Assembly (NCBI GenBank): GCA_041662665.1
Contig: JBAZSC010000001.1
Coordinates: forward strand, 449,511 to 513,510
DNA length: 64,000 nt
DNA from: Patescibacteria group bacterium
Lineage (GTDB): Bacteria > Patescibacteriota > JABMPQ01 > JAQVVF01
Reading direction: 5' to 3'
A model generated the notes under the pieces. That model worked only from the letters and a program-made list of their open reading frames with translations. It was not told the origin of the DNA and ran no database searches. Made by a program: the position numbers and the translations under genes. This document shows positions 1 to 64,000 of the stretch, piece by piece; within the stretch, counting starts at the first letter, position 1; each line of letters starts with the position of its first letter.

Positions 1-115
1 CAGTGAAGATGAAAAATTTAAGACTAAAGAAGATTTAGATAAATTAGTTGATGAATACAATAAGAAAATTGAAGATATCAGAAAGAAAAAAGAAGAAGAA
101 ATCCTGACTGTCTAG
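1..115 (+). CDS. frr: Ribosome recycling factor, C-terminal fragment. The gene starts upstream of the window.
   Basis: Frame 2 reads ...SEDEKFKTKEDLDKLVDEYNKKIEDIRKKKEEEILTV*, matching the conserved RRF C-terminal helix pattern (..DxLQKLTDxYIKKIDExxxxKEKEIMxV). Stop TAG at 113-115. Confidence 0.55.
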   Translation, partial: SEDEKFKTKEDLDKLVDEYNKKIEDIRKKKEEEILTV

Positions 116-276
116 AAAATTATAAATTCTAAATACTAAACTCTAAACAAATTCAAAAGCCAAATTTTCAAAATTAAAAAGAATCGGTTTTGAGCATTTA
201 AAATTTTGAATTTTGGGCTTGTTTAGGATTTAGAATTTAGGATTTAGAATTTTATTTAATTTTTTTAAAAAAATAT

Positions 277-1476
277 ATGATAACTTTAATAACCTTTATA
301 ATAATTTTAGGTCTGTTGATCTTTGTTCACGAGCTCGGTCATTTTGTTGCTGCAAAAAAAGCAGGAATTAAAGTTGATGAATTCGGTTTCGGCTATCCAC
401 CAAGAATTATTGGCACTTACAAAGATCCTAAAACAAAAAAGTTTGTTTTGGTCTTACCCAAAAGAGGCAAAGGAAAAAAGCAATTAGCAGCTGTTGCAGG
501 TCAAGAATCAGAAGAAAATTTTCCAGCAACAGTATATTCATTAAACTGGTTGCCATTGGGCGGTTTTTGTAAAATGAAAGGCGAGAATGGCGATGGCAAA
601 TCAGATCCAGATAGTTTTTCAGCAAAAAAAGCTTGGCAAAGAATTATTGTTTTAATCGCTGGCGTTGCTATGAATTTTGTCTTAGCGGCATTAGTATTAA
701 TGATTGGCTTCAAAGTTGGCTTGCCAACAGCAATAGATTCTCAAAACAAAAGTTATGCCAAAGATCAAAAAGTACAGATCATGTCAATCTCCACAGATTC
801 ACCAGCTGAAAAAGTTGGCTTAAAAATTGGCGATCAAGTTGTATCAATAAATAATAAAAAATTAGAGAACGTTACTCAAGTTCAAAAAGCAATTGATAAA
901 AATAAAGGCAAGGAAATTGATTTAAAAATTAAAAGATATAATGAAAATTTAGATATAAAAATAGAGCCTAGAAAAAATCCGCCAGAAAATCAAGGCGCTT
1001 TGGGTGTCGGTTTAGTTGAGACTGGTATCGTTTCCTATCCATGGCTTACATCAATTTGGAAAGGCATAACAGCAACATTTAGTTTAACTATTGCTTTGAT
1101 AGTTGGTTTTTACGATATTATTAAAAATCTTTTTGTTGGCAATAAAATTGGCGCTGATGTTGCCGGTCCAATTGGAATTGCTGTTATGACTGGCCAAGTT
1201 ACAAAAATGGGATTTAGTTATGTTTTGCAATTTGTTGCATTATTATCAATTAATTTAGCGATTATCAATGCCTTGCCAATTCCTGCAATTGATGGCGGAA
1301 GAATATTATTTATTATCATAGAAAAAATCCGCCGCAAACCAATTTCTATGAAAGTGGAAAATATAATTCATACTACAGGCTTTGCTTTATTGATTTTATT
1401 AATGGTTGTTGTTACTTTCAGAGATGTATTTAAATTCAAAGATATCTTTATAAATTTATGGAATAAAATTTTTTAA
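277..1476 (+). CDS. rseP: Site-2 protease, RseP/RIP zinc metalloprotease with a PDZ domain
   Basis: N-terminal TM helix with HELGHF (HExxH) motif. Central PDZ-like segment. C-terminal LDGG motif (AIDGGRILF) typical of S2P. Confidence 0.85.
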   Translation: MITLITFIIILGLLIFVHELGHFVAAKKAGIKVDEFGFGYPPRIIGTYKDPKTKKFVLVLPKRGKGKKQLAAVAGQESEENFPATVYSLNWLPLGGFCKMKGENGDGKSDPDSFSAKKAWQRIIVLIAGVAMNFVLAALVLMIGFKVGLPTAIDSQNKSYAKDQKVQIMSISTDSPAEKVGLKIGDQVVSINNKKLENVTQVQKAIDKNKGKEIDLKIKRYNENLDIKIEPRKNPPENQGALGVGLVETGIVSYPWLTSIWKGITATFSLTIALIVGFYDIIKNLFVGNKIGADVAGPIGIAVMTGQVTKMGFSYVLQFVALLSINLAIINALPIPAIDGGRILFIIIEKIRRKPISMKVENIIHTTGFALLILLMVVVTFRDVFKFKDIFINLWNKIF

Positions 1477-1485
1477 TTTTTAATT

Positions 1486-2736
1486 ATGTTACAATCACAA
1501 CTTTTTACCAAAACTAAACAAACTGCGCCAAAAGATGAAATTTCATTGAACGCAAAACTTCTAATTCAAGCAGGTTTTATAAATAAAGAAATGGCTGGAG
1601 TTTATGATCTTTTGCCTTTAGGTTTAAAGGTTGTAAACAAAATTAGAAAAATTGTTAATGAAGAAATGGAAAAAATAGATTCTGAAGAAATAAGCATGTC
1701 TAGTTTACAGAATAAAGAAATTTGGAAAAAAACTGGAAGATGGGATGATAAAGCTGTTGATGTTTGGTTTAAATCAAAATTTAAAAATGATACAGAAGTT
1801 GGTTTTGGTTGGTCTCATGAAGAGCCAATTATTGAAATGATGAAATCTTTTGTCGCTAGCTATAAAGATTTGCCAAGATATGTTCATCAATTTCAAAATA
1901 AAATGAGAAATGAAGTTAGAGCAAAAAGCGGTATTATTAGATGCCGAGAATTTTTAATGAAAGATATGTATGCCTTTGCAGCATCCGAAGAAGATAATAT
2001 GGCTTTCTATAAAAAAACTACTGATGCTTATTTAAAAGTGTTTGATAGAGTTGGACTTGGCGATATCACATATGTTACATCAGCTTCTGGCGGAGTTTTT
2101 ACTGATAAATTCAGTCATGAATTTCAAACTATTTGCGATTCTGGTGAAGATATTATTTATGTAAATAAAGATAAAAAAATTGCTGTTAATGAAGAAATAT
2201 TTAATGAAGAAACTGTTAAGAAAATGGGAATGGAAATGAAAGATTTTGAACAAAAAAAAGCAGCTGAAGTTGGCAATATCTTCAATTTTGGCACAGGCAA
2301 GTGCGAGCAAATGGGTTTATATTTTATAGATAAAGATGGTACAAAAAAACCAGTTCATTTAAGTTCTTATGGTATAGGTATTACGAGATTAATGGGCGTA
2401 TTGGTAGAAGTTTTTGCAGACAATAGAGGAATCATTTGGCCAAAACAAGTCGCACCATTTCAAATTCATTTATTATGTTTACAGCAAGATAATCAAGAAG
2501 TTTCAAATAAAGCAAAAGAAATTTATGATTCTTTACTGAAAAACAATTATGACGTATTATATGATGATAGGAAAGAATCAGCAGGATACAAATTAAAAGA
2601 TTCAGATTTGCTTGGCATGCCATTGCGAATTGTCATTAGTCAAAAAACATTAGAAAAGAATTCAGTAGAGATAAAAGAACGTCAAGAGCAAAATTCCAAG
2701 TTAATTGAAATAGACGAGATTTTCAGTAACATTTAA
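1486..2736 (+). CDS. proS: Prolyl-tRNA synthetase, short bacterial-type form without the INS editing domain
   Basis: Class II aaRS motifs aligned to ProRS: HEEPIIEM, REFLMKDMYAF, SHEFQ..GED, YGIGITRL, IWP..APFQ. Only 416 aa, so the editing insertion is absent. Confidence 0.8.
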   Translation: MLQSQLFTKTKQTAPKDEISLNAKLLIQAGFINKEMAGVYDLLPLGLKVVNKIRKIVNEEMEKIDSEEISMSSLQNKEIWKKTGRWDDKAVDVWFKSKFKNDTEVGFGWSHEEPIIEMMKSFVASYKDLPRYVHQFQNKMRNEVRAKSGIIRCREFLMKDMYAFAASEEDNMAFYKKTTDAYLKVFDRVGLGDITYVTSASGGVFTDKFSHEFQTICDSGEDIIYVNKDKKIAVNEEIFNEETVKKMGMEMKDFEQKKAAEVGNIFNFGTGKCEQMGLYFIDKDGTKKPVHLSSYGIGITRLMGVLVEVFADNRGIIWPKQVAPFQIHLLCLQQDNQEVSNKAKEIYDSLLKNNYDVLYDDRKESAGYKLKDSDLLGMPLRIVISQKTLEKNSVEIKERQEQNSKLIEIDEIFSNI

Positions 2737-2813
2737 TTTAATTAAAAGAAAACAGAAAACAGAAAACAGTCAACGAGAACTGTTTCCTATTTTCTATTTT
2801 CTATAATATTTTT

Positions 2814-3878
2814 ATGTCCATAGTTAATAATATTTTAGGACGCTTTTCCAAAGATATCGGAATTGATTTAGGAACAGCAAATACTTTGGTTTACGTTAAA
2901 GACAAAGGCATTGTTATCAACGAGCCTTCTGTTGTTGCAATCAACAAAAGAACAAATCAAGTATTAGCAATCGGTAATGAAGCCAAAAAAATGGTTGGAA
3001 AAACTCCAGCTCATATTGTTGCAACTAGACCTCTCGTTGATGGCGTTGTCTCTGATTTTGAAGTCACAGAACAAATGCTTCGTTATTTTATTGAAAAAGT
3101 CCATCAAGAAGGTTTCACAATCTTTCCGCGTCCTCGTGTTGTCATTGGCATTCCATCTGGAGTTACTGAAGTTGAAAGAAGGGCAGTAGAAGATGCCTCA
3201 ATTAGCGCTGGAGCTAGGCAAGCATTTTTGATCGAAGAACCTATGGCTGCAGCAATTGGCGCGCGCCTTCCAGTTCAAGATGCATCTGGAAATATGATTG
3301 TTGATATTGGCGGAGGTACTACCGAAGTTGCTGTAATTTCTTTAGGCGGATTAGTAACTGCAAAATCATTGAGAATTGCCGGCGATGAATTAAATCAAAA
3401 TATTATTGAATACGCTCGCTCTGAATTTAATTTGCTTCTAGGTGAAAAAACAGCAGAAGATATTAAGATCGCCATTGGTTCAGCTTCAAAATTAGACGAA
3501 CCGCTTGAAACAACAATGCGCGGCCGCGATTTAGTTACTGGCTTGCCAAAAGAAGTTGTTATTAATGATGAACAAGTTCGTGAAGCTTTAATGCGTTCAG
3601 TGAGAACAATTGTTAATAATATAAAAACTACAGTTGAAGAAACACCTCCAGAATTAGTCGCTGACATTATGAAAAGAGGAATAGTTTTGGCTGGCGGTGG
3701 ATCTCTACTTCGTGGCTTAGACAAAGTTTTAGCCGAGCAAACTCAAATGCCTGTTCATATTGCTGATGATCCATTGACATGTGTTGTTCGTGGTTGTGGT
3801 ATCGTTCTAGAGGATATTGATTCCTTAAAAGACGTTTTGATACCAACACAATACGAAAAACCACCAAGAATATTTTAA
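2814..3878 (+). CDS. mreB: Rod shape-determining protein MreB (actin homolog)
   Basis: DIGIDLGTANTLVYV phosphate-1 motif. DIGGGTTEVAVIS. Length 354 aa. Followed by mreC. Confidence 0.95.
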   Translation: MSIVNNILGRFSKDIGIDLGTANTLVYVKDKGIVINEPSVVAINKRTNQVLAIGNEAKKMVGKTPAHIVATRPLVDGVVSDFEVTEQMLRYFIEKVHQEGFTIFPRPRVVIGIPSGVTEVERRAVEDASISAGARQAFLIEEPMAAAIGARLPVQDASGNMIVDIGGGTTEVAVISLGGLVTAKSLRIAGDELNQNIIEYARSEFNLLLGEKTAEDIKIAIGSASKLDEPLETTMRGRDLVTGLPKEVVINDEQVREALMRSVRTIVNNIKTTVEETPPELVADIMKRGIVLAGGGSLLRGLDKVLAEQTQMPVHIADDPLTCVVRGCGIVLEDIDSLKDVLIPTQYEKPPRIF

Positions 3879-3889
3879 AGGCTTAATAG

Positions 3890-4693
3890 ATGATTAATAA
3901 ACAAGAATCGTCAACAACTTTATTTATAGTTAGCGGAGCGATAATTGTATTATTGATTATTCTTCATGTCTTTAAGATTTTGAGTCCAATTGAAAATATA
4001 GTTATTAGAATTTTTTCGCCAATTCAAAGGTATGTTTATCTTTCTGGCAATCGATTTTCTGGCAGTATAAAATTTTTTACTTCAATTAAAGATTTGAGCA
4101 AAGAAAATAAAGTTTTAATTGAAAAAGTAAATAAATTGACTTTTGAAAATTCAGAATTAGTTAGATTACAAAGTGAAAACAAAGATTTGCGTGCCCAATT
4201 AGGATTATTGAAAAAAGAAGAATTTAAATTAGTTGCAGCAAATGTTATTGGACAAGATCCAAATAATTTAATTCAATTTATTAACATTGATAAAGGAAGC
4301 AGTGATGGCATAAAAGAAAATCAGCCAGTTATCATTGCAAACAATTTTTTAATTGGCAAAGTATCTGAAGTTCAGAGCCATTCTGCAAAAGTCGTTTTAA
4401 TTACAGATGCCAGAAGTAAAATAAATGCGCAGATTCAAGGTGCTGACGCTAATGGTATTGTCAATGGTGAACATAATTTAGGTTTGGCAATGGAAATGAT
4501 TCCGCAAGACAAGATTATCCAGCGTGGAGATAAAGTCGTTACTTCTGGAGTCGGCGGTGACATGCCTGTCGGTTTATATATTGGCGAAGTCGAGGAGGTC
4601 AAGACAACAGACAATGAATTATTTCAGTCAGCCAGAATTAAAACTCAAGCTGATTTTAAAACCCTCAAAGTCATTTTTGTTATTCTAGAATAA
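3890..4693 (+). CDS. mreC: Rod shape-determining protein MreC
   Basis: N-terminal TM helix, coiled coil (ENSELVRLQSENKDLRAQL), then a beta-rich domain. Sits between mreB and mreD. Confidence 0.8.
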   Translation: MINKQESSTTLFIVSGAIIVLLIILHVFKILSPIENIVIRIFSPIQRYVYLSGNRFSGSIKFFTSIKDLSKENKVLIEKVNKLTFENSELVRLQSENKDLRAQLGLLKKEEFKLVAANVIGQDPNNLIQFINIDKGSSDGIKENQPVIIANNFLIGKVSEVQSHSAKVVLITDARSKINAQIQGADANGIVNGEHNLGLAMEMIPQDKIIQRGDKVVTSGVGGDMPVGLYIGEVEEVKTTDNELFQSARIKTQADFKTLKVIFVILE

Positions 4694-4817
4694 AATTAAT
4701 AAATTTCTCGTAACTCTTTATACACGATTCCGCGTGTAATCAGTTATATCCGTTTTTTCGATAAATATCAAGAAGCAAGTTGATTTGTAAGTCAAAAAAA
4801 ATTTTGTAATCAAGTTT

Positions 4818-5351
4818 ATGCGTATCGCAATTTCCATAATTAGTTTAATAATCCTATCTTTTTTGCAAATTTCTTTTCTGCCAAATTTTGTCATTTTAGG
4901 TTCAGTACCAAATTTAATTTTAATAGTTGCAATAAGCTGGTGTATTGTCGGAAATTTTAAGGAAGCAATTTTTTGGGGAATTGCAGGTGGAATTATTCTT
5001 GATCTTTTTTCTCCGTTTTATTTTGGAATTATTTCTTTGAGCAATATAGCAATAATTGCAGCTATTTATTTTATTGTTAAAAACATTATTAATAGCGATG
5101 ATCGAGTCTCTGTTGCTGCAATTTGTGCGATTGCCACATTATTATACAATTTCTTTTTGATATTTTTTATATTAATTGCAAATTTAGTTAAATTAGATAA
5201 TTTAATTCAGCCATTAAGTTTTCAATTTTTGCTTTCAATTTTTGTCCAGATAATTTTTAATACGATTTTAATTTCTCTGGTTTACAATTATATTAAATCT
5301 ATCCAAGAAATTGAAAGCTATTACGAACAAAGACGACAAATAAAAGCATAA
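4818..5351 (+). CDS. mreD: Rod shape-determining protein MreD (polytopic membrane protein)
   Basis: 177-aa, highly hydrophobic, multi-TM protein directly downstream of mreC and upstream of PBP2. Confidence 0.6.
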   Translation: MRIAISIISLIILSFLQISFLPNFVILGSVPNLILIVAISWCIVGNFKEAIFWGIAGGIILDLFSPFYFGIISLSNIAIIAAIYFIVKNIINSDDRVSVAAICAIATLLYNFFLIFFILIANLVKLDNLIQPLSFQFLLSIFVQIIFNTILISLVYNYIKSIQEIESYYEQRRQIKA

Positions 5352-5407
5352 ATTAACAATTAACAATTCTAAAGTTAAATGTTAACTGTTAAAAGTTAAT
5401 TGTTCAC

Positions 5408-7399
5408 ATGCGCGACCCATTTCAAATTAAAAATTCATTAAATTTTGATAGTCGGGCAACAAACTCCGATTATGGATCAGATTGGGATGTTGATCCTTTT
5501 TTTTCTTCAAAAAGCTCGCGTCCTGATATCAAAAAACCTTTTTATAAGCATCAAAAAATTAGATGGCTTTATTTTGTTGTACTTGGAGTTTTTATTGTCC
5601 TAATTAGTCGAACATTTTTTTTGCAAATTGTTCAAGGAAATTCCTTAAAAGCAGCAGCAGAGGAAAATAGATACAGAATAAATATTACTCGAGCGCCAAG
5701 AGGAGTAATTTATGATTCTAAAAAACAAATGCTCGTGAAAAATGTGCCAAGTTTTGATGCAACAATAATTCCAGCAGATTTGCCCTTAGAAAAAAATACG
5801 GATACAGGCGAAAGAGAATGTAAAGAAAAATGTCAAAAAGTTTATTCTTTATTAAAAGACATTTTAAAAATATCAAATGATGATTTCAATGAAGCATTAA
5901 AAAAAATTGATTATACTTCTTATGAAGTATTATTAGTTAAAGAAAATGTTTCTCGCGATGAAACTTTAATAATAAATTCCAGAGATGCAGAATTGCCAGG
6001 AGTCATCATTGAAAAAAATCCAATTCGCGATTATCAATTTTCAAGCACTTTTGCTCATCTCATGGGTTACATTGGAAAAATAACTTCCGAAGAATTGGAT
6101 CAAAAGCAGAATGCTCCAAAAAAATATTTATTGAACGATTATATCGGAAAACAAGGATTAGAATTATCATACGAAGAAACATTAAAAGGTATTAATGGAC
6201 AGCAACAAGTTGAAGTTGATTCTACCGGCCGAGTTAAAAAAATTGTTAAACAAGAAGAGCCTCAAGCTGGCAATGATCTTGTTTTAAGTATTGATAAAGA
6301 TTTTCAAATCCAATTAGAAAAATCTTTAAAATCAGGAGCAGAAGTTACTGGCTCAAAAAAAGCAGCTGCAGTTGCTATGAATCCTCAAAATGGAGAAATA
6401 TTGGGTTATGTGTCTTTGCCGACATTTGATAATAATTTATTTGCTAAAGGAATTTCTGAAAAAGATTATCGCCAAATTGCTAACGATGAAAATAAACCTT
6501 TGCTTGATAGAATAATTGATGGCGTTTATCCGCCAGCTTCAACGATTAAACCAGTTGTTGCATCAGCAGCTTTAACAGAAGGCTTAATTAATGAAAATAC
6601 AACAGTTGAAGACAAAGGTTCAATTACAGTTAGAAATAAATATAATTCTGATATTATCTATAATTTCGTCGGTTGGAATCCGCAAGGTTTAGGTCCAGTT
6701 AATATTTATAGTGCAATTGCGGAATCTTCAGATATCTATTTTTATTATGTTGGTGGCGGTTTTGAGGAATTTCAGGGACTTGGAGAAAAAAAACTCGAAG
6801 AATATTACAAAAAATTTGGCCTAGGCGCTCAAACTGGCATTGACTTGCCAAATGAAGCAGAAGGTTTAATTCCAACACCATCTTGGAAAGAAAAAGCAAA
6901 AAATGAAGTTTGGTATTTAGGCGACACTTATCATATGGCAATCGGACAAGGTGATGTGCTTGCAACTCCATTGCAAGTTGCAAATTGGACTGCAATTGTT
7001 GCTAATGGCGGTACATTTTACAAACCTCATCTTGTTAAAAAGATAATTGATAATAAGCAGAATATGATTAGCGAGGTAGAATCAAGAATTGTTAGAGAAA
7101 ATTTCATTCCAAAGGGCCATATTGAAACTGTAAGGCGTGCCATGAAACAAACAGTCGAAGATGGTTCAGCAAAGATGTTGCAAGGATTAAAAGTTTCATC
7201 TGCAGGTAAAACAGGAACTGCAGAACATAGTGGAAGTGATAAAAACCACGCATGGTTTACTGTTTTCGCTCCTTATGAAAATCCAGAAATAGTTTTGACA
7301 GTTTTGGTTGAGGAAGGTATAGGCGGTGAATCTGCAGCAGTACCTATTGCCAAAGAAGTACTTCAGTGGTATTTTAATAACAAGACTAATAGTAACTAG
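5408..7399 (+). CDS. mrdA: Penicillin-binding protein 2 (elongation-specific transpeptidase)
   Basis: N-terminal TM helix. Dimerisation domain. Transpeptidase motifs STIKP (SxxK), SSD and KTGTA. Gene order mreBCD-mrdA. Confidence 0.85.
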   Translation: MRDPFQIKNSLNFDSRATNSDYGSDWDVDPFFSSKSSRPDIKKPFYKHQKIRWLYFVVLGVFIVLISRTFFLQIVQGNSLKAAAEENRYRINITRAPRGVIYDSKKQMLVKNVPSFDATIIPADLPLEKNTDTGERECKEKCQKVYSLLKDILKISNDDFNEALKKIDYTSYEVLLVKENVSRDETLIINSRDAELPGVIIEKNPIRDYQFSSTFAHLMGYIGKITSEELDQKQNAPKKYLLNDYIGKQGLELSYEETLKGINGQQQVEVDSTGRVKKIVKQEEPQAGNDLVLSIDKDFQIQLEKSLKSGAEVTGSKKAAAVAMNPQNGEILGYVSLPTFDNNLFAKGISEKDYRQIANDENKPLLDRIIDGVYPPASTIKPVVASAALTEGLINENTTVEDKGSITVRNKYNSDIIYNFVGWNPQGLGPVNIYSAIAESSDIYFYYVGGGFEEFQGLGEKKLEEYYKKFGLGAQTGIDLPNEAEGLIPTPSWKEKAKNEVWYLGDTYHMAIGQGDVLATPLQVANWTAIVANGGTFYKPHLVKKIIDNKQNMISEVESRIVRENFIPKGHIETVRRAMKQTVEDGSAKMLQGLKVSSAGKTGTAEHSGSDKNHAWFTVFAPYENPEIVLTVLVEEGIGGESAAVPIAKEVLQWYFNNKTNSN

Positions 7400-7465
7400 A
7401 AATTAGTAACTAGTAATTCGGGTCGTTTTCGAGTTACTAATTACTAGTTACTTGTTACCGAATTT

Positions 7466-8296
7466 ATGCTAATCAACGGAACACAATCTGCTCGAAAAAT
7501 CCTTTCCAATATTCAAAGAAAGGTTACTATTTTGAAACAGCAAGGCCGACATTTAAAAATGGCTGTTGTTTTAGTTGGCGAAGATAAAGCTTCTTTGAGT
7601 TTTATTAGAAAAAAAGAAGAATCCTGCAAAAAAATCGGCATTAATTTTGAATTATTTAAATTTCAAGCCGATATTGATACTTTAAGTCTTGCTCAAAAAA
7701 TTAAAATTATTCAAGAAGATCCGAGATTATCAGCTTTAGTCATTCAGCTTCCATTGCCTCCAAAAATCAATACTCGCCAAGTTTTAGAGATGATCGATCC
7801 AAGACTTGATGTCGATTGTTTGACTTCACATAATTTAGGAAAATTAGCTGCTGGTATTTACAAAATTTTACCTCCGACTCCAGCTGCGATTCTACATCTC
7901 ATTAAAGAATATAATATTAATTTATTAAGAAAACATATTGTAATAGTTGGAAAAGGCGAGTTAGTAGGAAAGCCATTAGGAATTTTGCTTACTCAGGACC
8001 AAAATACTTTAACAATTTGCACAAAATTTACTAGAAACTTAGGAAATTATACAAGACAAGCTGATGTCATAATTACAGCTGTTGGAAAGCCGAATTTAAT
8101 CACTGGCGATATGGTCAAAGACAATGTTATAATTTTAGATGCTGGCACAAGCTATAAAGGCAAAAAACTTTACGGCGATGTCAATTTCAAACAAGTTTCA
8201 GAAAAAGCAAAAATGATTACTCCAGTACCTGGTGGAATTGGACCAGTCACTGTTGCAAAATTATTAGAGAATATTTTAATATTAGCTAATTTATAG
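7466..8296 (+). CDS. folD: Bifunctional methylene-THF dehydrogenase/methenyl-THF cyclohydrolase
   Basis: FolD architecture with Rossmann GKGELVGKP and C-terminal PVPGGIGPVTVAKLL. Confidence 0.85.
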   Translation: MLINGTQSARKILSNIQRKVTILKQQGRHLKMAVVLVGEDKASLSFIRKKEESCKKIGINFELFKFQADIDTLSLAQKIKIIQEDPRLSALVIQLPLPPKINTRQVLEMIDPRLDVDCLTSHNLGKLAAGIYKILPPTPAAILHLIKEYNINLLRKHIVIVGKGELVGKPLGILLTQDQNTLTICTKFTRNLGNYTRQADVIITAVGKPNLITGDMVKDNVIILDAGTSYKGKKLYGDVNFKQVSEKAKMITPVPGGIGPVTVAKLLENILILANL

Positions 8297-8536
8297 TATT
8301 AAAAAATCCTAAGCACTAATTTCTAAATACAAAACAAATCCAAATTTCCAAATTACCAAATTTTTAAAACGCGAATAAAGTTTTGGGTTTAATCTTTTGT
8401 ATTTTGAATTTGTTTAGAGTTTAGGATTTAGAATTTAGGATTTTTTCTCTGTGGATAATTAAGTTTGACAATAATTCAAGCTTAGAGTATATTAGTAGCA
8501 TTATCATCATACATAATCATACATAATCATACATAT

Positions 8537-8992
8537 ATGACACCATTTTACATTACAAAAGAAGGTCTAGAAGATTTGAAAAAACAATTAATAACATTAA
8601 AAAGCTCAAAAAGAAAAGAAGTTGCAGCTCGTCTTAAACGTGCTTTAGAACAAGGCGATTTATCTGAAAATGCAGAATATCAAGATGCCAAAGACGAACA
8701 AGCTTGGACAGAAGGAAAGATTGCAGAGCTTGATTCCAAAATTAAAAATGCTCAAATTATTTCTAAAGACAGAAATGGCAATATTTCTATTGGTTCACAA
8801 ATCAAGATAAAAAATGGCGGTCGCGCTTTAGAATACACAATTGTTGGTTCACAAGAAGCCAATCCAGCAGAAGGTAAGATTTCCAATGAATCACCAATCG
8901 GCATGGCATTTTTAGGCCACAAAAAAGGTGAGCGTGTTAAAGTTCAGACACCTGATGGATTTATCGAATATAAAATTTTGCAGGTTAGCTAG
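8537..8992 (+). CDS. greA: Transcription elongation factor GreA
   Basis: TKEGLEDLKKQL..L...R.EVAARLKRALEQGDLSENAEYQDAK coiled-coil N-domain plus FKBP-like C-domain. 151 aa. Confidence 0.9.
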   Translation: MTPFYITKEGLEDLKKQLITLKSSKRKEVAARLKRALEQGDLSENAEYQDAKDEQAWTEGKIAELDSKIKNAQIISKDRNGNISIGSQIKIKNGGRALEYTIVGSQEANPAEGKISNESPIGMAFLGHKKGERVKVQTPDGFIEYKILQVS

Positions 8993-9111
8993 GACGTATT
9001 TAAACACTAAAACAACGAAACACAGAAACAATCGCCATTAAAACTGGCGATTTTTTATAGCCAAAATCAACAAAACTTGATAAAATAAACATATTATAAC
9101 TTTAAATAATT

Positions 9112-9189
9112 TGTCATTCTGAGCGAAGCGAAGAATCCCATTATTACTATCTATTCACGGGATCCCTCACAGCGGTTCGGGATGACTTG
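9112..9189 (+). promoter_or_regulatory. Long imperfect inverted repeat in the lysS leader. Terminal arms gtcat/atgac, inner arms aatccc/gggatcc.
   Basis: Roughly 80 nt reading gtcattctgagcgaagcgaagaatccc...gggatccctcacagcggttcgggatgac, immediately 5' of the lysS ATG at 9196. Coordinates approximate. Confidence 0.35.
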
Positions 9190-9195
9190 TAAAAT

Positions 9196-11271
9196 ATGCA
9201 AAGTGAACTTCGCCAAAATAGAATCAAAAAATTAGAAGAAATCAAAGCTTTAAACATTGATCCATATCCAGCATATGCAGAAAGAACAAATACATGTCAG
9301 GAAATCATTAACGATTTTGACAAGTTTAAAGACCAAAAAAATATTATAGTTGGTCGTATTTTTTTATTTCGTCCATTTGGCAAAGCAACATTTGCCCAAA
9401 TTGGCGATGAGACAGGAAGAATCCAAGTTTATTTTAAAGAAGAAAATTTAAAAAAGAATTATGATTTAGTCAGAAAATTAGATATTGGCGATTTTATTCA
9501 AGCCACTGGCACATTATTTTTAACTAAAACAAAAGAAAAAACTGTCCAAGTCAGCAATGTAAAATTATTAACAAAATCAATTCTGCCTCTTCCGGAAAAA
9601 TTTCATGGCTTGAAAAATGAAGAAGAGCGCTATCGCAAAAGATATTTAGATTTAATTTCGAATAAAAAAACTTTTGATTTATTCAAAAAAAGAACTCAAT
9701 TCGTAAATTCAATTCGAAGCTTTATGCAAGAATCAGGTTTTATGGAAGTTGAAACTCCGACATTAGAGCATATTCCAGGCGGTGCAGACGCAACTCCATT
9801 CGTTACTCATCATAATGCATTAGACATCGATTTGTATTTACGCATTTCACTTGAGCTTCACTTAAAAAGATTAATTGTCGGCGGCTATGAAAAGATTTTT
9901 GAAATTGGCAAAGTTTTTCGTAATGAAGGAATTTCGCCTCAACATTTACAAGAATTCACAATGATGGAATATTATTGGGCTTATGCAACTTGGAAGGATC
10001 TAATTGGTTTTACTGAAAATTTTTACACCAAAATTATTAATGACACTTTTGGAACATTAAAAATAAAATACAAAGATCAAATTTTGGATTTTACAACTCC
10101 ATGGAAACAATATGATTACATAGAATTAATAAAAGACAAAACTGGTATTGATTTAAACAAAGCAAATACTTTTGAAAAACTGATCGAAGAAATTAGAGCC
10201 AAAAAAATAGAAGTTGAAAATGTAATTGGCTATGGCAGATTAGTTGATAATCTTTACAAAAAAACAGTTAGACCAAGTTTAATTCAGCCATGCTTTTTAA
10301 TTAATCAGCCTGTTGCAATTTCTCCATTAGCCAAAAAGAATGAAAATAATCAAAATACAACACAGCGTTTGCAAGTTTTAATTGCAGGCAGTGAATTAGG
10401 TAACGGTTTTTCAGAATTAAACGATCCATTAGATCAAAGACAAAGATTCGAGCAACAAGCAAAATTACGTAAAGAAGGGGACACAGAAGCGCAAATGATG
10501 GATGAAGATTTTGTTGAAGCTTTGGAATATGGCATGCCTCCAACTGCTGGTTTTGGTGTTGGCATTGATCGTTTATTAGCCATTCTTACAAATTCAGAAA
10601 ATATTAGAGATGTAATTTTCTTTCCACTAATGCGTCCCGAAAAAAATAATTTAGAAGCAAAGTCCAAGCCTTCAAAATATTCAGAAGTTGAAGAAGTGAA
10701 ATCAATGGATTCAGTTATTGACCGCAAAACAGCTTGGGAGTTATTAAAGCAAAATGTTAAAACAGAAAATTTAATTAAGCATTGTTTGGCATCAGAGGCA
10801 ATCATGAAAGCTTTAGCCAAAAAATTAAATAAACCAGAACAAGCTTGGGGAATTACTGGTCTTGTTCATGATTTAGATTTTGATTATACAAAAGAAAAGC
10901 CAGAAAAACATGCTTTGATGACAGCCGATATTTTAAATGAATATGAGGTACCAGAAGATATGATTGATGCAATTAAATCGCATAATTATGAAAATACCGG
11001 CATCACCAAAAAAACAGATTTAGATTTTGCTTTGTCGGCATCAGAACAGCTTAGCGGTTTAATTGTTTCTGCCACTCTAGTCTTGCCAGACAAAAAATTG
11101 CAATCATTAAAACCAGAATCAGTTCTGAAAAAAATGAAAGAAAAATCTTTTGCTAGAAATATCAGCAGAGAAGATATTCAAGATGTAGAAAAATTAGGAA
11201 TTAATTTAGATGAATTTGTTGCTTTAGCTATCAAGTCAATGCAAGAAATCAATAATGATTTAGGATTATAA
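9196..11271 (+). CDS. lysS: Lysyl-tRNA synthetase (class II) fused to a C-terminal HD-domain phosphohydrolase, roughly residues 515-691
   Basis: N-terminal OB-fold anticodon-binding domain. Class II motifs FRNEG, GGAD and GFGVGIDRL. Beyond ~aa 500 there is an extra ~180-aa region with HD signature (HCLASEAIM...GLVHDLD...KSHNYE). Confidence 0.85.
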   Translation: MQSELRQNRIKKLEEIKALNIDPYPAYAERTNTCQEIINDFDKFKDQKNIIVGRIFLFRPFGKATFAQIGDETGRIQVYFKEENLKKNYDLVRKLDIGDFIQATGTLFLTKTKEKTVQVSNVKLLTKSILPLPEKFHGLKNEEERYRKRYLDLISNKKTFDLFKKRTQFVNSIRSFMQESGFMEVETPTLEHIPGGADATPFVTHHNALDIDLYLRISLELHLKRLIVGGYEKIFEIGKVFRNEGISPQHLQEFTMMEYYWAYATWKDLIGFTENFYTKIINDTFGTLKIKYKDQILDFTTPWKQYDYIELIKDKTGIDLNKANTFEKLIEEIRAKKIEVENVIGYGRLVDNLYKKTVRPSLIQPCFLINQPVAISPLAKKNENNQNTTQRLQVLIAGSELGNGFSELNDPLDQRQRFEQQAKLRKEGDTEAQMMDEDFVEALEYGMPPTAGFGVGIDRLLAILTNSENIRDVIFFPLMRPEKNNLEAKSKPSKYSEVEEVKSMDSVIDRKTAWELLKQNVKTENLIKHCLASEAIMKALAKKLNKPEQAWGITGLVHDLDFDYTKEKPEKHALMTADILNEYEVPEDMIDAIKSHNYENTGITKKTDLDFALSASEQLSGLIVSATLVLPDKKLQSLKPESVLKKMKEKSFARNISREDIQDVEKLGINLDEFVALAIKSMQEINNDLGL

Positions 11272-11291
11272 TTTTTTAAAACCAAAACATA

Positions 11292-11942
11292 ATGCCAAAT
11301 CCAGAACAACCACAACCAATTCAAGAAAATTTAGCTGATGTTAAAGAGCCTCAACAAAATAATGTTGAAGGTCTTGAAGTTGCTCATGGGGAAGAATTAG
11401 AAAATGTTGTTGATGCAGCAAATGCCTTAGCAGGAAAAATTGAACGAGATGAAAAAGTTACAAAAGGAGAAGTTTATGATTTGCGAGAAGCTTTGGGACA
11501 AGTTAAATTTGATATTGGTGGAGAAATGATGACAATAGAACAGATTAAGCAAATTCCAGATCTGAAAACAAATCTTCCAATATTTCAAGAAATTCAAGCC
11601 GGGAATCTTAAGAGAGTGACAATGCTTTCGTTCTTACCTAAAAATATTGCAGAATCATTGAGCCACCATCATGGTGATCTTTATCTTATCGGTCTTTCTT
11701 CCTTATCTGATGAAGCTGCAGAATCATTGAGCCATCATCAAGGCGATCTTGATCTAAGAAATCTTTCTTCTTTATCTGACGCATCCGCAGAATCATTAAG
11801 TCATCATAACGGTGTTCTTAGTCTCTCTTTCCTTTCTTCTTTGTCTGATAGAGCTGCAGAATCATTGAGCCATCATCAGGGAAATTTAATTACTTCACCA
11901 AAAATTCAAGAACAAATCGATAAATTTAAAACCAAAAAATAA
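11292..11942 (+). CDS. Array paralog P1: conserved acidic N-domain, four 24-aa LRR-like repeats (LSSLSDxAAESLSHHxGxLxL), KFKTKK C-tail
   Basis: Starts MPNPEQPQPIQENLADVKEPQQ. First member of a 9-gene head-to-tail array. The 5' ~230 nt are ~90% identical to P4 and P8. Confidence 0.8.
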   Translation: MPNPEQPQPIQENLADVKEPQQNNVEGLEVAHGEELENVVDAANALAGKIERDEKVTKGEVYDLREALGQVKFDIGGEMMTIEQIKQIPDLKTNLPIFQEIQAGNLKRVTMLSFLPKNIAESLSHHHGDLYLIGLSSLSDEAAESLSHHQGDLDLRNLSSLSDASAESLSHHNGVLSLSFLSSLSDRAAESLSHHQGNLITSPKIQEQIDKFKTKK

Positions 11943-12548
11943 ATGCCAAATCCAGAACAACCAATGCAAGAAAAAATAGCTGATGTTAAAGAACCTCAAC
12001 AAAAAGTTGAAGGTCTTGAAATTGCGAAAACAGAAGAATTAAAAAAAGTAGTTGCTGCAGCAAATGTTTTAGCAGAAAAAATTGAAAGAAATGAAAATGT
12101 CACAGCCGGAGATGTTTTAGATTTAAAAGAGGCTTTGGGACAAGTTAAATTTGATTTCTACGGAGATCCATTAACATCAGAAGAAATAAAAAAGATTCCG
12201 AATTTACAAAAAAATATCGAAGTTTATAAAGGGATTAAGGCGAAAAAATTTTTGACTGGAGATTTATCTATACTTACTTATCTACCAGTAAAAATTGCAG
12301 AAACTATTAAGCGAGATTTTAAAAGCTCAATGCTATTTCTAAATGGCCTCACTTCTTTATCTGAAGAAGCTGCTAACAATCTCAAGGATTGGTTGAATGA
12401 ATCAAATTTCAGGACTCTTAGTATTACTGGAATTACTTCATTATCGCCTAAAGTAATTCAAATTCTTGCTCAATTTAAAAGAGAGCCTGCTGTTTCTGAA
12501 GAAATTGGCAATCAAATTGATAAATATAGACGACAATCTTATTTATGA
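11943..12548 (+). CDS. Array paralog P2 (divergent C-terminus ...QIDKYRRQSYL)
   Basis: Same conserved N-domain (MPNPEQPMQEKIADVKEPQQ...KIERNENVTAGDVLDLKEALGQVKFD). Start codon directly abuts the P1 stop. Its stop overlaps the ATG of a ribL 5' remnant. Confidence 0.75.
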   Translation: MPNPEQPMQEKIADVKEPQQKVEGLEIAKTEELKKVVAAANVLAEKIERNENVTAGDVLDLKEALGQVKFDFYGDPLTSEEIKKIPNLQKNIEVYKGIKAKKFLTGDLSILTYLPVKIAETIKRDFKSSMLFLNGLTSLSEEAANNLKDWLNESNFRTLSITGITSLSPKVIQILAQFKREPAVSEEIGNQIDKYRRQSYL

Positions 12549-12663
12549 AAAAAATACTCATCTTCGGCACATTTGATCTCTTGCATCCAGGCCATCTTGA
12601 TTTTTTAAAAATAAATATTTATAAAAGATGCTACAGAAATTTAAATTTAAAACCAAAAAATAA
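12545..12663 (+). pseudogene. Remnant of the 5' end of the RibL-like nucleotidyltransferase gene, fused to a paralog 3'-tail/junction sequence
   Basis: ATGAAAAAAATACTCATCTTCGGCACATTTGATCTCTTGCATCCAGGCCATCTTGATTTTTT matches the first ~60 nt of the intact gene at 18674 (MKK.LIFGTFDLLHPGHLDF). It then switches to ...gaaatttaaatttaaaaccaaaaaataaATG, which is the array junction. Confidence 0.7.
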
Positions 12664-13410
12664 ATGCCACATCCAGAACAACCAATGCAAGAAAATTTAG
12701 CCGACATTAAAGAGCCTCAACAACAAAAAGCTGAAGGTCTTGAAATTGCAAAAACTCCAGAATCAGAAAGAGTTATTGAATCTGCAAATAATTTAGCTGG
12801 AAAAATTGAACGAGATGAAAAAGTTACAGCTGGAGAAGTTTACGATTTAAGAGAAACTTTGGGACAAATGAAATTTGATTTTTATGGCAATAATCTGACA
12901 ATCAAAGAAATTAGGCAAGATCCAAATATTCAAAAAAATATTGGAATATGGCAAGAAATAGAAAGTGGAAATTGGAGAAATCGTGAAAAGCTTACAATGC
13001 TTCCACCAAAAATAGCCAGAGCTTTTAAAAATGTACCTGGAGATGATGTTTATCTAAATAATCTTTCTTCGTTGCAACCAGAATCAGTCAAAGCAATAAA
13101 AGATTGGGAAAAGGTTAGATTTTTACATCTTGATGGGATATCAAATATTTCAAAAGATGTCGCAACAGCTTTAGCGGCCTGGCATGGAGAAAATTTACAT
13201 TTACGCGGGCTTACAACAATATCACAAGAGGAAGCTAAAGCATTAAAAGATTGGTCAGGAACAAGGTTGTATCTTTCAGGACTCATTTCTATATCTGATG
13301 AAGCTGCAGAAGAACTTAAAAAATTTAGTGGTTTTATAGATTGTCCAGATGAAATTCAAAAACAGATTTATGGAATTAGTTTAGTTAGAAGAAGAATTCC
13401 AATGAGATAA
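12664..13410 (+). CDS. Array paralog P3 (MPHPEQ... variant, divergent C-terminus)
   Basis: Conserved N-domain with the TPESERVIESANNLAGKIERDEKVT variant, shared with P6/P7. LRR-like repeats follow. Confidence 0.75.
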   Translation: MPHPEQPMQENLADIKEPQQQKAEGLEIAKTPESERVIESANNLAGKIERDEKVTAGEVYDLRETLGQMKFDFYGNNLTIKEIRQDPNIQKNIGIWQEIESGNWRNREKLTMLPPKIARAFKNVPGDDVYLNNLSSLQPESVKAIKDWEKVRFLHLDGISNISKDVATALAAWHGENLHLRGLTTISQEEAKALKDWSGTRLYLSGLISISDEAAEELKKFSGFIDCPDEIQKQIYGISLVRRRIPMR

Positions 13411-13443
13411 AAAAGATTTATTAAAAATTTCTCAAATCTTAAT

Positions 13444-13561
13444 ATGAAAAAAGTTTTAATTTTCGGTACATTTGATCTCTTGCATCCAGGCCATCTTGAT
13501 TTTTTAAAAATAAATATTTATAAAAGATGCTACAGAAATTTAAATTTAAAACCAAAACATA
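13444..13561 (+). pseudogene. Second remnant of the RibL-like gene 5' end plus junction sequence
   Basis: Near-identical to 12545-12663 (atgaaaaaagttttaattttcggtacatttgatctcttgcatccaggccatcttgattttttaaaaataaatatttataaaagatgctacagaaatttaaatttaaaaccaaaacataATG). Confidence 0.7.
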
Positions 13562-14311
13562 ATGCCAAATCCAGAACAACCACAACCAATTCAAGAAAAT
13601 TTAGCTGACGTCAAAGAACCTCAACAAAATAATGTAGAAGGTCTTGAAGTTGCTCATGGGGAAGAATTAGAAAATGTTGTTGATGCAGCAAATGCTTTAG
13701 CAGAAAAAATTGAAAGAGATGAAAAGGTTACAGAAGGAGAAGTTTATGATTTGCGAGAAGCTTTGGGACAAATGGAATTTAATTATGGTGGAGATTCAAT
13801 GTCTATCACTGAAATTCAGAAAATTAAAGATTGGAAGAAAAATCTTGAAATCCTAAAAGAAATTAACGCCGGTAGCTTTAAGCATATTAGAGAGCTTACT
13901 TTTTTGACTGTCTCAGCTGCAGACGCTATAAGAAAAAAACGAGATGTAGATTTTTTGATAGGAGATTCAACCATACCTTTTGATAGTCTTGCTTCACTTT
14001 CTGATAGAGCCGCAGAATTGCTAAGTCATTGCAAATTGTCAAATTTACGCTTTGACAAGATAACCTCTTTATCTGATCAAGCTATTGAACATTTATCAAA
14101 TTTTTTTGGAGAACTTTATCTCAAAGGTCTTACTTCTTTGTCTGATAATGCTGCAGCTTCATTATCTAAATCTGAATGTTTAGTTCTTGCGCTTGATGGT
14201 TTAACTTCTTTGTCTGACAAAGCTGCAGAATCACTCGCTGAATATAAGGGTCAATTAGCAATAAAAAAAGAATTCAGACTGAAAATCAATCAATTTAAAA
14301 CCAAAAAATAA
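13562..14311 (+). CDS. Array paralog P4
   Basis: 5' end near-identical to P1 and P8. Has LRR-like repeats (LTSLSD.AAESL) and a ...NQFKTKK tail. Confidence 0.8.
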   Translation: MPNPEQPQPIQENLADVKEPQQNNVEGLEVAHGEELENVVDAANALAEKIERDEKVTEGEVYDLREALGQMEFNYGGDSMSITEIQKIKDWKKNLEILKEINAGSFKHIRELTFLTVSAADAIRKKRDVDFLIGDSTIPFDSLASLSDRAAELLSHCKLSNLRFDKITSLSDQAIEHLSNFFGELYLKGLTSLSDNAAASLSKSECLVLALDGLTSLSDKAAESLAEYKGQLAIKKEFRLKINQFKTKK

Positions 14312-14312
14312 T

Positions 14313-15173
14313 ATGCCAAATCCAGAACAATCGCAACCAATGCAAGAAAATGTAGCAGATGTTATAGAGCCCAAACAAAATACTGAGCCAAATATTGAAA
14401 TTGCCCAAACGCCAGAATTAGAAAACGTTGTTGACACAGCCAACGTTTTAGCAGAAAAAATTGAAGGAGATGAAAAAGTTACAGAAGGAGATGTTTATGA
14501 TTTGCGAGAAGCTCTGGGACAAATGAAATTTGATATTGGCGGAAAAATGATGACCGCAAATGAGCTCAGAGAAAATCCAGAATTACTAGCAAATTATAGG
14601 ATTTTGCAAGAAATGAAAAAAGGTAATTTTTCTAATATTCAAAATCTAACTAATCTTTCTTCTGAAACAGCAGAATTTCTTGTAAAACAAGGATTTAAGG
14701 TTGGAAATATATTAGACTTTAGAAAAATAAAAAAATTATCTTTAGATTCATTGAGAATTTTATCGAAATGGGAAGGAACTGCAATTGATTTTAGCGGATT
14801 AACTGATATGCCAAAAGAATTAGCTCGAATTTTGAAAGATTTTAAAGACGTTAGAAATTTAGACTTTAATGGTCTAACTGATTTGCCAAGCGAATCAGCA
14901 GCTATTTTAAAAGACTGGAATGGAGATTGTCTCTCTTTTGATGGACTTGCAACAATATCAAGAAATACAGCAAAAGAACTAAGCAAATGGAAAGGATTTT
15001 TTTTAGAGATAAGAGGAATCAAAACTCTTGATCAAGAAACAGCAAAAATTTTAGGAAAATGGGAGAGCACAAAACCCCGAGTACCATTATTTCCAAAAAT
15101 AGGTCATCGTACTTACTCAAGACGTTTCATCGAGGCTCCAATCAATATTTTAAATCAAATTCATGGAAGATAA
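14313..15173 (+). CDS. Array paralog P5 (divergent tail)
   Basis: Conserved N-domain. Repeats of type GLTDLPSESAAILKDWNGDxL. C-tail diverged from the KFKTKK consensus. Confidence 0.75.
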   Translation: MPNPEQSQPMQENVADVIEPKQNTEPNIEIAQTPELENVVDTANVLAEKIEGDEKVTEGDVYDLREALGQMKFDIGGKMMTANELRENPELLANYRILQEMKKGNFSNIQNLTNLSSETAEFLVKQGFKVGNILDFRKIKKLSLDSLRILSKWEGTAIDFSGLTDMPKELARILKDFKDVRNLDFNGLTDLPSESAAILKDWNGDCLSFDGLATISRNTAKELSKWKGFFLEIRGIKTLDQETAKILGKWESTKPRVPLFPKIGHRTYSRRFIEAPINILNQIHGR

Positions 15174-15178
15174 ATAAT

Positions 15179-15979
15179 ATGTCAAACCCAGAGCAACTAA
15201 TGCAAGAAAATTTAGCAGATGTCAAAGAACCTCAACAAAATGTTGAAGGTCTTGAAATTGCCAAAACACCTGAATCAGAAAAAGTTATTGAATCTGCAAA
15301 TAATTTAGCTGGAAAAATTGAACGAGATGAAAAGGTTACAGAAGGAGAAGTTGATGATTTGCGAGAAGCATTGGGACAAATGAAATTTGATATCAATGGA
15401 GAAATGATGACCATAGAACAGATTAAAGAAAATCCAGAAATGAAAATAAATTTCAAAATATTTCAAGAAATTCAATCTGGAGATCTACAAAGAAAATATA
15501 ATGTCGGACTTACGTTAGGGATTACATTTCTTCCTAAAAATATTGCTGAAGTGTTGAGCCATTATAATGGAACGCTTAACTTTCACAGACTTTCATTCAT
15601 ATCGGATTCAGCCGCAGAAGCATTGAGCCATCATAAAGGCACTCTTCATCTTAATAAACTTTCCTCTTTATCCGATAAAGCAGCGGAGTCATTGAGTCGT
15701 CATCAAGGATTTTTTCTCTATCTTATTGGGCTGTCTTCCTTATCTGATAAATCTATAGAATCATTGAGCCATTATCATGGTGGGCTTTTTCTCAGTGGTC
15801 TTTCTACTTTATCGGACAATGCCGCAGAATCATTGAGTCATCATCAAGAAAGTATTTATCTTGAAGGTCTTTCTTCTATATCTGATGCTGCCGCAGAATC
15901 ATTAAGCCATCACGACAAGTATTTAGGTGTCTCGCCAAAAATTCAAGAACAAATCAATAAATTTAAAACCAAAAAATAA
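15179..15979 (+). CDS. Array paralog P6 (MSNPEQ... start; first in-frame ATG of ORF 15059..15979)
   Basis: ATG at 15179 sits 5 nt after the P5 stop. Five LSSLSD.AAESLSHHxG repeats. ...INKFKTKK tail. Confidence 0.75.
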   Translation: MSNPEQLMQENLADVKEPQQNVEGLEIAKTPESEKVIESANNLAGKIERDEKVTEGEVDDLREALGQMKFDINGEMMTIEQIKENPEMKINFKIFQEIQSGDLQRKYNVGLTLGITFLPKNIAEVLSHYNGTLNFHRLSFISDSAAEALSHHKGTLHLNKLSSLSDKAAESLSRHQGFFLYLIGLSSLSDKSIESLSHYHGGLFLSGLSTLSDNAAESLSHHQESIYLEGLSSISDAAAESLSHHDKYLGVSPKIQEQINKFKTKK

Positions 15980-15980
15980 T

Positions 15981-16628
15981 ATGCCAAATCCAGAACAACC
16001 AATGAAAGAAAATATAGCCGACATTAAAGAGCCTCAACAACATAATGTTGAAGGTCTTGAAATCGCAAAAACACCTGAATCAGAAAGAGTAATTGAATCT
16101 GCAAACAATTTAGCAGGAAAAATTGAACGAGATGAAAAAGTTGCAGCTGGAGAAGTTTATGATTTGCGAGAAGCATTAGGACAAATGAAATTTGATGTTG
16201 GCGGAGAGATGATGACAAAAGAACAAATTAAGCAAATTCCTGATCTGCAAGAAAATCTAAAAATAATGAAAGAAATTAAAGCTAGAGATTGTCGTAGAGC
16301 AAAGCAACTTACATTTTTAACGCAAAAAACAATAGAAAATTTAGGCAAACTTGTTTATAATTTTCATTTAGACGGGATAACATTTTTGACTGATACTACC
16401 GCAGAATCATTAAGCCACCATCACGGAGATCTTTATCTGCTAAACCTCACTTCGTTATCTGACGCTGCTGCTGAATCATTGAGTCACCATCAAGCAGCAC
16501 TTTTTTTTAACAGACTATCTTCTTTATCTGATGCAGCTGCCGAGTCACTCAGTCGTCATTCAGGACTTCTTGGCCTCAATAACAGCAATCTCAAAAGACA
16601 GATAGATAAATTTAAAACCAAAAAATAA
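15981..16628 (+). CDS. Array paralog P7
   Basis: ATG at 15981 (residue 19 of track ORF 15927..16628), 1 nt after the P6 stop. ...IDKFKTKK tail. Confidence 0.75.
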   Translation: MPNPEQPMKENIADIKEPQQHNVEGLEIAKTPESERVIESANNLAGKIERDEKVAAGEVYDLREALGQMKFDVGGEMMTKEQIKQIPDLQENLKIMKEIKARDCRRAKQLTFLTQKTIENLGKLVYNFHLDGITFLTDTTAESLSHHHGDLYLLNLTSLSDAAAESLSHHQAALFFNRLSSLSDAAAESLSRHSGLLGLNNSNLKRQIDKFKTKK

Positions 16629-17474
16629 ATGCCAAATCCAGAACAACCACAACCAATTCAAGAAAATATAGCCGACGTTACAGAGCCTCAACAACAAAAT
16701 GTTGAAGGTCTTGAAGTTGCTCATGGGGAAGAATTAGAAAATGTTGTTGATGCAGCAAATGCTTTAGCAGAAAAAATTGAACGAGATGAAAAGGTTACAG
16801 AAGGAGAAGTTGATGATTTGCGAGAAGCTTTGGGACAAATGAAAATAGATGTTGGCGGAGAAATAATGACACTAGAAGAATTCAAAGGAACTTATCTTGA
16901 AATCTTAAAAGAAATCAAATCTGGAAATTTAACAAGAAGTAACGAGCTCCGCTTTTTGACTGATTCTGTTGCTACGACGTTGGAAAACAGTAGAGGTACA
17001 ATTTTTCTTAGTGGACTTACTTCATTGTCTGATTCAGCCGCTGAAATTTTAAGTCATCATCATTTTGATATTATTCTAAATGGCCTTACTTCTTTATCTG
17101 ATTCTGCTGCCGAGTCTTTTGGCCATCACCGTGGAAATCTTTTTCTTAGAGGTCTTACCTCTTTATCAGACAAAGCAGCTAAATCTCTGGGCCATCGCTA
17201 CGGAGATCTATACCTCGATAGTCTCAAAACTTTATCGGATTCTGCTGCTGAATCTTTGCGCCATCTTGATGGAAGCCTTTATCTTGATGGTCTTAGTACA
17301 TTATCGGATTCTGCTGCTGAATCGTTCAGCAATCAAAGCTGGCGAGTTTATTTTATGGGCTTAGTCTCATTGTCAGACCAGGCAATCGAATCATTAAGTC
17401 ATTTCAAAGGTAATTATCTTGGAGTTCCAGATAACATTAGTGATAAAATCAACAAATTTAAAACCAAAAAATAA
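16629..17474 (+). CDS. Array paralog P8 (six LRR-like repeats)
   Basis: ATG immediately follows the P7 TAA. 5' end near-identical to P1/P4. Confidence 0.8.
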   Translation: MPNPEQPQPIQENIADVTEPQQQNVEGLEVAHGEELENVVDAANALAEKIERDEKVTEGEVDDLREALGQMKIDVGGEIMTLEEFKGTYLEILKEIKSGNLTRSNELRFLTDSVATTLENSRGTIFLSGLTSLSDSAAEILSHHHFDIILNGLTSLSDSAAESFGHHRGNLFLRGLTSLSDKAAKSLGHRYGDLYLDSLKTLSDSAAESLRHLDGSLYLDGLSTLSDSAAESFSNQSWRVYFMGLVSLSDQAIESLSHFKGNYLGVPDNISDKINKFKTKK

Positions 17475-17475
17475 T

Positions 17476-18657
17476 ATGCCAAATCCAGAACAACCAATGC
17501 AAGAAAATTTAGCAGATGTCAAAGAACCTCAACAACAAAATGTTGAAGGTCTTGAAATTGCAAAAACTCCGGAATTAGAAAAAGTTGTTGACGCAGCCAA
17601 CGTTTTAGCAGGAAAAATTGAACGAGATGAAAAAGTTACAAAGGGAGAAGTTGATGATTTAAGGGAAGCTTTGGGGCAAATGAAATTAAATGTTGCAGGA
17701 ATCGAAATGACACTTGAAGAAGCAAAAACAAAAGGAAAATTCTACATTGAATTTCTGCAAGGAAAATTTGAACATCATTCAGAGTTAACAATTCTAACTC
17801 CAGAAATGGCACAAATAATCGCTGATAGTCACCGTTGGTTCAGCTTCCCAAAAGTTACAGAAATTTCAGACGAGACAGCGAACATTTTGGGTCGGCATGA
17901 CAGAGATTTAAATCTTTCGGGCTTAACCTCATTAACTGATAGCGCTGCTAGAGCACTTGCTAGACACAAGGGTAACATGAGTGCCTTAGGTTTATCTGGC
18001 TTAACCGAAATTTCTGATGAAGCTGCAAGATGGTGGGGAATGAACAGAAATAGCAGATTATTTTTTAACGGCGTAACAACTCTTTCTGGAGTTGCTGCAG
18101 CAAGATTATCAGCACATGAGTCTGATCTTTATTTGGAAAAATTAGTTGCTCTTCCCGAAGACGTTGCTGAAGGACTTGGTCGTTTTGGAGGCTATGAATA
18201 TAATACTCATATTTTAGATCTGTCTGGCGTTGAAGATCTTTCAGCTGAAAGCGCAAAAAATTTAGTTTCTAATCCCTATAAAAAAATTAATTTAGGACTA
18301 AAAAATATTTCTGATGAAGTTGCTGAACATCTAGGTAAATTAAAAGGTGATTTGCATCTTGAATCTCTGACCGAAATTTCATTAGAAGCTGCTGAGGGGC
18401 TATCTCATATTGAAGGTGCTTTAGTTTTATCAGGACTTACCTCAATATCGGATGATATAGCGAAAAAATTGGCAAAGGTTAAAGGCGCTCTAAATTTGCA
18501 GGGCTTAAAAGAGTTGACTCCAGATGTAGCATCAGCACTCGCAACACATACAGACGAAGATGTTTTGTGGTTGCCAAAACTTCCTGATACTCCAAAAGAA
18601 GTTGAAGAAATTCTTGCTGACAAAACAAAAAAAAGATTAGTTATGTGGTGGAAGTAG
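17476..18657 (+). CDS. Array paralog P9. The longest member, 393 aa, with ~10 regular 24-aa LRR-like repeats and no KFKTKK tail.
   Basis: ATG at 17476 (residue 20 of track ORF 17419..18657). Repeat consensus LxLxGLTxISDxAAxxLxxHxGxL. Confidence 0.8.
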   Translation: MPNPEQPMQENLADVKEPQQQNVEGLEIAKTPELEKVVDAANVLAGKIERDEKVTKGEVDDLREALGQMKLNVAGIEMTLEEAKTKGKFYIEFLQGKFEHHSELTILTPEMAQIIADSHRWFSFPKVTEISDETANILGRHDRDLNLSGLTSLTDSAARALARHKGNMSALGLSGLTEISDEAARWWGMNRNSRLFFNGVTTLSGVAAARLSAHESDLYLEKLVALPEDVAEGLGRFGGYEYNTHILDLSGVEDLSAESAKNLVSNPYKKINLGLKNISDEVAEHLGKLKGDLHLESLTEISLEAAEGLSHIEGALVLSGLTSISDDIAKKLAKVKGALNLQGLKELTPDVASALATHTDEDVLWLPKLPDTPKEVEEILADKTKKRLVMWWK

Positions 18658-18673
18658 CTTTAACAATAAATAT

Positions 18674-19081
18674 ATGAAAAAAGTTTTAATCTTCGGCACA
18701 TTTGATCTTTTGCATCCAGGCCATCTCGATTTTTTCAAGCAAGCAAAAAAACTAGGGGACTATCTTGAAGTTATTGTTGCTCGTGATCAAACAGTCAGCG
18801 CAATCAAAAAACATCGGACATTATTCAATGAAAAAGACAGATTAGCCAATGTCAAAAATCAAAAGATTGTTGATGAAGCAAAATTGGGAAATTTAGATGA
18901 TCCATACAAAATAGTAAAACAAGAAAAGCCAGATATTATTGCCTTAGGCTATGATCAAAAATCATATACAGAAGAATTAGAAGACAAAATCAAGGAATTC
19001 GGTTTTAAAACAAAAATCGTCAGATTAAAATCATTTAAACCAGAAAAATATAAATCATCGAAATTAAAATTAAATTTGTAA
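18674..19081 (+). CDS. Cytidylyltransferase-family nucleotidyltransferase, RibL-like FMN adenylyltransferase
   Basis: IFGTFDLLHPGHLDF (HxGH motif), VIVARDQTV and KPDIIALGYDQ align closely with archaeal RibL (AGTFDILHPGH...VIVARDETV...KPDIIVLGPDQ). 135 aa. Confidence 0.6.
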   Translation: MKKVLIFGTFDLLHPGHLDFFKQAKKLGDYLEVIVARDQTVSAIKKHRTLFNEKDRLANVKNQKIVDEAKLGNLDDPYKIVKQEKPDIIALGYDQKSYTEELEDKIKEFGFKTKIVRLKSFKPEKYKSSKLKLNL

Positions 19082-19122
19082 ACGGTAGCGACAGGGCACT
19101 GCCCTGTCGCTACGCCATACAA
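19082..19122 (+). terminator. GC-rich perfect palindrome ggtagcgacagggca-ctg-ccctgtcgctacg
   Basis: Roughly 13-bp stem between the RibL-like gene and cutA. There is no U-tract. Confidence 0.4.
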
Positions 19123-19123
19123 T

Positions 19124-19441
19124 ATGAACATATTCTATGACATCCACACAACCTGTAAAAATCTAGAAGAAGCCAGAAAAATTGGCCATGCTTTAGTTTT
19201 ACAAAAATTAGCAATTTGTGTTAATATAATAGAAAAGGTCAATTCAATCTATTGGTGGGAAGGAAAAATAGTTGATGAGAGTGAATCCTTGTTATTATTA
19301 AAAACAAAAAAAGAAAAAGTCGATCAAGTAATCAAGTTGATAACTAAAATGCACAGCTATAAATTGCCAGGCATTTCAGTTTACAAAATCGACAAAGTCA
19401 CAAAAGAAATAGAAAAATGGATTAATGAGTCGTTGAAGTAG
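19124..19441 (+). CDS. cutA: Divalent-cation tolerance protein CutA
   Basis: 105-aa CutA1 fold signature (...LAICVNIIEKVNSIYWWEGKI...ESLLLLKT). Confidence 0.7.
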   Translation: MNIFYDIHTTCKNLEEARKIGHALVLQKLAICVNIIEKVNSIYWWEGKIVDESESLLLLKTKKEKVDQVIKLITKMHSYKLPGISVYKIDKVTKEIEKWINESLK

Positions 19442-19544
19442 TATTCGTAATTCGCAACATTTGCATTATTTGTACTTTGTCCGCCGAAGTCCCGCAGGAC
19501 GAAGGCGGAGATTTGTATTATATTTATTTAATAAAACCAAACAA

Positions 19545-20786
19545 ATGAAAACAAAAATCCTCGTTTTTGCTTTCGCATTGTTGCTCTTGCTACCGATCGG
19601 CTTTGTTTCAGCTTATGACATCAGGAGTACAGAAGGAACAGCAACAATCTCAAGCACAGAAACAATTCAAGACGATCTCATGATCGCCGGACAATCAGTC
19701 CAAATTGATGGCGTTGTCTCTGGCGATGTTTATGCAGTTGGACAAACAGTCACAATAAGTTCAGACGCAAAAGTTTTAGGAAATTTATTTACTGCTGCTC
19801 AAATAGTAAATATTGATGGAACTGTTGAAGGCGATGTTTTTGCTGCTGGCGCAAATGTAAATATTACTGGCTCAGTAAAAAATGGCATTATGGCTTTTGC
19901 TGGAATGATTTCTGTTGCTCCAAAAGCAACTCTAGATAGCAATAATGCAACATTTTTCGGTGGCACAATTGATATTAGTAAAAATGCCAATTTCTCAAAA
20001 GATTTAATTGTTAATGGCGGTGTAACTAATTTCAAAGGTACAGTTGATAATAATTTAACAATTAATGCTGGTACAGTTGATGTTTCAGGACAAGTCAAAA
20101 AAGATGCAACAATTACTGCTTCGGACAAATTAGTTTTTAATTCCGGTGCTAAAGTTGATGGCAATTTAAATTATACAGCTCCAGAAAAAGCAGAATTTAA
20201 GAGCGGATCAAGTGTCTCTGGTGAAACAAAATTTACTCAATTTACAAAAGAACAACAAAAAAATGTTGGCAAGAAAAATCATTCAAACTGGTTTGCAATG
20301 TCAGCATTCAAAATCGCTTCAGGTTTTGTCAGCATGATTTGTTTAATTGTTGTTTCAATTATTACGGCTGCAGTTGCAAAAAAATACAGCTTAAATTTTG
20401 TTGAACAATTAAAAACAAAGACTTGGGCATCATTAGGTTGGGGCCTATTAGTTGTTTTTGTTGCACCGATTGCTATGCTAATCTTGTTTGTAACAATTAT
20501 TGGAATTCCATTGGCTTTGCTAGTTTTACCAATTTACATTGTCTTAATGTATTTTGCAAAAGTATTTGCTTCAATCTGTACAGGCTACTTCATTATCAAA
20601 TCAATCAACAAAAAAGAACCAAATTTGATCTTATCAGCAGTTTTAGGTGTTATTGTTTTGAGCATAATAATGATGATTCCATTTATAGGATTTTTAGCAA
20701 AATTAGCTGTAATTTCTCTAGGTATTGGTGGTATTATTCTAGCTTGCAAAGCATATCATAAGAATTCTTCAGCAAAAAAAGCCTAA
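19545..20786 (+). CDS. Secreted/membrane protein: signal peptide, bactofilin-like beta-helical repeats, C-terminal multi-TM domain
   Basis: First ATG at 19545 (MKTKILVFAFALLLLLPIGFVSA). Repetitive V.G.V.G.V segments. Four or five C-terminal TM helices. Confidence 0.55.
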   Translation: MKTKILVFAFALLLLLPIGFVSAYDIRSTEGTATISSTETIQDDLMIAGQSVQIDGVVSGDVYAVGQTVTISSDAKVLGNLFTAAQIVNIDGTVEGDVFAAGANVNITGSVKNGIMAFAGMISVAPKATLDSNNATFFGGTIDISKNANFSKDLIVNGGVTNFKGTVDNNLTINAGTVDVSGQVKKDATITASDKLVFNSGAKVDGNLNYTAPEKAEFKSGSSVSGETKFTQFTKEQQKNVGKKNHSNWFAMSAFKIASGFVSMICLIVVSIITAAVAKKYSLNFVEQLKTKTWASLGWGLLVVFVAPIAMLILFVTIIGIPLALLVLPIYIVLMYFAKVFASICTGYFIIKSINKKEPNLILSAVLGVIVLSIIMMIPFIGFLAKLAVISLGIGGIILACKAYHKNSSAKKA

Positions 20787-20895
20787 CTTAGTTACAGATT
20801 GACAATTTCGTGATTTTCTTATAACTTATAAGCAAACAGTTAACAGTTAACATTTTACAGTTAACAGTTAATTGTTAATAGTTAAGTGTTATTTT

Positions 20896-22164
20896 ATGCT
20901 TGATATTAATCTTATCAGAAAAGACAAAAAATTAGTCATGAAAGCTCTTCATGACCGCAATATGAAGTTTGATATTGATCATCTTTTAGATTTAGATTTG
21001 GAAAAAAGAAGATTGCAAATGAAAGTTGACGAACTTCATGCCAAACAAAATAAAGCATCTGATGAGATTGCAAAGCTTGAAGGCTCAAAAAAACAACAAG
21101 CCATTCTTGATATTAAAGGTACTTCTGAGAGATTAAAAGACCTAGAATCAAAATGCAACAAATTAGATGAAGAGCTTGAAAAATTAATGTATGAACTTCC
21201 AAACATACCAAGACCAGATGTTAAAGTTGGCAAGAATGAATCTGAAAATGAAGTTATTAAAAAAGTAGGCGAGCCAACTAAATTTGATTTTGATCCAAAA
21301 GATCATTTAGCCTTAGGCGAAAAATTAGATTTAATTGACACAAAGAGAGCTGGAAAAGTTTCTGGTTCTCGTTTTAATTATTTAAAAAGAGAATTAGTTT
21401 TGTTAGAATTTGCTTTAGCCAGATTTGTCATTGATGAATTAACTAAAGACGGATTTATTCCAGTTATTCCTCCTCAAATCGTTTCTGAAAAATCAATGCA
21501 AGCAATGGGTTATCTTGCTCATGGCGGAGAAGAGGAGACTTATCATTTTGCAAAAGACAAACAATATTTTATCGGTACTTCAGAACAATCGGTTGGTCCA
21601 ATGCACATGGATGAAATTTTTAAAGAATCAGATTTACCAAAACGTTACATTGCATTCTCAACTTGCTTTAGACGAGAAGCAGGATCCTATGGCAAAGATA
21701 CTTATGGAATTTTACGCCAGCATCAATTTGATAAATTAGAAATGTTTGTTCTTGCCAAGCCAGAAGAATCAGACAAAGAGCATGAATTTTTATTAGGTCT
21801 TGAAGAAAGATTAGTCAAAGCTCTAAATTTGCCTTATCAAGTTGTCAAAATGTGTACAGGCGATTTAGGTGATCCAGCAGCTCGAAAATATGACATTGAA
21901 ACTTGGCTTCCATCACAGAAAAAATATCGTGAAACTCATTCTGCATCAACTTGCACAGATTTTCAAGCTCGCAGATTAAACATCAAATATCGCGATACAG
22001 AAAAAAATAAAAATGAATTTGTTCATACTTTGAATGGCACAGGTTTTGCCATCGGCAGAATCTTAATTGCTATCATGGAAAATAATCAACAAAAAGACGG
22101 CTCAATAAAAATTCCAGAAGTTCTATGGGGATATTGTAATATCAAAGAGATCAAGCGTTCATAA
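20896..22164 (+). CDS. serS: Seryl-tRNA synthetase
   Basis: N-terminal coiled-coil tRNA-binding arm. Class II core with SerRS-like motifs (FRRE.GS, GTGFAIGRILIAIMENNQ). First ATG is residue 9 of the track ORF, which uses TTG. Confidence 0.9.
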   Translation: MLDINLIRKDKKLVMKALHDRNMKFDIDHLLDLDLEKRRLQMKVDELHAKQNKASDEIAKLEGSKKQQAILDIKGTSERLKDLESKCNKLDEELEKLMYELPNIPRPDVKVGKNESENEVIKKVGEPTKFDFDPKDHLALGEKLDLIDTKRAGKVSGSRFNYLKRELVLLEFALARFVIDELTKDGFIPVIPPQIVSEKSMQAMGYLAHGGEEETYHFAKDKQYFIGTSEQSVGPMHMDEIFKESDLPKRYIAFSTCFRREAGSYGKDTYGILRQHQFDKLEMFVLAKPEESDKEHEFLLGLEERLVKALNLPYQVVKMCTGDLGDPAARKYDIETWLPSQKKYRETHSASTCTDFQARRLNIKYRDTEKNKNEFVHTLNGTGFAIGRILIAIMENNQQKDGSIKIPEVLWGYCNIKEIKRS

Positions 22165-22271
22165 TTTTTGTCCATTTGTTTCATCCGCGTGAAATCAGTT
22201 GAATCAGTTTCGGCGGATTTAACGGATTGCAAGCGGATATGTATCGATTTAAATAATGTAATTCAGCAAAA

Positions 22272-23420
22272 ATGATTAATTACAGAACATGGCTTGAGAT
22301 AAATGAGCAAGCCCTAATTTATAATTTACAGCAATTCAGAAAAATTATCGGCTCTCAAAAAATTTTAGCAGCAGTAATAAAATCAAATGCTTATGGGCAT
22401 GGACTTTTAGAAGTTGCTAAAATTTTAGAAAAATCAGAAGCTGATTGGTTTATTGTTGACTCAATTGATGAAGCACTCACACTAAAACAAAAAAACACTA
22501 AAACAAAAAAACAAATAATTATTTTAGATTATACAATTTTAAATAGATTAGAAGATGTTGTTAAAAATGGTTTTCGTCAAGTAGTTTATAATAAAGAAAC
22601 AATACAAAAGCTTGGTGAAATTTCAAAAAAATTAAACAAAAAAGTTTATATTCATTTGAAATTAGAAACTGGTATTTCTCGCCAAGGAGTTTTAGAAGAA
22701 GAGATCAAGGATATAATTAAATTAATTAAGAAATTTCCAAATTTAATTTTGGAAGGTATCTTAGCTCATTTTGCAAATATAGAAGATACAACTGACCATT
22801 CTTATGCGCAAATGCAATTAGAGAGATTCAAGAAAATGATTGCTATTGCTGAAAAAGAATATGGCCAAAAAATTAAAATCAAACATACTGCAAGTTCTGC
22901 AGCAACAATATTATTTCCAGAAACTCATTTTGATCTAGTTAGAACTGGCATTAGCATTTATGGCTTTTGGTCATCAAATGAAACAAAATTATCAGCTACT
23001 CACAAAAAAATTAATTTTAATTTAAAGCCAGTTCTAGAATGGAAGACAATAATTGTAAAAATTAAAAATCTAAAAGCTGAAACTCCTGTTAGCTATGGAC
23101 TAACAGAAATTTTGCATCAAGATTCAAAAATCGCTGTTGTGCCAATTGGATATTATGATGGTTTTGATCGCAAATTATCTAGCATTGGAAATGTTTTGAT
23201 TAAAGGCAAGCGCTGCAAAATTTTAGGTCGTATCTGCATGAATATGTTTATGGTTGATGTCTCGCATATTGAAAATTTGAAGCTTGAAGATGAAGTTATT
23301 TTGATAGGCAAGCAAGGCAATGAACAAATTACAGCTGATGAAATTGCCAAAAAGATTAATACAATAAATTATGAAATTGTGACACGTATTAATCCGCTGA
23401 TTAAAAGAATTATTGTATAA
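22272..23420 (+). CDS. alr: Alanine racemase
   Basis: PLP-lysine motif AVIKSNAYGHG. 382 aa. Adjacent to murI. Confidence 0.85.
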   Translation: MINYRTWLEINEQALIYNLQQFRKIIGSQKILAAVIKSNAYGHGLLEVAKILEKSEADWFIVDSIDEALTLKQKNTKTKKQIIILDYTILNRLEDVVKNGFRQVVYNKETIQKLGEISKKLNKKVYIHLKLETGISRQGVLEEEIKDIIKLIKKFPNLILEGILAHFANIEDTTDHSYAQMQLERFKKMIAIAEKEYGQKIKIKHTASSAATILFPETHFDLVRTGISIYGFWSSNETKLSATHKKINFNLKPVLEWKTIIVKIKNLKAETPVSYGLTEILHQDSKIAVVPIGYYDGFDRKLSSIGNVLIKGKRCKILGRICMNMFMVDVSHIENLKLEDEVILIGKQGNEQITADEIAKKINTINYEIVTRINPLIKRIIV

Positions 23421-23516
23421 ATTACAAATCCCAAATCCCAAATCCCAAACAAATTACAAATAACAAATTACAAAGATTTTTGTTTGTGATTTGGAGCTTG
23501 TGATTTGTTTGGAATT

Positions 23517-23550
23517 TGTCACCCTTCGGGTGATCTCCCGTAGGGAGAGA
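23517..23550 (+). terminator. Twin GC hairpin element cacccttcgggtg + ctcccgtagggag. A second copy is at 34877-34907.
   Basis: Two adjacent 5-6 bp GC stems with tetraloops (ttcg, gtag) in the AT-rich spacer downstream of alr. Confidence 0.4.
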
Positions 23551-23579
23551 ATTTGGAATTTGTTTTTTAAGTTAATATT

Positions 23580-24371
23580 ATGATAGGAATTTTCGATTCC
23601 GGCGTCGGCGGTCTGACCGTTGCTCGCCAAATTATAAAAAAATTACCAGAATATCAGATTATTTATTTTGGTGATACAGCTAGGACTCCTTACGGAAATA
23701 AAAGCAAAGAAACAATTATTAAGTATGCAATTCAGGATACTAAATTTTTATTGAAAAATGGTGCGAAAATAATTGTTATTGCTTGCCATACAGCCTCAGC
23801 AGTCGCTGCAACAGAACTTCGAAAAAAGTTTCCAGATGTCCCAATTTTTGATGTTGTAAAAGCTGGATTGATTAAAGCTGAAAGAGTCACAAAAAATAAT
23901 AAAGTTGGAATTATCGGAACAAGAGCAACAATTTTTAGCCAAGTCCATGAAAATTATTTAAAAAAACTTAATAAAGACATCAAAGTTTATACTGAAGCTT
24001 GTCCATTGATTGTTCCACTAGTTGAAGAAGACTGGATCAATCGTCCTGAAACAAAAAAAATTGTAAAATATTATCTAAAGCCTTTTCGAAAACAAAAAAT
24101 AGACACTTTAGTTTTAGCTTGCACTCATTATCCTTTAGCAAAAGAAGCAATCAAAAAAGCAATCAAAAGAAAAATTAACATTATCGATCCAGGAGAAGAA
24201 GTAGCAAAAGAATTAGAGCTATTTTTGAAAAATCATCCAGTAATTGAAAAAAGATTATTAAAAAGCAAGAAACACAAATTCTTTGTCAGCGATATTCCAT
24301 TCAAATTTCAAGAATTTTCCGAAAAAATATTAGATCAAAAAATAAAAGTCAAACAAATAAGTCTTGATTAA
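23580..24371 (+). CDS. murI: Glutamate racemase
   Basis: IGIFDSGVGGLTV and ACHTAS (Cys motif) and ACTHYP. Confidence 0.9.
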   Translation: MIGIFDSGVGGLTVARQIIKKLPEYQIIYFGDTARTPYGNKSKETIIKYAIQDTKFLLKNGAKIIVIACHTASAVAATELRKKFPDVPIFDVVKAGLIKAERVTKNNKVGIIGTRATIFSQVHENYLKKLNKDIKVYTEACPLIVPLVEEDWINRPETKKIVKYYLKPFRKQKIDTLVLACTHYPLAKEAIKKAIKRKINIIDPGEEVAKELELFLKNHPVIEKRLLKSKKHKFFVSDIPFKFQEFSEKILDQKIKVKQISLD

Positions 24372-25495
24372 TGGAAATATTATTTACCAAATTTAATTTC
24401 GTACTAGCATTTGCTTTGGCTTTTTTGGTTACTTTATTATTCACTTATCTAATTAGAAAAGTAGCTTTACAGTATCAGATTGTTGATCGTCCCAACAAAA
24501 AAAGAAAAATTCACCGAAATAATATGCCACTCATGGGAGGACTGGCAATTTATCTCGGTTTTTTTATTTCGCTTAGCTATTTCATTTTAATCGACAGAGA
24601 TTTTTTTAGTGGTTACATGTTGCCAAAATATATTTTAGGATTAGCACTGGGAGGATTAATCCTAATTATTGGTGGAATTATTGATGACAAATATAATCTA
24701 AGTCCAAAAAAACAATTTATTTTTCCTATTATTTCTTGTTTAATTGTTATAGTTTCTGGAATCGGAATTACATTTATCAGTAATCCATTCGGCAACACAA
24801 TCAATTTAGATGAAATAAAAATACAGCTTTTTACGATTAATAATATTCCATATTTTTTCACAGTTTTTGCTGATATTTTTACATTGATTTGGTTGCTTGG
24901 CATGATTTACACTACAAAATTCTTAGATGGTATGGATGGATTAGTTTCTGGAATTTCTGTAATTGCATCAGTCATATTATTTTTCTTAAGCTTGAGTACA
25001 AAAGTCATGCAACCAGAAACAGCTTTGCTCTGCATTATTTTAGCTGGTGCATCATTAGGATTTTTAATTTTTAATTTTCATCCAGCCAAGATATTTTTAG
25101 GCGAAGGCGGAAGCACACTCATCGGATTTATGTTAGGCGCACTAGCTATAATATCTGGTGGCAAAATCGCAACAGCATTATTAATAATGGGCATACCAAT
25201 TCTTGATGTTATTTGGGTAATTTTAAGACGTATCTTTAAACACAAATCTCCATTCGAAGCAGACAGGCAACATCTTCATTTTCGCCTTTATGATTTAGGC
25301 TTCTCACAAAGAACAGCTGTCATTTTTCTCTGGTCAATTTCAGCATTATTTGGCCTTTTTGCACTCTTTATTCAAGGCAAGGATAAAATATTAGCCTTTG
25401 CTATATTACTTGGCTTAATGGTCATTTTAGCGATTTTACTTGTAATTTTTTTCAAGAAAAAACAGACTAGAAAGTCTGTAAAAGGTTCAAGGTAA
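24371..25495 (+). CDS. Polyprenyl-phosphate sugar-1-phosphate transferase, WecA/TagO/MraY family
   Basis: DRPNKKRKIHRNNMPLMGG motif (WecA-like DxPxxRKxH..P..GG). About 10 TM helices. Confidence 0.65.
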   Translation: MEILFTKFNFVLAFALAFLVTLLFTYLIRKVALQYQIVDRPNKKRKIHRNNMPLMGGLAIYLGFFISLSYFILIDRDFFSGYMLPKYILGLALGGLILIIGGIIDDKYNLSPKKQFIFPIISCLIVIVSGIGITFISNPFGNTINLDEIKIQLFTINNIPYFFTVFADIFTLIWLLGMIYTTKFLDGMDGLVSGISVIASVILFFLSLSTKVMQPETALLCIILAGASLGFLIFNFHPAKIFLGEGGSTLIGFMLGALAIISGGKIATALLIMGIPILDVIWVILRRIFKHKSPFEADRQHLHFRLYDLGFSQRTAVIFLWSISALFGLFALFIQGKDKILAFAILLGLMVILAILLVIFFKKKQTRKSVKGSR

Positions 25496-25873
25496 AATGC
25501 AACAAGGATCAGCAATGATTTGATCACAAAGATCTTTACAAAGTGGCAAATGAGGGATGCCTTTCATTTGGCAAAGTTCAACAACCTGAGGCCCAATAAT
25601 TTGTCCGCCAACTTCTTCTGCATAAAGTACGATTTTGATTTTGCTAGCAACACCATCCATTAAATCATTGTTAGCAGCATGAATGTCAGTTACTTGAATA
25701 ACAGTATAGGTTTGCATCAACTGTCTGTTCATTCTAACTCGAAATTCATTTCTTAAATCACTGACAATATAAATAACGAAATTCTTATACTTATCGCTTT
25801 CTTCATCAACACTTGGTTTTCCTTCAGTTTCGCTATCTACAGCAGGATCCTTAGCAAGCTTTTTTCGGCCCAT
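25487..25873 (-). CDS. Hypothetical protein, GC-elevated, Cys-rich C-terminus. Start taken at first ATG; the track ORF begins at an upstream TTG.
   Basis: ORF downstream of the receiver-domain gene. Own RBS ggaggg. A GCAGAT-n7-ATCTGC palindrome and promoter-like TTGACA lie in the 70-bp spacer. Confidence 0.45.
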   Translation of the reverse strand: MGRKKLAKDPAVDSETEGKPSVDEESDKYKNFVIYIVSDLRNEFRVRMNRQLMQTYTVIQVTDIHAANNDLMDGVASKIKIVLYAEEVGGQIIGPQVVELCQMKGIPHLPLCKDLCDQIIADPCCILP

Positions 25874-25977
25874 CTCTTTTTTCCCTCCGCGCCTCCGATC
25901 CAAATATAGAATAGCAGATTATTTGCATCTGCACAAATTTAAATAAAAAAAAGACAGGTTTACTGTCAAAAAAAGAG

Positions 25978-26325
25978 CTACAGCTTTGAAAAAATTGAAT
26001 GAACGAGGTCGACCAAGATCGGAATCTCAGTCTTCCCCCAGAAATACTCATAGTTTTCCGCCAGCTCTTCTCTCGCACTGCTCATCACAATGCAAGGAAT
26101 ATTGGCAGAATCACAGTATCTCTTCACCACATCGCCACAGGCAATAGGCATGTGGTAATCAGTGATCACGAGGTCGAAATGCCCCTGATTATTGAGAACA
26201 TCCAGGGCGTTTCGTCCATCGCGAGCACATGAAATTTCATAATCTTCCATCTCCAGAAACATCATGATCGTTTCCCTGTTATCAGCATTGTCATCGACCA
26301 CCAGGATCCTCTTGCTCCCCCCCAT
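25978..26325 (-). CDS. Stand-alone CheY-like response-regulator receiver domain
   Basis: MGGSKRILVVDDNADNRE..., DLVITDYHMP (phospho-Asp) and IVMS. Start at the first ATG after a G-rich RBS. Confidence 0.7.
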   Translation of the reverse strand: MGGSKRILVVDDNADNRETIMMFLEMEDYEISCARDGRNALDVLNNQGHFDLVITDYHMPIACGDVVKRYCDSANIPCIVMSSAREELAENYEYFWGKTEIPILVDLVHSIFSKL

Positions 26326-26436
26326 TTCACCCCCCCTTTGCCACCCCCCAGGTGACAAATAATGATATCATAGAACATCAAAAAAGTCAAGAGAAAAAGA
26401 CTTGACCAATCTAAAAAATAGGCATATACTGAATCT

Positions 26437-26751
26437 ATGACAAAATTTGCAATTATAAAAACAGGCGGAAAACAATACAAAGTCTCTGAAGGAGACATTA
26501 TTTTAATTGACAAAATTCTAGAGCCAAAGAAGACTTTAGAATTTAAAGAAGTGCTTTTATTCGTTAATGAAAAAGATACTAAGATTGGTGCACCAAAAAT
26601 TTCAGGAACAAAGGTAGAAGCTGATGTTTTGAGAGCAGAAGTAAAAGGCGATAAGGTTTTGACTGTTAAATACAAGTCTAAAAAAAGATTCAAAAAAACA
26701 GTTGGTTTCAGACCAAGATACACAGAAGTAAAAATTACAAAGATTTCGTAA
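26437..26751 (+). CDS. rplU: 50S ribosomal protein L21
   Basis: MTKFAIIKTGGKQYKVSEGDIILIDKI. 104 aa. Confidence 0.9.
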   Translation: MTKFAIIKTGGKQYKVSEGDIILIDKILEPKKTLEFKEVLLFVNEKDTKIGAPKISGTKVEADVLRAEVKGDKVLTVKYKSKKRFKKTVGFRPRYTEVKITKIS

Positions 26752-26909
26752 TATAATACGAATTTACGAATTTATGCAAATGTTGCAAATATGCGAATCA
26801 TACAAATACTAATATAATAATAAAAAAGACTGCTAGAAATAGCAGTTTTTTGTTATTAAAAAACCGCATATAAATTAACGGTTTTAAAATTAGAAATTAG
26901 AAATTAACG

Positions 26910-27512
26910 CTAGTATTCTTTTCTTCCTTTCATCGCATTACTTAAAGTCACTTCATCAGCATATTCCAAATCTCCGCCAGAAGGAAGACCGCGAGCAATT
27001 CTTGTCGTTTTTATACCTAATGGTTTTACTAATTTTGCAATATACATTGCTGTTGCTTCACCCTCAAGATTTGGGTTAGTTGCCAATATAATTTCTTTTG
27101 TTTCTGGATTTTGTTTTAAGCGATTCAGCAATTCATTAATTCTAAGATCTTCAGGACCGACATTATTTATCGGAGAAATTGAGCCATGCAAGACATGATA
27201 TTGACCATTGAATTCGCCAGAAGAATTAATCGCTACAATATCCATTGGTTCTTCAACAACGCAAATCAAAGATTTATCGCGTCTAAAATCAGAACAGATC
27301 GGGCAAGGATTTTTTTCAGTCAAATTAAAACAGCAAGAACAGAAAGTTACAGTCCTTTTTAATTCAGATAAGGCTTTTGCAAAAGATTCAACATCAGAAG
27401 CATTGGATTTTAATAAATAAAAAGAAAGCCTAGAAGCAGTTTTAGGACCAATGCCAGGAAGTTTGGAAAATTCAATTATTAAATTTTGTAATGGTATTGG
27501 GAGTATGTTCAT
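26910..27512 (-). CDS. recR: Recombination protein RecR
   Basis: HhH ([12 protein letters not shown]). C4 zinc finger (CSCC...CPIC). Toprim domain. The first ATG is residue 15 of the track ORF. Confidence 0.9.
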
Positions 27513-27657
27513 AAATAAATAACAATTAAGATACAAGAAACAAGATACAAACAAATTACAAATTCAAAAAATCAATAACCAAACACTTTTAACACTAGCT
27601 AGTTTGGTTATTATAATTTGGATATTGAATATTGTTTGTTTCTTGTATCTTTTAGTT

Positions 27658-27951
27658 CTACATTTGTGGCATTTGGATTTCACCAGATTGCATTTTTCTC
27701 ATCATCATAGCTTGCAATTCTTTGTTTGCTTTTGAAAAAGCATCTTTGATTGCGTTTTGCAATTTGTCTTGATTACCAGCAACTAACAATGATTCGTCAA
27801 TAAAAACTTCTTTAATTTTCTGACTGCCATCCATTGAAATTTTTACTTGGCCATTTAATGCCTCGCCAGTTATTAATTCTGATTCTAATTGTCTTTTCAT
27901 TTCGCTAGCTTGTTTTCTTAAACTAGCTAAATTTTTTAGCTGCTCAAACAT
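27658..27951 (-). CDS. ybaB: Nucleoid-associated protein YbaB/EbfC
   Basis: 97-aa protein with the YbaB signature (MKRQLESELITGEALNGQVKISMDG). Sits upstream of recR as in the conserved dnaX-ybaB-recR arrangement, though dnaX is elsewhere here. Confidence 0.85.
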   Translation of the reverse strand: MFEQLKNLASLRKQASEMKRQLESELITGEALNGQVKISMDGSQKIKEVFIDESLLVAGNQDKLQNAIKDAFSKANKELQAMMMRKMQSGEIQMPQM

Positions 27952-28002
27952 TATTTTAAAAATTACTTTATAAACTTTATAACTTTAAGAACTTTATAAC
28001 TT

Positions 28003-30858
28003 TTATATTTCGCGTCTTTTCTCCAGATTTCTAAAACTCGCTACATTTTGTTCAAAGAATAAATCAACAACTCCTGTTGGTCCATTTCTATGTTTTTTAA
28101 TATGAATTTCTGCAATATGTTTTCGATCTGTATCTTTTTTATAAACTTCTTCGCGATAAATAAACATAACAACATCAGCATCTTGTTCAATACTACCACT
28201 TTCTCTTAAATCTGACAATTGTGGTATCTGCGGAGTTCTATTTTCTACAGCACGAGACAACTGCGATAATGCCAGTACTGGCACATTGAGTTCGCGAGCA
28301 ATACCTTTTAGCGCTCTAGATATTTCTGAAACCTCTTGAACTCTGCTTTCTGTATTTCTTCCTTCCATCAACTGCAAATAATCAACAACCAAAAAACCTA
28401 ATCCATGTTCAGCATGCAATCTTCTTGCTTTTGTTCTGATTTCCATAATGTTTGAAGAAGGGGAGTCATCAATGAATAATGGCGCTTCTGATAAGACGCC
28501 CATTGCATGTCCAATTCTTGGAAAATCATCATCTTCTTCGCGATCAGAAAGTTTTCCAGTTCTCATTCTCCACAAATCAACATTCGCTTCAGAACATAAT
28601 ATTCTATCAACCAATTGTTCTTTTGACATTTCAAGACTGAATATGCCAACTGGAATCTTTTGCTTGGCAATATTTTTAGCAAAATCAAGAGCAAGAGATG
28701 TATTATGTACCAAAAAATCATTAGCGATAAAATTGTGCGTTGAATTTATTGATAAATCATAAACTTGTTTTTTGCCAATATATTTTATACTTTTTATTTT
28801 ATCCCAAACTATGTCGCTTTCAGCTAATTCTAAAAGCTTTTTTGATTTTAAAACTGTTGCTAATTTTTTAATAGTTTCTCTTCTTGGATTTCGTCTAAAA
28901 GCATGAATATTATGAGTTAACGGCAAATTTAATTTTTTATAAATTTCTTGCCATGTTTTTTTGCCTTTCGCTTTTTTGACTAAATGCCAAACCTCAATTG
29001 GCAGAGTATCATAAGTCCAGCCAGATGTTTTTTTATTTACGAATTTTTCTAATTTTGCAAGCTGTTTTTCTTTGCCAAAAATTCCAATTTCTTTTGCAAA
29101 TCTGCTAATATTTTCTTTATTCCTTATTTCTATTTCAAAAGCAGTTCTTACTTCATTATTATATTTAATTTTTTTAATTCTTAATTTGCTTATTATGCCA
29201 AATCTCAATAATAAATGTTGGATTTGTTTTATTAATTTTTCCGATATTGATGAATAGGATAATCCATAATTATTTTTGCCTAAATAAGCAGAGCCATCAC
29301 AAGAGAATAGGCGATTCAAAAATAATGCAACAAATTCTTTTTTTAAGCTAAATATAATCTCTGGTACGAACTTATTGCCAGCTGATTTACCCATTAGATC
29401 TAATTGTTTTAACCACTTAGTAACAGAATTACTATCTTCCAATTCATTACGCAACTTTTTAATTTGGTTTTGAGTTTTAAGCGGCAATTTTAAATAATCT
29501 AATATACTTTTTAAAGTTTCACATGTTGGCAACCAATGACCATTGATAATAGCTGAAAAACCCGCGTGGCTTAAACCAATACTTTTTTCAATATCCATTT
29601 GTTTTTGATTTGTTTTTATAACAAATGTTTTTAGCAATTCGCCAAACTTTTTTATTTTTTGCTTATCTTTAATTTTCGTACTAGAAACTCTAAAACTTGG
29701 AGTTCTTTTTCCGTTAAAATCAGATAACATAAATTTCACATTAGGAAATTTAGTAACTGAATTTTGAAAATCAGAAATTATCTTTTTATTATTGTTTGTA
29801 AAAATAGGGCAGTGTGTTGTTAAACCACCATCAGCAATAAAATAAGCAAGGCATTTAACTTTATGAGATTCAAGACTTTTTTTACCAAATATCGGAATGA
29901 CTCTAGGACGACCAATCCGCTGACCAGCTTTTAATTTTAATAATGGCTTCCATCCGTCAATTGTCAAAAAAGGATGCGTCAAAGTTGTCTTGATTTTATA
30001 TCCAAGCGCTGTTTCAATTTCATAAACTGGTTTTATATGATCATCCAAATAATTGCTAATTTCAGTTTTCTGTATTTTTAACTCATTATTTAGAGTCAAA
30101 ATATTTCTTAATTTTTCTTTGTATGCCTTTTCAATTGTTAACATACTGCCTGTTTCAGGATCAATTATTTCCGTATCTGCTGTAACGCATTTTCCCATAC
30201 TAGGTCTAGCAGCTAAAATAATCAAATCAGATCGCTGAAATCCAGCCAATACATTATCAAGATCTGGAAAGCCAGTTGGAATTCCACGCAATTTACTGCC
30301 ATCTCGATGCAATTCATCAATTCTCTCAAAAGCATCAGTTAAAACATCTTTAATAACAATAAAATTTTGTTTTAAATATTTTTGAGAAATGCCAAATAAT
30401 TTTTGTTCAGCTTCATCCAATAATTTTTCTATATCTTTTCCTTCTTGATAACCTAATCTTGAAATATCGCCAGCTGCAGTAATCAATTTTCTTAAGGTTG
30501 ATTTTCTCTGAACTATTTTAGCATAATGAATAATATTTCCAGCTGTTGGCACAATGTTTGCAAGAGAAACAAGATAGCTTCTTCCGCCAATTAAATCCAA
30601 ATGTCCTTTGTCAGTTAAAGAGTTCGCCAAACTTACCACATCAATTGGTTCTCTTTTTTCGTACAACTCAAGCATTGAAGAAAAAATCATGCTATTCTTT
30701 TCTTCATAAAAATCTTCAGACCGCAAAAAATCAGAGACTTTGATAATCGCATCTTTATCAATCAAAAGAGAGCCTAAAACAGATTTTTCAGCTTCTTTGT
30801 TTCTTGGTGGCAATTTTTCAACAACGTCGTTTTGGTTTTCCATGATATAACAATACAT
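28003..30858 (-). CDS. dnaB: Replicative DNA helicase DnaB interrupted by an in-frame intein (951-aa precursor, ~455-aa mature helicase)
   Basis: N-domain and linker, then Walker A split as ARPSMGK|C...HN|TSLALDF. C-terminal RecA-like domain carries helicase motifs H2-H4. Confidence 0.9.
28702..30189 (-). mobile_element. DnaB intein, ~496 aa, inserted in the P-loop. Contains a LAGLIDADG homing-endonuclease domain.
   Basis: Starts at Cys1 (CVTADTEI, block A). TLTHPF block B. Two LAGLIDADG motifs ([16 protein letters not shown]). Ends ...FLVHN before Thr+1. The flanks rejoin as GKT. Coordinates ±3 nt. Confidence 0.8.
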
Positions 30859-31074
30859 CTCGTTATGGCTGGTTTCAGAGTCCTCTCTGAAACCACATCA
30901 ACGATTATTAAGTGGTTGCAGAAAGGATTCTGCAACCAGCGATTACGTGAAATTAAATTACAATGTATTCATATCAATATATCATTTTAACATAAAAAAA
31001 CAATCCTCAAAGTTGAGGATAATTTAATAATAAAAAAAGATCCAGAAGGATCTAAATAAAGAACATGATTATGT

Positions 31075-31434
31075 TTAGGCAGAAGGCGCGTGCATTACAA
31101 TGAGGTTGAGAAGCTGAGTCTTATCGAGTCCAAGCCTCGTTGCCCAAGAACCAAATGTGTCATGACGAGAGTCAACATTCATCTGACGACTCAATTCATC
31201 AATAAAGAAATGAAGGCAGGCTCCCATTTGCTTTTCGTCTTTGCATGGGCATACCATTTTTACAATGCGACCACGACGCTTTTCGCGAGTGTAAATAAAA
31301 ATGGAACGGCTTTCTGCACCAGCTTTTGGACAATCCTCAGTAACGTCAACAACCTTTTCAGTCACGCAAGTTACACCTGTGGCAGAATCAGACAAGCCAC
31401 TTTTATACGTAAAAGGATTGAGCACCTTTGCCAT
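31075..31434 (-). CDS. Hypothetical small protein, 119 aa, GC-elevated cassette
   Basis: Strong RBS AAGGAGG 7 nt upstream of the ATG. Preceded by a ~95-bp promoter/5'-UTR block that is duplicated upstream of the next gene. Confidence 0.5.
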   Translation of the reverse strand: MAKVLNPFTYKSGLSDSATGVTCVTEKVVDVTEDCPKAGAESRSIFIYTREKRRGRIVKMVCPCKDEKQMGACLHFFIDELSRQMNVDSRHDTFGSWATRLGLDKTQLLNLIVMHAPSA

Positions 31435-31666
31435 GTCTTTCTCCTCCTTGGCCTGGTTTTCCGGCCATCAAAAAAAGCATTAATCATAATAGCTCTTTTT
31501 TAATAAAATATCAAGATTTTGTTATCTTTATAAGTTCCCTTAAGGTTGAGGATAATTATGGTATAAAAAAATTCTCAAAAAGAGAATCATCAAGGATCTT
31601 CGTAAAAAGCATAAACAAAATCATCTTTGTCATAATCATATTCAGTTTTAAGACGTGCACAAAAAT

Positions 31667-32080
31667 TTACCTTCCAAAGACATCTTCCCAGGGATTTGGA
31701 TCTACATAAAGAGCATAAACATAATCATCTTTGTCATAATCATGGCCAGTTTTAGACGTGCCCAAAAATTTACCATTACAAGTTATTTCATTCCATTTCT
31801 CTAGTGTCACCGTTTGAATAATTATTCCAGTAGTGCCTGGCGAAGCATCAGTTTTTTCTTTGCAATTAAGCTGAGCATCTTTTTTTCTCAGAACAATATA
31901 AACAACACCATCTGATGAAAATTTTTCAATCTTCCTAATATAACCGTCGAGACATAACACTGTGAACTCGAGTTCATTACCCGTAAGATCAGATATCCCA
32001 AGATGTCCAATCTTTTTTGCTAATTTGTTATAAAGAGCAAGCTTTTGACGCATTTCTTGAATTGGCGTCTTCGATCCCAT
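31667..32080 (-). CDS. Hypothetical small protein, 137 aa, GC-elevated cassette
   Basis: Same duplicated upstream block (TTGATA-N17-TATTAT promoter, ggccggaaaaccaggcc hairpin, AAGGAGG). Confidence 0.5.
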   Translation of the reverse strand: MGSKTPIQEMRQKLALYNKLAKKIGHLGISDLTGNELEFTVLCLDGYIRKIEKFSSDGVVYIVLRKKDAQLNCKEKTDASPGTTGIIIQTVTLEKWNEITCNGKFLGTSKTGHDYDKDDYVYALYVDPNPWEDVFGR

Positions 32081-32154
32081 CGCTTCCTCCTTGGCCTGGT
32101 TTTCCGGCCATCAAAAAAGAGCTTTAATAATAATAGCTCTTTTTTAATAAATTA

Positions 32155-33495
32155 TCAAGATCTTGTTATCTTTGCTCCTTTTTCAGTATCTTCAATTTCA
32201 AATCCTGCTTCTATAATTTTGCTTCGCAATTCATCGGCTTTTTTCCAATCCTTATTTTGACGGGCAAATTCACGTTCTTCTACTAATCTGTTTACAAATT
32301 CCGGAACATCAATTTTTTCAATCTTTTTTAAATTTAATCCCAAAACTTTATCAAAATCAATTAGAGTTGCTTTTTTAATTCCATCATCTAAATCAGACTT
32401 TAGCATTTCCCAAACAACAACCAAAGCCTTTGGCATATTTAAATCATCATTTACAGCCTCTAAAAATTTTAGCTCATACTCTTTATCAATTTTACCAATC
32501 TTACTAATTTTACCGATTCTTTCATGAAGTTTATTCAAAGAATTTTGAGCAGATTTCAATCCAGACCAGCTGAAATTTAATTTTGTTCTATAATGCGCTG
32601 TTAAACATAAATATCTAAAGTCAAGAGGGGAGAAGCATTCTTTTTTTAAGTCATTTAGAGTATAAAAATTGTGCAAGCTTTTTGACATTTTTTTGCCATC
32701 TGCTAAAAGATGCTCGCCATGAATCCAATAATTTGCCAAAGGTTTTCCTGTTTTACTTTCTGATTGAGCAATTTCATTTTCGTGATGGGGGAATATTAAA
32801 TCAACGGCACCAGCATGAATATCAATTGTGTCTCCCAAAGCATCTTGAGCCATTGTTGAACATTCAATATGCCAGCCAGGTCTCCCCTTGCCTAATTTTG
32901 TCTCCCAAAAAACTCCGCCATCTTTTTCTGTCCAATTTTTCCATAGCACAAAATCCCGTAAATTATCTTTATCATATTCATCAACATTTACTCTCGCGCC
33001 AATTTTTATTCCTGCTTTATCAAGATGGGAGAGTTTGCCATAATCTTTAAACTTATTAATTTTGAAATAAACAGATCCATCATCTACCTTGTAAGCAAAG
33101 CCTTTGTCTAGTAGTACCTGAATAAAATCAACCATTTTTTCGATATACTTTGTTGCATTTGTAACAACATCAGGTTTGATTATATTTAATTCTTTTAAAT
33201 CTTCAAAAAATTTATTTTCATAATTCTTTGTCAATTTTGCCAATTCATTTTTATTGCCATTAGCTGCTTTAATAGTTTTATCATCAACATCAGTAATATT
33301 CATGACATGTTTTACTTTGAAATTATTATAAAGCAAAACTCTCTTTAGAATGTCTCCTAAAGTATAAGTCCGCAAATTACCAATCTGAGCATAATTATAA
33401 ACAGTCGGCCCGCAAACATATAGACCAACTTGATTATCTTTTAATGGTTTAAATTCTTCAATTTCTCTTGATAATGTATTGTAAATTTTTAGCAT
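32155..33495 (-). CDS. cysS: Cysteinyl-tRNA synthetase
   Basis: Class I motifs CGPTVYNYAQIGN (HIGH-like) and KMSKSLHN. 446 aa. Confidence 0.9.
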   Translation of the reverse strand: MLKIYNTLSREIEEFKPLKDNQVGLYVCGPTVYNYAQIGNLRTYTLGDILKRVLLYNNFKVKHVMNITDVDDKTIKAANGNKNELAKLTKNYENKFFEDLKELNIIKPDVVTNATKYIEKMVDFIQVLLDKGFAYKVDDGSVYFKINKFKDYGKLSHLDKAGIKIGARVNVDEYDKDNLRDFVLWKNWTEKDGGVFWETKLGKGRPGWHIECSTMAQDALGDTIDIHAGAVDLIFPHHENEIAQSESKTGKPLANYWIHGEHLLADGKKMSKSLHNFYTLNDLKKECFSPLDFRYLCLTAHYRTKLNFSWSGLKSAQNSLNKLHERIGKISKIGKIDKEYELKFLEAVNDDLNMPKALVVVWEMLKSDLDDGIKKATLIDFDKVLGLNLKKIEKIDVPEFVNRLVEEREFARQNKDWKKADELRSKIIEAGFEIEDTEKGAKITRS

Positions 33496-33516
33496 AGTTT
33501 TGGTTAAGGGTTACTA

Positions 33517-33605
33517 CCCAGCTTTTGCTGGGGTTCGGTGAACTTTAGTTCACAGTCGAGTTTCTTGCTGCAACTAAAGTTGCCCAAACCCCAACTAAAG
33601 TTGGG
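33517..33605 (-). promoter_or_regulatory. cysS 5' leader: four consecutive tetraloop hairpins
   Basis: cccaac-uuua-guuggg, gcaac-uuua-guugc, ugaac-uaaa-guuca and ccccagc-aaaa-gcugggg, all directly upstream of the cysS ATG. Confidence 0.4.
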
Positions 33606-33705
33606 TCATAGATTTCTACCTTTAAAATATCATTTTTAAAATTATTTTACAAATAGCGCATTCGAAAAAGAATTAGTAAGATTCGAAAACGCATTCGAGT
33701 GAGGC

Positions 33706-33733
33706 ACAAAAAAAGAGACCAATAATAGTCTCT
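33706..33733 (-). terminator. Rho-independent terminator of the LOG gene (gagac-caataatag-gtctc plus U7)
   Basis: Stem overlaps the TAG stop and is followed by uuuuuuu on the minus strand. Confidence 0.6.
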
Positions 33734-34262
33734 AAACCTCCAAAAAATGAACGATTTCTGCCTCAATTAATTCAAAAGGACGTCCTTTCTTGATCTTTAA
33801 AATCATTCCAACATCAATTCCAGAAAATTCAGAAGAAGTCAAAAGCGCCAAGAAATGCGGATTAAAATTTCCGATCATGACAAGCTTTTTCTTTGTCTTC
33901 AATCTGCCAACAAGTTCATCATATGTTCCAATTCCGCCCTCAAAAGCAATCACCAAATCTGGCGCATCAATCAAAAGTTGCCGTCTGATTGCAGGTCCGA
34001 AATCAATTTCTTCAAAACCAGGAAATTGAAGTTTTAACAAGCTTGTATTGATTGAGCCAGGCGTTGTGATCTTTTTTTCAAGCAATGACTGATAAACGAT
34101 TCCAGTTCCGCCTCCAATGAAGCAAGCCTGCATAATACCCGAGTTGATACCTCCATGAACTACTAAATGTCCTAATTGAATCAATCTTTGCGTAATTCTT
34201 TCCGCCAATTCTTTGTCCAAACCACCGCACACTGCTCCGCCAATGATTGCGATTCTGGCCAT
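33732..34262 (-). CDS. LOG-family (TIGR00730) nucleotide phosphoribohydrolase
   Basis: MARIAIIGGA...GGPGIMEA-like GxGxxG and GGIGTYDEL motifs. Start at ATG after AAGGAGGG (residue 17 of the track ORF). Confidence 0.7.
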   Translation of the reverse strand: MARIAIIGGAVCGGLDKELAERITQRLIQLGHLVVHGGINSGIMQACFIGGGTGIVYQSLLEKKITTPGSINTSLLKLQFPGFEEIDFGPAIRRQLLIDAPDLVIAFEGGIGTYDELVGRLKTKKKLVMIGNFNPHFLALLTSSEFSGIDVGMILKIKKGRPFELIEAEIVHFLEV

Positions 34263-34284
34263 CTCTCTCCCTCCTTCTTTGTGG

Positions 34285-34752
34285 CTAGGAAAACAGAAGA
34301 CTAAGCACAATGAAGATAATTATTGTTACGAGCGCAATAATCCAATGAAATGACGTTTCAAGATAAATAAAGAATAGATCATACTTCGTCAGTGGTGTCG
34401 TTTTCTTAGCTGCAAGGCAAAGTATCTGGAGTCCAAACATCAACGCAAAAAATACAATGATTAGGGTATTCAGCCAAGATGGTGAATTATAAAAATATGT
34501 TGCGGTCCGAGAGTGAAAAGAGACAGCTACTGTACAAACGCAAGAAATAAGAAATGCCATGGCAAGCTTGATATTAGTCGGAGAATGTGTTTCATAAAGC
34601 TGATCTACGCTTATTCTCTTACCAGCATTATAGTCAGCGAGAGCAGTCATCAGAGGTCTAACTTTTGATGCAATATATTTGTAGGTTAGAACAATTGCAA
34701 CTGTCATAGCAAGAAAAATAATAACTTCAAAAACAATTGTTCCTGTGCTCAT
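34285..34752 (-). CDS. Hypothetical 4-TM membrane protein
   Basis: Hydrophobic 155-aa ORF with RBS gggagga. GC-elevated. Confidence 0.45.
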   Translation of the reverse strand: MSTGTIVFEVIIFLAMTVAIVLTYKYIASKVRPLMTALADYNAGKRISVDQLYETHSPTNIKLAMAFLISCVCTVAVSFHSRTATYFYNSPSWLNTLIIVFFALMFGLQILCLAAKKTTPLTKYDLFFIYLETSFHWIIALVTIIIFIVLSLLFS

Positions 34753-34981
34753 TGTTCCTTATCCTCCCTCTCTTCTGGACTATACATTTTATTGTCAAAA
34801 GAACAATCAAAAAATTATATAATCAAAATACTTTTTTGTCAAATCAAAAAAGCCAGTATTTAACTGGCTAATATTTCACCCTTTGGGTGACCACCCGTAG
34901 GGTGGTAATATCCGAATTTCCTAATATCCGAATATTCTAATTTCTAATATTCCAAAATATTTCTAAAAATCAAAACGAAAA

Positions 34982-36385
34982 TTAAAGACTTCCAGAATTA
35001 CGGACATCAGCTCTTTTCATCGGCCATTCTGCTTTTCCAGATTTATCAAAAAAATCAGACAAATTCCAGATATAAACGGAACTATCAGAAAGGCTAGAAA
35101 TAACTTCCAAAACCTTGTTATTATCAACATCAGATAAAGATGGATATGTTAAAAAATTTCCACCTTTTGATTCAGTAGCTAATGGCCATGAATCTCTAAT
35201 TTCTTCGCCATTATTTTTCCAAGCATAAATTCGATCATCAGAAGTACCTAAGACTTCAATATTTTTATCATCATTAATATCCGCCAAATTAATATATTTT
35301 ATTGTCTGTGCAGCAGTTTTTGGCCAGCCCTTAATTTCGGATCCTAATTCGCCTAAGACATGTACTCCAGATTTATTAGCAAAAGAAATATTGGCAATTT
35401 CATTATTATCAACATCACCAAGAGCTAAATCAGAAACTCCATCTTCAAAATTTATTGTCAGTAATTGCTCTCCAGTTTTTGAATAAACTAAAATGTCTTT
35501 TTCCTTTGTACTAACAATAATATTCATGTCAGTCTTGTTAGTAACATTTCCAATTACAACTTCCATATTAGCAGAAGCAGAATCAATTGTTTTAGGATAT
35601 CCAGATAATGTTTGTCCATTATTTTTTAAAACAGAAAGCTCATTTTTTCCTGAAGACAAAGAAGTGAAAATAATTTCAGATTTTGTGTCAGAATCTAAAT
35701 TGGCAGTTGCTAAATCAGAACTTATTTTTTCACTTGTTTCTTTTGGCCAGCCAGACACAATTTCGCCAGCATTAGATATGACATAAATAATTCGATCGCC
35801 AAATGCAGCAATTTCCATTTTATTATCAGAAGTAATATCAGAAATAACAGGAGTTCTTTCTGATGCCAAATTATCTAATGTTTTTGGAAAACCATTTTTA
35901 ATATCAGCATTGCCGCTAAACGCGTAAACAGCTTTGTTTGTTGAAATCACAACATCAAGCTTGCCATCCAAATCCAAATCTCCAATTGCTGGAACTGATG
36001 TACCTAAATATTCATCAATTTTTATTGGCCAATTTGGAACTTCGGATCCATCATCATTTAAAGCATAAACTAAATGCTCATTTGTCCCAAAAATAATTTC
36101 TGGCTTTTTGTCAGCATCAATATCACCAACAGTTGTTCTTGATGGAAGACCGCTGATACTTCTTGGCCAGCCAGCTTTGTAAACCAAAACAGGAAATAAA
36201 TCTTTAATGTTTGGTCCGCTAGCTTTTTTCTTTACAATTGATTGTGGAATGATCTGTTCATTTTTGTAGGCGCCTTTATATACAGTATATCCCATTGCTG
36301 CCATCATCGCAGCACCAGCAAATAGAACGCCAATCAAAGTGCCAACACGAACTTTGGTTTTTGTTTGTGTTAGTGTTTCGGGCAT
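34982..36385 (-). CDS. Membrane-anchored FG-GAP/VCBS-repeat beta-propeller protein
   Basis: N-terminal TM helix. Repeated GDxDxDGxxDxV motifs (GDLDLDGKLDVV, GDVDNN, ADINDDKNIEV). Confidence 0.6.
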   Translation of the reverse strand: MPETLTQTKTKVRVGTLIGVLFAGAAMMAAMGYTVYKGAYKNEQIIPQSIVKKKASGPNIKDLFPVLVYKAGWPRSISGLPSRTTVGDIDADKKPEIIFGTNEHLVYALNDDGSEVPNWPIKIDEYLGTSVPAIGDLDLDGKLDVVISTNKAVYAFSGNADIKNGFPKTLDNLASERTPVISDITSDNKMEIAAFGDRIIYVISNAGEIVSGWPKETSEKISSDLATANLDSDTKSEIIFTSLSSGKNELSVLKNNGQTLSGYPKTIDSASANMEVVIGNVTNKTDMNIIVSTKEKDILVYSKTGEQLLTINFEDGVSDLALGDVDNNEIANISFANKSGVHVLGELGSEIKGWPKTAAQTIKYINLADINDDKNIEVLGTSDDRIYAWKNNGEEIRDSWPLATESKGGNFLTYPSLSDVDNNKVLEVISSLSDSSVYIWNLSDFFDKSGKAEWPMKRADVRNSGSL

Positions 36386-36412
36386 AATTTTGTTATTTAG
36401 TTATTTTGTTAT

Positions 36413-37534
36413 TTAGTCATTAATTTCTTTTCCAGTCCATTCTTCCAAAACTTCATCAATATCAATAGCTTTTATTTCAGGAAGTTTTGTTCCTGCTTTA
36501 TCCTCTTGTGCTGACAATTGCAATCTTTCAATTTTTTCATTAACCTCTAATTCTTTTTGAGATAATTTTTTAATTTCTAATGGAGAAGTTGTTTTTTCTC
36601 TTTGTTGCTGAACTTTCAAAAGTTTTTCTTCAAGTTGCTTAATTTTGCCAGGAGCATCAATAACTTGCAATCTAACCATTGCCGAAGCTTCATCAATTAG
36701 ATCAATTGCTTTGTCTGGCAGATATCTATTTTTGATATATTTATCAGATAATCTAGCAGCTGCCTCAATTGCTTCAGGAGTAATAATTACTTTATGATGA
36801 TCTTCATAAACTTTTTTTAGACCATTTAAAATTCTAATTGTCATTTCAACATCAGGTGGCTCAACCATAACAGGCTGAAAACGTCTCTCCAAACTCGCTT
36901 CTGGTTTTATGTATTGATTATATTCATCCAAAGTTGTTGCACCTACAGCCTGCAGATCACCACGAGCTAATGCTGGCTTAATAATATCAGAAGGATCCAA
37001 AGCGCCTTCAGCGCCTTTTGATTGAACAATAAGATGAACTTCATCAATAAATAAAATAATTGTTCTATTTGAAGCTTTTAATTCATCCATTACTTTTCTT
37101 AATCTTTGTTCAAATTCTCCTCTATATTTTGTGCCAGCAATCAAACTACTAACATTGAGAGCTAATACTCTTTTGTTTTGCAAACTTTCTGGAACTTTTT
37201 TCTCAACAATTCTTTGCGCTAATCCTTCAACAATTGCAGTTTTTCCAACGCCAGCTTTACCTAAAAGAATTGGATTATTTTTTGTTCTTCTAGATAATAT
37301 TTGAGTGATTCTTTCAATTTCAGATTCGCGGTCAATGACTGGATCCAATCTTTTTTCTCTGGCATCAGTAGTTACATCTCTAGAATAAGAATCCAAAATT
37401 GGAGTTTTTCCTCCGCCCTTAGGCATTTTATAACTAGATCCTCCTGATCTTTTGAATCGATCGCGATTCATCCAAATTAAATAACCTAAGGCAACAACAA
37501 CCAAAAAAACAATTCCCCAAATACCAGTTGACAT
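36413..37534 (-). CDS. Membrane-anchored Clp/Hsp100-like AAA+ protein containing only the NBD1 module plus a coiled coil
   Basis: TM helix, then the ClpA/ClpB D1 signature (LLGKAGVGKTAIVEGLAQRI, ILFIDEVHLIV, sensor ALARGDLQAVGATT). C-terminal coiled coil. No NBD2. Confidence 0.65.
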   Translation of the reverse strand: MSTGIWGIVFLVVVALGYLIWMNRDRFKRSGGSSYKMPKGGGKTPILDSYSRDVTTDAREKRLDPVIDRESEIERITQILSRRTKNNPILLGKAGVGKTAIVEGLAQRIVEKKVPESLQNKRVLALNVSSLIAGTKYRGEFEQRLRKVMDELKASNRTIILFIDEVHLIVQSKGAEGALDPSDIIKPALARGDLQAVGATTLDEYNQYIKPEASLERRFQPVMVEPPDVEMTIRILNGLKKVYEDHHKVIITPEAIEAAARLSDKYIKNRYLPDKAIDLIDEASAMVRLQVIDAPGKIKQLEEKLLKVQQQREKTTSPLEIKKLSQKELEVNEKIERLQLSAQEDKAGTKLPEIKAIDIDEVLEEWTGKEIND

Positions 37535-37712
37535 AAAATTTTATTTTAATTTTAAATTTGATCTTAGAAGAATTTAACTTTCTTCTTCTACCTATATTTT
37601 AATAAATAAATTATACAATAAAATAAAAAAAATAACCAACTAACAATTAACAATAAAGCAATTTAACAATTTTTAATTATATGTTAATATATTTGTAAGT
37701 TAACATTTATCT

Positions 37713-38162
37713 ATGGCAACAAAACAACACGAAACAGCTCCAGACGTAGAATCGGAAATCGAAAAACTAAAAGCTCAACTTGAAGAAAAAGAAAAAATGC
37801 TTGCAACTCAAAAAGCTGAAGCACCACAAGAAGCAACACAACAAGTTGAACAAAAAGAAGAATTAGAAAAAAGAGAGCAAGCAGAAAAAGCAGTCGCTGA
37901 AATAAAAACAGCGCCAGCAAAAGAACAAAAAACTGTTTCACCTTCAATGACTGATGCTGATTTAGTCAAAGATCTCCAAAGTGTAATGACTATGGACAAG
38001 CCTCAACAAGTCAAGACCTTGATCTATTTAGCATTTAAAAAAGGAGTTCGATATTCTTTTAGCATTGCAAAACAATTAAAAGATCCATATCTTTTAGACG
38101 AATTCCATGATACACTAGTAGATGAACTTTATCAGCAATTGTTGAAAAAACGCAAAATTTAA
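37713..38162 (+). CDS. Hypothetical coiled-coil protein, E/K/Q-rich
   Basis: 149-aa ORF immediately upstream of the VirD4-like gene. No recognisable motif. Confidence 0.4.
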   Translation: MATKQHETAPDVESEIEKLKAQLEEKEKMLATQKAEAPQEATQQVEQKEELEKREQAEKAVAEIKTAPAKEQKTVSPSMTDADLVKDLQSVMTMDKPQQVKTLIYLAFKKGVRYSFSIAKQLKDPYLLDEFHDTLVDELYQQLLKKRKI

Positions 38163-38180
38163 ATAAAACAAATCTAAAAA

Positions 38181-40700
38181 ATGCAAAATCAAATCCAAAG
38201 CTTAATTAGCTCAATTAACCAGTCTTATTTTGGTATTATTTTTATTATCGGTTTTTTTGTTTTAGGAATAATTTTGATTTTCATTTTATTATCAGTAATG
38301 CGTAATAGAAATGTCATTCCGCATTCTTTAAATATGATTACTTTGCTTATCTCGGTTCCAAAAGAAGGCAAGCAAGCCATGGAAGAAGCAAGAAAGGAAG
38401 AAAAAGAAATGATTTCTGTTGCTGAAACAATGTTTGCAAATATTTATTCAATAGAGACAGCATCAAATCGTTTTATGTCTGGACTTTATGGCAAGGAATA
38501 TGTTGCTTTTGAAATTGTTGCACACAATGGAGAAATTCGTTTTTATGTTTCAACTCCAAGAAGACTAAAAGATTATGTAGAGAAAACAATTCATTCTCAA
38601 TATCCAAAAGCCTACATTTCCGAAGAAGGCGAATACAATATTTTCAAACCAAAGAGCCAAGTAAAAGGCACAATGTTAGTTTCTGAAAAACAAAATTTTT
38701 TACCTATTAAGACTTATCAAACACTAGAATCAGATCCTCTTAATGCAATTACTAATGCCTTAAGCAAATTAGATGAAAAAACAGAAGGCGCAGGAATTCA
38801 GTACTTAATTAGACCAGCAAGTAAGGCTTGGATGAAAAAAGGTCCATTTATCGCCAGAAAAATGCAACGAGGTGAAACTTTTGAATATGCTTCTGCAGGT
38901 CTTTTTGGTAAACTTTTTAAAAGAAAACAAGAAGGCAAATCTACAGTTTTAGAGCAAGCTATTTTGCCAGGTACGAATCCTCAACAGCAACAAATGGAAC
39001 AAACAATGCTCTCTCCAATGATTCAAGAACAATTAAAAGCATTGGAAATCAAATCTTCTAAGCTTGGCTTTGAAACAAATATCAGAATTATTTCGTCATC
39101 AGATATGGAAACAAAAGCAGAAGCAAATTTAAGAAATATTGTCGGTGCTTATACACAATATGTTGATAATAATGCTAACAAATTTATAGAAAAAAAAGTC
39201 AGCACAAAAAACGTTGTTCAAGGCTTCATTTTTCGAACTTTTGATGAAAAGAGAAAATGCATTCTAAATACCGAAGAATTAGCTTCATTATTTCATTTGC
39301 CAACAAAATTTACTGAGACTCCAAATATTCATTGGCTATTAGCGAGAGATGCTCCAGCTCCTCCAAACACTCCAAAAGAAGGATTATTATTAGGTAAAAA
39401 TGTTTTTCGTGGAATTGAGACTCCTATTCATATTAAAGATGATGATCGAAGAAGGCATATGTACATTATCGGTCAAACTGGTGTCGGTAAGTCAAATCTT
39501 CTTACAAATATGATTATTCAAGATATTCAGAATGGCAAAGGACTTTGCGTTATTGATCCTCATGGCGATTTAGTAGAAAGCATTTTACCTTTTGTTCCAA
39601 AAGAAAGAGTTGATGATATTATTTTATTTGAGCCATTTGATATTAATCGTCCAATGGGTTTGAATATGCTTGAATTTAAGACCGAAGATCAAAAAGATTT
39701 CGCTGTTCAAGAAATGATGGCAATTTTCTATAAATTATTTCCTCCAGAAATGATTGGTCCTATGTTTGAGCACAGCATGCGTAATGTCATGCTGACATTG
39801 ATGTCTGACAAAGAAAATCCAGGAACTTTAGCAGAAATTCCTCGTATGTTTACAGACAATGATTACGCAAAAGAATGGATTGCAAAATTAAAAGATCCAA
39901 TTGTTAAAGCTTTCTGGGAGAAAGAAATGGCAAAGACCTCAGATTTCCACAAATCTGAAATGCTCGGTTATTTAATTTCAAAAGTTGGTCGTTTCGTTGA
40001 AAATGAAATGATGAGGAATATTATTGGTCAAAGCCATTCTTCATTTGATTTAAGAAAAATAATGGATGAAGGCAAGGTTTTGCTCGTTAATCTTTCCAAA
40101 GGCAAAATGGGAGAAGCAAATTCATCTTTGCTTGGTTTAATTATCGTTTCAAAAATCCAAATGGCTGCATATTCAAGAGCTGATATTCCAGAAGAAGAAA
40201 GACGAGATTTTTATCTTTATGTTGATGAGTTCCAAAATTTCGCAACAGATAGCTTTGGCTCCATTCTGTCTGAAGCTAGAAAATATCGACTAAGCTTAAT
40301 TGTTGCACATCAATATATTGCTCAGCTTGAAGAAAAAATTAGAGATGCTGTCTTTGGCAATGTCGGTTCTTTCTGTTCATTTAGAGTCGGCGTTGCAGAT
40401 GCCGAAATCGTTGCCAAAGAATTTGATCCAGTTTTTAATGAAAACGATGTTATCAATATTGAAAAATTTCATGCTTATATCAGATTAATGATTGAAAGCG
40501 CAAAATCAAAAGCATTCACAATGGGAACTTATCCGCCATCAGAAGGAGCAAATCAAAAAATCGCTAATGCTGTTCGAGAATTATCTCGCTTGCAATATGG
40601 CAGAAGCAGATCAATGGTAGAATCAGAAATCATGGAACGAGCTCAAATCGGTGTTGCCGAAAAAAAGGCACTTGAAGTAGCTGGAGAGAAAACTTTATAG
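38181..40700 (+). CDS. VirD4/TraG/TraD-family type IV coupling-protein-like ATPase
   Basis: N-terminal TM helix. Walker A GQTGVGKS with DPHGD. Walker B/TraG-D_C region LYVDEFQNF. 839 aa. Confidence 0.65.
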   Translation: MQNQIQSLISSINQSYFGIIFIIGFFVLGIILIFILLSVMRNRNVIPHSLNMITLLISVPKEGKQAMEEARKEEKEMISVAETMFANIYSIETASNRFMSGLYGKEYVAFEIVAHNGEIRFYVSTPRRLKDYVEKTIHSQYPKAYISEEGEYNIFKPKSQVKGTMLVSEKQNFLPIKTYQTLESDPLNAITNALSKLDEKTEGAGIQYLIRPASKAWMKKGPFIARKMQRGETFEYASAGLFGKLFKRKQEGKSTVLEQAILPGTNPQQQQMEQTMLSPMIQEQLKALEIKSSKLGFETNIRIISSSDMETKAEANLRNIVGAYTQYVDNNANKFIEKKVSTKNVVQGFIFRTFDEKRKCILNTEELASLFHLPTKFTETPNIHWLLARDAPAPPNTPKEGLLLGKNVFRGIETPIHIKDDDRRRHMYIIGQTGVGKSNLLTNMIIQDIQNGKGLCVIDPHGDLVESILPFVPKERVDDIILFEPFDINRPMGLNMLEFKTEDQKDFAVQEMMAIFYKLFPPEMIGPMFEHSMRNVMLTLMSDKENPGTLAEIPRMFTDNDYAKEWIAKLKDPIVKAFWEKEMAKTSDFHKSEMLGYLISKVGRFVENEMMRNIIGQSHSSFDLRKIMDEGKVLLVNLSKGKMGEANSSLLGLIIVSKIQMAAYSRADIPEEERRDFYLYVDEFQNFATDSFGSILSEARKYRLSLIVAHQYIAQLEEKIRDAVFGNVGSFCSFRVGVADAEIVAKEFDPVFNENDVINIEKFHAYIRLMIESAKSKAFTMGTYPPSEGANQKIANAVRELSRLQYGRSRSMVESEIMERAQIGVAEKKALEVAGEKTL

Positions 40701-40887
40701 CGAGAATTATGAATCAAGAATTACGAATCATGAAATCATTATTCTTTATTCATAATTCATTATTCATCAAAAATACTTGCTTATTTTAATAAATATGCTA
40801 AAATAAAACCATTACATTCGCATATTTGTAACATTTGCATAAATTCGTATATTCGTATTATACTTTAAATAAAATAAAAACAAATAT

Positions 40888-41481
40888 ATGTCAAATCAAA
40901 AACCAGTAGACTTAGAATTTTTGCGACAGATGCTTCAAAGCGCTGAGCGCAATATTCAAAGCGCAATGCGACTTTTAGAAGACAAAAAAGAATTAACTTC
41001 TGCCGAGATCAAACAGCTTGAAAAAAGAGATAATGATTTCAAGAAAAAAGCAAAGAAACTTTCTATATTAGAAAAAGACAAGATAATCGAAGGTGTTTTT
41101 GATGGACAAAACATGATTGGACCTGATGAAAAACAATATCCAATTCCTGCAAATTATGCTTCAAAATCAAAATTAGTTGAAGGCGATGTTTTGAAATTGA
41201 CAATTGCTGGTGACGGCACATTTATGTACAAGCAAATTGGTCCAATAGAGAGAAAGAAAATAATTGGTACGATTATCAAAGAAGATGGTGAAATAAAAGT
41301 TAATGCAGAAAATAAAAAATACAAATGTTTGACAGCATCTTTGACATATTTCAAAGCTGAAGAAGGCGATCAAGTCACAATTATTGTTCCAAAAGATAAA
41401 GAAAGCACTTGGGCTGCTGTAGAAAATGTCATCAAAAAAAATAATGGTGACGCTGTTTTGTCAGATGATTTAGAGATCTAA
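40888..41481 (+). CDS. Hypothetical protein
   Basis: 197-aa ORF preceded by an attcgtat/atttgcat word-repeat promoter region. No recognisable motif. Confidence 0.4.
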   Translation: MSNQKPVDLEFLRQMLQSAERNIQSAMRLLEDKKELTSAEIKQLEKRDNDFKKKAKKLSILEKDKIIEGVFDGQNMIGPDEKQYPIPANYASKSKLVEGDVLKLTIAGDGTFMYKQIGPIERKKIIGTIIKEDGEIKVNAENKKYKCLTASLTYFKAEEGDQVTIIVPKDKESTWAAVENVIKKNNGDAVLSDDLEI

Positions 41482-41542
41482 CGCAACAGATTTTCACAGA
41501 TTTAAGACAGATAATGACAAATTACGCAGATTAATTTTACTT

Positions 41543-42004
41543 ATGAACTTCATAGATAAAATCACTCAAAAATATCCAACAGTATATCAATTTTTTAAAT
41601 TTGTTGTTACTGGCGGTATAAATACTATTGTTGATTTTGGCGTTTTGAATATTTTAATTTTTTCGACTAGCAAATCATCTGGAATTTATTTTTCAGTTTT
41701 TAAAGGTATTTCATTTACTGTCGCAGTTATCAACAGTTATTTTTTCAACAGATTCTGGACATTCAAAGACCGTCAAGAAAAAAATCCAGCAGCTCAATTT
41801 GGTAAATTCATTTTAATTAGTGTTATTGGTTTTGGAGTTAATGTCGGAGTCGCATCTTTGATTGTAAACGTTATTGGCGCGCAATTTGGAATTACCGAAC
41901 ATCTATGGGCTAATATCGGTGCTCTTTTAGCAACTGCAGTCTCATGGATTTGGAATTTCACAGGTTATAAATTTTGGGCTTTCAAGAAAACAGTTAACAA
42001 TTAA
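41543..42004 (+). CDS. GtrA-family membrane protein
   Basis: FKFVVTGGINTIVDFGVLNIL... Four TM helices. 153 aa. Confidence 0.7.
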   Translation: MNFIDKITQKYPTVYQFFKFVVTGGINTIVDFGVLNILIFSTSKSSGIYFSVFKGISFTVAVINSYFFNRFWTFKDRQEKNPAAQFGKFILISVIGFGVNVGVASLIVNVIGAQFGITEHLWANIGALLATAVSWIWNFTGYKFWAFKKTVNN

Positions 42005-42028
42005 CTTTTAACAGTTAACAAACTAAAA

Positions 42029-42403
42029 ATGTTTACGAGGGATAAAACATTTAGGTTCCGAAATTTTAAGGTATACAAAGATTCTAAAATTTTTTATAGA
42101 AATATAAATAATATTACAAAGATATTTCCAAAAGATTGCCTTTATGAATTAACTAGTCAGTTAAAAAGAAGTGCACTATCAATTGTTTTAAATATTGCTG
42201 AAGGATCAGCAAAAGAATCGGATAAAGATTTCAAGAGATATTTAGGCAATTCTCTTGGATCAATTAATGAGGTAGTAGCTTGTTTAGATATAGCTTTTGA
42301 AAGTAAGTATGTTTCAAATGAGGTCTACTTGAAACTTGTTGACCAGGCTCAAGGTATAGCAAAACAGTTAGGAGGATTTTACAAAAAATTAAAAAATAGT
42401 TAG
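42029..42403 (+). CDS. Four-helix-bundle protein (TIGR02436; 23S rRNA IVS-encoded protein family)
   Basis: FKxYxDSKxFYRxI...LxSQLxRSALSIxLNIAEG signature. 124 aa. Flanked by GTTAAC-word repeats. Confidence 0.7.
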   Translation: MFTRDKTFRFRNFKVYKDSKIFYRNINNITKIFPKDCLYELTSQLKRSALSIVLNIAEGSAKESDKDFKRYLGNSLGSINEVVACLDIAFESKYVSNEVYLKLVDQAQGIAKQLGGFYKKLKNS

Positions 42404-42464
42404 TATTTAATAGTTAACATCAGTCAATTGTTAACTGTTAAATGTTAACTGTTAACTGTTAATT

Positions 42465-44141
42465 ATGTTGGCTCTATACCGTAAATACCGACCGAGCAAA
42501 TTTCAGGAGGTTATCGGCCAGGATCATATTACACAAACATTAATCAATTCTTTAAAGATGGGCAAAATGCAACATGCCTATCTTTTTTGTGGTCCAAAAG
42601 GAACAGGAAAAACAACAATGGCAAGGATTATTGCCAAAGCTGTCAATTGTTTAGATTTAGAAAATTTAAAACAAACAGGCGAGCCATGTTTGAAATGCGA
42701 AAATTGCAAAGAAATCCAAAATAATTCTTTAGATATTATTGAAGTTGATGCTGCTTCAAATCGAGGTATTGATGAGATTCGAGAGCTTCGCGATGCTTCC
42801 AGATTTACGCCATCAAAATTAAAATTTAAAGTTTTCATTATTGATGAAGTCCACATGTTAACAAAAGAAGCTTTTAATGCGCTTCTTAAAACATTGGAAG
42901 AACCGCCAGCTCACATTCTCTTTATTTTAGCAACAACCGAACATTTTAAAGTTCCAGATACAATCAAATCTCGTTGTCAGCGCTTTGATTTAAGAAAGAT
43001 TTCAATTGATAATCTAATTTCTCATTTAAAAACTATTGCAGAAAAAGAGAATATTAAAATAGATGATAATTCTTTAAAATTAATTTCTGCAAATGCCAGC
43101 GGTTCATCAAGAGATGCTTTAAGTTTATTAAGCAGTCTATCCGCATTTGCTGATTCCAATTTAACTTATGAAAAAGTTAAGGAAATATTAGGCATTACTG
43201 ATCAAATCATTTTAACAAAGTTTGTTGATTTCATAATTAACAAAGATTGCCAATCAGCAATTAAACAAATTAATGAATTAGTTGATAATGGCGTTAATTT
43301 AAATCAATTCAGCTTAGATCTAATTGATTATTTAAGAAAATTATTGTTATTGAAAGTAAGTCCAGAATTATCAAATCTTTCCGGATTTAGTATTTCGGAT
43401 GAGCAAACAAAAAAAATGCAAGATCAAGCTTCAAAAATTGATCAGATTTTTTTATTAAAATTTATTGATTCAGTAATAAAAAGAAGCAAAGAAATTAACG
43501 ATACGCCATTTGTCCAACTTTCACTTGAATTAGCAATTATTGAAAATTTGCCAGAAAAAACAAATGTTCAACAACAACCAGAATTGCCAGTAGCGCCAGA
43601 TTTGCAAAAGCCTATTGTCGAAAATAAAATAGAACAGCAAACTGTTAGCCAAGCAAAACCAATAATCAGCGAAACACCAAAAACAGAAATTGCCAAGCCA
43701 GTTGTTGCAAATAATAATGAAGCTGCAAAACCAATTACTCAAAATAACTTGCCAAGCCAAAATCAACCATTTAGCGATTTGAATATTTCTAAAATTCAAG
43801 GACAATGGCCGAAAATAATTGCCGAGATAAAAAAAGCAAATTATTCTTTAGCAGGCATTTTGAATACTTTGAAATTAATCAGTTTAGAAAATAATTTCTT
43901 AACTCTTGCATGTCCATATCCATTTCATCAAGAAATAATTCATGAAATGAAAAACAAGATTTTACTTGAGGAAGCAATTACTAAAATAGTTAATACAAAA
44001 ATATTAACGAAGCTCATCTTGATGAAAGATTTGCCAAAAGAAGTTCAAGAAAATATTAATAAAGAAAACGTCCAAAAAGAAAAACAAAAAACAGCAGATC
44101 TTTATAATGCTGCTGTCTCTGCGTTCACAGACAATATATAA
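42465..44141 (+). CDS. dnaX: DNA polymerase III subunit gamma/tau
   Basis: RPSKFQEVIGQDHI. Walker A GPKGTGKTT. Zn module CLKCENC. SRC motif. Confidence 0.9.
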   Translation: MLALYRKYRPSKFQEVIGQDHITQTLINSLKMGKMQHAYLFCGPKGTGKTTMARIIAKAVNCLDLENLKQTGEPCLKCENCKEIQNNSLDIIEVDAASNRGIDEIRELRDASRFTPSKLKFKVFIIDEVHMLTKEAFNALLKTLEEPPAHILFILATTEHFKVPDTIKSRCQRFDLRKISIDNLISHLKTIAEKENIKIDDNSLKLISANASGSSRDALSLLSSLSAFADSNLTYEKVKEILGITDQIILTKFVDFIINKDCQSAIKQINELVDNGVNLNQFSLDLIDYLRKLLLLKVSPELSNLSGFSISDEQTKKMQDQASKIDQIFLLKFIDSVIKRSKEINDTPFVQLSLELAIIENLPEKTNVQQQPELPVAPDLQKPIVENKIEQQTVSQAKPIISETPKTEIAKPVVANNNEAAKPITQNNLPSQNQPFSDLNISKIQGQWPKIIAEIKKANYSLAGILNTLKLISLENNFLTLACPYPFHQEIIHEMKNKILLEEAITKIVNTKILTKLILMKDLPKEVQENINKENVQKEKQKTADLYNAAVSAFTDNI

Positions 44142-44164
44142 TTTTTATAACCATTAGATATATT

Positions 44165-44220
44165 TTCTGCATTTTCTGCGATTAATAATTTTGCAATCAA
44201 AAATTATTAATTCTGCGTCA
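44165..44220. repeat. Palindromic intergenic element ttctgcg-ATTAATAATTTTGcaatcCAAAATTATTAAT-tctgcg (copy 1)
   Basis: 13-bp perfect inverted arms flanked by TTCTGCG words. A near-identical copy is at ~61000-61074. Confidence 0.5.
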
Positions 44221-44259
44221 AAAATTTTGTCACAAAAATTTTTGACTCAGCGTAGATAA

Positions 44260-44922
44260 TTATTCTTCGCCTCCAGTCCCGCCACCGCCAGTTTCACCTC
44301 CGCCTCCTCCTTGTCCGCCAGAAAGCATTGAGTCAATTTTTGCTGCATTATCCTCTTCAGCTTTGTCCAGCTTTTCAAATTGATTTGATTTAGACGCTCT
44401 ATCAAAATATTTTGTTTGTTCACTTTGTTCCAATCTATCAATTTCTTCTTGAGAATATCTACTTCGATCAACATCAGAACTTGGCTGTCTCTGTAAGCCT
44501 TGCTGTTGTTGGCCAGCTTTCTGCAATCTAACGTCTTCTTCAACTTGTCTTCCAAAAGCTCCTGTTTGAGATATCTCGCCTTGTTGCTCAACTTTTTCTA
44601 CCCATTCAGGAGTTTTCATTCCACCTTTTTGCATTTCGCCTTTTTGTATCTCCTGTCCTTTTACTTCTCTTGAAGGCATTTCTGGTTTTTTGAAAGTTTC
44701 TTGTTTTGCTTGAGTTGGTTGCTCAATAGTTTTCATTACCTTTTTGGCACCGGATTCACTCATGCCTTTTTCCTTAAGAAATCTCTCAGTTTCACTTGTC
44801 GACATCTTGTAGCCTGGAGCTTCTTTTAGAATATTTTTTGCTGTTTGTCCGCCTCTTTGCGACCAAGATGTTTTTGAGCCTTTCATTGCTTGTTTTAATT
44901 CTCTTTTTCCGATGTATGCCAT
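44260..44922 (-). CDS. Hypothetical low-complexity protein (K/E/Q-rich, Gly-rich C-terminus)
   Basis: 220-aa ORF 12 nt downstream of the preceding minus-strand gene. Overlaps alternative-frame ORF 44247..44591. Frame choice is uncertain. Confidence 0.35.
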   Translation of the reverse strand: MAYIGKRELKQAMKGSKTSWSQRGGQTAKNILKEAPGYKMSTSETERFLKEKGMSESGAKKVMKTIEQPTQAKQETFKKPEMPSREVKGQEIQKGEMQKGGMKTPEWVEKVEQQGEISQTGAFGRQVEEDVRLQKAGQQQQGLQRQPSSDVDRSRYSQEEIDRLEQSEQTKYFDRASKSNQFEKLDKAEEDNAAKIDSMLSGGQGGGGGETGGGGTGGEE

Positions 44923-44933
44923 ATTTTTATATT

Positions 44934-45338
44934 TTAATTTTTTAAATTATAGGATTGTTTAAGCCATTTCATCAATTCTGCATTAATATCTTTTTGATCA
45001 TGAACATCTATGCAAATTTTATAAAAATTTGCAGAAATTAAAACGCATTGTTTCAATCTTAATTTTTTAATTTTCTTATCAAAAGCAAATCTTATTTCCA
45101 GACCATCTTTTTTAGGTAATATTGCGACAAAATCATAATTGCCATATAAATGTATGCAACACGGCAAAGAAATTATTTTGCATTTTCCAACTTTTTTATT
45201 AACTTGTTCAACAAAATAATCAAAAATTTTCTTAGCCTTTTCTTTATTTTTAAAATGTTGTTGAAGAGGAATTTTTTGGCAGCTATGAGGTTGTCCTGTT
45301 TTTTCAAAAATCCTTCCGCATTTTTTGCAAGTCCACAT
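44934..45338 (-). CDS. Hypothetical protein with an N-terminal CxxC...HxC zinc-binding motif
   Basis: MWTCKKCGRIFEKTGQPHSC. 134 aa. Confidence 0.4.
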   Translation of the reverse strand: MWTCKKCGRIFEKTGQPHSCQKIPLQQHFKNKEKAKKIFDYFVEQVNKKVGKCKIISLPCCIHLYGNYDFVAILPKKDGLEIRFAFDKKIKKLRLKQCVLISANFYKICIDVHDQKDINAELMKWLKQSYNLKN

Positions 45339-45470
45339 AATTATTTCTTAATATTTTAACATTTTTAGTATATCATATTTGACAATATTTTAAAGCAAGG
45401 ATAAAATATTCGTAATGTTAAGTTCAAAGTAATTTTTCATTTATAATTTAGCATTTATAATTCGCAACGT

Positions 45471-45541
45471 TCCGGGGTCGTCTAATGGTAGGACAGTAGC
45501 CTTTGAAGCTGCTTATCTTGGTTCGAATCCAAGCCCCGGAG
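45471..45541 (+). tRNA. tRNA-Gln (anticodon UUG)
   Basis: Hand-folded cloverleaf. Acceptor TCCGGGG/CCCCGGA (U1:A72). D-arm GTCT-AATGGTA-GGAC. Anticodon arm GTAGC-CTTTGAA-GCTGC (U33, UUG, A37). T-arm CTTGG-TTCGAAT-CCAAG. Discriminator G. No encoded CCA. Confidence 0.75.
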
Positions 45542-45567
45542 TTTTTGTACTTAAAAATTAGTAAAAC

Positions 45568-46101
45568 ATGAAAATAAATTGGGATAAAATTAGCGAAAAA
45601 AGTATAGAAAAATCAAAATGGCGTAAAATGATTAGAAGAAAATTTGCATTTCCAAATGGCAAAGCAGTCGATTTCGATTTAAAAAAAGAAGGTCCATTTG
45701 TTTGCATTTTAGCGATAACAAAAAATAATAAAGTAATACTTGCAAAACAATTTCGTCCAGGTCCAGAAAAAATATTATTAGAATTGCCAGGCGGTTATAT
45801 AGACAAAGGCGAAACACCAGCAAATGCAGCTAAAAGAGAATTATTAGAAGAAACAGGATATATTGGCAAAATAAAATTTATTGGCAAAAGCTTAGACGAT
45901 GCATATTCAACTTTAATTAGATATAATTTTGTTGCAACTAATTGCATTAAAAAAGATGTTAAAAATATTAAAAAAGATCAAAATGAATTTATTAAAATTG
46001 TCGAAATGCCAATTAAAAAATTTCGTCAGCATTTACAAAGTGGTATGCTGACTGATATTGAAGTCGGATATCTTGGATTGGATTTTCTCAAATTACTTTA
46101 A
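45568..46101 (+). CDS. Nudix hydrolase (ADP-ribose pyrophosphatase-like)
   Basis: Nudix box GGYIDKGETPANAAKRELLEETGY. Confidence 0.8.
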   Translation: MKINWDKISEKSIEKSKWRKMIRRKFAFPNGKAVDFDLKKEGPFVCILAITKNNKVILAKQFRPGPEKILLELPGGYIDKGETPANAAKRELLEETGYIGKIKFIGKSLDDAYSTLIRYNFVATNCIKKDVKNIKKDQNEFIKIVEMPIKKFRQHLQSGMLTDIEVGYLGLDFLKLL

Positions 46102-46209
46102 AATTATAAAAAAAGCTGCAACAAAAAATATTACCATTTTTAATTGCCAAAAAAAATGATATACTAAATATATAAAAATTATCTATAAAACAAAATTAAA
46201 TTTTAATTT

Positions 46210-46527
46210 ATGGCATGTTTTGTAGCACCAACTGTTGCAGCAATTATTGCAACTGCAGTTAGAAAAAAAGTTAGTCTAAAATATCATTTCGATTGGCTAT
46301 TATTAATGCTTTGGGGAGGTGTAATTGTTTTAGTTGTAGACCATTTAGCTAGTGGAGAATTAATTTTAAGATTCCCATTTTTGACAAGGAGTTTGTCTGA
46401 TATTGTTCCAGAAATAATAAAAGTCGGAATACCAATGACCATTGCAATCTTTAGTGCATGGATAATAATGGTTTTTCTCTCGTTAAAGATTAAAAAACCT
46501 AAAAACAATTTATTAACTAATCATTAG
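46210..46527 (+). CDS. Hypothetical small membrane protein
   Basis: Three TM helices. 105 aa. Confidence 0.4.
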   Translation: MACFVAPTVAAIIATAVRKKVSLKYHFDWLLLMLWGGVIVLVVDHLASGELILRFPFLTRSLSDIVPEIIKVGIPMTIAIFSAWIIMVFLSLKIKKPKNNLLTNH

Positions 46528-46610
46528 CAAATAATTAGCAGTTACAAAAAATTGAATAAATTTTTTTAACAGCAAATGATTAGCGACTTATTAATTAACA
46601 TAAAAACAAA

Positions 46611-46997
46611 ATGGAAATCTTAGCATCAATCCTAGGGATCATGCTTGCAGCTGCAGCCATTGCCGCAGTCATCAGCGCATTTTTCTTTTGGATTGGAGGT
46701 AAAATCGTCGGTGTAAAAAAAGCAACATTCGGCAGAGCAATTTTAGCAGCTATTGCTGCAGCAGCTGCAACTTGGATGATTTCATGGTTAATGTCATTCA
46801 TTCCAGGTGTTGGCACAGTTTTAGGATTCATTTTAGGTGCAATTATCGTCATTTTCATTATTAAAGCATCATTTGAAATTGACACTTATGGCAAGGCATT
46901 TTTGGTTTGGATTTTCTATTTAATTGCACAAGGAATTGCAATTTTTATCGTTCTTCTTACTTTTGGCGGAGCTTTGATTGACTTATTCAACAAATAA
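46611..46997 (+). CDS. Hypothetical small membrane protein, Ala/Ile-rich
   Basis: 128 aa, four TM helices. Chosen over the antisense ORF 46595..46885. Confidence 0.4.
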   Translation: MEILASILGIMLAAAAIAAVISAFFFWIGGKIVGVKKATFGRAILAAIAAAAATWMISWLMSFIPGVGTVLGFILGAIIVIFIIKASFEIDTYGKAFLVWIFYLIAQGIAIFIVLLTFGGALIDLFNK

Positions 46998-47155
46998 AAG
47001 CTTTCAATTTAAAAAGACTAGTATCATCATATTAGTCTTTTTATTTTGTAAAAATTTAAATTTACTAAAAGCATTGCAAAATTTTAGTAATGTGGTATAA
47101 TAATATACCGTAAATTCTAAGCTAATTATCAGGAAAAATCTATACTTTAAATTTC

Positions 47156-48106
47156 ATGAATTCAAATAAACTTCAGGATAAAACAAAATTTATCAGACGT
47201 AAAATAATCCAATGTTTTTTGGCATTATTTGTCTTGGCAATTAGCTCTTTATTAATTAAAGAGCATTATTTCAATAAAAAAGATATTAATATTACAAAAG
47301 AAGCAGAAGCAAAGTCAGAAGAAATAGTGCCAAAACCTGTACAATTGCCAAAGGAGATTGATCCGACCCAAACAACAAAATCATTAGAGAATTATTTAAC
47401 AAATTTGTCTGGAGAATATGGATATTCTGTCATTGATTTAAAAAGCAACAAAAGTTATGGTTCAAGAGAGAGTAATCAATATTTTATGGCTAGCACTTGC
47501 AAAGTTGCTATTTCAGCCTATTTGTATAGTCAGATAGAATCAGGTAAGATTAATCCAAATACTAAACTTATTTTCCAAAAAAGGTTTTATGAAAATGGTA
47601 CTGGTATTTTGCAGTTTGAAAAACCAGGAAAATCATACAAAATTAGCTATCTAAATGAGTTAATGATTCAAAAAAGCGATAATGTTGCGACAAATATTTT
47701 AATTAATTATTTAGGAGTCTCAAATATTCAGACTTTCTTAAATAATTATAAAATCACAGGAATGAATATTTCAAGCAATACTACAACTCCAAAAGCGATG
47801 TCATCTTTACTGCAAAAAATTTATAAAAATGAGATCATTTCCAAAGAATCAACAGACAAGTTAATTTATTTAATGATTAATTCGATTGATGATGATCGCA
47901 TCGTTGCCGGTGTTCCAGCAAATATCATTGTTGCTCATAAAATTGGCAGTTATGGAAAAACAACTAATGATGTTGGCATAGTTTACTTGAAACATCGACC
48001 ATACGTAATTAGCATCTATTCCAAAAAAACATTAAAACAAGATATTGCCGAAATAGCGATTGCCAAAATTTCGCAAACAATTTTTGAATTTGAAGATTCA
48101 CAATAA
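47156..48106 (+). CDS. Class A beta-lactamase-fold serine hydrolase
   Basis: N-terminal TM/signal. STCK (SxxK), SDN (KSDNVATN) and a KTG-like HKIGSYGKT. Confidence 0.65.
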   Translation: MNSNKLQDKTKFIRRKIIQCFLALFVLAISSLLIKEHYFNKKDINITKEAEAKSEEIVPKPVQLPKEIDPTQTTKSLENYLTNLSGEYGYSVIDLKSNKSYGSRESNQYFMASTCKVAISAYLYSQIESGKINPNTKLIFQKRFYENGTGILQFEKPGKSYKISYLNELMIQKSDNVATNILINYLGVSNIQTFLNNYKITGMNISSNTTTPKAMSSLLQKIYKNEIISKESTDKLIYLMINSIDDDRIVAGVPANIIVAHKIGSYGKTTNDVGIVYLKHRPYVISIYSKKTLKQDIAEIAIAKISQTIFEFEDSQ

Positions 48107-48233
48107 TTATAAATAAAATGAGGTAGCATGTCTGCATTTTCCGCGTTAGCTTCCGCGCAATTCCGCGTAAATATATAATCACAGAAAAACGCATAAATGA
48201 ACGCAGAAAACACAAAATAATATCTCAACATAA

Positions 48234-49475
48234 ATGAAAATACAATACGATTTAATAGTAATTGGTGCAGGTCCAGCTGGAATCATAGCTGCTGGCAGAG
48301 CAGGCGAGAGAGGTCTTTCCGTACTTTTGATTGAAAAAAATCCAAGAATTGGCGCAAAATTATTATTAACAGGCAAAGGCAGATGCAACATTACTCATCA
48401 AGAAGATGATCCAAAAAATTTCATCAACCAATTTGGCAAAAACGGAAAATTTTTATACAAAGCTTTAAATAATTTTAGCATTCAAGATACATTAAATTTC
48501 TTTCATAAATTAGGTATTAAAACAAATGTTGAGCGAGGCAATCGAGTTTTTCCATCAACTGGTTCAGCATTAAACGTTGTTATGGCATTAGAAAGATATT
48601 TGATCAGAAACAAAGTTCAATTATCAGCAGACACTAGAGTTTTAAAAATTGTTAAAGAAGGCAACAGAATAATTAAAATCAAAACATCAAAAGGCGATTT
48701 TATAGCCAAAAATTATTTATTAACAACTGGCGGAAAATCATATCCAGAAACAGGCGCAACAGGCGATGGCTTTGAATTTGCAAAAGAATTAGGGCATAAT
48801 ATAATTCCTCCAAAGCCAGCATTAACTCCAATTCTAGTTAAGGAACAATTGATTAAAGATCTGCAAGGTCTGAATTTAGAAAATGTTAATATCAGTGTTT
48901 ACCAAAATAACAAAAAGCAGGATGAAAGATTTGGTGAAGCGTTATTTACTCATGAAGGAATGAGCGGACCAATCATTTTAGACATGAGTAAAAAAATTGG
49001 AGAGTTGCTAAAAAATGGACAAGTTGTTTTGCAAATAGATTTTAAACCAGCACTAGATTTTCCAAAATTAGATTTAAGAATTCAAAGAGATTTCAAAGAA
49101 TTCCATAATAAAGAATTTAAAAATAGCTTAAATAAACTTTTACCGCAAAAATTGATTCCAGTAATTGTTAAATTATCCAATATCAATCCAGATAAAAAAG
49201 TAAATTCAATTACCAAAGAAGAAAGAAAAACCTTGATTCATTTATTAAAAGAATTTAAACTAGAAGTTCAGGGGCTAACTGGTTTCAAAAAAGCAATTGT
49301 AACTTCAGGCGGAATAGATTTGAAGGAAATTGATCCAAAGACAATGAAATCAAAAATTATTAATAATTTATATTTTGCAGGTGAAATCCTAGATTTAGAT
49401 GGACCAACTGGCGGATATAATTTGCAAGTTTGCTGGAGTACTGGATATTTGGCTGGAGAAAACGTTACTAAATAA
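48234..49475 (+). CDS. HI0933-family FAD-dependent flavoprotein (TIGR00275)
   Basis: [16 protein letters not shown] dinucleotide fold. GKGRCNITH motif. Confidence 0.75.
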
Positions 49476-49753
49476 AAAAACGGTATGAACCGTTTAGTAA
49501 TGAGCAAAAAATATTCTTTAAAAGTTTAGTGGAGAAAAAGATTAAGGCAAAGGAAATCCAAGAACAAAATGGCCAAAAGCAATGTAACCTGCACAGAACA
49601 AAAAGCATAAAAACATTAATTTTAAAAAAGCCTGCCAATCGACATAATCAATATTCCATGAGACTGTCCATTTGCGCATCCGTCTTCTCCTTTTCTAGAA
49701 TGAGCTAAACTAATCATAATCTTACCTAATAATTTGTCAATTAATTAAATCTA

Positions 49754-50308
49754 ATGAAAAAAAGTTACATCGCAATCGCAGTCGTTATCATCGCAATTAT
49801 TTTAATTTTTATTTTTACAAAAATGAACAACAAAACAACAACAAACGAAAATCAAAATCAAGAAAATACAAATCAAACAGAAGTTGCTAAAAATGAGAAT
49901 GCTAATGTAAATGCAAGCGTTAACGAGCCAAAAAAAGCTAATGAAGCTAACGAAGTTGGAGATGCAAAATTAGGAGATGCTAATGGTCTTAAATCTGAAA
50001 TTTTGAAACCAGGAACAGGTGATAAGCAAGTCAAGAATGGTGATCTTGTTTCAGTTCATTACAAAGGAACATTAGAAAACGGCAAAGAATTTGATTCAAG
50101 TTACAAATATAATCAGCCATTTGAATTTACAGTTGGAGCAGGCGAAGTTATTAAAGGTTGGGATTTGGGTTTAGTTGGCATGAAAATTGGAGAAAAAAGA
50201 AAATTAACAATTCCATCAGAATTAGGCTATGGCGAAAGAGGTGCAGGTACTGTTATACCTGGCAATGCAACTTTAATTTTTGAAATAGAATTATTAGAGA
50301 TAAAATAA
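49754..50308 (+). CDS. FKBP-type peptidyl-prolyl cis-trans isomerase (signal-anchored)
   Basis: VHYKGTLENGKEFDSSY...GAGEVIKGWDLGLVGMKIGEKRKLTIP...IFEIELL. Confidence 0.85.
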   Translation: MKKSYIAIAVVIIAIILIFIFTKMNNKTTTNENQNQENTNQTEVAKNENANVNASVNEPKKANEANEVGDAKLGDANGLKSEILKPGTGDKQVKNGDLVSVHYKGTLENGKEFDSSYKYNQPFEFTVGAGEVIKGWDLGLVGMKIGEKRKLTIPSELGYGERGAGTVIPGNATLIFEIELLEIK

Positions 50309-50445
50309 TATCAGATTTGACACAAAGATAATAATTTAGTATACTAAATCTACGAAATTCTACTGAATTTTCAGTAGAATTTTTGTTTTAAGCTTCCGCA
50401 TTTTCTGCGTAAGCTTCTGCGTTTTTCCGCGTAAAAATAATTCTT

Positions 50446-52251
50446 ATGATAAACATTAGAAATATCGCAATCATCGCTCACGTTGATCATGGCAAAACTA
50501 CTTTAGTTGATGCGCTTTTGAAGCAATCAAAAACACACATGAAAAAAGAGGTTTCTGAAAAAACCTGCATTATGGATAGTAACGAATTAGAGCGTGAAAG
50601 AGGAATTACAATTTTCTCCAAAAATGCTTCAGTAATTTATAAAGGAACAAAAATTAATATTATTGATACTCCAGGTCACGCTGATTTTGGAGGTGAGGTG
50701 GAAAGAGTATTAAAAATGGCTGATGGCTGTTTGCTTTTGGTTGATGCCAAAGAAGGTCCAATGCCTCAAACAAGATTTGTTTTGAAAAAAGCATTAGAAA
50801 TGAAACACAAAATTATTGTTGTTATCAATAAAATAGACAAGCCATTTGCAAGACCTCAATATGTTTTAGACAAGACTTTTGAATTATTCTTAGAATTAGG
50901 CGCTGATGATGAATCAGCTGATTTTCCAGTTATTTATGCATCAGCAAAACAAGGAAAAGCTGGCACAACTCCTGAATTAGAAAAAATGACTGATATCACT
51001 CCATTGTTTGATTCAGTTTTAGAAAATATCAAAGCTCCAACTGGAAGTGATAGCGAGCCATTGCAAATGTTAGTTACTTCAGTTAGTGAAGACAATTTTA
51101 AAGGCAGAATTGCAATCGGCAGAATTTACAATGGCCAAATTAAAAATAAGCAAGAAGTTATTCAAATCAATCGCGAAGGCAAACACATCAAAGCTTGGTT
51201 AACAGCATTGATGACTTTTGATGGTTTAGAGCGATGCGAAGTTGATCAAGTTGGTTGTGGAGATATTGTCGCAATTTCTGGAATTCCAGAAGTTAAAATT
51301 GGCGAGACAATCGCTGATCCAGCAAATCCAAAAGCATTGCCATTATTGAGTATTGAAGAGCCAACTATAAAAATGACTTTCAGTATTAATGATTCTCCAT
51401 TTGCAGGAAATGAAGGTAAATTTACAACTTCAAGACAAATTGCTGAAAGATTACACAAAGAATTAAAAACTGATATGGCTCTAAAAGTTTTAGATACTGC
51501 CGAAGGAACTTGGATTGTTTCAGGACGCGGTGAATTGCATTTGGCAATTTTAATCGAAAGAATGAGACGTGAAGGATTTGAATTCCAAGTCTCTCGTCCT
51601 CAAGTAATTTACAAAGAAGTCGATGGACAAAGAATGGCTCCTTATGAGAGAATTTTTATTGAAGCTCCTGAAAAATATCAAGGCATAATTATTCAAAAAT
51701 TAGGCAGTCGCCATGCCGAATTAGTTGATATGAGAATTGACAGCGGAATCGTTTATTTAGAATTTACAATTCCAACAAAAGGCTTGTTCGGTTATCGCAG
51801 TCAATTTAAAACAGATACTCATGGCTTAGGCATTATGAATGCAAGTTTTTACAAATATCAGCCAGATAATTTTGTATGGAAAGAAAGAGATCAAGGATCT
51901 TTAATCTCAAATGAAAAAGGCAAAACTTGTCATTATGGTTTAACAAACGTTCAAGATCGCGGTGTCATGTTTTTCCATCCTGGTATTGATGTTTACGAAG
52001 GCCAAGTTGTTGGTCAGCATTCTAGATCAAATGATTTAGTTGTTAATGTTTGCAAAGAAAAAAAATTATCAAATATGCGTTCAAAAGGCGAAGGTGTTGC
52101 TGTCCATTTTAATGCTCCAAAAGTAATGGATCTAGAAGACGCATTAGAATATATTGCTGATGATGAATTAGTCGAAGTTACTCCTTTAAATATCAGAATC
52201 AGAAAGAAATATTTATCAGAAAATGACAGAAGAAAACACACACGTAAATAA
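50446..52251 (+). CDS. typA: Translational GTPase TypA/BipA
   Basis: IRNIAIIAHVDHGKTTL, DTPGHADF and NKID. 601 aa with the BipA C-terminal domain. Confidence 0.9.
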   Translation: MINIRNIAIIAHVDHGKTTLVDALLKQSKTHMKKEVSEKTCIMDSNELERERGITIFSKNASVIYKGTKINIIDTPGHADFGGEVERVLKMADGCLLLVDAKEGPMPQTRFVLKKALEMKHKIIVVINKIDKPFARPQYVLDKTFELFLELGADDESADFPVIYASAKQGKAGTTPELEKMTDITPLFDSVLENIKAPTGSDSEPLQMLVTSVSEDNFKGRIAIGRIYNGQIKNKQEVIQINREGKHIKAWLTALMTFDGLERCEVDQVGCGDIVAISGIPEVKIGETIADPANPKALPLLSIEEPTIKMTFSINDSPFAGNEGKFTTSRQIAERLHKELKTDMALKVLDTAEGTWIVSGRGELHLAILIERMRREGFEFQVSRPQVIYKEVDGQRMAPYERIFIEAPEKYQGIIIQKLGSRHAELVDMRIDSGIVYLEFTIPTKGLFGYRSQFKTDTHGLGIMNASFYKYQPDNFVWKERDQGSLISNEKGKTCHYGLTNVQDRGVMFFHPGIDVYEGQVVGQHSRSNDLVVNVCKEKKLSNMRSKGEGVAVHFNAPKVMDLEDALEYIADDELVEVTPLNIRIRKKYLSENDRRKHTRK

Positions 52252-52517
52252 TAACCGCTAATTTCTAATTTCTAATTTTAAATTTCTAATTTTCATTAAA
52301 TTTTCAATATTTAATTTCTAAACACTACGAAAAGCAAATGAAAATTTAAGCATTAGATATTTAATAGAAATTAGTAATTAGAAATTGAAAATTCGTCAGT
52401 TCAGAAAATCTATTTACTTTTTTAAATAATAGTATATACTATATTTAAGCTTACAAGTTGTCTTAAACAACTTGAGGTCGAGTAGGCGGTTATATTAAAT
52501 TTTAATTACAAAAAACG

Positions 52518-52835
52518 ATGTTTAATAACGATAACGGCGCTCCAAGACAAATGGTACAAGGTAACTGGACATGTTCAGATTGTGGTAAAGAAATCACAGA
52601 ATTACCTTTTCAACCATCAGGAGACAGACCAGTACATTGCAAAGAATGTTGGGCAAAAAAAAGATCAGAAAATAGATCAAGTTTTCAAGACAGAGCACCA
52701 AGACAAATGGTGCAAGGAAATTGGGCTTGCTCAGAATGTGGCAAACCAATAACAGAATTACCTTTTGAACCAAAAGGTGATCGCCCAGTATTATGCAAAG
52801 ATTGCTGGAGAGCAAAAAGACCAGCAAGATTCTAA
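52518..52835 (+). CDS. Tandem-duplicated CxxC-x17-CxxC zinc-ribbon protein
   Basis: Two ~50-aa repeats APRQMVQGNW.CS.CGK.ITELPF.P.GDRPV.CK.CW. Own hairpin leader. Terminator gaccgc-ugua-gcgguuuuauu at ~52900-52925. Confidence 0.55.
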   Translation: MFNNDNGAPRQMVQGNWTCSDCGKEITELPFQPSGDRPVHCKECWAKKRSENRSSFQDRAPRQMVQGNWACSECGKPITELPFEPKGDRPVLCKDCWRAKRPARF

Positions 52836-52941
52836 TTAGATTCTTAAAAAGTCTTTCTTAGTCAGCCGTAGTGCTTTGCACGAAGGCTGATGATAAATAA
52901 GACCGCTGTAAAAGGCGGTTTTATTGTGCAAAAATATTTTC

Positions 52942-52969
52942 TTGATTTAAATATTTATAGTGCTATACT
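52942..52969 (+). promoter_or_regulatory. Sigma70-like promoter TTGATT-N16-TATACT for small gene A
   Basis: Followed by 5'-UTR hairpin acuggc-aacaa-gccagu and AAGGAGG. Confidence 0.4.
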
Positions 52970-53017
52970 AAACAAACTGGCAACAAGCCAGTTCACGCGA
53001 CAAAGGAGGAAAGAAAA

Positions 53018-53383
53018 ATGGGACCAGGTGAAAAGCCGATCCATTTGCACGTTGCTGAATTAATCCGAGTTTGTGCCTGCAGATGCTCCAATTTAGCAGA
53101 AATTCCTGCCGAAGAAAAAATCCACTTGCCTCGAATTTTGCGACTGCTATGTTCAATCCTTGAAAATTCAAAGCTAAGTGAGATTGAAATACCAGAAATT
53201 GAGCATGAATTAGAAGGAGTAATCGGCATATACTGCAGAAAAGATGAGAGAATTAATCCTAATGATGAAGCAAATGTAAATGAAATCAGATTCGATGATT
53301 TTGATGCCCAAACGAGAATAACATTGTTAAGTCTAAAATTAGAACTGGAAAGAAAGCGTCAAGAATCAAAGAAATCAAGTTAG
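53018..53383 (+). CDS. Small-protein family member A, 121 aa
   Basis: Shares the RLLCSILE...EIEHELEGV core with B and D. Own terminator at 53396-53417. Confidence 0.55.
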   Translation: MGPGEKPIHLHVAELIRVCACRCSNLAEIPAEEKIHLPRILRLLCSILENSKLSEIEIPEIEHELEGVIGIYCRKDERINPNDEANVNEIRFDDFDAQTRITLLSLKLELERKRQESKKSS

Positions 53384-53748
53384 CTGTACCTTTTTATGAG
53401 CATTTGCTCATTTTTTTATCCACAATTATATTATCTTTACATTAAAAATCATGTTGTTATACTTAAGCATACATAATTTTCAATTACAAAACATTAATTT
53501 AGCATCCGAATAATCCGCATGTAATCCGTAAGACTCCGTGAGAATCTATTGACAAAAGGTAGGGTATCTGCTATACTAATATATTAATTTTTAACAAGGC
53601 AAAGACCATAATACAATGATGCAAAACGATGATGTCCCTCTTCCTGAGGAAAATTATCAAGTAAGCAAAACAATCATAAATTTAATAACTACTAACAGAA
53701 GTCACTAGTTTTTTGGGCTTCTTTTTTAATTTACAAAATAATTTATAT

Positions 53749-56241
53749 ATGAAAAAAAACAATTCTTTAGAAGGCAAAACAATTCTCTTAGTCAATACTG
53801 GCACATCCAAGAAAAAATTTATCATCCAAAGATTAAAAAAACTTGGCTTGAATATTGTTGTTTTACATAAAGAAAAAAACTGGGCAAAAGATTATGTCAA
53901 AGATTGGATTATTGCCGATACATATAATCATACCGAATCATTATCAAGAGTTCGAGAATATATTGAAAATCATCCAAAAAGAAAAATTGATGGTGTTATT
54001 ACTTTCTGGGAAGATGATATTTTGTTAACTTCAAAAATTGTTGATCGATTCAATTTTATTGGCATTCCTTATGACATTGCTCGTCAATGCCGTAACAAAT
54101 ATTTATTCCGCCAATTCTGTGAAAAAAATGGCATCAAAGCTCCAAGACATAGAATTGTTCATACAAAAAAAGATTTAATCAAAGTTGCCAAAGATTTTAA
54201 ATTTCCATTAGTTATAAAACCAGCTTTTGGTTCTTCTAGTGCTTATGTTGTCAAAGTTCACAATATGGAAGAATTAGCTGAAACATTTAATTATGTTAAA
54301 AAGAATATTTCTACAGATTCAGAATCAGCTTTGACTGATGGTTTTGAAATTTTCGTTGAAGAATATTTAGATGGCGATGAAGTTGATATTGATATTTTAA
54401 TGCAAAATGGCAAAGCTAAATTTCATTCAATTTCTGATAATTATAATAAAAGCCATAATCAATTTTTCGTTGATAGTGGACAAGCTATTCCTTCCAGTTT
54501 GCCAGCAGAAAATCAGGAAGAATTATTAGACTTAGCTGAAGAAACATTAGAAAAATTTGGCATTCAAAATGGCTGTATTCACTTTGAAGCAAAATCTACT
54601 CCAAAAGGAGCTTATCCAATTGAATTGAATTTGCGTATGGGTGGAGATTATGTTTATTCTTATACTAAATCAGCTTGGAATATAGATTTGATTGAAAATT
54701 CTGTCAAAATCGCAACTGGTGAATTTATAAAAATTAAACAAAAAGAAACACCAGATAAATATCTAATTGGTTGGGATTTGCATCCTGATCAATCAGGCAT
54801 GCTAGTTGAATTAGACATTGATGAAGAATTAAAAAATAAAAAATGTTTAGAAGATCTTAATTTATATAAAGAAATAGGTGATCCAATTTTGATTCCTCCA
54901 GAAGGTTATGAAAGAATTGGCTGGCTTACTGTTTCTGGTGAAAATCCATTAGACGCTCAAGATAATTTAAAAGATGTTTTAAAGCACATCAATTTTCGAG
55001 TTACCAAATTTGATAATGAATCATCTTTAGGCAAGACATCTCGTCTTAATAGTTTATCAGCTGCAGTATTCAATAAAAACTTATTATTAAGCGCTGCAAA
55101 ATTCGCCAAAGTCAGACGCATTGATAAAAAAGACCAGCGTAATCTGCATATTGGCATAGTTGGCAATGCAGTTGATTATTCAGTTTCAAATACTTTTAAA
55201 ACTGAATCAATTGGTCAAGCAATGGTCAAAACTTTGCGCAATCGCGGTTATCAAGTTACTTTTTTTGACTTCAATAATTTAACAAAAGCGTTTAACGAAT
55301 TAAAGCACAGCGATATTGATCTAGCCATAAATATTTGTGATCGTTTAAATAATTCTGAAAAAGCGCAAGCAGAAGCTGCTGCAATTCTTGAATCATTGCA
55401 AATTCCTTATGTCGGTTCTGATTATTTTACGCTTGCTTTATGCCAAGACAAAATCAAAGTTAAAAAATTATTAAGTTATCACAACACACCAACACCAGCT
55501 TGGGATTATGCTTATGAATTAGATGAAGAAATTAATCCAGATTTAAAATATCCATTAATTGTCAAGCCAGGAAATGCAGACAGCGCTATTGGCATTACAA
55601 ATGATTCAGTTGTTAAGAATAAAAAAGAATTAAAACGACAATTGAAAAAAATTATCGGCGAACTTGGCATGCCAGCTTTGGTTGAAGAATATATTGAAGG
55701 CGATGAATATGATGTTTCAATTTTAGGAACAGAAATAGAAGACATTAAAGTTTTACCTTTAGCTCGTTCTAGTTTCAAAAAACTTCCAAAAGATTATTGG
55801 CACATTTATACTTATGACGCAAAGCATCAAAAAAATCATCCAATTTACAAAAAAATTAGAGTTGAACGTCCAGCCAAAAATTTAAGCAAAAAATTAGAAG
55901 CTTTAGTAACAGAAATTGCAATTGATGCTTATGCAATTCTTGATTGTCGCGATTATGGTCGCGTAGAAATCAGAGTTGATTCAGATGGCAATCCATATGT
56001 TTTGGAATTAAATCCAAATACATCAATTGGTAATATTGACTTTTTGCCTCAAGCAGCAAAATTAATGGGTCTTGAATATGCGGACTTTTTAGAAGAAATA
56101 ATTAATCTAGCAATCACTAGATATAAATCTCAAAAAACTCCAGTGCCATTTGCTAATGGACATGCTAAAAAGAATAATGTCCTAAGGCAAACTGCAAAAA
56201 TCAAAAATATTTCGCCAGAAGCAATAGCTGTTCAGCAATAA
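53749..56241 (+). CDS. Tandem double ATP-grasp ligase, ~830 aa. N-terminal ATP-grasp_4-like module plus a C-terminal D-Ala-D-Ala-ligase/RimK-like module.
   Basis: Module 1 has PLVIKPAFGSSSAYVVKV...EEYLDGDEVDIDIL...IELNLRMGGD. Module 2 has YPLIVKPGNADSAIGI...EEYIEGDEYDVSILG...RVEIRVDSDGNPYVLELNPNTS. First ATG is at 53749; the track ORF starts at TTG 53713. Confidence 0.7.
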   Translation: MKKNNSLEGKTILLVNTGTSKKKFIIQRLKKLGLNIVVLHKEKNWAKDYVKDWIIADTYNHTESLSRVREYIENHPKRKIDGVITFWEDDILLTSKIVDRFNFIGIPYDIARQCRNKYLFRQFCEKNGIKAPRHRIVHTKKDLIKVAKDFKFPLVIKPAFGSSSAYVVKVHNMEELAETFNYVKKNISTDSESALTDGFEIFVEEYLDGDEVDIDILMQNGKAKFHSISDNYNKSHNQFFVDSGQAIPSSLPAENQEELLDLAEETLEKFGIQNGCIHFEAKSTPKGAYPIELNLRMGGDYVYSYTKSAWNIDLIENSVKIATGEFIKIKQKETPDKYLIGWDLHPDQSGMLVELDIDEELKNKKCLEDLNLYKEIGDPILIPPEGYERIGWLTVSGENPLDAQDNLKDVLKHINFRVTKFDNESSLGKTSRLNSLSAAVFNKNLLLSAAKFAKVRRIDKKDQRNLHIGIVGNAVDYSVSNTFKTESIGQAMVKTLRNRGYQVTFFDFNNLTKAFNELKHSDIDLAINICDRLNNSEKAQAEAAAILESLQIPYVGSDYFTLALCQDKIKVKKLLSYHNTPTPAWDYAYELDEEINPDLKYPLIVKPGNADSAIGITNDSVVKNKKELKRQLKKIIGELGMPALVEEYIEGDEYDVSILGTEIEDIKVLPLARSSFKKLPKDYWHIYTYDAKHQKNHPIYKKIRVERPAKNLSKKLEALVTEIAIDAYAILDCRDYGRVEIRVDSDGNPYVLELNPNTSIGNIDFLPQAAKLMGLEYADFLEEIINLAITRYKSQKTPVPFANGHAKKNNVLRQTAKIKNISPEAIAVQQ

Positions 56242-56255
56242 AATATAATAAAATA

Positions 56256-56282
56256 AATCCTCGCTCATGCGGGGATTTTTGT
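56256..56282 (+). terminator. Terminator of the ATP-grasp gene (aauccucgc-ucau-gcggggauuuuu)
   Basis: GC stem plus U-tract 15 nt after the stop. Followed by promoter TTGACT...TATGCT for gene B. Confidence 0.55.
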
Positions 56283-56364
56283 TGACTTTTTTAAATTAAA
56301 ATAGTATGCTCTAACACGTAACCAACTCAACCAGAGTTGGTCGCTCATTCAGGAGGAGAGAACA

Positions 56365-56715
56365 ATGGCTGAAGAAAGAGAAAGATTTGATCAATTGATT
56401 TGTAAGGCAATCAAAGATTCATTCCGTAAAGTATTTTTTAGTAATGAAGTCAGTGAAGAAAGAGTTGAGATTGCGCGTCAAACTTTAAGGGACCTATGCG
56501 AAATGCTGGAGACTGCAGCTTACAAGAAAGAGCACATTCAAGAAACTGTTGATTTCTTAAAGCATATCAGTTACGATCCTTATCGTCACGATGATTGGGC
56601 AAGAAGATGTTTGGATAGTTGTATTTATCGACTAAAGGCAAGAGTAAATGCTCCTGAAGAAAGCAAGGTGTTGCAACCAAACGATTTTCCAAAAGACAAG
56701 CCAGGAGATGAATAG
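56365..56715 (+). CDS. Small-protein family member B, 116 aa
   Basis: MAEERERFDQLICK...LRDLCEMLE...KEHIQETV...LDSCIYRLKARVNAPEE. RBS AGGAGG. Confidence 0.6.
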   Translation: MAEERERFDQLICKAIKDSFRKVFFSNEVSEERVEIARQTLRDLCEMLETAAYKKEHIQETVDFLKHISYDPYRHDDWARRCLDSCIYRLKARVNAPEESKVLQPNDFPKDKPGDE

Positions 56716-56731
56716 CTGAACCTTCTTATTT

Positions 56732-56757
56732 AGTGAGTTACCCTCACTTTTTTTTTA
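56732..56757 (+). terminator. Conserved cassette terminator uagugaguuacccucacu + U9 (copy 1 of 3)
   Basis: Near-identical copies at 57166-57188 and 57709-57732, each directly after a family member. Confidence 0.7.
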
Positions 56758-56820
56758 CATTTTTTAGAATTTAGTATAATCTAATTAGTTGTTGCTCTGG
56801 CAGAACAGACAGGAGGAAAC

Positions 56821-57138
56821 ATGCCGAACCCAAAGTTGTTTCGAGAAAATGTGCTTGCAAATATTGACGCCTGCTGTCAAAAAGGTTTTTCTTTATCGCT
56901 TGCAAGACCAGATGATAAAAGTTATCTATCAATTCGCCTTGATTATCTGATTGCGCAATGTGAATTACTCGAAGGGTCAGCAATGAATGCAGATGAAATG
57001 AAATCAACAATCCATGCATTGTTGCAAGCTAGCATCAAAATTGTCATCGATTCAGGTTCTCGTAGTTTTGGTATTTTGGGATGTAGAATCATTGAAAGCT
57101 GCATTTATCGTCTTCAAAACAGATTGGCAACTTTGTAA
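56821..57138 (+). CDS. Small-protein family member C, 105 aa
   Basis: MPNPKLFRENV...LDYLIAQCELLEG...IIESCIYRLQNRLATL. RBS AGGAGG. Confidence 0.6.
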   Translation: MPNPKLFRENVLANIDACCQKGFSLSLARPDDKSYLSIRLDYLIAQCELLEGSAMNADEMKSTIHALLQASIKIVIDSGSRSFGILGCRIIESCIYRLQNRLATL

Positions 57139-57165
57139 AATATAATCAGTAGGCGATCTTTTTCA

Positions 57166-57188
57166 TAGTGAGTTACCCTCACTTTTTT
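57166..57188 (+). terminator. Conserved cassette terminator (copy 2)
   Basis: uagugaguuacccucacuuuuuua. Confidence 0.7.
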
Positions 57189-57293
57189 ATTTGCTCAAAA
57201 AAATAATTTCTCTTTACTTTAAGCAAAGAAATGCTATCTTAGAGCTAGCTGGCTCGCAGACAAGAGCCATGTACTTTGGAAGAGGAGGAGCAA

Positions 57294-57698
57294 ATGGCAG
57301 AGCCAGAAAAATCAAAGTTGATGCACGAATTGATTTGCAAGGAAATGCTAAAAATCGTTGAATTGGCTTTTGGAAAGATTGAAGGTGTTGTTTCCGCAAA
57401 TTCTGCAAAGAATATTTGTTTGGATGTTGTGAGAAGGCTTTGTTGTATTCTTGAAGAAGTTGAAATGAAACCAGAGCACATCAAAGAGACAATAAAATCT
57501 CTTGGCCGGACGCAAGGTTTCATCAGATTGCTTGAAGGTGCAACTTTTGAAATTTCGACAGATGATTCAGACCGGCTTGACAGAATTCTTGAAAGTTGTA
57601 TTTCGCGCCTTCATATCAAGCTAAATCCGCCTGAGCAACCAGGTCCAAGCTTTGTTGGGAGTTGTGAAAGAAAACCTGATCCAGGTGCATTGCGATAA
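57294..57698 (+). CDS. Small-protein family member D, 134 aa
   Basis: MAEPEKSKLMHELICK...VRRLCCILEEVEMKPEHIKETI...LESCISRLHIKLNPPEQ. ATG after GAGGAGG (residue 7 of the track ORF). Confidence 0.6.
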   Translation: MAEPEKSKLMHELICKEMLKIVELAFGKIEGVVSANSAKNICLDVVRRLCCILEEVEMKPEHIKETIKSLGRTQGFIRLLEGATFEISTDDSDRLDRILESCISRLHIKLNPPEQPGPSFVGSCERKPDPGALR

Positions 57699-57708
57699 AC
57701 AGAACCTT

Positions 57709-57732
57709 TAGTGAGTAATCCTCACTTTTTTA
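57709..57732 (+). terminator. Conserved cassette terminator (copy 3)
   Basis: uagugaguaauccucacuuuuuuu. Confidence 0.7.
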
Positions 57733-57861
57733 TTTGTCCAAAAAAATAAAATCATGCTATAATAAATTCAACAAAAAATTAGTGTATTCGCAGTATTCGC
57801 ATATTCGTATCATTTGCATTATTTGTATATTCGTATTATATATTTAAAAATAAAAAACAAT

Positions 57862-58401
57862 ATGAAAACAGGTACATTGTCTAGTTATTCGTGGGCGATG
57901 ATTCTTAGAGGTGTCATTGCAATTTTATTCGGCGTTCTAGCATTATTTTGGCCAGATTTGACATTAGAATTGTTAGTCTTTTTATTTGCATTCTATGCTT
58001 TGTTTGATGGCATTATCGCAATTATCGCTTCAATCAGTTCAATCAAGCATCACAAAAATTGGTGGGCATTTATGTTAGAAGGTTTGCTTGGCATTGCCGC
58101 TGGAATTTTCGCTCTAATTTTACCGGAAGTTACATTATTTATTTTGCTTTATGTCATTGCTGCATGGGCAGTAATAACAGGATTAATGGAAATAATAGCT
58201 GTCTTTTCTGTTGGTTGGGACGAGCCAACAAAATTATTAATCGGTTTAGCAGGTTTAGCTTCAATTATTTTGGGAGTAATTATGTTCTTATATCCATCCG
58301 GAAGTTTATTAGTTTTGTCATGGCTATTAGGAATTTATGCTTTAATATTTGGAATATTATTAATGATGTTCGGTGTCCAAATAAAGAAAATTGATAAATA
58401 A
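57862..58401 (+). CDS. hdeD: HdeD-family (DUF308) membrane protein
   Basis: ILRGVIAILFGVLALFWP... Six TM helices with the repeated GxxxG pattern. First ATG is residue 17 of the track ORF. Confidence 0.65.
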   Translation: MKTGTLSSYSWAMILRGVIAILFGVLALFWPDLTLELLVFLFAFYALFDGIIAIIASISSIKHHKNWWAFMLEGLLGIAAGIFALILPEVTLFILLYVIAAWAVITGLMEIIAVFSVGWDEPTKLLIGLAGLASIILGVIMFLYPSGSLLVLSWLLGIYALIFGILLMMFGVQIKKIDK

Positions 58402-58484
58402 TTTTAAAGTATTTGTATTATTCCGCATGTAATCCGTCGAATCCGCGTACGCGGATATAACGGATTAAATGCGGATAAAAATTT

Positions 58485-59162
58485 ATGCAGGAGCATATTA
58501 AACCTCACAAACTTAAAGATGTTTTGAAGGAAAGTGATCTGTGGATAAAAAATGTAAAAAATACTGAACGCATAATGGATTTTTGCAGTGCGATTTTTGC
58601 TTTTTCCGTTACCTTACTAATAATTCAAATTGCTGTTCCGATAGATTGGACTGAAAAATCACTTTATGATGAATTTCAAATTTTATGGCCAGAGGTCTTA
58701 GGTTATCTTATTTGTTTTTATGTTATTGTAAAATTTTGGATGAGCAATCTGCATATGTTTAGTTACATCAAGATTTTAAATAGAAATTTCTTGATTTTAA
58801 TCTGTGTTATGCTTCTAACAATTACTTTTTTGCCATTTCCATCAGATCTTTTTAGTACTCATTTTAATAAAATTACAACAACTATGATTTTCGGTTTGAG
58901 CATTGCTCTTGTTGCTTTTATGACTTTTCTAGTCTGGCTTTATTTATACTTTCACAAAGAATTGCATTTCGAAAATATCGATAAAAAAGTAATTTTATAC
59001 AATTCATTTTTAGCTTTCAACATTGCATTATCATTCGGATTAGCTGTTGCTTGTATGATGTTAACAAATAACATTAATCTGATGTGGATATTCTATTTAA
59101 TCTTTATCATTTTATTCAATTTCATCACTCGCAAAATCGCAAAAAATTACGCAATCAAATAA
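58485..59162 (+). CDS. TMEM175-like (DUF1211) putative K+ channel
   Basis: RIMDFCSAIFAFSVTLLI (RxxxFSD-like motif in TM1). Six TM helices. 225 aa. Confidence 0.6.
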   Translation: MQEHIKPHKLKDVLKESDLWIKNVKNTERIMDFCSAIFAFSVTLLIIQIAVPIDWTEKSLYDEFQILWPEVLGYLICFYVIVKFWMSNLHMFSYIKILNRNFLILICVMLLTITFLPFPSDLFSTHFNKITTTMIFGLSIALVAFMTFLVWLYLYFHKELHFENIDKKVILYNSFLAFNIALSFGLAVACMMLTNNINLMWIFYLIFIILFNFITRKIAKNYAIK

Positions 59163-59178
59163 TAAATCATAAATCAAA

Positions 59179-60567
59179 ATGAAAAAAATTATTGTAAGCG
59201 CATTAGCACTTATCGGTTTGTGTTTTAGTCTTAGTCAAGTATTAGCTTATGACACATCATCTCCAGAATTAAAAATCTATAATGCTAATACATTACGATT
59301 AAACAAAGGTTTTTTTGCTTACGACAAAAACTTTAAGGGCGGTGCAAGTGTTGCTTTTGCAAAATTAGATGACAGCAATAATAATTTTATAATCACTGGT
59401 GCTGGTTATGGTGGCGGACCTCAAGTTAAAATTTTTGATAAATTTGGAAACGAAAAATATTCATTCATGGCTTTTTCATCAAACTTCAAAGGTGGAGTTA
59501 ATGTTTCTGCTGGAGATGTTAATAAAGATGGCTATGACGAAATAATTTGTTCTCAAGCAAGTTCTGGCCAAGCTTGGATAAAAGTTTATGACAAAACAGG
59601 TAAAAAAGTTATTTCAAATTTTTTAGCATTTTCATCAGGCTTTAAAGGCGGAGCAAATGTTGCCTCAGGCGATATTAATGGCGATAAAAAAGATGAAATA
59701 ATTGTTGGCGCAGGCTATGGAGGCGGTCCACAAGTTCGAGTTTTCAATAAAAAAGGCAATCCAATATTTTCTTCTTATCCTTTCGCATTTGATTACAAAG
59801 GCGGAGTAAATGTTGCGTCTGGAGACGTTGATAATGATTTAAAAGATGAAATTATTGCAAGCCAAGCATCAGAAGGTCAAGCTTGGGTAAAAGTTTTCAA
59901 AGCTAATAAAGATGTCACTGTTCTTGGAAATTTTTTAGCCTATGATAGCAAATTTAAAGGCGGTGCAACTGTTTCAGCAATTGATGTTAATAATGATAAA
60001 AAAGCAGAAGTCATAACAGGTGCTGGATTTGGTGGCGGTCCTCAAGTCAAAGTTTTTACAGCTTCAGGCAATTCTTTAGGCAAAGATTTTTTTGCCTTTG
60101 ACCAAAATTATAAAGGCGGAATTAATGTTGCTTCTGGCAAATTAACTAATACAGGAAAAAACAAAATTTTAGCATCAGTTGCAAGCTACAAAGGAGAAAG
60201 AGGAAATTATCCATATCAAAAATACATTGAAGTTGATATTAGCGAACAATGGTTGAAATATTTTCAAGATGGCAGAAAAATAGGTTATTCTCTAGCATCA
60301 ACAGGTAATTATGGCACAGACACTCCATTGGGCACATTTTTCATTTTTTCCAAAAGGCTTTCAGTTCGAATGTCAGGGCCTGGTTATGATCTTCCAGGAG
60401 TTCCTTATGTATTATCATTCTTAGGTCCATATACAATTCATGGCACTTATTGGCATAGCAATTTTGGACACAGAATGAGCCATGGCTGTGTTAATCTGCC
60501 AACACCTTTTGCAGCACAAGTTTATAATTGGGCAGATATTGGTACTCCAGTTGTGATACATTCGTAA
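59179..60567 (+). CDS. Secreted FG-GAP-like repeat protein with a C-terminal L,D-transpeptidase (YkuD) catalytic domain
   Basis: Signal peptide. Four GAGYGGGPQVK.F / SQAS.GQAW.KV repeat pairs. C-terminal YkuD domain with catalytic HGTYWHSNFGHRMSHGCVNL. Confidence 0.75.
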   Translation: MKKIIVSALALIGLCFSLSQVLAYDTSSPELKIYNANTLRLNKGFFAYDKNFKGGASVAFAKLDDSNNNFIITGAGYGGGPQVKIFDKFGNEKYSFMAFSSNFKGGVNVSAGDVNKDGYDEIICSQASSGQAWIKVYDKTGKKVISNFLAFSSGFKGGANVASGDINGDKKDEIIVGAGYGGGPQVRVFNKKGNPIFSSYPFAFDYKGGVNVASGDVDNDLKDEIIASQASEGQAWVKVFKANKDVTVLGNFLAYDSKFKGGATVSAIDVNNDKKAEVITGAGFGGGPQVKVFTASGNSLGKDFFAFDQNYKGGINVASGKLTNTGKNKILASVASYKGERGNYPYQKYIEVDISEQWLKYFQDGRKIGYSLASTGNYGTDTPLGTFFIFSKRLSVRMSGPGYDLPGVPYVLSFLGPYTIHGTYWHSNFGHRMSHGCVNLPTPFAAQVYNWADIGTPVVIHS

Positions 60568-60794
60568 AAATATAAAAAACTAAAAATAAACTTTTTTAAT
60601 AACATTTTTTATATTTTTAAGTTTTTAGTTTTTATCAGCAGTCATTCGTATGTGCCCTTTCGCTAAGGCTATTCGCATACTGTGTATAACTCAATTTACT
60701 TTTTACCCTATTTTTGCTAAGCTTTTATAAGAACGAAGAGAGACAAATTTATTAATAATTTAATTTTCCCACAACTGGGAAACAGGAGAAAACA

Positions 60795-60938
60795 ATGGAA
60801 GCATATTGTGTAAAATGTAAAGCTAAACAAGAAATGTCAGACGCAAAAGAAATCAAGATGAAAAATGGCAGACCAGCAACAACTGGTAAATGCCCAAAAT
60901 GCGGAACAAAGATGTTCAGAATCGGAAAGGCAAAATAA
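60795..60938 (+). CDS. Small (47 aa) zinc-ribbon protein, CxxC...CxxCGTKMFRI
   Basis: MEAYCVKCKAKQEMSDAKEIKMKNGRPATTGKCPKCGTKMFRIGKAK. Not in the ORF track (<60 aa). 5'-UTR hairpin uucccacaacugggaa, RBS AGGAG. Terminator agagcgcaaagcucuuuuuu at ~60963-60986. Confidence 0.55.
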   Translation: MEAYCVKCKAKQEMSDAKEIKMKNGRPATTGKCPKCGTKMFRIGKAK

Positions 60939-60999
60939 TTTTTTAGAAAACTAAAAATATCAAAAAGAGCGCAAAGCTCTTTTTTGATTTGTAAAATTT

Positions 61000-61074
61000 G
61001 TTTCTGCGTATTTCGCGATTAATAATTTTGCAATCCAAAATTATTAATTCTGCGTTATTCTGCGAAAATATGAT
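61000..61074. repeat. Palindromic intergenic element, copy 2 (gcgATTAATAATTTTGcaatcCAAAATTATTAATtctgcg)
   Basis: Matches 44165-44220 over ~45 nt. Flanked by TTCTGCG words. Confidence 0.5.
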
Positions 61075-61259
61075 TTCGGATTTAACGGAAAATGATTCAA
61101 AAAATATTAAAATATTGTAATCCATAATTTGAGCTGTTATAATCAAATTAAGTCAACCTGCATGCCTTAATTTACATTTGAAATTTATTTCTGGATTCAT
61201 CTATTTTTCTGGATCTAATTTTTCAAATAGTATGCATTCCGGTTGACAGGTGAAACATT

Positions 61260-62015
61260 ATGATTAAGAAATTAGCTTATAGCATTATATTTCTGGGTTT
61301 ATTGGAATCAATTATTTATTTTCAAAAATCAAATATTATTCTCATTATTGCTTGTGTTCTATTATTTCTACTTTCAATTGTCTCATCTGTTCGTCTTAAA
61401 GCATTACAAAAAATTGGTTTTTGGGGACAAGTAAATATTTCGATTTTGCCTTTATCTTATATTTTGAGTACTTCTGTCTTTCTGTTTTTCATTCCGGAAT
61501 TATTCAATCTCCAGCAGATTTATATTGCGCTCGTTGTTATTATATTTTATGGCGCTTTAAAACTTGTTGATAATGTTTGTAAAGATATTAACAGTCGTAA
61601 ATCATTTAAAACCTGTGATTTTCTGATTACAATTTCAGCTTTTCTATTTTATTCTAGTATTTTTGGAATGTATCTTTTTTTAAAATGGCCATCATGGATT
61701 TTTCTCATCCTCTTGGCTTTAGTCACTTTTATTTTAACTTACGAATTTTTTTGGCATAATATGCTCCTCAAAAAGCATATTGTTTATTCGTTGATTTTGA
61801 CCTTAATAATATCAGAAATTAGTTGGGCACTGACACTTTGGCCAACAGGCTTTTTGCCAAGATCAATGGTGATTTTTGCAGTTTTTTATGCTTTTACCAC
61901 TCTATCTAAACATAATTTTAATAAGACTTTAAACAAGAAAACTGTTATCAGCATAATCATAATTTCTATAATAATGCTATGTTTGGCTTTGCTAACGACA
62001 CAATGGGAATTCTAA
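61260..62015 (+). CDS. Hypothetical polytopic membrane protein
   Basis: 251 aa with 7-8 TM helices. Confidence 0.45.
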   Translation: MIKKLAYSIIFLGLLESIIYFQKSNIILIIACVLLFLLSIVSSVRLKALQKIGFWGQVNISILPLSYILSTSVFLFFIPELFNLQQIYIALVVIIFYGALKLVDNVCKDINSRKSFKTCDFLITISAFLFYSSIFGMYLFLKWPSWIFLILLALVTFILTYEFFWHNMLLKKHIVYSLILTLIISEISWALTLWPTGFLPRSMVIFAVFYAFTTLSKHNFNKTLNKKTVISIIIISIIMLCLALLTTQWEF

Positions 62016-62139
62016 CGTGAATTGCTCCATTGCTCCATTGTTAAATTGTTAACTGTTTTTGAAGATTAACAATTTAGCAATTTAACAATTAAACAATTTA
62101 GCTTAATTAAAGCAAAAGACGCTGTATTACCAAAAAGTC

Positions 62140-62168
62140 TTGACAAATAAACCGCGTTATGTTATATT
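62140..62168 (+). promoter_or_regulatory. Consensus sigma70-like promoter TTGACA-N17-TATATT upstream of the Wzz-like gene
   Basis: The track ORF's TTG 'start' at 62140 is the -35 hexamer. The first ATG (62176) follows the -10 by 9 nt. Confidence 0.5.
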
Positions 62169-62175
62169 TAGACGT

Positions 62176-62961
62176 ATGAAAAATTTACTTAATCTAAAAA
62201 AATATTGGTTAATTCTTATTGCCTTCACTCTAATCTTTAGTGTGATAGGTTTTGTTGCTTCTGTTGTCCAAACTCAAAAATATGAGTCAACAGTCCAACT
62301 TTTAGTTATTCAGAAATATGGTGATCAGTTTGATGCTTTTACAGCCAAAAGATCAGCAGAAACAGTTGCTGAAACATTATCAAGCGTTGTTTATACAAGC
62401 TCATTCATGAATCAAACTTTAAATGCGCCTCTTGGCATAACTGATAATTTTCCAAAAGATTTAAAGGAAAGAAAACAAGCTTGGAAAAAAGAAATCAATG
62501 CTAGATTATTAGAAGGCGGTAATTTCCAAATTATCGTTCGTGATAAAGATAGAGATCAAGCTGAAAAAATAGCTTATGGCGTTGCCTATATATTTGTTAC
62601 AAATGGTAGCGAATATCATGGTGGTGGTCAGCAAGTTGATATTAAAATGGTTGAAAAACCAATTACTTCAGTCAAACCTGTTAGCCCAAACATCTATTTA
62701 AATACAATCTTAGGCTTTGTTGCTGGTTTATTCACAGCAATTGGAATTATATTCTTGCTTCCTGAAAAAAAGGAAGTAAAGAAGACTAAAATAATTAAAA
62801 AAGCAGAGCCAAAATTTCCATTCAAAAAAGCTACTTCAACTGTTCCAGAGAATTTACCAATAGCTAAAACTTTCGAAAAATCAGAAGATAAAAAAGGTTA
62901 TACTGGCGAGGAATACTCTGAAAATAAGGTTGATGAATGGGTGAAATCAGGAAGAAAATAA
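62176..62961 (+). CDS. Wzz/polysaccharide co-polymerase-like chain-length determinant, two TM helices
   Basis: N-terminal TM (YWLILIAFTLIFSVIGFVASVV). Periplasmic domain. C-terminal TM (ILGFVAGLFTAIGIIFLLP) plus a basic tail. Confidence 0.55.
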   Translation: MKNLLNLKKYWLILIAFTLIFSVIGFVASVVQTQKYESTVQLLVIQKYGDQFDAFTAKRSAETVAETLSSVVYTSSFMNQTLNAPLGITDNFPKDLKERKQAWKKEINARLLEGGNFQIIVRDKDRDQAEKIAYGVAYIFVTNGSEYHGGGQQVDIKMVEKPITSVKPVSPNIYLNTILGFVAGLFTAIGIIFLLPEKKEVKKTKIIKKAEPKFPFKKATSTVPENLPIAKTFEKSEDKKGYTGEEYSENKVDEWVKSGRK

Positions 62962-63071
62962 TTTAATAATTTCAATATAAAAACGAGTTTCAAAAAGAGA
63001 CTCGTTTTTTGTTTGTAAAAAAATATTAGAAATTAGAAATTAGAAATTTTTACGAGTAAATTATCCAATAT

Positions 63072-64000
63072 CTAATTTCCAATTTCTAATATTTTAGCTA
63101 ATTTCTTCACCAACTCGTTCCAATCAAAATCCTTCTTTACGCGTTCATACCCATAATTTCCTAGATCATTAGCTAATTTCTCATCACGTAAAATTTTAAT
63201 TAAACTATCAGTAATTTCCTTAATATTCTCTGGATTTACTAATATGCCAGTTTGACCATCTAAAACAGCTTCAGCAACACCACCGGAATTTCCGGCAATT
63301 ACCGGCTTTTTACAGGCATTTGCTTCAAGATAAACAAGACCAAATCCTTCAATATCTTTTTTATTTTCCATCTCTTTTGAAGGCATAATAAAGACATCGC
63401 AAAGATTATAATAAAAATTCAAATCTTTATCAGTGATTTTAGTATAGATTTTGACCTTGTCATCTAGCCTTAAATTTCTGATTAATAATCTTAATTTTTC
63501 AAGAGTTGGTCCATTGCCAATAATGTAATATTTTGCATTTGGAACGCGTTTCAAAACATTTGGCATTGCTTTGATCACTAATTCATGATTTTTGCGTGGC
63601 ACCAATCTTCCGCAAGTTAAGATAATCTTTTGATTCTCTAGTTCAAATCTTTGTTTAATTTTAAGGGAATCTAAAGGATGAAAAAGCTCGGTATTTACGC
63701 CAGGTGGAATTTTAATAAACTTTTCAGATAACATGTTTTCAGTTTCTGAATTAGTTGTTTTATCATCGCTTTTCAAAAAGCCAAATTTAGAAGCAATATA
63801 ATCACGCATAAAATCAGTTGTCACAACAATATTCTGCGCATCGTCCAAAACCCTTTTCATCATCTTTTTGTGAAATCCAGACTTGCTATCAATCTCTTTG
63901 ATTTCTGTTCCATGAGTATAAACAATGTAGGGGATATGTAATATTTTTTTAGCCAAATAAGCAGTCATGCCCATTGGATGAATATGACCGCAGTGGATAA
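63072..64000 (-). CDS. GT4-family (GT-B) glycosyltransferase. The N-terminus lies beyond the window end.
   Basis: EGFGLVYLEANACKKPVIAGNSGGVAEAV (E-x7-E motif). The reading frame stays open to position 64000. Confidence 0.75.
   Translation of the reverse strand, partial: IHCGHIHPMGMTAYLAKKILHIPYIVYTHGTEIKEIDSKSGFHKKMMKRVLDDAQNIVVTTDFMRDYIASKFGFLKSDDKTTNSETENMLSEKFIKIPPGVNTELFHPLDSLKIKQRFELENQKIILTCGRLVPRKNHELVIKAMPNVLKRVPNAKYYIIGNGPTLEKLRLLIRNLRLDDKVKIYTKITDKDLNFYYNLCDVFIMPSKEMENKKDIEGFGLVYLEANACKKPVIAGNSGGVAEAVLDGQTGILVNPENIKEITDSLIKILRDEKLANDLGNYGYERVKKDFDWNELVKKLAKILEIGN

Follow-up and report, generated by a model that had tools for sequence, protein, structure and literature searches.

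A recently expanded tandem array of soluble leucine-rich-repeat-like proteins in a Patescibacteria group bacterium and its possible relation to a MoxR ATPase/vWA machine

Within a 64,000-nucleotide stretch of the genome of a Patescibacteria group bacterium (the window, from whose first letter all positions are counted), nine intact open reading frames lie head to tail on the plus strand between lysS and a RibL-like gene. They encode a family of soluble repeat proteins with a common N-terminal module, and the number of paralogs, their orientation and both flanks are as an earlier sequence-only reading had described them. The gene starts given for P1 to P9 are mechanical ORF starts trimmed to the common MPNPEQ start.

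9196..11271, + strand: lysS, left boundary of the array
11292..11942, + strand: P1, 216 aa; N-domain, 4 repeats of 23 aa and KFKTKK tail; AF2 mean pLDDT 81.6
11943..12548, + strand: P2, 201 aa; N-domain and ~3 degenerate repeats; divergent tail
12541..12609, + strand: duplication fossil 1, in the P2-P3 spacer; ~65 nt copied from the start of the RibL-like gene; an array-type leader comes next
12664..13410, + strand: P3, 248 aa; N-domain (P3/P6/P7 sub-variant) and ~4-5 repeats
13443..13508, + strand: duplication fossil 2, in the P3-P4 spacer; repeats the start of the RibL-like gene, with 94% identity to the start of that gene in the relative
13562..14311, + strand: P4, 249 aa; N-domain (P1/P4/P8 sub-variant), ~5 repeats and QFKTKK tail
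14313..15173, + strand: P5, 286 aa; N-domain and ~6 divergent repeats; divergent tail
15179..15979, + strand: P6, 266 aa; N-domain, 6 repeats and KFKTKK tail; mechanical ORF from 15059
15981..16628, + strand: P7, 215 aa; N-domain, 4 repeats and KFKTKK tail; mechanical ORF from 15927
16629..17474, + strand: P8, 281 aa; N-domain, 7 repeats and KFKTKK tail
17476..18657, + strand: P9, 393 aa; N-domain and ~11 repeats; mechanical ORF from 17419
18674..19081, + strand: RibL-like cytidylyltransferase gene (CTP_transf_like), 135 aa; right boundary of the array

The intergenic gaps from P1 to P9 measure 0, 115, 151, 1, 5, 1, 0 and 1 nt. The 20-nt gap between lysS and P1 carries an array-type leader (TTTAAAACCAAAACATA), unlike the spacer that follows lysS in a relative, which is 113 nt long and contains a hairpin-forming inverted repeat. 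A contig from an independent ENA assembly is 100% identical to the window over 10550-13733, so that P1-P3, at least, are not an assembly artefact.

The proteins are built alike: a disordered acidic tip of ~28 aa is followed by a family-specific N-domain, a solenoid of 23-residue repeats and, usually, a short basic capping helix at the C-terminus (..QI.KFKTKK). The N-domain of ~110 aa is predicted to consist of two long helices, a beta-hairpin and short helices reaching to about residue 110, in a model built from 51 sequences with pLDDT 82-96 over residues 30-110. Across the nine paralogs 32 of its 108 columns are invariant and identity to P1 is 61-80% at the amino acid level; E29 and D53 are near-invariant acidic residues. 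It had not been recognised as any described family, and searches agreed, returning no Pfam, NCBIfam or PADLOC match. We found no Death-like fold match to the N-domain, and no F-box Pfam hit even at E<=1. Neither an export signal nor a membrane segment is present in the nine proteins, whose KD(19) maxima are <= 1.14; the N-terminal 30 residues carry a net charge of -2 to -6 and whole-protein pI is 4.7-6.1, in keeping with the earlier description of acidic, soluble proteins without a Sec signal.

The repeats required more revision. TRF gave a period of 69 nt, or 23 aa, and across the family spacings of 23 aa (120) far outnumber those of 24 aa (32), so the 24-residue unit proposed previously was not upheld; the number of copies per protein in the array, put at 2 to ~10, was corrected to ~3-11. 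In the consensus, GxLxLxG-L-t-s-L-S-D-x-a-A-e-x-L-s-k-H, the spacing of L19, L21, L4, S5 and D6 agrees with LxLxx(C)xxL(T)D, but the pattern departs from the canonical segment in having Leu/Val/Ile at the ladder position and in lacking the first Leu of LxxL. AF2 predicts one strand and one helix per 23-aa unit (pLDDT 90-98), that is, the tandem strand/turn/helix solenoid of 20-30-residue units characteristic of the LRR superfamily, and the top Foldseek match was the Leptospira LRR protein LIC12234, with probability 0.97 but an E of 0.06. Curated models were of little help: at E<=1 Pfam gave only LRR_8 (E 0.022), on a non-repeat stretch of P4, and neither LRR_1, LRR_4 and LRR_6 at that threshold nor the NCBIfam LRR models matched the array proteins. 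The earlier assignment to F-box-type, cysteine-containing LRRs thus stood for the LRR-like solenoid, as predicted by AF2, and fell for the cysteine, since Leu occupies the ladder position and each protein has 0-2 Cys.

On the predicted structure, the solenoid is composed of 23-residue CC/GALA-like leucine-rich repeats. With the GALA-LRR and CC-LRR proteins (Ralstonia RipG4, Legionella LegL1, FBXL17) it shares the strand-turn-helix solenoid, a spacing that fits the core LxLxx(C/N)xxL(T/S)D and variable beta-face positions. It does not have the 24-27-residue period or the Cys/Asn ladder of that class, to whose GALA/CC subclass its structural neighbours nevertheless belong, and it further differs in a frequent His at repeat position 15, the lack of a Pfam LRR match, of an F-box and of a secretion context. 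Sequence entropy peaks, at 3.3-3.7 bits, at the x positions of GxLxLxG, which form the beta-strand face. Since variability is concentrated on the LRR binding face, the LRRs would appear to bind diverse ligands.

Over the first ~230 nt, DNA identity is 92.3-93.2% among P1, P4 and P8, 86.2-88.6% among P3, P6 and P7 and 78-84% for other pairs, and it falls to 39-73% just past codon ~78. A single tree cannot accommodate 54.5% of the informative site pairs among the N-domains, and a PHI-type statistic of 0.431 (0.582 +/- 0.018 when permuted) was reached or undercut in 0 of 5000 permutations. Both the sub-variants and the mosaicism that had been read as gene conversion were therefore borne out. Median dS between paralogs is 0.39 in the N-domain and ~0.94 in the adjacent linker, and N-domain dN/dS of ~0.4 indicates moderate constraint. 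Gene conversion holds the 5' leader and N-domain alike while the LRR parts diverge. P9 and its counterpart in the relative (P0005; 86% identical overall) are 66.7% identical in the N-domain (dN/dS 0.6) and 90.6% identical in the remainder (dN/dS 0.14), the N-domain diverging faster than the LRR part.

That relative, ~82% identical, has the P9 ortholog as the sole family copy at the lysS/RibL-like locus, where nine are found here, and the expectation that the array varies across related genomes was thereby confirmed. The gene order shared with the relative runs to the end of lysS and resumes at P9, which identifies window positions 11273-17469 as extra in this genome. Both spacer fossils derive from the first ~65 nt of the RibL-like gene. 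P9 is the ancestral, orthologous copy, and from it the array grew in place by tandem segmental duplication, giving nine genes that form a recent "satellite" expansion within a single family of soluble proteins.

Beyond the array the family is real but rare, with 106 cluster representatives (E<=1e-3) among 1.84 billion proteins. The N-domain is N-terminal in every one of them and is fused to 23-aa LSD-type repeats, to LTSAEGLVLP-type repeats or to non-repeat C-termini (P0107, P0137, P0138, L009 6183-6980 and L007 3912-end). The organism labels we obtained for family-bearing genomes were only Patescibacteria and Saccharibacteria. In this MAG family copies are dispersed at at least four loci, with ~16 family genes in a genome of roughly 1 Mb (a rough size estimate).

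Five loci from at least four organisms have family genes beside, and usually between, genes for a CbbQ/NorQ-like AAA_5 ATPase and an HExxH-vWA protein; the association refers to these five loci, most of the 106 representatives being on short contigs.

L006: AAA_5, then 7 family genes, then HExxH-vWA
L009: AAA_5, then 7 family genes, then HExxH-vWA
L012/L013: 1 family gene, then AAA_5, then 2 family genes, then vWA
L004: 5 family genes, then AAA_5, then vWA
L007: AAA_5, then a family gene

The ATPases match AAA_5 in Pfam (E 6.6e-17 and 1.7e-15), have NorQ and CbbQ as their closest solved relatives (PDB, E ~2e-10) and are 49-75% identical across loci; the vWA partners are 50-74% identical, and the LRR proteins only ~25-35%. 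The vWA assignment (VWA_2, E 3.4e-4) lies below Pfam's curated cutoff. HExxH, the MIDAS motif DxSxS (in three partner proteins) and Walker A are conserved, and both partners are predicted to be soluble. No AAA_5 or vWA gene occurs inside the window, where the array sits between housekeeping genes. We infer the cassette of this genome from synteny only (WC663_01650 adjoins thrS); WC663_01655 is 45% identical to the L004 member that adjoins the ATPase.

MoxR-vWA "ternary" systems with a variable third component have been described, concentrated in multicellular bacteria, with CPR genomes left out of the enrichment statistics (PMC7159879; PMC8195603). Like those conflict systems (Kaur, Burroughs, Iyer & Aravind 2020; Kaur et al. 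2021), the loci L004, L006, L007, L009 and L012/L013 encode a MoxR-class AAA+ ATPase with N- and C-terminal extensions and, next to it, a MIDAS-bearing vWA partner; the operon also contains a third component that diversifies rapidly, and paralogs diversify within a genome. They differ in that the third component is 1-7 separate LRR proteins: the genes between or beside the pair belong to the N-domain/LRR family and match no Pfam, NCBIfam or PADLOC model, in place of the VMAP, iSTAND, FtsH, beta-propeller, iSTAND2 or TERNS3 of the described systems. Moreover, no effector domain is seen C-terminal to the vWA, an HExxH module being N-terminal instead, the genomes are very small and there are satellite arrays at a distance from the core cassette. 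The ATPase is nearest NorQ/CbbQ and, as in CbbQ-CbbO and NorQ-NorD, is paired with a vWA/MIDAS protein, but at 626-637 aa it exceeds twice their length of ~270, its partner carries HExxH and the linked genes encode LRR proteins rather than Rubisco or NO reductase. As with effector-associated domains (EADs) and Death-like adaptor domains, a short, mostly helical N-terminal module is common to proteins with different C-terminal modules, encoded both next to the MoxR-vWA pair and elsewhere in the genome. What is lacking is the copy on a core component by which EADs are defined: neither the N-domain HMM nor hhalign (probability 0.2% against both) revealed an N-domain in the ATPase or vWA ORFs, which excludes homotypic, EAD-style docking.

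In CbbQ/NorQ-class MoxR systems the ATPase works with a vWA/MIDAS adaptor, which binds the client at an acidic residue. The ATPase and HExxH-vWA genes are the only conserved genomic partnership we found, which points to a mechanism other than a secreted effector and suggests that the family proteins, rather than being secreted effectors of the classical kind, are exchangeable subunits through which a chaperone-like machine binds its targets. More specifically, we give an even chance to a model in which the satellite array grown from P9 supplies, inside the cell, a range of recognition or adaptor subunits to a single ATPase/vWA remodelling machine. The N-domain would be the constant handle through which the pair engages every family member, possibly through binding of E29 and D53 to the MIDAS site, on the pattern of CbbO-Rubisco or Rea1-Rsa4, and the LRR an exchangeable, variable target-binding module; phage, host-derived or self proteins are candidate targets. 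Such docking would be heterotypic and is conjecture on our part.

A weaker rival, which we consider doubtful, holds that these are host-interaction effectors or adhesins of an episymbiont, secreted, surface-displayed or injected, whose LRRs bind host molecules and whose N-domain or basic C-terminal tail signals for non-classical export or translocation, for instance through a Patescibacterial type IV secretion system. Some T4SS substrates bear positively charged C-terminal signals, which the tail resembles, but the tail motif is kept in only 36 of 97 family representatives. Fast copy-number change and diversification fit host-interaction families; against this, none of the nine proteins has a Sec, Tat or lipoprotein signal, none of the 97 representatives has one or a hydrophobic segment, no secretion genes were noted in the 5-10 kb flanks of the family loci examined and the conserved neighbours are the predicted-soluble ATPase and vWA proteins. 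We know of no translocation-signal model for Patescibacteria. A VirD4/TraD-like coupling protein is encoded at 38181-40700, 20 kb from the array, and T4SS substrates in Patescibacteria are unknown (PMC12102498); yet T4CP homologues are near-ubiquitous in the group (5,713 in 2,918 genomes; PMC12102498), so this co-occurrence is uninformative. Of the variable-effector family proposed earlier, the constant module joined to an expandable repeat module in a variable array is supported, and the reading as a eukaryote-like secreted or host-interaction effector gains no direct support, neither an export signal nor a link to secretion genes having been found.

It is unlikely that the LRR proteins are purely clients, structural or regulatory proteins whose folding, metal loading, proteolytic maturation by the HExxH domain or assembly into a larger structure needs the MoxR/vWA chaperone and whose N-domain is a pro-region or recognition tag to be removed or remodelled. 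Known CbbQ/NorQ-type systems do act on defined clients, the vWA partner has kept its HExxH motif, and zincin peptidases process small, rapidly diverging proteins in MoxR-vWA contexts (Kaur et al.). A near-invariant Gly (G77, often as GG) after the helical part of the N-domain could be read in the same way, but G76-G77 lie in the turn of a confidently predicted beta-hairpin and their conservation is probably structural. Maturing ~16 divergent paralogs without other function also seems wasteful in a ~1 Mb genome, and the variable LRR binding face argues for diverse ligands.

That the genes are neutral or decaying duplicates, by-products of unequal recombination with little function and N-domains alike only through recent duplication, is very improbable. 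The repeats of P2, P3 and P5 are degenerate and their tails lost, gene fragments lie in the spacers and constraint on the paralogs' N-domains is only moderate, but all nine ORFs are intact, dN/dS of the P9 LRR against its ortholog is low, the same architecture recurs in organisms of 31-44% GC and throughout the 106 clusters, and distant organisms keep the 0-1 nt gene spacing in their arrays. An F-box-like E3-ligase mimic, with the N-domain as a divergent F-box recruiting a Skp1-like partner as in GALA/RipG and FBXL, is largely refuted and scarcely credible, both from the Pfam result above and because the known hosts of cultivated Patescibacteria are, to our knowledge, bacteria or archaea, which lack SCF ligases.

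The adaptor-subunit reading can be extended, tentatively and with rather little confidence, to a split NLR-like recognition system of ultra-small bacteria, in which a diversifying LRR repertoire (~16 genes) docks via a co-evolving N-domain on one AAA+/vWA-metalloprotease machine and triggers a response. Ligand binding would then lead to anti-phage immunity or to recognition or manipulation of host-cell proteins, and the receptors would be renewed by tandem duplication and gene conversion. If true, MoxR-vWA ternary systems would gain a new class, and Patescibacteria their first described candidate for an innate recognition repertoire. Plant NLR/R-gene clusters and lamprey VLR cassettes likewise combine a constant module with variable LRRs in tandem arrays shaped by unequal crossing-over and gene conversion, but the likeness is one of analogy only, the present proteins being prokaryotic and their polypeptides including neither an NB-ARC nor a STAND domain, and the immune role is a proposal. 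In those systems, too, close relatives differ in copy number; at the thrS locus the counts run opposite to those at the array, with at least 2 copies here (WC663_01650 and WC663_01655) against 5 in the relative.

The nine tandem paralogs, P1 to P9, belong to an atypical leucine-rich repeat (LRR) family whose arrays are linked to a gene pair encoding a MoxR-type ATPase (AAA_5) and its HExxH-vWA partner; the literature we searched contained no description of LRR arrays linked to a MoxR-vWA pair. As the sequence-only reading had it, the paralogs form a same-strand array between lysS and a RibL-like gene, and we found nine intact ORFs there, head to tail, after three mechanical ORF starts were moved to the MPNPEQ start common to all paralogs.

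9196-11271, + strand, lysS, left boundary
11292-11942, + strand, P1
11943-12548, + strand, P2
12664-13410, + strand, P3
13562-14311, + strand, P4
14313-15173, + strand, P5
15179-15979, + strand, P6
15981-16628, + strand, P7
16629-17474, + strand, P8
17476-18657, + strand, P9
18674-19081, + strand, RibL-like cytidylyltransferase-family gene, 135 aa, right boundary

Six of the eight array junctions measure 0-5 nt, and spacers of 115 nt and 151 nt follow P2 and P3, respectively. The proteins appear in NCBI under locus tags WC663_02370-02420. Window positions 10550-13733 are 100% identical to a contig of an independent ENA assembly, which ends within the P4 N-domain, as expected where short reads meet a repeat. 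Promoter-like sites were no more frequent in the array than chance predicts, and what scored there as minus-strand 'terminators' was a single palindromic coding stretch repeated across several N-domains. The EPQQxNVEG codons form this short palindrome (CCTCAAC...GTTGAAGG) at ~11350-11375 and at the equivalent site in P2, P3, P6, P7 and P9; it was scored as a terminator in five paralogs and probably just reflects what is encoded there.

Aligned over their first ~108 residues, the N-domains of P1-P9 share 32 invariant columns. No Pfam, NCBIfam or PADLOC model matched the array proteins, in agreement with the earlier view that the N-domain lies outside described families. The proteins are acidic (pI 4.7-6.1), very much so at the N-terminus, and by hydrophobicity none of the nine contains a stretch that could pass for a signal peptide or membrane helix, again as anticipated. 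The repeat, taken at first to be 24 residues long, has a period of 69 nt or 23 aa by Tandem Repeats Finder, and in the family at large 120 repeat spacings measure 23 residues and 32 measure 24. In an AlphaFold2 model of P1 (mean pLDDT 81.6), residues 1-28 are disordered and are followed by long helices at 34-51 and 58-67, a beta-hairpin at 72-81 and short helices; the C-terminal part is a strand-plus-helix solenoid at pLDDT 90-98, closed by a terminal helix. The repeat units share the consensus L-t-s-L-S-D-x-a-A-e-x-L-s-k-H-x-G-x-L-x-L-x-G, and entropy peaks (3.3-3.7 bits) at the three x positions of GxLxLxG. These map to the exposed beta-face, which is the ligand-binding surface of LRRs; the family is modular, with a variable binding face. 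As modelled, the repeats are CC/F-box-type LRRs at the level of fold, so that this part of the original assignment stands, whereas the subclass is atypical: the units differ from CC/F-box-type LRRs in their 23-aa length, in having Leu at the ladder position and in their frequent His at position 15, and they matched no curated LRR model. This 23-aa LRR subclass escapes those Pfam LRR models that we searched. A histidine ladder runs through the repeats: of 130 family units, 53% have His at position 15, and an 'SHH.G' motif occurs in nearly every repeat of P1, P6, P7 and P8. This His may stand in for the Asn/Cys ladder or bind metal.

A leader, AAAACCAAAA(A/C)ATAA, lies upstream of every array start but that of P6, and the starts of P1, P3 and P4 have it though no array gene abuts them. 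We considered whether the KFKTKK-stop might be nothing more than 5' leader DNA belonging to the gene that follows, and rejected this; distant family members keep the ..QI.KFKK tail at the protein level, indicating that it serves as both protein cap and array junction.

Word-index protein searches found 3, 44 (mostly repeat-only proteins) and 4 matches, and the family emerged only when 1.84 billion representative proteins were searched exhaustively by profile, which gave 106 N-domain clusters at E<=1e-3. The domain always occupies residues 1 to ~105 of proteins of 89-407 aa; one weak match, away from the N-terminus of an 1847-aa protein, is probably unrelated. Most members have 23-aa repeats and the ..QI.KFKK tail, some have another repeat (LTSAEGLVLPxxIGGxLxL) and a few a non-repeat C-terminal domain; a hydrophobic segment was found in 0 of 97 family representatives. 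The 23-aa repeat without the N-domain is widespread in other bacteria, often with a signal peptide. No relatives of the N-domain or of the ATPase were detected on viral contigs, so a phage-borne origin is unsupported. The window's own MAG contains further members (WC663_01465, 01475, 01650, 01655, 02105 and 02110) and an N-helix-only protein (WC663_04835). Patescibacteria are host-dependent and their genomes are very small; this one invests ~16 genes, at four or more loci, in one family not previously described. To our knowledge few lineage-specific genes of Patescibacteria have a proposed function, and we know of little that explains their host recognition and phage resistance.

The array's variability across relatives, which the earlier reading had required, is evident in GCA_964574655.1, the closest genome available (~82% nucleotide identity in the flanks). 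Its collinearity with the window runs until lysS ends and picks up again at P9, with a single gene (P0005, 86% identical to P9) where there are nine here, so that 11273-17469, comprising P1-P8, is extra in the window. The array has expanded recently and in situ. The two long spacers, 3' of P2 and P3, each carry ~65 nt copied from the 5' part of the RibL-like gene (its start codon and ~20 codons, at 12541-12609 and 13443-13508), followed by an identical 40-nt junction and then the array leader; these copies are fossils of duplications that spanned the former right-hand boundary of the array. Locus tags 02380 and 02390, absent among the array proteins, may be these fragments. The leader upstream of P1, directly after lysS, derives from a KFKTKK-stop tail; its place in the relative is taken by a 113-nt spacer containing an inverted repeat that can form a hairpin. 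At the thrS locus copy number is reversed, with five genes in the relative (locus L004) and at least two known here. Turnover is therefore fast: 9 vs 1 at the array, 2 vs 5 at thrS.

The mosaicism attributed to gene conversion was borne out. Over the first ~230 nt, P1, P4 and P8 are 92-93% identical (~90-95% had been estimated), P3, P6 and P7 86-89% and the remaining pairs 78-84%; identity falls to 39-73% right past codon ~78. Median dS among paralogs is 0.39 in the N-domain vs ~0.94 in the adjoining linker, 54.5% of informative site pairs conflict with a single tree, and a PHI-type statistic lay below all 5000 permutations. Between the orthologs P9 and P0005 the trend is the opposite: the N-domain is 66.7% identical (dN/dS ~0.6) and the remainder 90.6% (dN/dS 0.14). 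These three results (dS, site incompatibility with the PHI-type statistic, and the ortholog pattern) indicate that the N-domain evolves in concert through gene conversion, being homogenised inside a genome and drifting between genomes.

Family genes adjoin a MoxR-class AAA_5 ATPase gene (626-637 aa) at five loci in at least four organisms (31-44% GC), usually lying between it and a gene for a ~660-aa protein with an HExxH motif and a vWA domain whose DxSxS MIDAS motif is intact.

L006, ATPase, 7 family genes, vWA
L009, ATPase, 7 family genes (both repeat types and one non-repeat member), vWA
L012/L013, 1 family gene, ATPase, 2 family genes, vWA
L004, 5 family genes, ATPase, vWA
L007, ATPase, then a family gene, at a contig end

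Across loci the ATPases (49-75% identity) and vWA partners (50-74%) are far better conserved than the LRR proteins, and all three are predicted to be soluble. The nearest solved relatives of the ATPase are NorQ and CbbQ; in PADLOC and NCBIfam the ATPase and vWA proteins had matches only far under the curated cutoffs, and a metagenome scan with the ATPase as query, using weak search patterns, gave two loci. The window itself has no copy of the ATPase or vWA gene. By synteny the cassette should follow WC663_01655 in this genome: that protein is 45% identical to, and collinear with, the L004 member adjoining the ATPase, and WC663_01650 abuts thrS like family genes in L004 and L012. The short-read contigs end after WC663_01650. 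In L004 an in-frame TGA (15901-15903) replaces the conserved Gly of HExGH in the vWA-partner gene (HER*HAE vs HERGHAE in L009 and L012). A nonsense mutation, a sequencing error and local recoding are all possible causes, and the rest of that genome decodes normally under code 11. An RHS/YD-repeat core with a C-terminal extension (polymorphic-toxin type) lies just upstream of the cassette ATPase gene, on the opposite strand, at L007 739-1508 (-) and L008 3-748 (-).

This conserved placement between the two genes points to specific partners that can be tested. The vWA/MoxR pair would recognise the N-domain as a constant handle, in which the near-invariant residues E29 and D53 are candidates for binding the MIDAS site, as CbbO-Rubisco and Rea1-Rsa4 suggest by analogy, and the LRRs would be interchangeable target-binding modules. 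With the window's satellite array, one machine would then serve a wider repertoire. If many paralogs co-evolve with one shared partner, this would account for an N-domain that is kept uniform inside each genome but differs from one genome to the next. The overall arrangement resembles the MoxR-vWA 'ternary' conflict systems, in which a variable third component was proposed as invader sensor (Kaur et al., PMC7159879, PMC8195603). It differs in that the third component, LRR arrays, is new and that we saw no effector domain on the C-terminal side of vWA. The N-domain, unlike an effector-associated domain (EAD), has no copy on the ATPase or vWA protein and so fails the defining EAD test. CPR genomes lay outside the statistics of the earlier MoxR-vWA surveys (PMC7159879, PMC8195603), and the 'ternary system' concept may extend to them and to this third component.

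Possibly the LRR proteins are clients only, with the N-domain a pro-region processed by the HExxH module; the conserved Gly, however, is located in the predicted hairpin turn. A double-glycine leader was provisionally rejected, its GG falling in that predicted turn; nor did we note a C39 or ABC exporter beside any family locus. While the structural and evolutionary inferences of the sequence-only reading are supported, its view of the proteins as eukaryote-like, secreted or translocated effectors is not: the LRR subclass, typical of effectors, and the basic C-terminal tail lend it some plausibility, but we found no positive evidence. The window does encode a VirD4/TraD-like type IV coupling protein (38181-40700, +, 839 aa; TrwB_AAD_bind E 1.2e-11), for which every NCBIfam match is far under its curated cutoff, and no other T4SS genes were found among the window ORFs scanned. 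Its proximity to the array is uninformative, since such genes are near-universal in the phylum (PMC12102498). Neutral decay of the array is unlikely, with the P9 LRR under strong purifying selection, as is F-box mimicry, and an F-box identity of the N-domain was rejected.

We noted several other features of the window. A 951-aa DnaB replicative helicase (28003-30858, -) contains an intein (Intein_splicing E 2.9e-27) with a LAGLIDADG homing endonuclease (LAGLIDADG_3 E 8.1e-22). FG-GAP repeat proteins are encoded at 34982-36385 (-) and, near family arrays of the related genomes, at L004 3221-4627 and L012 1620-3023, the latter two fused with a staphylococcal-nuclease domain. An 842-aa protein (53713-56241, +) joins two ATP-grasp modules, an ATP-grasp_4/LAL_C2 module and a C-terminal D-Ala-D-Ala-ligase module, an unusual fusion. 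Finally, a 441-aa protein (19461-20786, +) combines a bactofilin domain at its N-terminus with a C-terminal region whose many hydrophobic stretches resemble, by eye, several membrane helices; at its position the relative has different, shorter genes (199 and 131 aa).

Follow-up and report, generated by a model that had tools for sequence, protein, structure and literature searches.

RESULTS

Nine tandem paralogs lie between lysS and a ribL-like gene

The window (the whole 64-kb stretch of DNA that was analyzed) comes from a Patescibacteria genome and contains nine tandem copies of an uncharacterized repeat-protein gene, numbered P1 to P9. The array lies between a lysyl-tRNA synthetase gene and an intact cytidylyltransferase-like gene, of which two short fragments (psi1 and psi2) are found among the paralogs.

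9196 to 11271, + strand: lysS, Lys-tRNA synthetase of class II, extended at its C terminus; flanks the array on the 5' side (synteny in the relatives L014 to L016)
11292 to 18657, + strand: nine-paralog array P1 to P9
11292 to 11942, + strand: P1
11943 to 12548, + strand: P2
12545 to 12606, + strand: psi1, 62 nt copied from the 5' end of the ribL-like gene; the P2 stop and the psi1 ATG overlap (ATGA)
12664 to 13410, + strand: P3
13444 to 13505, + strand: psi2, again 62 nt copied from the 5' end of the ribL-like gene
13562 to 14311, + strand: P4
14313 to 15173, + strand: P5
15179 to 15979, + strand: P6
15981 to 16628, + strand: P7
16629 to 17474, + strand: P8
17476 to 18657, + strand: P9
18674 to 19081, + strand: intact cytidylyltransferase-like (ribL-like) gene (PF01467, 3.2e-20); 3' flank of the array

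Each of the nine is a complete ORF that starts with ATG. Each paralog consists of a disordered N terminus, an N-domain of about 80 amino acids, LRR-like repeats of 23 to 24 amino acids, and a C-terminal cap helix. No Pfam family reaches threshold on any of the nine; the best LRR match, to LRR_8 and seen in P4 only, scores 14.9 bits (cutoff, 27). An AF2 model (pLDDT 84.5) shows four strand/helix repeats and the cap helix, and its top Foldseek matches are LRR proteins, but with E values of at least 0.077. Across the paralogs, the N-domain has a dS of 0.42 and a dN/dS of 0.37. The MoxR-like or 660-aa partners that are linked to the thrS locus of this family in other genomes were not found within the window.

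The intact ribL-like gene is the source of psi1 and psi2. Both fragments have a common breakpoint (GATTTTTT followed by AAAA) and an identical 41-nt filler, and this single breakpoint points to segmental duplication of the array end. The number of paralogs between lysS and ribL is 0 in L015 and L016, 1 in L012 and L014, and 9 in the window. This comparison of loci shows that the array is an expansion at a site that holds no or one copy in relatives.

A shared stop/start sequence recurs at the paralog boundaries

The original prediction described a sequence of about 40 nt, spanning the stop of one gene and the start of the next, that is reused at the paralog boundaries. Its existence is confirmed far above the level of shuffled sequences. 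The tail 21-mer AAATTTAAAACCAAAAAATAA has seven copies, all on the + strand (up to three mismatches permitted, at most one seen), starting at 11922, 12643, 13542, 14291, 15959, 16608, and 17454, whereas shuffling yields an expectation of 0.20. The start 20-mer ATGCCAAATCCAGAACAACC has eight copies, starting at 11292, 11943, 12664, 13562, 14313, 15981, 16629, and 17476 (shuffle expectation, 0.01). A core 13-mer, TTTAAAACCAAAA, is present in exactly eight copies in the 64-kb window, each just 5' of a paralog ATG. The eighth, at 11275 to 11287, had been missed and lies in the 20-nt untranslated gap between the lysS stop and P1. The junctions are as follows.

11272 to 11311, + strand: J0, leader TTTTTTAAAACCAAAACATA, untranslated, between the lysS stop and P1, with the first 20 nt of P1
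11922 to 11962, + strand: J1, P1/P2 junction, KFKTKK-stop, 0 nt, MPNPEQP; the example first put forward (quoted as 11920 to 11960)
12643 to 12683, + strand: J2, junction copy between ribL fragment psi1 and P3, outside the tail frame of any paralog
13542 to 13581, + strand: J3, junction copy between ribL fragment psi2 and P4; ...AAAACATA-ATG variant, as in J0
14291 to 14332, + strand: J4, P4/P5 junction, QFKTKK-stop, 1 nt
15153 to 15199, + strand: J5, diverged P5/P6 junction, ..NQIHGR-stop, ATAAT, ATGTCAAACCCAGAGCAACTA
15959 to 16000, + strand: J6, P6/P7 junction, matching the tail 21-mer and start 20-mer
16608 to 16648, + strand: J7, P7/P8 junction, matching the tail 21-mer and start 20-mer
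17454 to 17495, + strand: J8, P8/P9 junction, matching the tail 21-mer and start 20-mer

Stop and start are separated by 0 nt (TAAATG) at P1/P2, psi1/P3, and P7/P8 and by 1 nt (TAATATG) at P4/P5, P6/P7, and P8/P9; the psi2/P4 join reads ...ACATAATG. The range of 0 to 2 nt given for the shared junctions is thus right for 0 and 1 nt, but 2 nt is never seen. At P5/P6, the spacing is 5 nt. P5 had been listed among the members without the junction. The P5/P6 boundary is, however, a diverged homologue of the canonical junction, equal in length and differing by about 12 substitutions, and not a different sequence. A genome-wide leader motif (ACAAA, AAAAC) was considered as an explanation and rejected, as it is only mildly enriched and the exact 13-mer is array specific.

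The upstream reading frame ends inside the leader of the downstream gene

The KFKTKK tail was proposed to be conserved at the nucleotide level rather than for protein function. This does not hold for its first residues, since K-F-K is part of a protein-level C-terminal cap motif, ..Q-I-x-K-F-K.., that is kept in homologues from other species, even where a spacer of 20 to 48 nt or a non-paralog lies downstream. Up to the stop codon, tails elsewhere read ..VDKFKNKK, ..IDQFKK, ..IDKFKK, ..INQFKSKK, ..INKFKVRK, ..IDEFKAKE, or ..IAKFKN, and those of distant relatives read ..VAKYR or ..VGKFRR. The tails of P2, P3, and P5 are divergent, as had been stated, yet these three and P9 keep recognizable versions of the cap. 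Residues past F-K vary in the family (TKK, NKK, SKK, VRK, AKE, or K) but are invariant in the window array.

The sequence that follows the cap, ACCAAAA(A/C)ATA(A), is the leader of the downstream gene. Here, the proposed conservation at the nucleotide level is borne out: the last 17 nt or so before the ATG are carried independently of any coding for KFKTKK, they lie untranslated ahead of P1, fall outside the tail frame behind the two ribL fragments, and also occur 5' of a single-copy relative in another species. On the basis of these contexts, the 17 to 21 nt before each ATG is read as the downstream gene's own leader. In an array without spacers, the upstream ORF runs into this leader, so that the cap ..Q-I-x-K-F-K is completed by a leader-encoded T-K-K-stop.

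It is very unlikely that protein constraint and codon bias alone account for the junction, with KFKTKK and MPNPEQP as conserved peptides and their nucleotide identity as a by-product of an AT-rich genome. Both the cap and a PEQ..ENLAD[VI]KEP motif are indeed conserved across species, and AAA, TTT, CCA, GAA, and CAA are the dominant codons for their residues (66 to 86%). However, the sequence is intact in four places where it does not encode a tail (three in the window, one in L012), which largely refutes this explanation. The invariance in the window of residues that are free elsewhere in the family also argues against it, as does ACC, a rare codon (5% of those for Thr) that is fixed in all junction copies.

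The 5' module evolves in concert

Homology among the copies forms a block from position -21 to about +230 relative to the start codon, with sharp drops outside. In a comparison of P9 with its L014 ortholog, the C-terminal part (codon 76 to the end) is 90.6% identical in amino acids and codons 1 to 75 only 66.7%, while the same codons of P9 are 72 to 84% identical to those of the window paralogs. In addition, the four-gamete test fails for 486 of 1,081 pairs of biallelic informative sites, to which recurrent mutation could contribute. From these sequence comparisons, the N-module is shown to evolve in concert. The leader of the single-copy P9 ortholog in L014 differs from that of the window; in the same genome, the array at the thrS locus has its own junction (..KFKVRK-stop, TAATG), conserved among its own copies, and a third locus has its own T-rich, 30-nt leader.

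The block had also been suggested to be a recombination hotspot. No specific hotspot is shown, and the junction is one edge of a homogenized block of 250 nt. We consider it improbable that it acts as a dedicated recombination site, a preferred breakpoint of unequal crossing-over or cassette shuffling at which variable LRR bodies are reassorted in the style of contingency loci or antigenic variation. Several observations would suit such a role: the N-modules are mosaic, the 3' ends of P1 and P6 are near-identical but their neighbors P2 and P7 are dissimilar, the locus has 0, 1, or 9 copies among relatives, and a T-run/A-run boundary (TTTTTT/AAAA) recurs at lysS, in L012, and at the ribL-fragment joins. 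However, nine complete ORFs, each with a start and the shared leader, do not form a layout of silent, promoterless, or truncated cassettes with an expression site, and no recombinase beside the array and no inverted repeats were noticed. A metagenome scan for the exact junction, in which sampling was thin, returned a single fragment (L009), and this sole population fragment is identical to the window, so that no strain variants were found in that scan. Moreover, an identity of 40 nt is short for homologous recombination in comparison to the adjoining 230-nt module.

Conservation of the junction suggests some selection at the nucleotide level

The synonymous sites of the junction were compared with those of the adjacent domain. 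Across eight copies, none of the 12 codons of the tail and gene start shows synonymous variation, whereas 21 of the domain's 50 conserved codons do (Fisher, 0.005). When only four-fold sites are counted, 0 of 4 are variable in the junction versus 16 of 24 in the domain (P = 0.024). The segment from -21 to +13 is the least polymorphic of the block, with one informative substitution in 34 nt versus 64 in the 220 nt that follow (binomial, 1.3e-4). Gene conversion depends on flanking homology and would be expected to be weakest where a homology block ends, so the lowest polymorphism at precisely this edge implies that homogenization alone may not be enough. This pattern of substitutions suggests selection on the nucleotides beyond homogenization.

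Conservation between species points in the same direction. In the single-copy relative L012, the leader and the first 17 coding nucleotides are identical to those of P1 at 41 of 41 positions in the single 1,150-nt Logan contig on which this comparison is based, and both flanks have diverged; the adjacent ribL is 92.6% identical in amino acids, with a dS of 0.62. The untranslated leader is 100% conserved over 20 to 24 nt; under neutrality, 20 nt would stay unchanged with a probability of about 2e-5 to 3e-4. In both P1 and L012, the conserved block begins at a -10-like TATAAT/CATAAT, which in the window (TATAAT, 11267 to 11272) overlaps the lysS stop.

These findings bear on the main idea of the original prediction, in which the junction is a sequence-specific, nucleotide-level initiation or reinitiation cassette under direct purifying selection and KFKTKK a passenger; in first-gene contexts, a promoter-proximal part might be added. 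As the primary explanation, we consider this possible but less likely than not. It would account for the leader unchanged between species, the -10-like start of the conserved block, the absence of synonymous variation, and the rare ACC in all copies. The same 18 nt is also found at one junction of a third species, L010, the one locus recovered in a scan of a genome collection. However, the K, F, P, E, and Q codons owe their fixation mostly to strong codon bias, and concerted evolution, which is directly shown, would alone erase synonymous differences; because it demonstrably operates, the synonymous-site test cannot separate it from selection. The ACC codon in common with L010 was dropped as evidence of selection, as the two genomes agree at about 50% of four-fold sites in thrS in any case. 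The P9 ortholog, the thrS-locus array, and the third locus use other sequences, which indicates that the family needs no specific one. Finally, P6 has lost the canonical junction through drift at P5/P6 and nevertheless retains a typical N-domain and an intact ORF, which argues that selection on the exact sequence is weak or dispensable.

The junctions lack Shine-Dalgarno sites and predicted structure

In line with the original prediction, no Shine-Dalgarno (SD) site is present at any junction. This does not make the junctions special, as 35 of the 40 other genes in the window also lack one; four have a clear SD and one more a weak AAGG. The junction leader (-21 to -1) contains no G, and leaders throughout the genome are A rich and G depleted. 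In seven of the nine junctions, the -35 to +45 region has a minimum free energy of 0 to -1.6 kcal/mol, whereas 39 other starts have a median of -7.7; the J5 region folds to -4.4 kcal/mol. This extreme lack of predicted structure, like the predicted disorder or coil of the protein termini encoded on both sides of the junction, would also suit a selected cassette. Unstructured starts as a trait of the family in the arrays of other species did not reach significance (P = 0.07).

Other codirectional gene pairs in the window are spaced by -1 to 278 nt, with only 1 of 24 at 1 nt or less. Consensus scans at the junctions gave no promoter-like site on the + strand and no intergenic terminator-like site, where the consensus may not be that of the host, and an Rfam search across the window returned only a tRNA, with no RNA family at the junction. 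Reporter work in Escherichia coli showed that the final 15 nt of an upstream gene are enough for termination-reinitiation, which a spacing of about 20 nt abolishes (PMC10666635). The spacing of 0 to 1 nt at the junctions fits this mechanism and, together with a G-free and structure-free block, makes it plausible here. The junction probably also allows SD-free coupled translation, as predicted from these sequence properties. Fusion of neighboring proteins by stop-codon readthrough or frameshifting was considered and discarded: nothing supports it, and the frame relation (0 or 1 nt) is not conserved.

The minus strand was likewise considered. Promoter-like sites (TTGGCA-N16-TAAATT) lie within the block at 11298, 14319, 15987, and 17482, and terminator-like hairpins lie in the N-modules at 12012, 12736, 15248, 16053, and 17548, an arrangement that could specify one antisense RNA per paralog. 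We regard this as highly improbable. The number of promoter-like sites equals the shuffle expectation (29 versus 29.5), the matches are 9 of 12 with a 15-nt spacing at three junctions, and both elements are accounted for by the coding sequence (ATGCCAAAT; EPQQxNVEG).

DISCUSSION

We favor, with reasonable but limited confidence, an explanation in which the junction forms the upstream border of a 5' module of about 250 nt in a lineage-specific array, homogenized by conversion or crossing-over, with a leader that probably serves reinitiation. The module, common to all array members, would comprise the last 17 to 21 nt before the ATG, the disordered N terminus, and the N-domain, and would be kept alike by gene conversion or unequal crossing-over. 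The A-rich, G-free, and structure-free block would then be the translation initiation region of each downstream gene in an SD-poor genome, with initiation mostly by termination-reinitiation on one polycistronic mRNA, and this role would add some purifying selection on top of homogenization. The junction pattern itself is what tandem duplication and gene conversion would ordinarily produce.

A further proposal, which we consider rather unlikely, is that the leader TTTAAAACCAAAA(A/C)ATA (17 to 20 nt) is a selected portable element for SD-independent initiation or reinitiation that would both express the LRR-like array and seed its expansion. Its start, TTTAAA, encodes Phe-Lys, the end of the cap motif, and could provide the microhomology that fuses a new copy to the previous ORF.

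Under the favored explanation, the array illustrates cleanly how, in nature, a tandem family of a reduced, SD-poor Patescibacteria genome can expand from one to nine copies with every copy still translatable: each unit comes with a short leader of its own, no spacer is left, and the upstream ORF terminates within the leader. Annotators should note that C-terminal residues that are identical among arrayed paralogs can be leader encoded and need not be a functionally selected peptide. Within-genome synonymous-site tests are confounded by gene conversion in such arrays. If the coupling is true, the locus would offer a convenient case of reinitiation without an SD. The mechanisms are already known, and the general significance is modest.

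Tandem arrays that evolve in concert through gene conversion or unequal crossing-over include duplicated tuf genes, rRNA operons, and surface-protein families. The window array shares with them a converted segment in which paralogs within a genome are closer than orthologs, mosaic sites, sharp homology boundaries, and a copy number that varies among relatives. It differs in that only the 5' module and about 20 nt of leader/tail are homogenized while the repeat bodies stay divergent, and in that the family is uncharacterized and confined to a few Patescibacteria.

In SD-poor lineages such as Bacteroidota, translation can start without an SD on A-rich leaders that lack structure. The SD-poor genome, the A-rich and G-depleted leaders, and the absence of predicted structure around the start are common to both; in the lineage of the window, the mechanism is proposed from sequence.

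The junctions also resemble codirectional gene pairs coupled by termination-reinitiation (Huber et al. 2019, PMC6728339; 2023, PMC10666635), in which stop and start lie within 0 to 1 nt and the last 15 to 20 nt or so of the upstream gene form the downstream initiation region, without a separate intergenic ribosome binding site. Such pairs overlap or lie less than about 10 to 15 nt apart, a range that includes the 0, 1, and 5 nt between adjoining paralogs. However, overlaps of -4 or -1 are commonest in the known pairs and, in the models studied, an SD inside the upstream gene helps, in contrast to 0 or +1 nt and no SD in the window. Moreover, the partners here are paralogs and not parts of a known complex, and their coupling is predicted.

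At the protein level, the paralogs resemble FBXL/RNI-like LRR proteins in their 23- to 24-residue repeat of predicted strand-helix form (L-S-S-L-S-D-x-A-A-E-x-L-S-x-H-x-G-x-L-x-L) and in a predicted solenoid with a C-terminal cap helix. Unlike these proteins, they fall below every Pfam LRR threshold and carry an N-terminal domain without recognized relatives.

The junction at the paralog boundaries

The window derives from a Patescibacteria MAG (645-kb contig; NCBI locus tags WC663_02370 onward), in which nine co-directional paralogs, P1 to P9, sit between lysS and a cytidylyltransferase-like gene (ribL).

9196-11271: lysS, 5' flank of the array
11292-18657 (+): paralogs P1 to P9
12545-12606: psi1, ribL 5' fragment
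13444-13505: psi2, ribL 5' fragment
18674-19081: ribL, 3' flank of the array

The original prediction that a stop/start sequence of about 40 nt (KFKTKK* tail plus MPNPEQP start) recurs at the paralog boundaries was borne out: the tail 21-mer occurs seven times in the window (0.20 expected by chance) and the start 20-mer eight times (0.01 expected), with 0 or 1 nt between stop and start. The P5/P6 boundary is a diverged junction homologue of equal length, and the two "pseudogenes" each duplicate 62 nt from the 5' end of ribL. The junction core TTTAAAACCAAAA has exactly eight copies in the window; one of the eight, previously overlooked, sits after the lysS stop, in the untranslated 20 nt that precede P1. 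The interpretation attached to the junction held in part, without extending to a demonstrated special signal. Nor is the junction mainly a conserved peptide; it forms the leader-containing edge of a 5' module (leader, N terminus, and N-domain) that evolves in concert within a lineage-specific tandem expansion.

A Pfam search of the paralogs returned no family at threshold. In the AlphaFold model of P1 (pLDDT 84.5), N-terminal residues 1-26 are disordered; a small helical/hairpin domain comes next, then four strand-helix repeats of 23-24 residues each, and finally a C-terminal cap helix (203-210) that leads into the KFKTKK coil. The top fold matches are LRR proteins, with weak support (E no better than 0.077). 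With a dS of 0.42 and dN/dS of 0.37 in N-domain codons 10-77, the paralogs are therefore real genes under purifying selection.

A cap motif followed by a leader

The tail combines two elements. The tails of homologues in other genomes read ..VDKFKNKK*, ..IKSFKK*, ..IDQFKK*, ..IDKFKK*, ..INQFKSKK*, ..INKFKVRK*, ..IAKFKN*, or ..IDEFKAKE*, and those of distant repeat proteins ..VAKYR* or ..VGKFRR*. Q-I-x-K-F-K is thus a protein-level cap motif, because such tails persist where the next element is a non-paralog or a spacer of 20-48 nt, and recognizable versions remain in P2 (..QIDKYRR..), P3, P5, and P9. The residues after F-K differ across the family. The TTTAAA + ACCAAAA[A/C]ATA[A] segment also sits where no paralog tail can be encoded: before P1, after both ribL fragments, and in L012, a contig of a related species (adjacent ribL 92.6% identical at the amino acid level, dS 0.62) with a single paralog upstream of ribL. 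There, the leader and first 17 coding nucleotides (ATAATTTTTTAAAACCAAAACATAATGCCAAATCCAGAACA) are identical to those of P1 at 41/41 positions, and both flanks have diverged. The "KTKK-stop" codons are thus the downstream gene's leader, read into by the upstream ORF.

Homogenization and possible constraint

Nucleotide similarity across all nine units is limited to about -21 to +230, with a steep fall on either side, and this block is strongly mosaic (486 of 1,081 informative-site pairs fail the four-gamete test). In L014, a related genome (genome-level lysS dS 0.73), the single gene between lysS and ribL is the P9 ortholog. The two are 90.6% identical over the C-terminal 318 codons (amino acid level) and only 66.7% over the first 75, where P9 is 72-84% identical to its array neighbours. 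The leader of the ortholog (..ATATAATAATTTAAAAAG ATG), which follows 114 nt of intergenic sequence, bears no relation to the junction. Other loci of the window genome have their own leaders or junctions, common only to their own copies (..KFKVRK* TAATG at the thrS locus; a T-rich 30-nt leader at a third). In the simplest reading, the duplication unit carries about 20-30 nt of leader and the 5' module is homogenized locally.

Several comparisons suggest junction constraint beyond homogenization. In eight copies (P6 excluded), synonymous variants affect 0/12 conserved junction codons versus 21/50 in the adjoining domain (Fisher, 0.005), and 0/4 versus 16/24 at four-fold sites alone (p = 0.024). 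Only one informative substitution falls in -21 to +13, versus 64 in the 220 nt that follow (binomial, 1.3e-4). The untranslated leader is identical between species at a dS of 0.62 (neutral P of about 2e-5 to 3e-4, from one short L012 contig). The edge of the homology block is the most uniform stretch, although conversion, we infer, should be weakest there. Against constraint, P6 has lost the junction and suffers no visible harm, different sequences serve the P9 ortholog and other loci, and the majority of junction codons are heavily preferred ones. The ACC codon shared with L010, a thrS-side locus in another genome, is uninformative about selection because those two genomes match at about 50% of four-fold sites. 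A selected, portable leader that serves both to express the array and to seed its expansion seems unlikely to us.

History of the locus

The lysS-ribL interval (window 11272-18673) is hypervariable among related genomes.

Paralogs between lysS and ribL
L015, L016: none; a Ham1-like ITPase gene instead
L012: one, P2-like
L014: one, the 394-aa P9 ortholog
Window: nine

Since psi1 and psi2 have a common breakpoint (GATTTTTT|AAAA) and a common 41-nt filler, the ribL 5' end was joined illegitimately to a junction once, and that join was amplified later by homologous unequal crossing-over, which also explains the "array-end" tails of P2 and P3. Microhomology between the leader TTTAAA and the cap Phe-Lys codons may have permitted the seamless ORF-leader fusion.

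The ribL fragments keep their ATG, opening ORFs of 51 and 54 aa (12545-12700 and 13444-13608, +) that, in a different frame, run through the starts of P3 and P4 and end about 40 nt into these genes; psi1 begins with an ATG that overlaps the stop of P2 (ATGA). Translation of the two ORFs, if it occurs, would interfere with, or couple to, initiation at P3 and P4. The L014 intergenic region (8692-8805) holds long G+C-rich inverted repeats (..cgcgtagccccgcaaatcttgtttgcgggcggtaggtgacaaacaagatttgtcacctacgcg..) resembling terminator or regulatory hairpins, which have no counterpart in the window because P1 begins 20 nt after lysS.

Other features of the window and family

TTAAC(T/A)G heptamer-periodic runs (TTAACTGTTAAC...) fill intergenic stretches directly upstream of several genes. 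With up to 2 mismatches allowed, the 12-mer has 46 matches, versus 10 +/- 3.6 expected; in this genome, the repeat may be regulatory or associated with promoters.

5352-5407: run before gene start 5408
20832-20885: run at gene start about 20872
41986-42019: run before gene start 42029
42406-42463: run before gene start 42465

Strong GGAGG-type Shine-Dalgarno (SD) sites occur in the window only at four small ORFs (116-155 aa), which have no Pfam match and unusually G+C-rich upstream regions (4/4); foreign origin or special regulation may account for them in this otherwise SD-poor genome.

31667-32080 (-): small ORF, strong SD
34285-34752 (-): small ORF, strong SD
53018-53383 (+): small ORF, strong SD
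56365-56715 (+): small ORF, strong SD

The DnaB helicase gene (28003-30858, -) contains an intein with a LAGLIDADG homing-endonuclease domain. The other locus of the paralog family adjoins divergently transcribed thrS (L001 8049-13632, L010 6483-14815, L013, L007). Linked to this locus in two other species are genes for a MoxR-like AAA_5 ATPase and for a roughly 660-aa protein in which the motif YTDPxLxTFCCAE is conserved; neither has a homologue in the window.

Translation across the junctions

The junctions indeed lack SD sites, as originally noted, but a clear SD is present at only 4 of 40 other window genes (plus one weak AAGG), so this absence is unremarkable. Leaders in this genome are A-rich and G-depleted. 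Two traits set the junctions apart. Stop-start spacing is 0-1 nt at the junctions versus -1 to 278 nt at other co-directional pairs in the window. Predicted structure (-35 to +45) is almost nil, with an MFE of 0 to -1.6 kcal/mol in 7/9 windows against medians of -7.7 at 39 other starts and -10.5 in internal coding windows (Mann-Whitney p = 2e-5, overstated as the copies are not independent); the trend is weak in arrays of other species (p = 0.07). Reinitiation in Escherichia coli and Haloferax reporters requires genes that overlap or lie very close together, and the final 15 nt of the upstream gene are sufficient (PMC10666635). By analogy, termination-reinitiation on a polycistronic mRNA is a reasonable candidate mechanism.

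On the minus strand, five paralogs have a terminator-like hairpin (CTTCAACATTTTGTTGTTGAGG with a T-rich tail) inside the N-module, and promoter-like TTGGCA-N16-TAAATT sites span four junctions.

12012, 12736, 15248, 16053, 17548 (-): terminator-like hairpins
11298, 14319, 15987, 17482 (-): promoter-like sites

The two elements could jointly mark out one antisense RNA for each paralog; more likely, they are by-products of the coding sequence.

The composition and spacing of the junction suit SD-free coupled translation. Both kinds of system involved are already known: tandem arrays subject to gene conversion, and operon junctions with tight coupling.

Follow-up and report, generated by a model that had tools for sequence, protein, structure and literature searches.

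Short-tract gene conversion gives rise to concerted evolution in bacterial multigene families that act at the surface or in host interaction, as in the tandem internalin-type leucine-rich-repeat (LRR) genes of Listeria. Novel-join relics of tandem or segmental duplications are truncated gene copies that stay behind at the junction: the 5' part of an adjacent gene is joined, at a unique breakpoint, to sequence within the duplicated region, and the intact gene is kept at the edge of the array. Orphan immunity-gene arrays are described in the T6SS clusters of Vibrio cholerae, with Rhs and CDI orphan modules covered through the references cited there, and homology-facilitated illegitimate recombination, where one side of the exchange is homologous and the other illegitimate, has been proposed for them (PMC5361080).

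The locus described here lies in a window of 64,000 nucleotides, the whole stretch of DNA analysed, from a Patescibacteria metagenome-assembled genome (MAG). It contains a tandem array of nine LRR-fold paralogs, P1-P9, between a lysyl-tRNA synthetase gene and a nucleotidyltransferase gene.

9196-11271, forward strand: ORF for lysyl-tRNA synthetase (LysRS), named lysine--tRNA ligase; conserved left flank
11292-11942, forward strand: P1, LRR paralog WC663_02370, with N-terminal type A (VAHGEELENVVDAANALA), SLSHH-type repeats and a KFKTKK tail
11943-12548, forward strand: P2, LRR paralog WC663_02375, which leaves the standard ..QIDKF-KTKK-stop tail after QIDKY
12664-13410, forward strand: P3, LRR paralog WC663_02385, lying between the two remnants described below, with N-terminal type B (ESERVIESANNLAG), KDW-type repeats and a non-standard tail
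13562-14311, forward strand: P4, LRR paralog that shares 92-94% identity with P1 and P8 over its N-terminal 250 nt
14313-15173, forward strand: P5, LRR paralog whose repeats are of the KDW type and whose tail is non-standard
15179-15979, forward strand: P6, LRR paralog WC663_02405
15981-16628, forward strand: P7, LRR paralog WC663_02410
16629-17474, forward strand: P8, LRR paralog whose structure was modelled; a helical N-domain comes after residues 1-32, which are predicted to be disordered, and leads into a solenoid of 23-residue beta/alpha repeats
17476-18657, forward strand: P9, boundary paralog and the only one with a sister-species ortholog (86% amino-acid identity to 12212-13396 of locus L003)
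18674-19081, forward strand: intact HxGH nucleotidyltransferase of 135 aa (PF01467), the source of the remnants
19124-19441, forward strand: CutA1-family gene, the right flank, conserved in locus L004

Each paralog consists of a conserved leader, an N-terminal module, a basic tail and a very divergent repeat domain. The AlphaFold2 model of P8 (pLDDT 83.4) is built of 23-residue strand-helix repeats and its top Foldseek matches in the PDB are LRR proteins, namely the Nogo receptor, Leptospira LRR proteins, repebodies and FBXL, so that P1-P9 are predicted to have a leucine-rich-repeat fold. No Pfam LRR family scored above its gathering threshold on the paralogs, the best being LRR_8 on P4 only, at 14.9 bits against 27, and relatives likewise gave no LRR Pfam hit. 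Searches with the alignment of the N-terminal domain found nothing in the GTDB representative genomes (peptide patterns), in a word-indexed collection of 5.8 billion proteins or in viral contigs, and a single locus in the JGI metagenomes. A second array, outside this window, lies next to ThrRS (WC663_01650 and its neighbours). The LRR family is uncharacterised, and the array is specific to the lineage. The N-terminal modules form a patchwork of 60-120-nt tracts with 95-98% local identity, in which the nearest-neighbour paralog switches tract by tract; the N-terminal type and the repeat type are incongruent among the paralogs. As with the Listeria internalin-type genes, these are tandem LRR-fold paralogs with a mosaic of identity along the genes, the N-terminal part being probably homogenised by exchange while the repeats diverge. 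Unlike them, the proteins have no signal peptide or anchor, their N-terminus is acidic and predicted to be disordered, neither Pfam nor NCBIfam has a model for the family, and the host is a Patescibacteria MAG.

The order of genes in two sister species places the boundary of the array. In L003 the LysRS gene is followed by a single P9 ortholog and then by the nucleotidyltransferase gene, whilst in L004 a Ham1-family gene stands between them and there is no paralog; the LysRS orthologs of the two loci are 88-89% identical. This comparison, which had been put forward as a check in an earlier reading made from the sequence only, therefore gives one paralog in L003 and none in L004 adjoining the same gene, so that the paralog-to-gene boundary predates the array. 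The nucleotidyltransferase itself belongs to PF01467 (E = 3.2e-20, profile positions 2-131 of 133, the N-terminal HxGH included) and scores 64.9 bits on TIGR00125 against a cut-off of 27.7. These were the only models matched and no equivalog was reached. On the models for FAD synthetase, the class to which the label 'RibL-like' of the earlier reading refers, it fell below the cut-offs for membership (NF045965 RibF_rel, 26.9 bits against 200; PF06574, 19.3 against 27), and although JGI annotates the gene as 'FAD synthetase' that specific substrate is backed by no model. The nearest solved structure is 3glv_A (E = 2.7e-28).

The sequence-only reading held that the first ~60 nt of this gene recur twice within the array, and alignment, blastn and tblastn bear this out, with two remnants, r1 and r2, of 62 nt each.

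12545-12606, forward strand: remnant r1, which repeats nt 1-62 of the nucleotidyltransferase gene (MKKILIFGTFDLLHPGHLDF)
12607-12642, forward strand: filler of 36 nt after the break in r1
12643-12663, forward strand: junction of r1, AAATTTAAAACCAAAAAATAA, identical to the tail and leader ahead of P2 and P8
13444-13505, forward strand: remnant r2, which likewise repeats nt 1-62 of the nucleotidyltransferase gene (MKKVLIFGTFDLLHPGHLDF)
13506-13561, forward strand: filler and junction of r2 (..AAATTTAAAACCAAAACATA), the junction variant being that upstream of P1
12569-12658, forward strand: tract of 90 nt perfectly identical to 13468-13557, spanning the breakpoint and likely to be a recent gene-conversion patch

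With blastn-short, r2 (13442-13505) is 93.75% identical to the gene over 64 nt (E = 5.6e-22) and r1 (12560-12606) is 95.7% identical over 47 nt (E = 1.3e-16); the corresponding blastn values are 92.5% over 67 nt for r2 and 88.4% over 69 nt for r1. Across the 64-kb window tblastn finds the start of the nucleotidyltransferase in three copies only, the gene, r1 and r2, and a 38-nt core pattern that is present three times in the window was seen 0 times in each of 100 shuffles. Chance AT-rich similarity, which the earlier reading had named as the result of nucleotide alignment that would undo it, is ruled out by the blastn-short E-values and by the shuffles (0/100). No other fragments of the nucleotidyltransferase or of further genes were found by tblastx in the tails and spacers of the array. 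The starts of r1 and r2 are 899 nt apart, in agreement with the ~900 bp given before. The remnants are truncated coding sequences, retaining 62 of the 405 nt of the gene and continuing into unrelated sequence. They lack the complete nucleotide-binding fold of ~130 residues that defines PF01467, only residues 1-20/22 matching, and reach 25.7 bits on TIGR00125, under the cut-off of 27.7. The label 'pseudogene' fits the truncation of the copies and is at odds with the public annotation, which calls the ORFs of both CDS.

Both remnants part from the gene at one and the same point, after GATTTTTT, as had been read from the sequence. Beyond it they have in common a 36-nt filler, AAAAATAAATATTTATAAAAGATGCTACAGAAATTT, which leads into the junction AAATTTAAAACCAAAA[A/C]ATA(A)ATG that is found ahead of each paralog. 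The claim that the remnants continue into the 3' tail and junction of a paralog can be kept for the last 21 nt, the only demonstrable paralog tail after the break, but for the 30-36 nt between the break and the junction no tail of a paralog gives a significant match. Positions 12604-12628 of r1 resemble the leader and start of the nucleotidyltransferase gene itself (18659-18683), and the remaining filler has no identifiable source. Upstream of r1 and r2 there is no significant homology to the tail of P9 or between the two. The shared breakpoint means a single origin for r1 and r2. With 30-36 nt of filler that lack a clear source, the initial rearrangement is not reconstructable.

Like novel-join duplication relics, these elements join the 5' part of an adjacent gene, at a unique breakpoint, to sequence within the duplicated region; the intact gene is kept at the array edge, and a T-run and an AA are common at the join. 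They differ in that only the gene side is traceable, the expected P9-like upstream tail being undetected, in the filler, and in that the relic is present twice with unrelated flanks. The earlier proposal that an ancestral boundary between paralog and gene was copied inward is thus upheld for the adjacency, which L003 shows to be ancestral, but only the gene side has visibly been copied.

The two remnants had also been described as nearly identical. This is true of the 90-nt patch, but all six differences between r1 and r2 are packed into the 15 nt that precede it (12554-12568; P ~9e-5 for the clustering). In a reading that we consider unlikely overall, which is the earlier model taken at its word, the remnant and one paralog were duplicated together as a block by unequal crossing-over at the junction, with which the spacing of one unit (899 nt) and the breakpoint common to both copies would agree. 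As a recent event such a duplication is contradicted: the N-terminal modules of P2/P3 and P3/P4 are 76-77% identical at the nucleotide level with dS of 0.57 and 0.41, their C-terminal amino-acid identity is 36% and 29%, respectively, and outside the N-terminal modules blastn finds no tract of at least 84% identity. Neither pair are mutual nearest relatives. The whole units of similar low divergence expected of a recent tandem block are therefore not what is seen, a perfectly identical 90-nt tract lying instead among paralogs with dS of 0.41-0.57. An old block duplication followed by local homogenisation of the 90-nt patch is possible, and would fit with the first 24 nt of r1 and r2 differing at 6 sites (25%) against the ~24% divergence of the flanking N-terminal modules.

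The explanation that we favour, and hold to be probable, is that r1 and r2 are relics of a single joining of the nucleotidyltransferase gene's 5' end to the array, and were then carried and homogenised by module shuffling and short-patch conversion. The ~120-nt elements derive from about -2 to +62/65 of the adjacent gene, with one illegitimate join, shown by the same breakpoint and the same filler in both copies, linking it to the conserved tail and leader of a paralog. The array appears to evolve through module shuffling and short-patch gene conversion, and the relics, being directly upstream of the conserved leader, could have been carried along with it. The 90-nt patch may have been recently homogenised, or copied from site to site, independently of the old flanking paralogs. 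Given the tracts of 60-120 nt that make up the N-terminal modules, short-patch gene conversion would be the simplest reason for the likeness of the remnants. Transfer of a patch to a new site between paralogs requires homology on the left-hand side, which is weak, and no P9 tail is detectable upstream of the relics.

Synonymous divergence between the window and L003 is unevenly distributed. It is low in P9 codons 151-394 (pS ~0.23), in the last 68 codons of LysRS (0.25) and in nucleotidyltransferase codons 1-25 (0.21), and higher in the rest of LysRS (~0.47) and in nucleotidyltransferase codons 26-135 (0.55-0.72). The low divergence at the locus relative to L003 suggests, at the level of sequence comparison, that there may have been exchange between lineages with crossovers in the flanking genes. 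A boundary of a recombination tract within the nucleotidyltransferase gene near nt 65-75 was considered and downgraded, as the 5' codons are somewhat conserved against L004 also (pS 0.40-0.47). The remnants could be scars of the capture of foreign DNA, paralog cassettes of related lineages entering with homology on one side, in the N-terminal module or the LysRS 3' end, and an illegitimate join inside the 5' end of the nucleotidyltransferase gene, a mechanism described together with analogous arrays (PMC5361080). P1-P8 have deep C-terminal divergence yet are absent from both sister species, synonymous divergence is lower at the locus than in its flanks, and r1 has the CTC allele of L004 at codon 5 while r2 has the ATT allele of L003 at codon 6, synonymous differences for which such capture would account. 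We nonetheless regard it as rather improbable. Since the remnants have a breakpoint and a filler in common, they record no more than one such event; the GC content of the array is that of its flanks and gives no compositional hint of foreign origin; the family searches, GTDB representatives and JGI metagenomes included, found no donor lineage with an array adjoining the nucleotidyltransferase gene; and the low divergence of codons 1-25 is in part the general 5' effect seen against L004, the right-hand boundary being statistically weak.

As the source is a MAG, chimerism induced by repeats during assembly might also be thought of, and short-read contigs do break in these repeats, L083 ending in the P4 N-terminal module and L001 and L002 beginning within P9. 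However, a separate MEGAHIT contig (ENA ERZ27249449 k141_492035, locus L083) gives the order P1-P2-r1-P3-r2-P4 and is 100% identical to 10550-13733 of the window, covering both remnants, and the six clustered differences and unique flanks are not produced by collapsed or chimeric repeats, which makes an artefact exceedingly improbable.

The earlier reading also correctly placed the P2 stop over the start codon of r1, where TGA and ATG overlap as ATGA (P2 ORF 11943-12548, r1 ORF 12545-12700). GenBank lists both remnant ORFs as hypothetical proteins, MFA6296173.1 and MFA6296175.1.

12545-12700, forward strand: r1 ORF of 51 aa, WC663_02380, an annotated CDS extending 37 nt into P3
13444-13608, forward strand: r2 ORF of 54 aa, WC663_02390, an annotated CDS extending 47 nt into P4

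Among the variable sites of r1, r2 and the gene, 7/8 are synonymous in the frame of the gene and the eighth changes V to I (P ~1e-4 to 1e-2 under random mutation), a pattern that neutral decay does not predict, though there are only eight sites, all clustered and some common to ortholog alleles. Frames of 51-54 codons with an ATG stay open in both relics. A reading in which the remnants are kept for a function, as translated micro-ORFs, as translation-initiation cassettes (an ATG with an A-rich, unstructured 5' end) that carry ribosomes across two interrupted stop-start junctions between paralogs, or as an internal promoter (TTGATT-17 nt-TATAAA over the break), draws on these sites, on the open frames and on the overlap of r1 with the P2 stop. 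The ATG of P3 is exactly where an 11-codon mini-ORF (ATGCTACAG...AAATAA) ends, and RNA of the remnants has less structure than its shuffled counterparts (z = +0.7 to +1.0). The genome is without Shine-Dalgarno sequences, the core being found in 2/47 ORFs against a background of 7.7%, so that initiation relies on leader context. Against this, a search of 5.8 billion proteins gave each remnant ORF no homologue but the other, with no similar small protein elsewhere, the C-terminal thirds of the two ORFs differ, and a Rossmann-like piece of 20 residues is not expected to fold alone. The exact r2 ORF is present in the protein collection and has no record in the contig index. The remnants match no Rfam family, their RNA does not fold more stably than when shuffled, and the TTGATT/TATAAA match is not reported by the consensus scan, promoters and terminators not being enriched in the region. 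With its reliance on eight sites, we think such a function very improbable; most likely the relics are non-functional by-products whose open frame and start codon persist by chance.

A broader form would have the 5' end of the gene co-opted and its copies under selection, as initiation or ribosome-relay cassettes or micro-ORFs by which, in a genome that lacks Shine-Dalgarno sequences, the LRR paralogs downstream stay expressed. The interval from LysRS to the nucleotidyltransferase would then be an island open to exchange, lineages swapping its cassettes by crossovers in the flanking genes. Co-option under selection would account for the synonymous-only change, the intact ATG and frame and the P2 stop-start overlap, but this combination strikes us as a long shot.

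Set beside the Rhs, CDI and T6SS orphan arrays, the locus has constant and hypervariable modules, conserved flanking genes and leftover gene fragments of successive recombinations that form a historical record; there are two displaced fragments at module junctions, with a shared breakpoint, and the likeness is one of mechanism only. Here, domain scans (Pfam, NCBIfam) find no toxin, immunity or secretion domains in the array or its neighbours, which are LysRS, the nucleotidyltransferase, CutA and a bactofilin-domain protein; the fragment comes from a housekeeping-type neighbour and not from the variable family, and a single join event is recorded. Mosaic blocks do swap partner at the conserved junction, in keeping with the earlier suggestion that growth of the array is anchored there, but the relics neither date nor explain its expansion to nine copies. 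They are ordinary recombination scars in a reshuffling locus and no clean record of array growth. As a feature of the sequence, they prove recombination between the array and the neighbouring gene.

The finding reveals no new mechanism and offers a small, useful case of how a variable protein array evolves in uncultured bacteria. Two GenBank 'hypothetical protein' CDS can be seen to be fragments of a neighbouring gene, and the array would appear still to be undergoing short-patch homogenisation. In the relics the sequence itself attests that the array of nine LRR members, specific to its lineage, has recombined with its neighbour gene, in a reduced genome of a probably episymbiotic member of the Patescibacteria where LRR-fold proteins are candidates for the recognition of a host or partner.

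Nine open reading frames, P1-P9, lie on one strand at 11.3-18.7 kb of the window, which belongs to a 645-kb contig of a MAG deposited at NCBI as 'Patescibacteria group bacterium' (locus tags WC663_02370-WC663_02420). The array and its surroundings are arranged as follows.

9196-11271: LysRS, upstream of the array
11268-11620: N-terminal module of P1
11919-12270: N-terminal module of P2
12640-12990: N-terminal module of P3
13538-13890: N-terminal module of P4
14289-14640: N-terminal module of P5
15155-15510: N-terminal module of P6
15957-16310: N-terminal module of P7
16605-16960: N-terminal module of P8
17452-17800: N-terminal module of P9
18674-19081: nucleotidyltransferase gene (135 aa; full-length PF01467/TIGR00125, HxGH motif), downstream of the array
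Further downstream: CutA1 gene and bactofilin-domain membrane protein

Each paralog has a conserved N-terminal module of ~75-100 residues, opening MPNPEQP..., and 23-residue repeats of the form LTSLSDxAAESLSHHxGxLxLxG that differ in number among the paralogs. Neither Pfam nor NCBIfam, both scanned, holds a model covering the family. An AlphaFold2 model of P8 (pLDDT 83.4) shows the C-terminal domain as a solenoid of LRR type, with the Nogo receptor, Leptospira LRR proteins and repebodies as the best Foldseek matches. Five of the nine paralogs end in the tail KFKTKK*, with the stop codon touching or almost touching the next ATG. The leader AAAACCAAA(A/C)A is non-coding before P1 (11272-11291, after LysRS) and is also seen before the unrelated bactofilin-domain gene (19525-19544); within the array its bases encode the KFKTKK* of the preceding paralog, so that the tail doubles as the leader of the next gene. 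A Shine-Dalgarno core precedes 2 of 47 long ORFs in the window, and the motif is essentially absent from the genome. No equivalog model reached its cut-off for the 135-aa nucleotidyltransferase in the profile search, so that 'RibL-like', as the gene had been called, is a label rather than a result.

Two short copies of nucleotides 1-62 of the nucleotidyltransferase gene are embedded in the array.

12545-12606: remnant r1, its ATG overlapped by the P2 stop codon, as had been described
13444-13505: remnant r2, 899 nt from r1, in agreement with the ~900 bp claimed

By short-query blastn r2 matches the gene with 93.75% identity over 64 nt (E = 5.6e-22) and r1 with 95.7% over 47 nt (E = 1.3e-16); blastn gave 92.5% over 67 nt and 88.4% over 69 nt, respectively. 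A core pattern of 38 nt is present three times in the window and in none of 100 shuffles. Together with the short-query scores this rejects chance AT-rich similarity, and the derivation from the downstream gene holds. No other fragment of this gene was found by tblastn of the window. The observation stands, as a separate MEGAHIT contig of the locus (ENA ERZ27249449 k141_492035) is 100% identical to window 10550-13733, covering both copies.

Both remnants part from the gene after GATTTTTT, the common breakpoint previously noticed, and continue into an identical 36-nt filler, followed by the 20-21-nt junction found before every paralog. The sequence-only reading had assigned the whole continuation to the 3' tail and junction of a paralog. 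This holds for the last 21 nt, the only demonstrable paralog tail; the 30-36 nt preceding the junction matched no paralog tail better than shuffled sequence did. Since breakpoint and filler are shared, the remnants go back to one illegitimate join, in support of the single origin proposed. Upstream of r1 and r2 there is no significant similarity to the tail or leader of P9, the boundary paralog, past ~10 nt, and the product of a tandem duplication (P9 copy, relic, tail) is thus no longer visible. Past the break, the first 25 nt (12604-12628; 13503-13527 in r2) resemble the leader and start codon of the gene (18659-18683), with 21/25 matches and one gap for r1, a score equalled by 0.09% of random 40-nt windows of this sequence in what was a post hoc comparison. 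As a lead, this hints that each element may comprise two nested relics, of 62 nt and ~9 nt; in that case, rearrangements ending within the 5' part of the gene would have taken place twice in succession.

If the 94% identity of the remnants were due to recent duplication of a block of remnant plus paralog, as had been suggested, the flanking paralogs should be similarly close. Over the N-terminal 330 nt, however, P2/P3 and P3/P4 are 76-77% identical, with Nei-Gojobori dS of 0.57 and 0.41 and C-terminal amino acid identities of 36% and 29%, respectively, and a recent block duplication is not compatible with these values. Tracts of at least 84% identity are absent outside the N-terminal modules of the paralogs. 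All six differences between r1 and r2 fall within 12554-12568 (probability of such clustering ~9e-5), and directly after them the two are identical without a mismatch for 90 nt (12569-12658 = 13468-13557), a stretch that crosses the breakpoint. The N-terminal modules are themselves a patchwork, in which the nearest relative switches every 60-120 nt at a local identity of 95-98% (for example P6/P9 98%, then P6/P8 98%), a pattern that we read as a signature of gene conversion in short tracts. The type of N-terminal module does not track the type of repeat, P3 joining a P6/P7-type module to P2/P5-type KDW repeats. On the simplest reading, short-patch gene conversion would keep the conserved leader and N-terminal parts alike and would take in the remnants too, situated as they are immediately upstream of the leader. 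A duplication of the unit long ago, overlaid by a recent patch of 90 nt, is compatible too, as the first 24 nt of r1 and r2 differ by 25%, like the flanks.

Two sister species were located via LysRS (88-89% amino acid identity). In the first, L003, LysRS is followed by one paralog (394 aa, 86% identical to P9) and the nucleotidyltransferase gene, so the adjacency of P9 and this gene predates the nine-copy array, which upholds the proposed ancestral boundary. The second, L004, has no paralog at the locus; the order is LysRS, Ham1-family gene, nucleotidyltransferase gene, CutA and the same membrane protein. There a Ham1-family NTP pyrophosphatase gene (L004 12083-12694) takes the place of the array, so what lies between LysRS and the nucleotidyltransferase gene varies across the group. 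P1-P8 and the remnants are either specific to this lineage or lost from the others. GC-rich palindromes, amid DNA of 31-35% GC, are seen at window 19076-19122, an inverted repeat with 23-nt arms across the stop of the nucleotidyltransferase gene, and as a similar hairpin between LysRS and the paralog of L003 (12120-12190); they could be terminators or REP-like elements. Downstream of its nucleotidyltransferase gene, L003 has in addition an IS200-like Y1 transposase.

The paralog family is rare: phmmer with P9 against 1.84 billion representatives gave thousands of repeat-only matches, in long proteins, and the N-terminal module in only ~10 proteins. One of these is a single-copy gene on a JGI contig (L084). 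Another Patescibacteria genome (L085) has three members, two of which stand in tandem, overlap stop to start in the same way and have the tail KFKNKK. At L085 8049-13632 this pair has an AAA_5 (MoxR-like) ATPase on one side and, on the other, a 660-aa protein that lacks a Pfam match, neighbours that may hint at a functional partnership, one missing from the window. A second family locus in the MAG of the window lies next to ThrRS (L087 2157-2734 / L088 1247-1824; WC663_01650, 190 aa, tail INKFKVRK*); both contigs stop shortly past the next ATGCCA, which makes a further tandem set there probable. Adjacency to ThrRS recurs in L085.

Divergence between the window and L003 is uneven along the locus.

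Synonymous differences per synonymous site (pS), window versus L003
LysRS, most of the gene: about 0.47
LysRS, last 68 codons: 0.25
P9, codons 151-394: about 0.23
Nucleotidyltransferase, codons 1-25: 0.21
Nucleotidyltransferase, codons 26-135: 0.55-0.72

The low-pS segments, where divergence is roughly halved relative to the rest of LysRS and of the nucleotidyltransferase gene, are window 10900-11271 and 17476-18748 against L003 11900-12097 and 12212-13480. This suggests that the variable locus was swapped between lineages later than the DNA around it, with crossover points inside the genes on either side. The boundary on the right would then lie near the breakpoint of the remnants, a coincidence that is not statistically secure because the 5' codons of the nucleotidyltransferase are somewhat conserved against L004 too (pS 0.40-0.47). 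Reduced pS across the variable locus also keeps alive homology-facilitated illegitimate capture of foreign cassettes, a model resembling that put forward for the orphan immunity arrays of Vibrio cholerae (PMC5361080). In its GC content the array shows no sign of foreign origin.

Both remnants are annotated in GenBank as coding sequences for a 'hypothetical protein', and both are fragments of the neighbouring nucleotidyltransferase gene.

12545-12700: r1 ORF, 51 aa, WC663_02380/MFA6296173.1
13444-13608: r2 ORF, 54 aa, WC663_02390/MFA6296175.1; 'glycerol-3-phosphate cytidylyltransferase-like' in JGI

Their C-terminal thirds are unlike, and among 5.8 billion proteins they have no homologue but one another; the remnant RNA gave no RNA family and no stable fold. 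Eight of the 62 nt vary among r1, r2 and the gene, seven synonymously in the frame of the gene and one changing V to I, an excess with P between 1e-4 and 1e-2 under random mutation, depending on how events are counted at only 8 sites. Codon 5 of r1 (CTC) is the L004 allele and codon 6 of r2 (ATT) the L003 allele. The bias could stem from selection that acts on the reading frame, from exchange with alleles that are functional or, in so small a sample, from chance. Each remnant also contains an 11-codon mini-ORF (12628-12663; 13527-13561), ATG CTA CAG AAA TTT AAA TTT AAA ACC AAA AAA TAA, the end of which coincides with or overlaps the start codon of the paralog that follows, mirroring the stop-start of normal junctions. 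A ribosome-relay role would be compatible with the sequence, yet nothing found here requires it.

It is well known that rearrangements leave truncated gene copies at their joins, and equally well known are gene fragments between the modules of variable arrays such as Rhs/CDI orphans and T6SS immunity arrays. The array described here works alike but is not a member of these systems, since Pfam and NCBIfam scans found no toxin, immunity or secretion genes. The remnants are a further example of a recombination scar of known type; besides correcting two annotations, their main value is as a recombination marker in an uncharacterised, lineage-specific LRR array.
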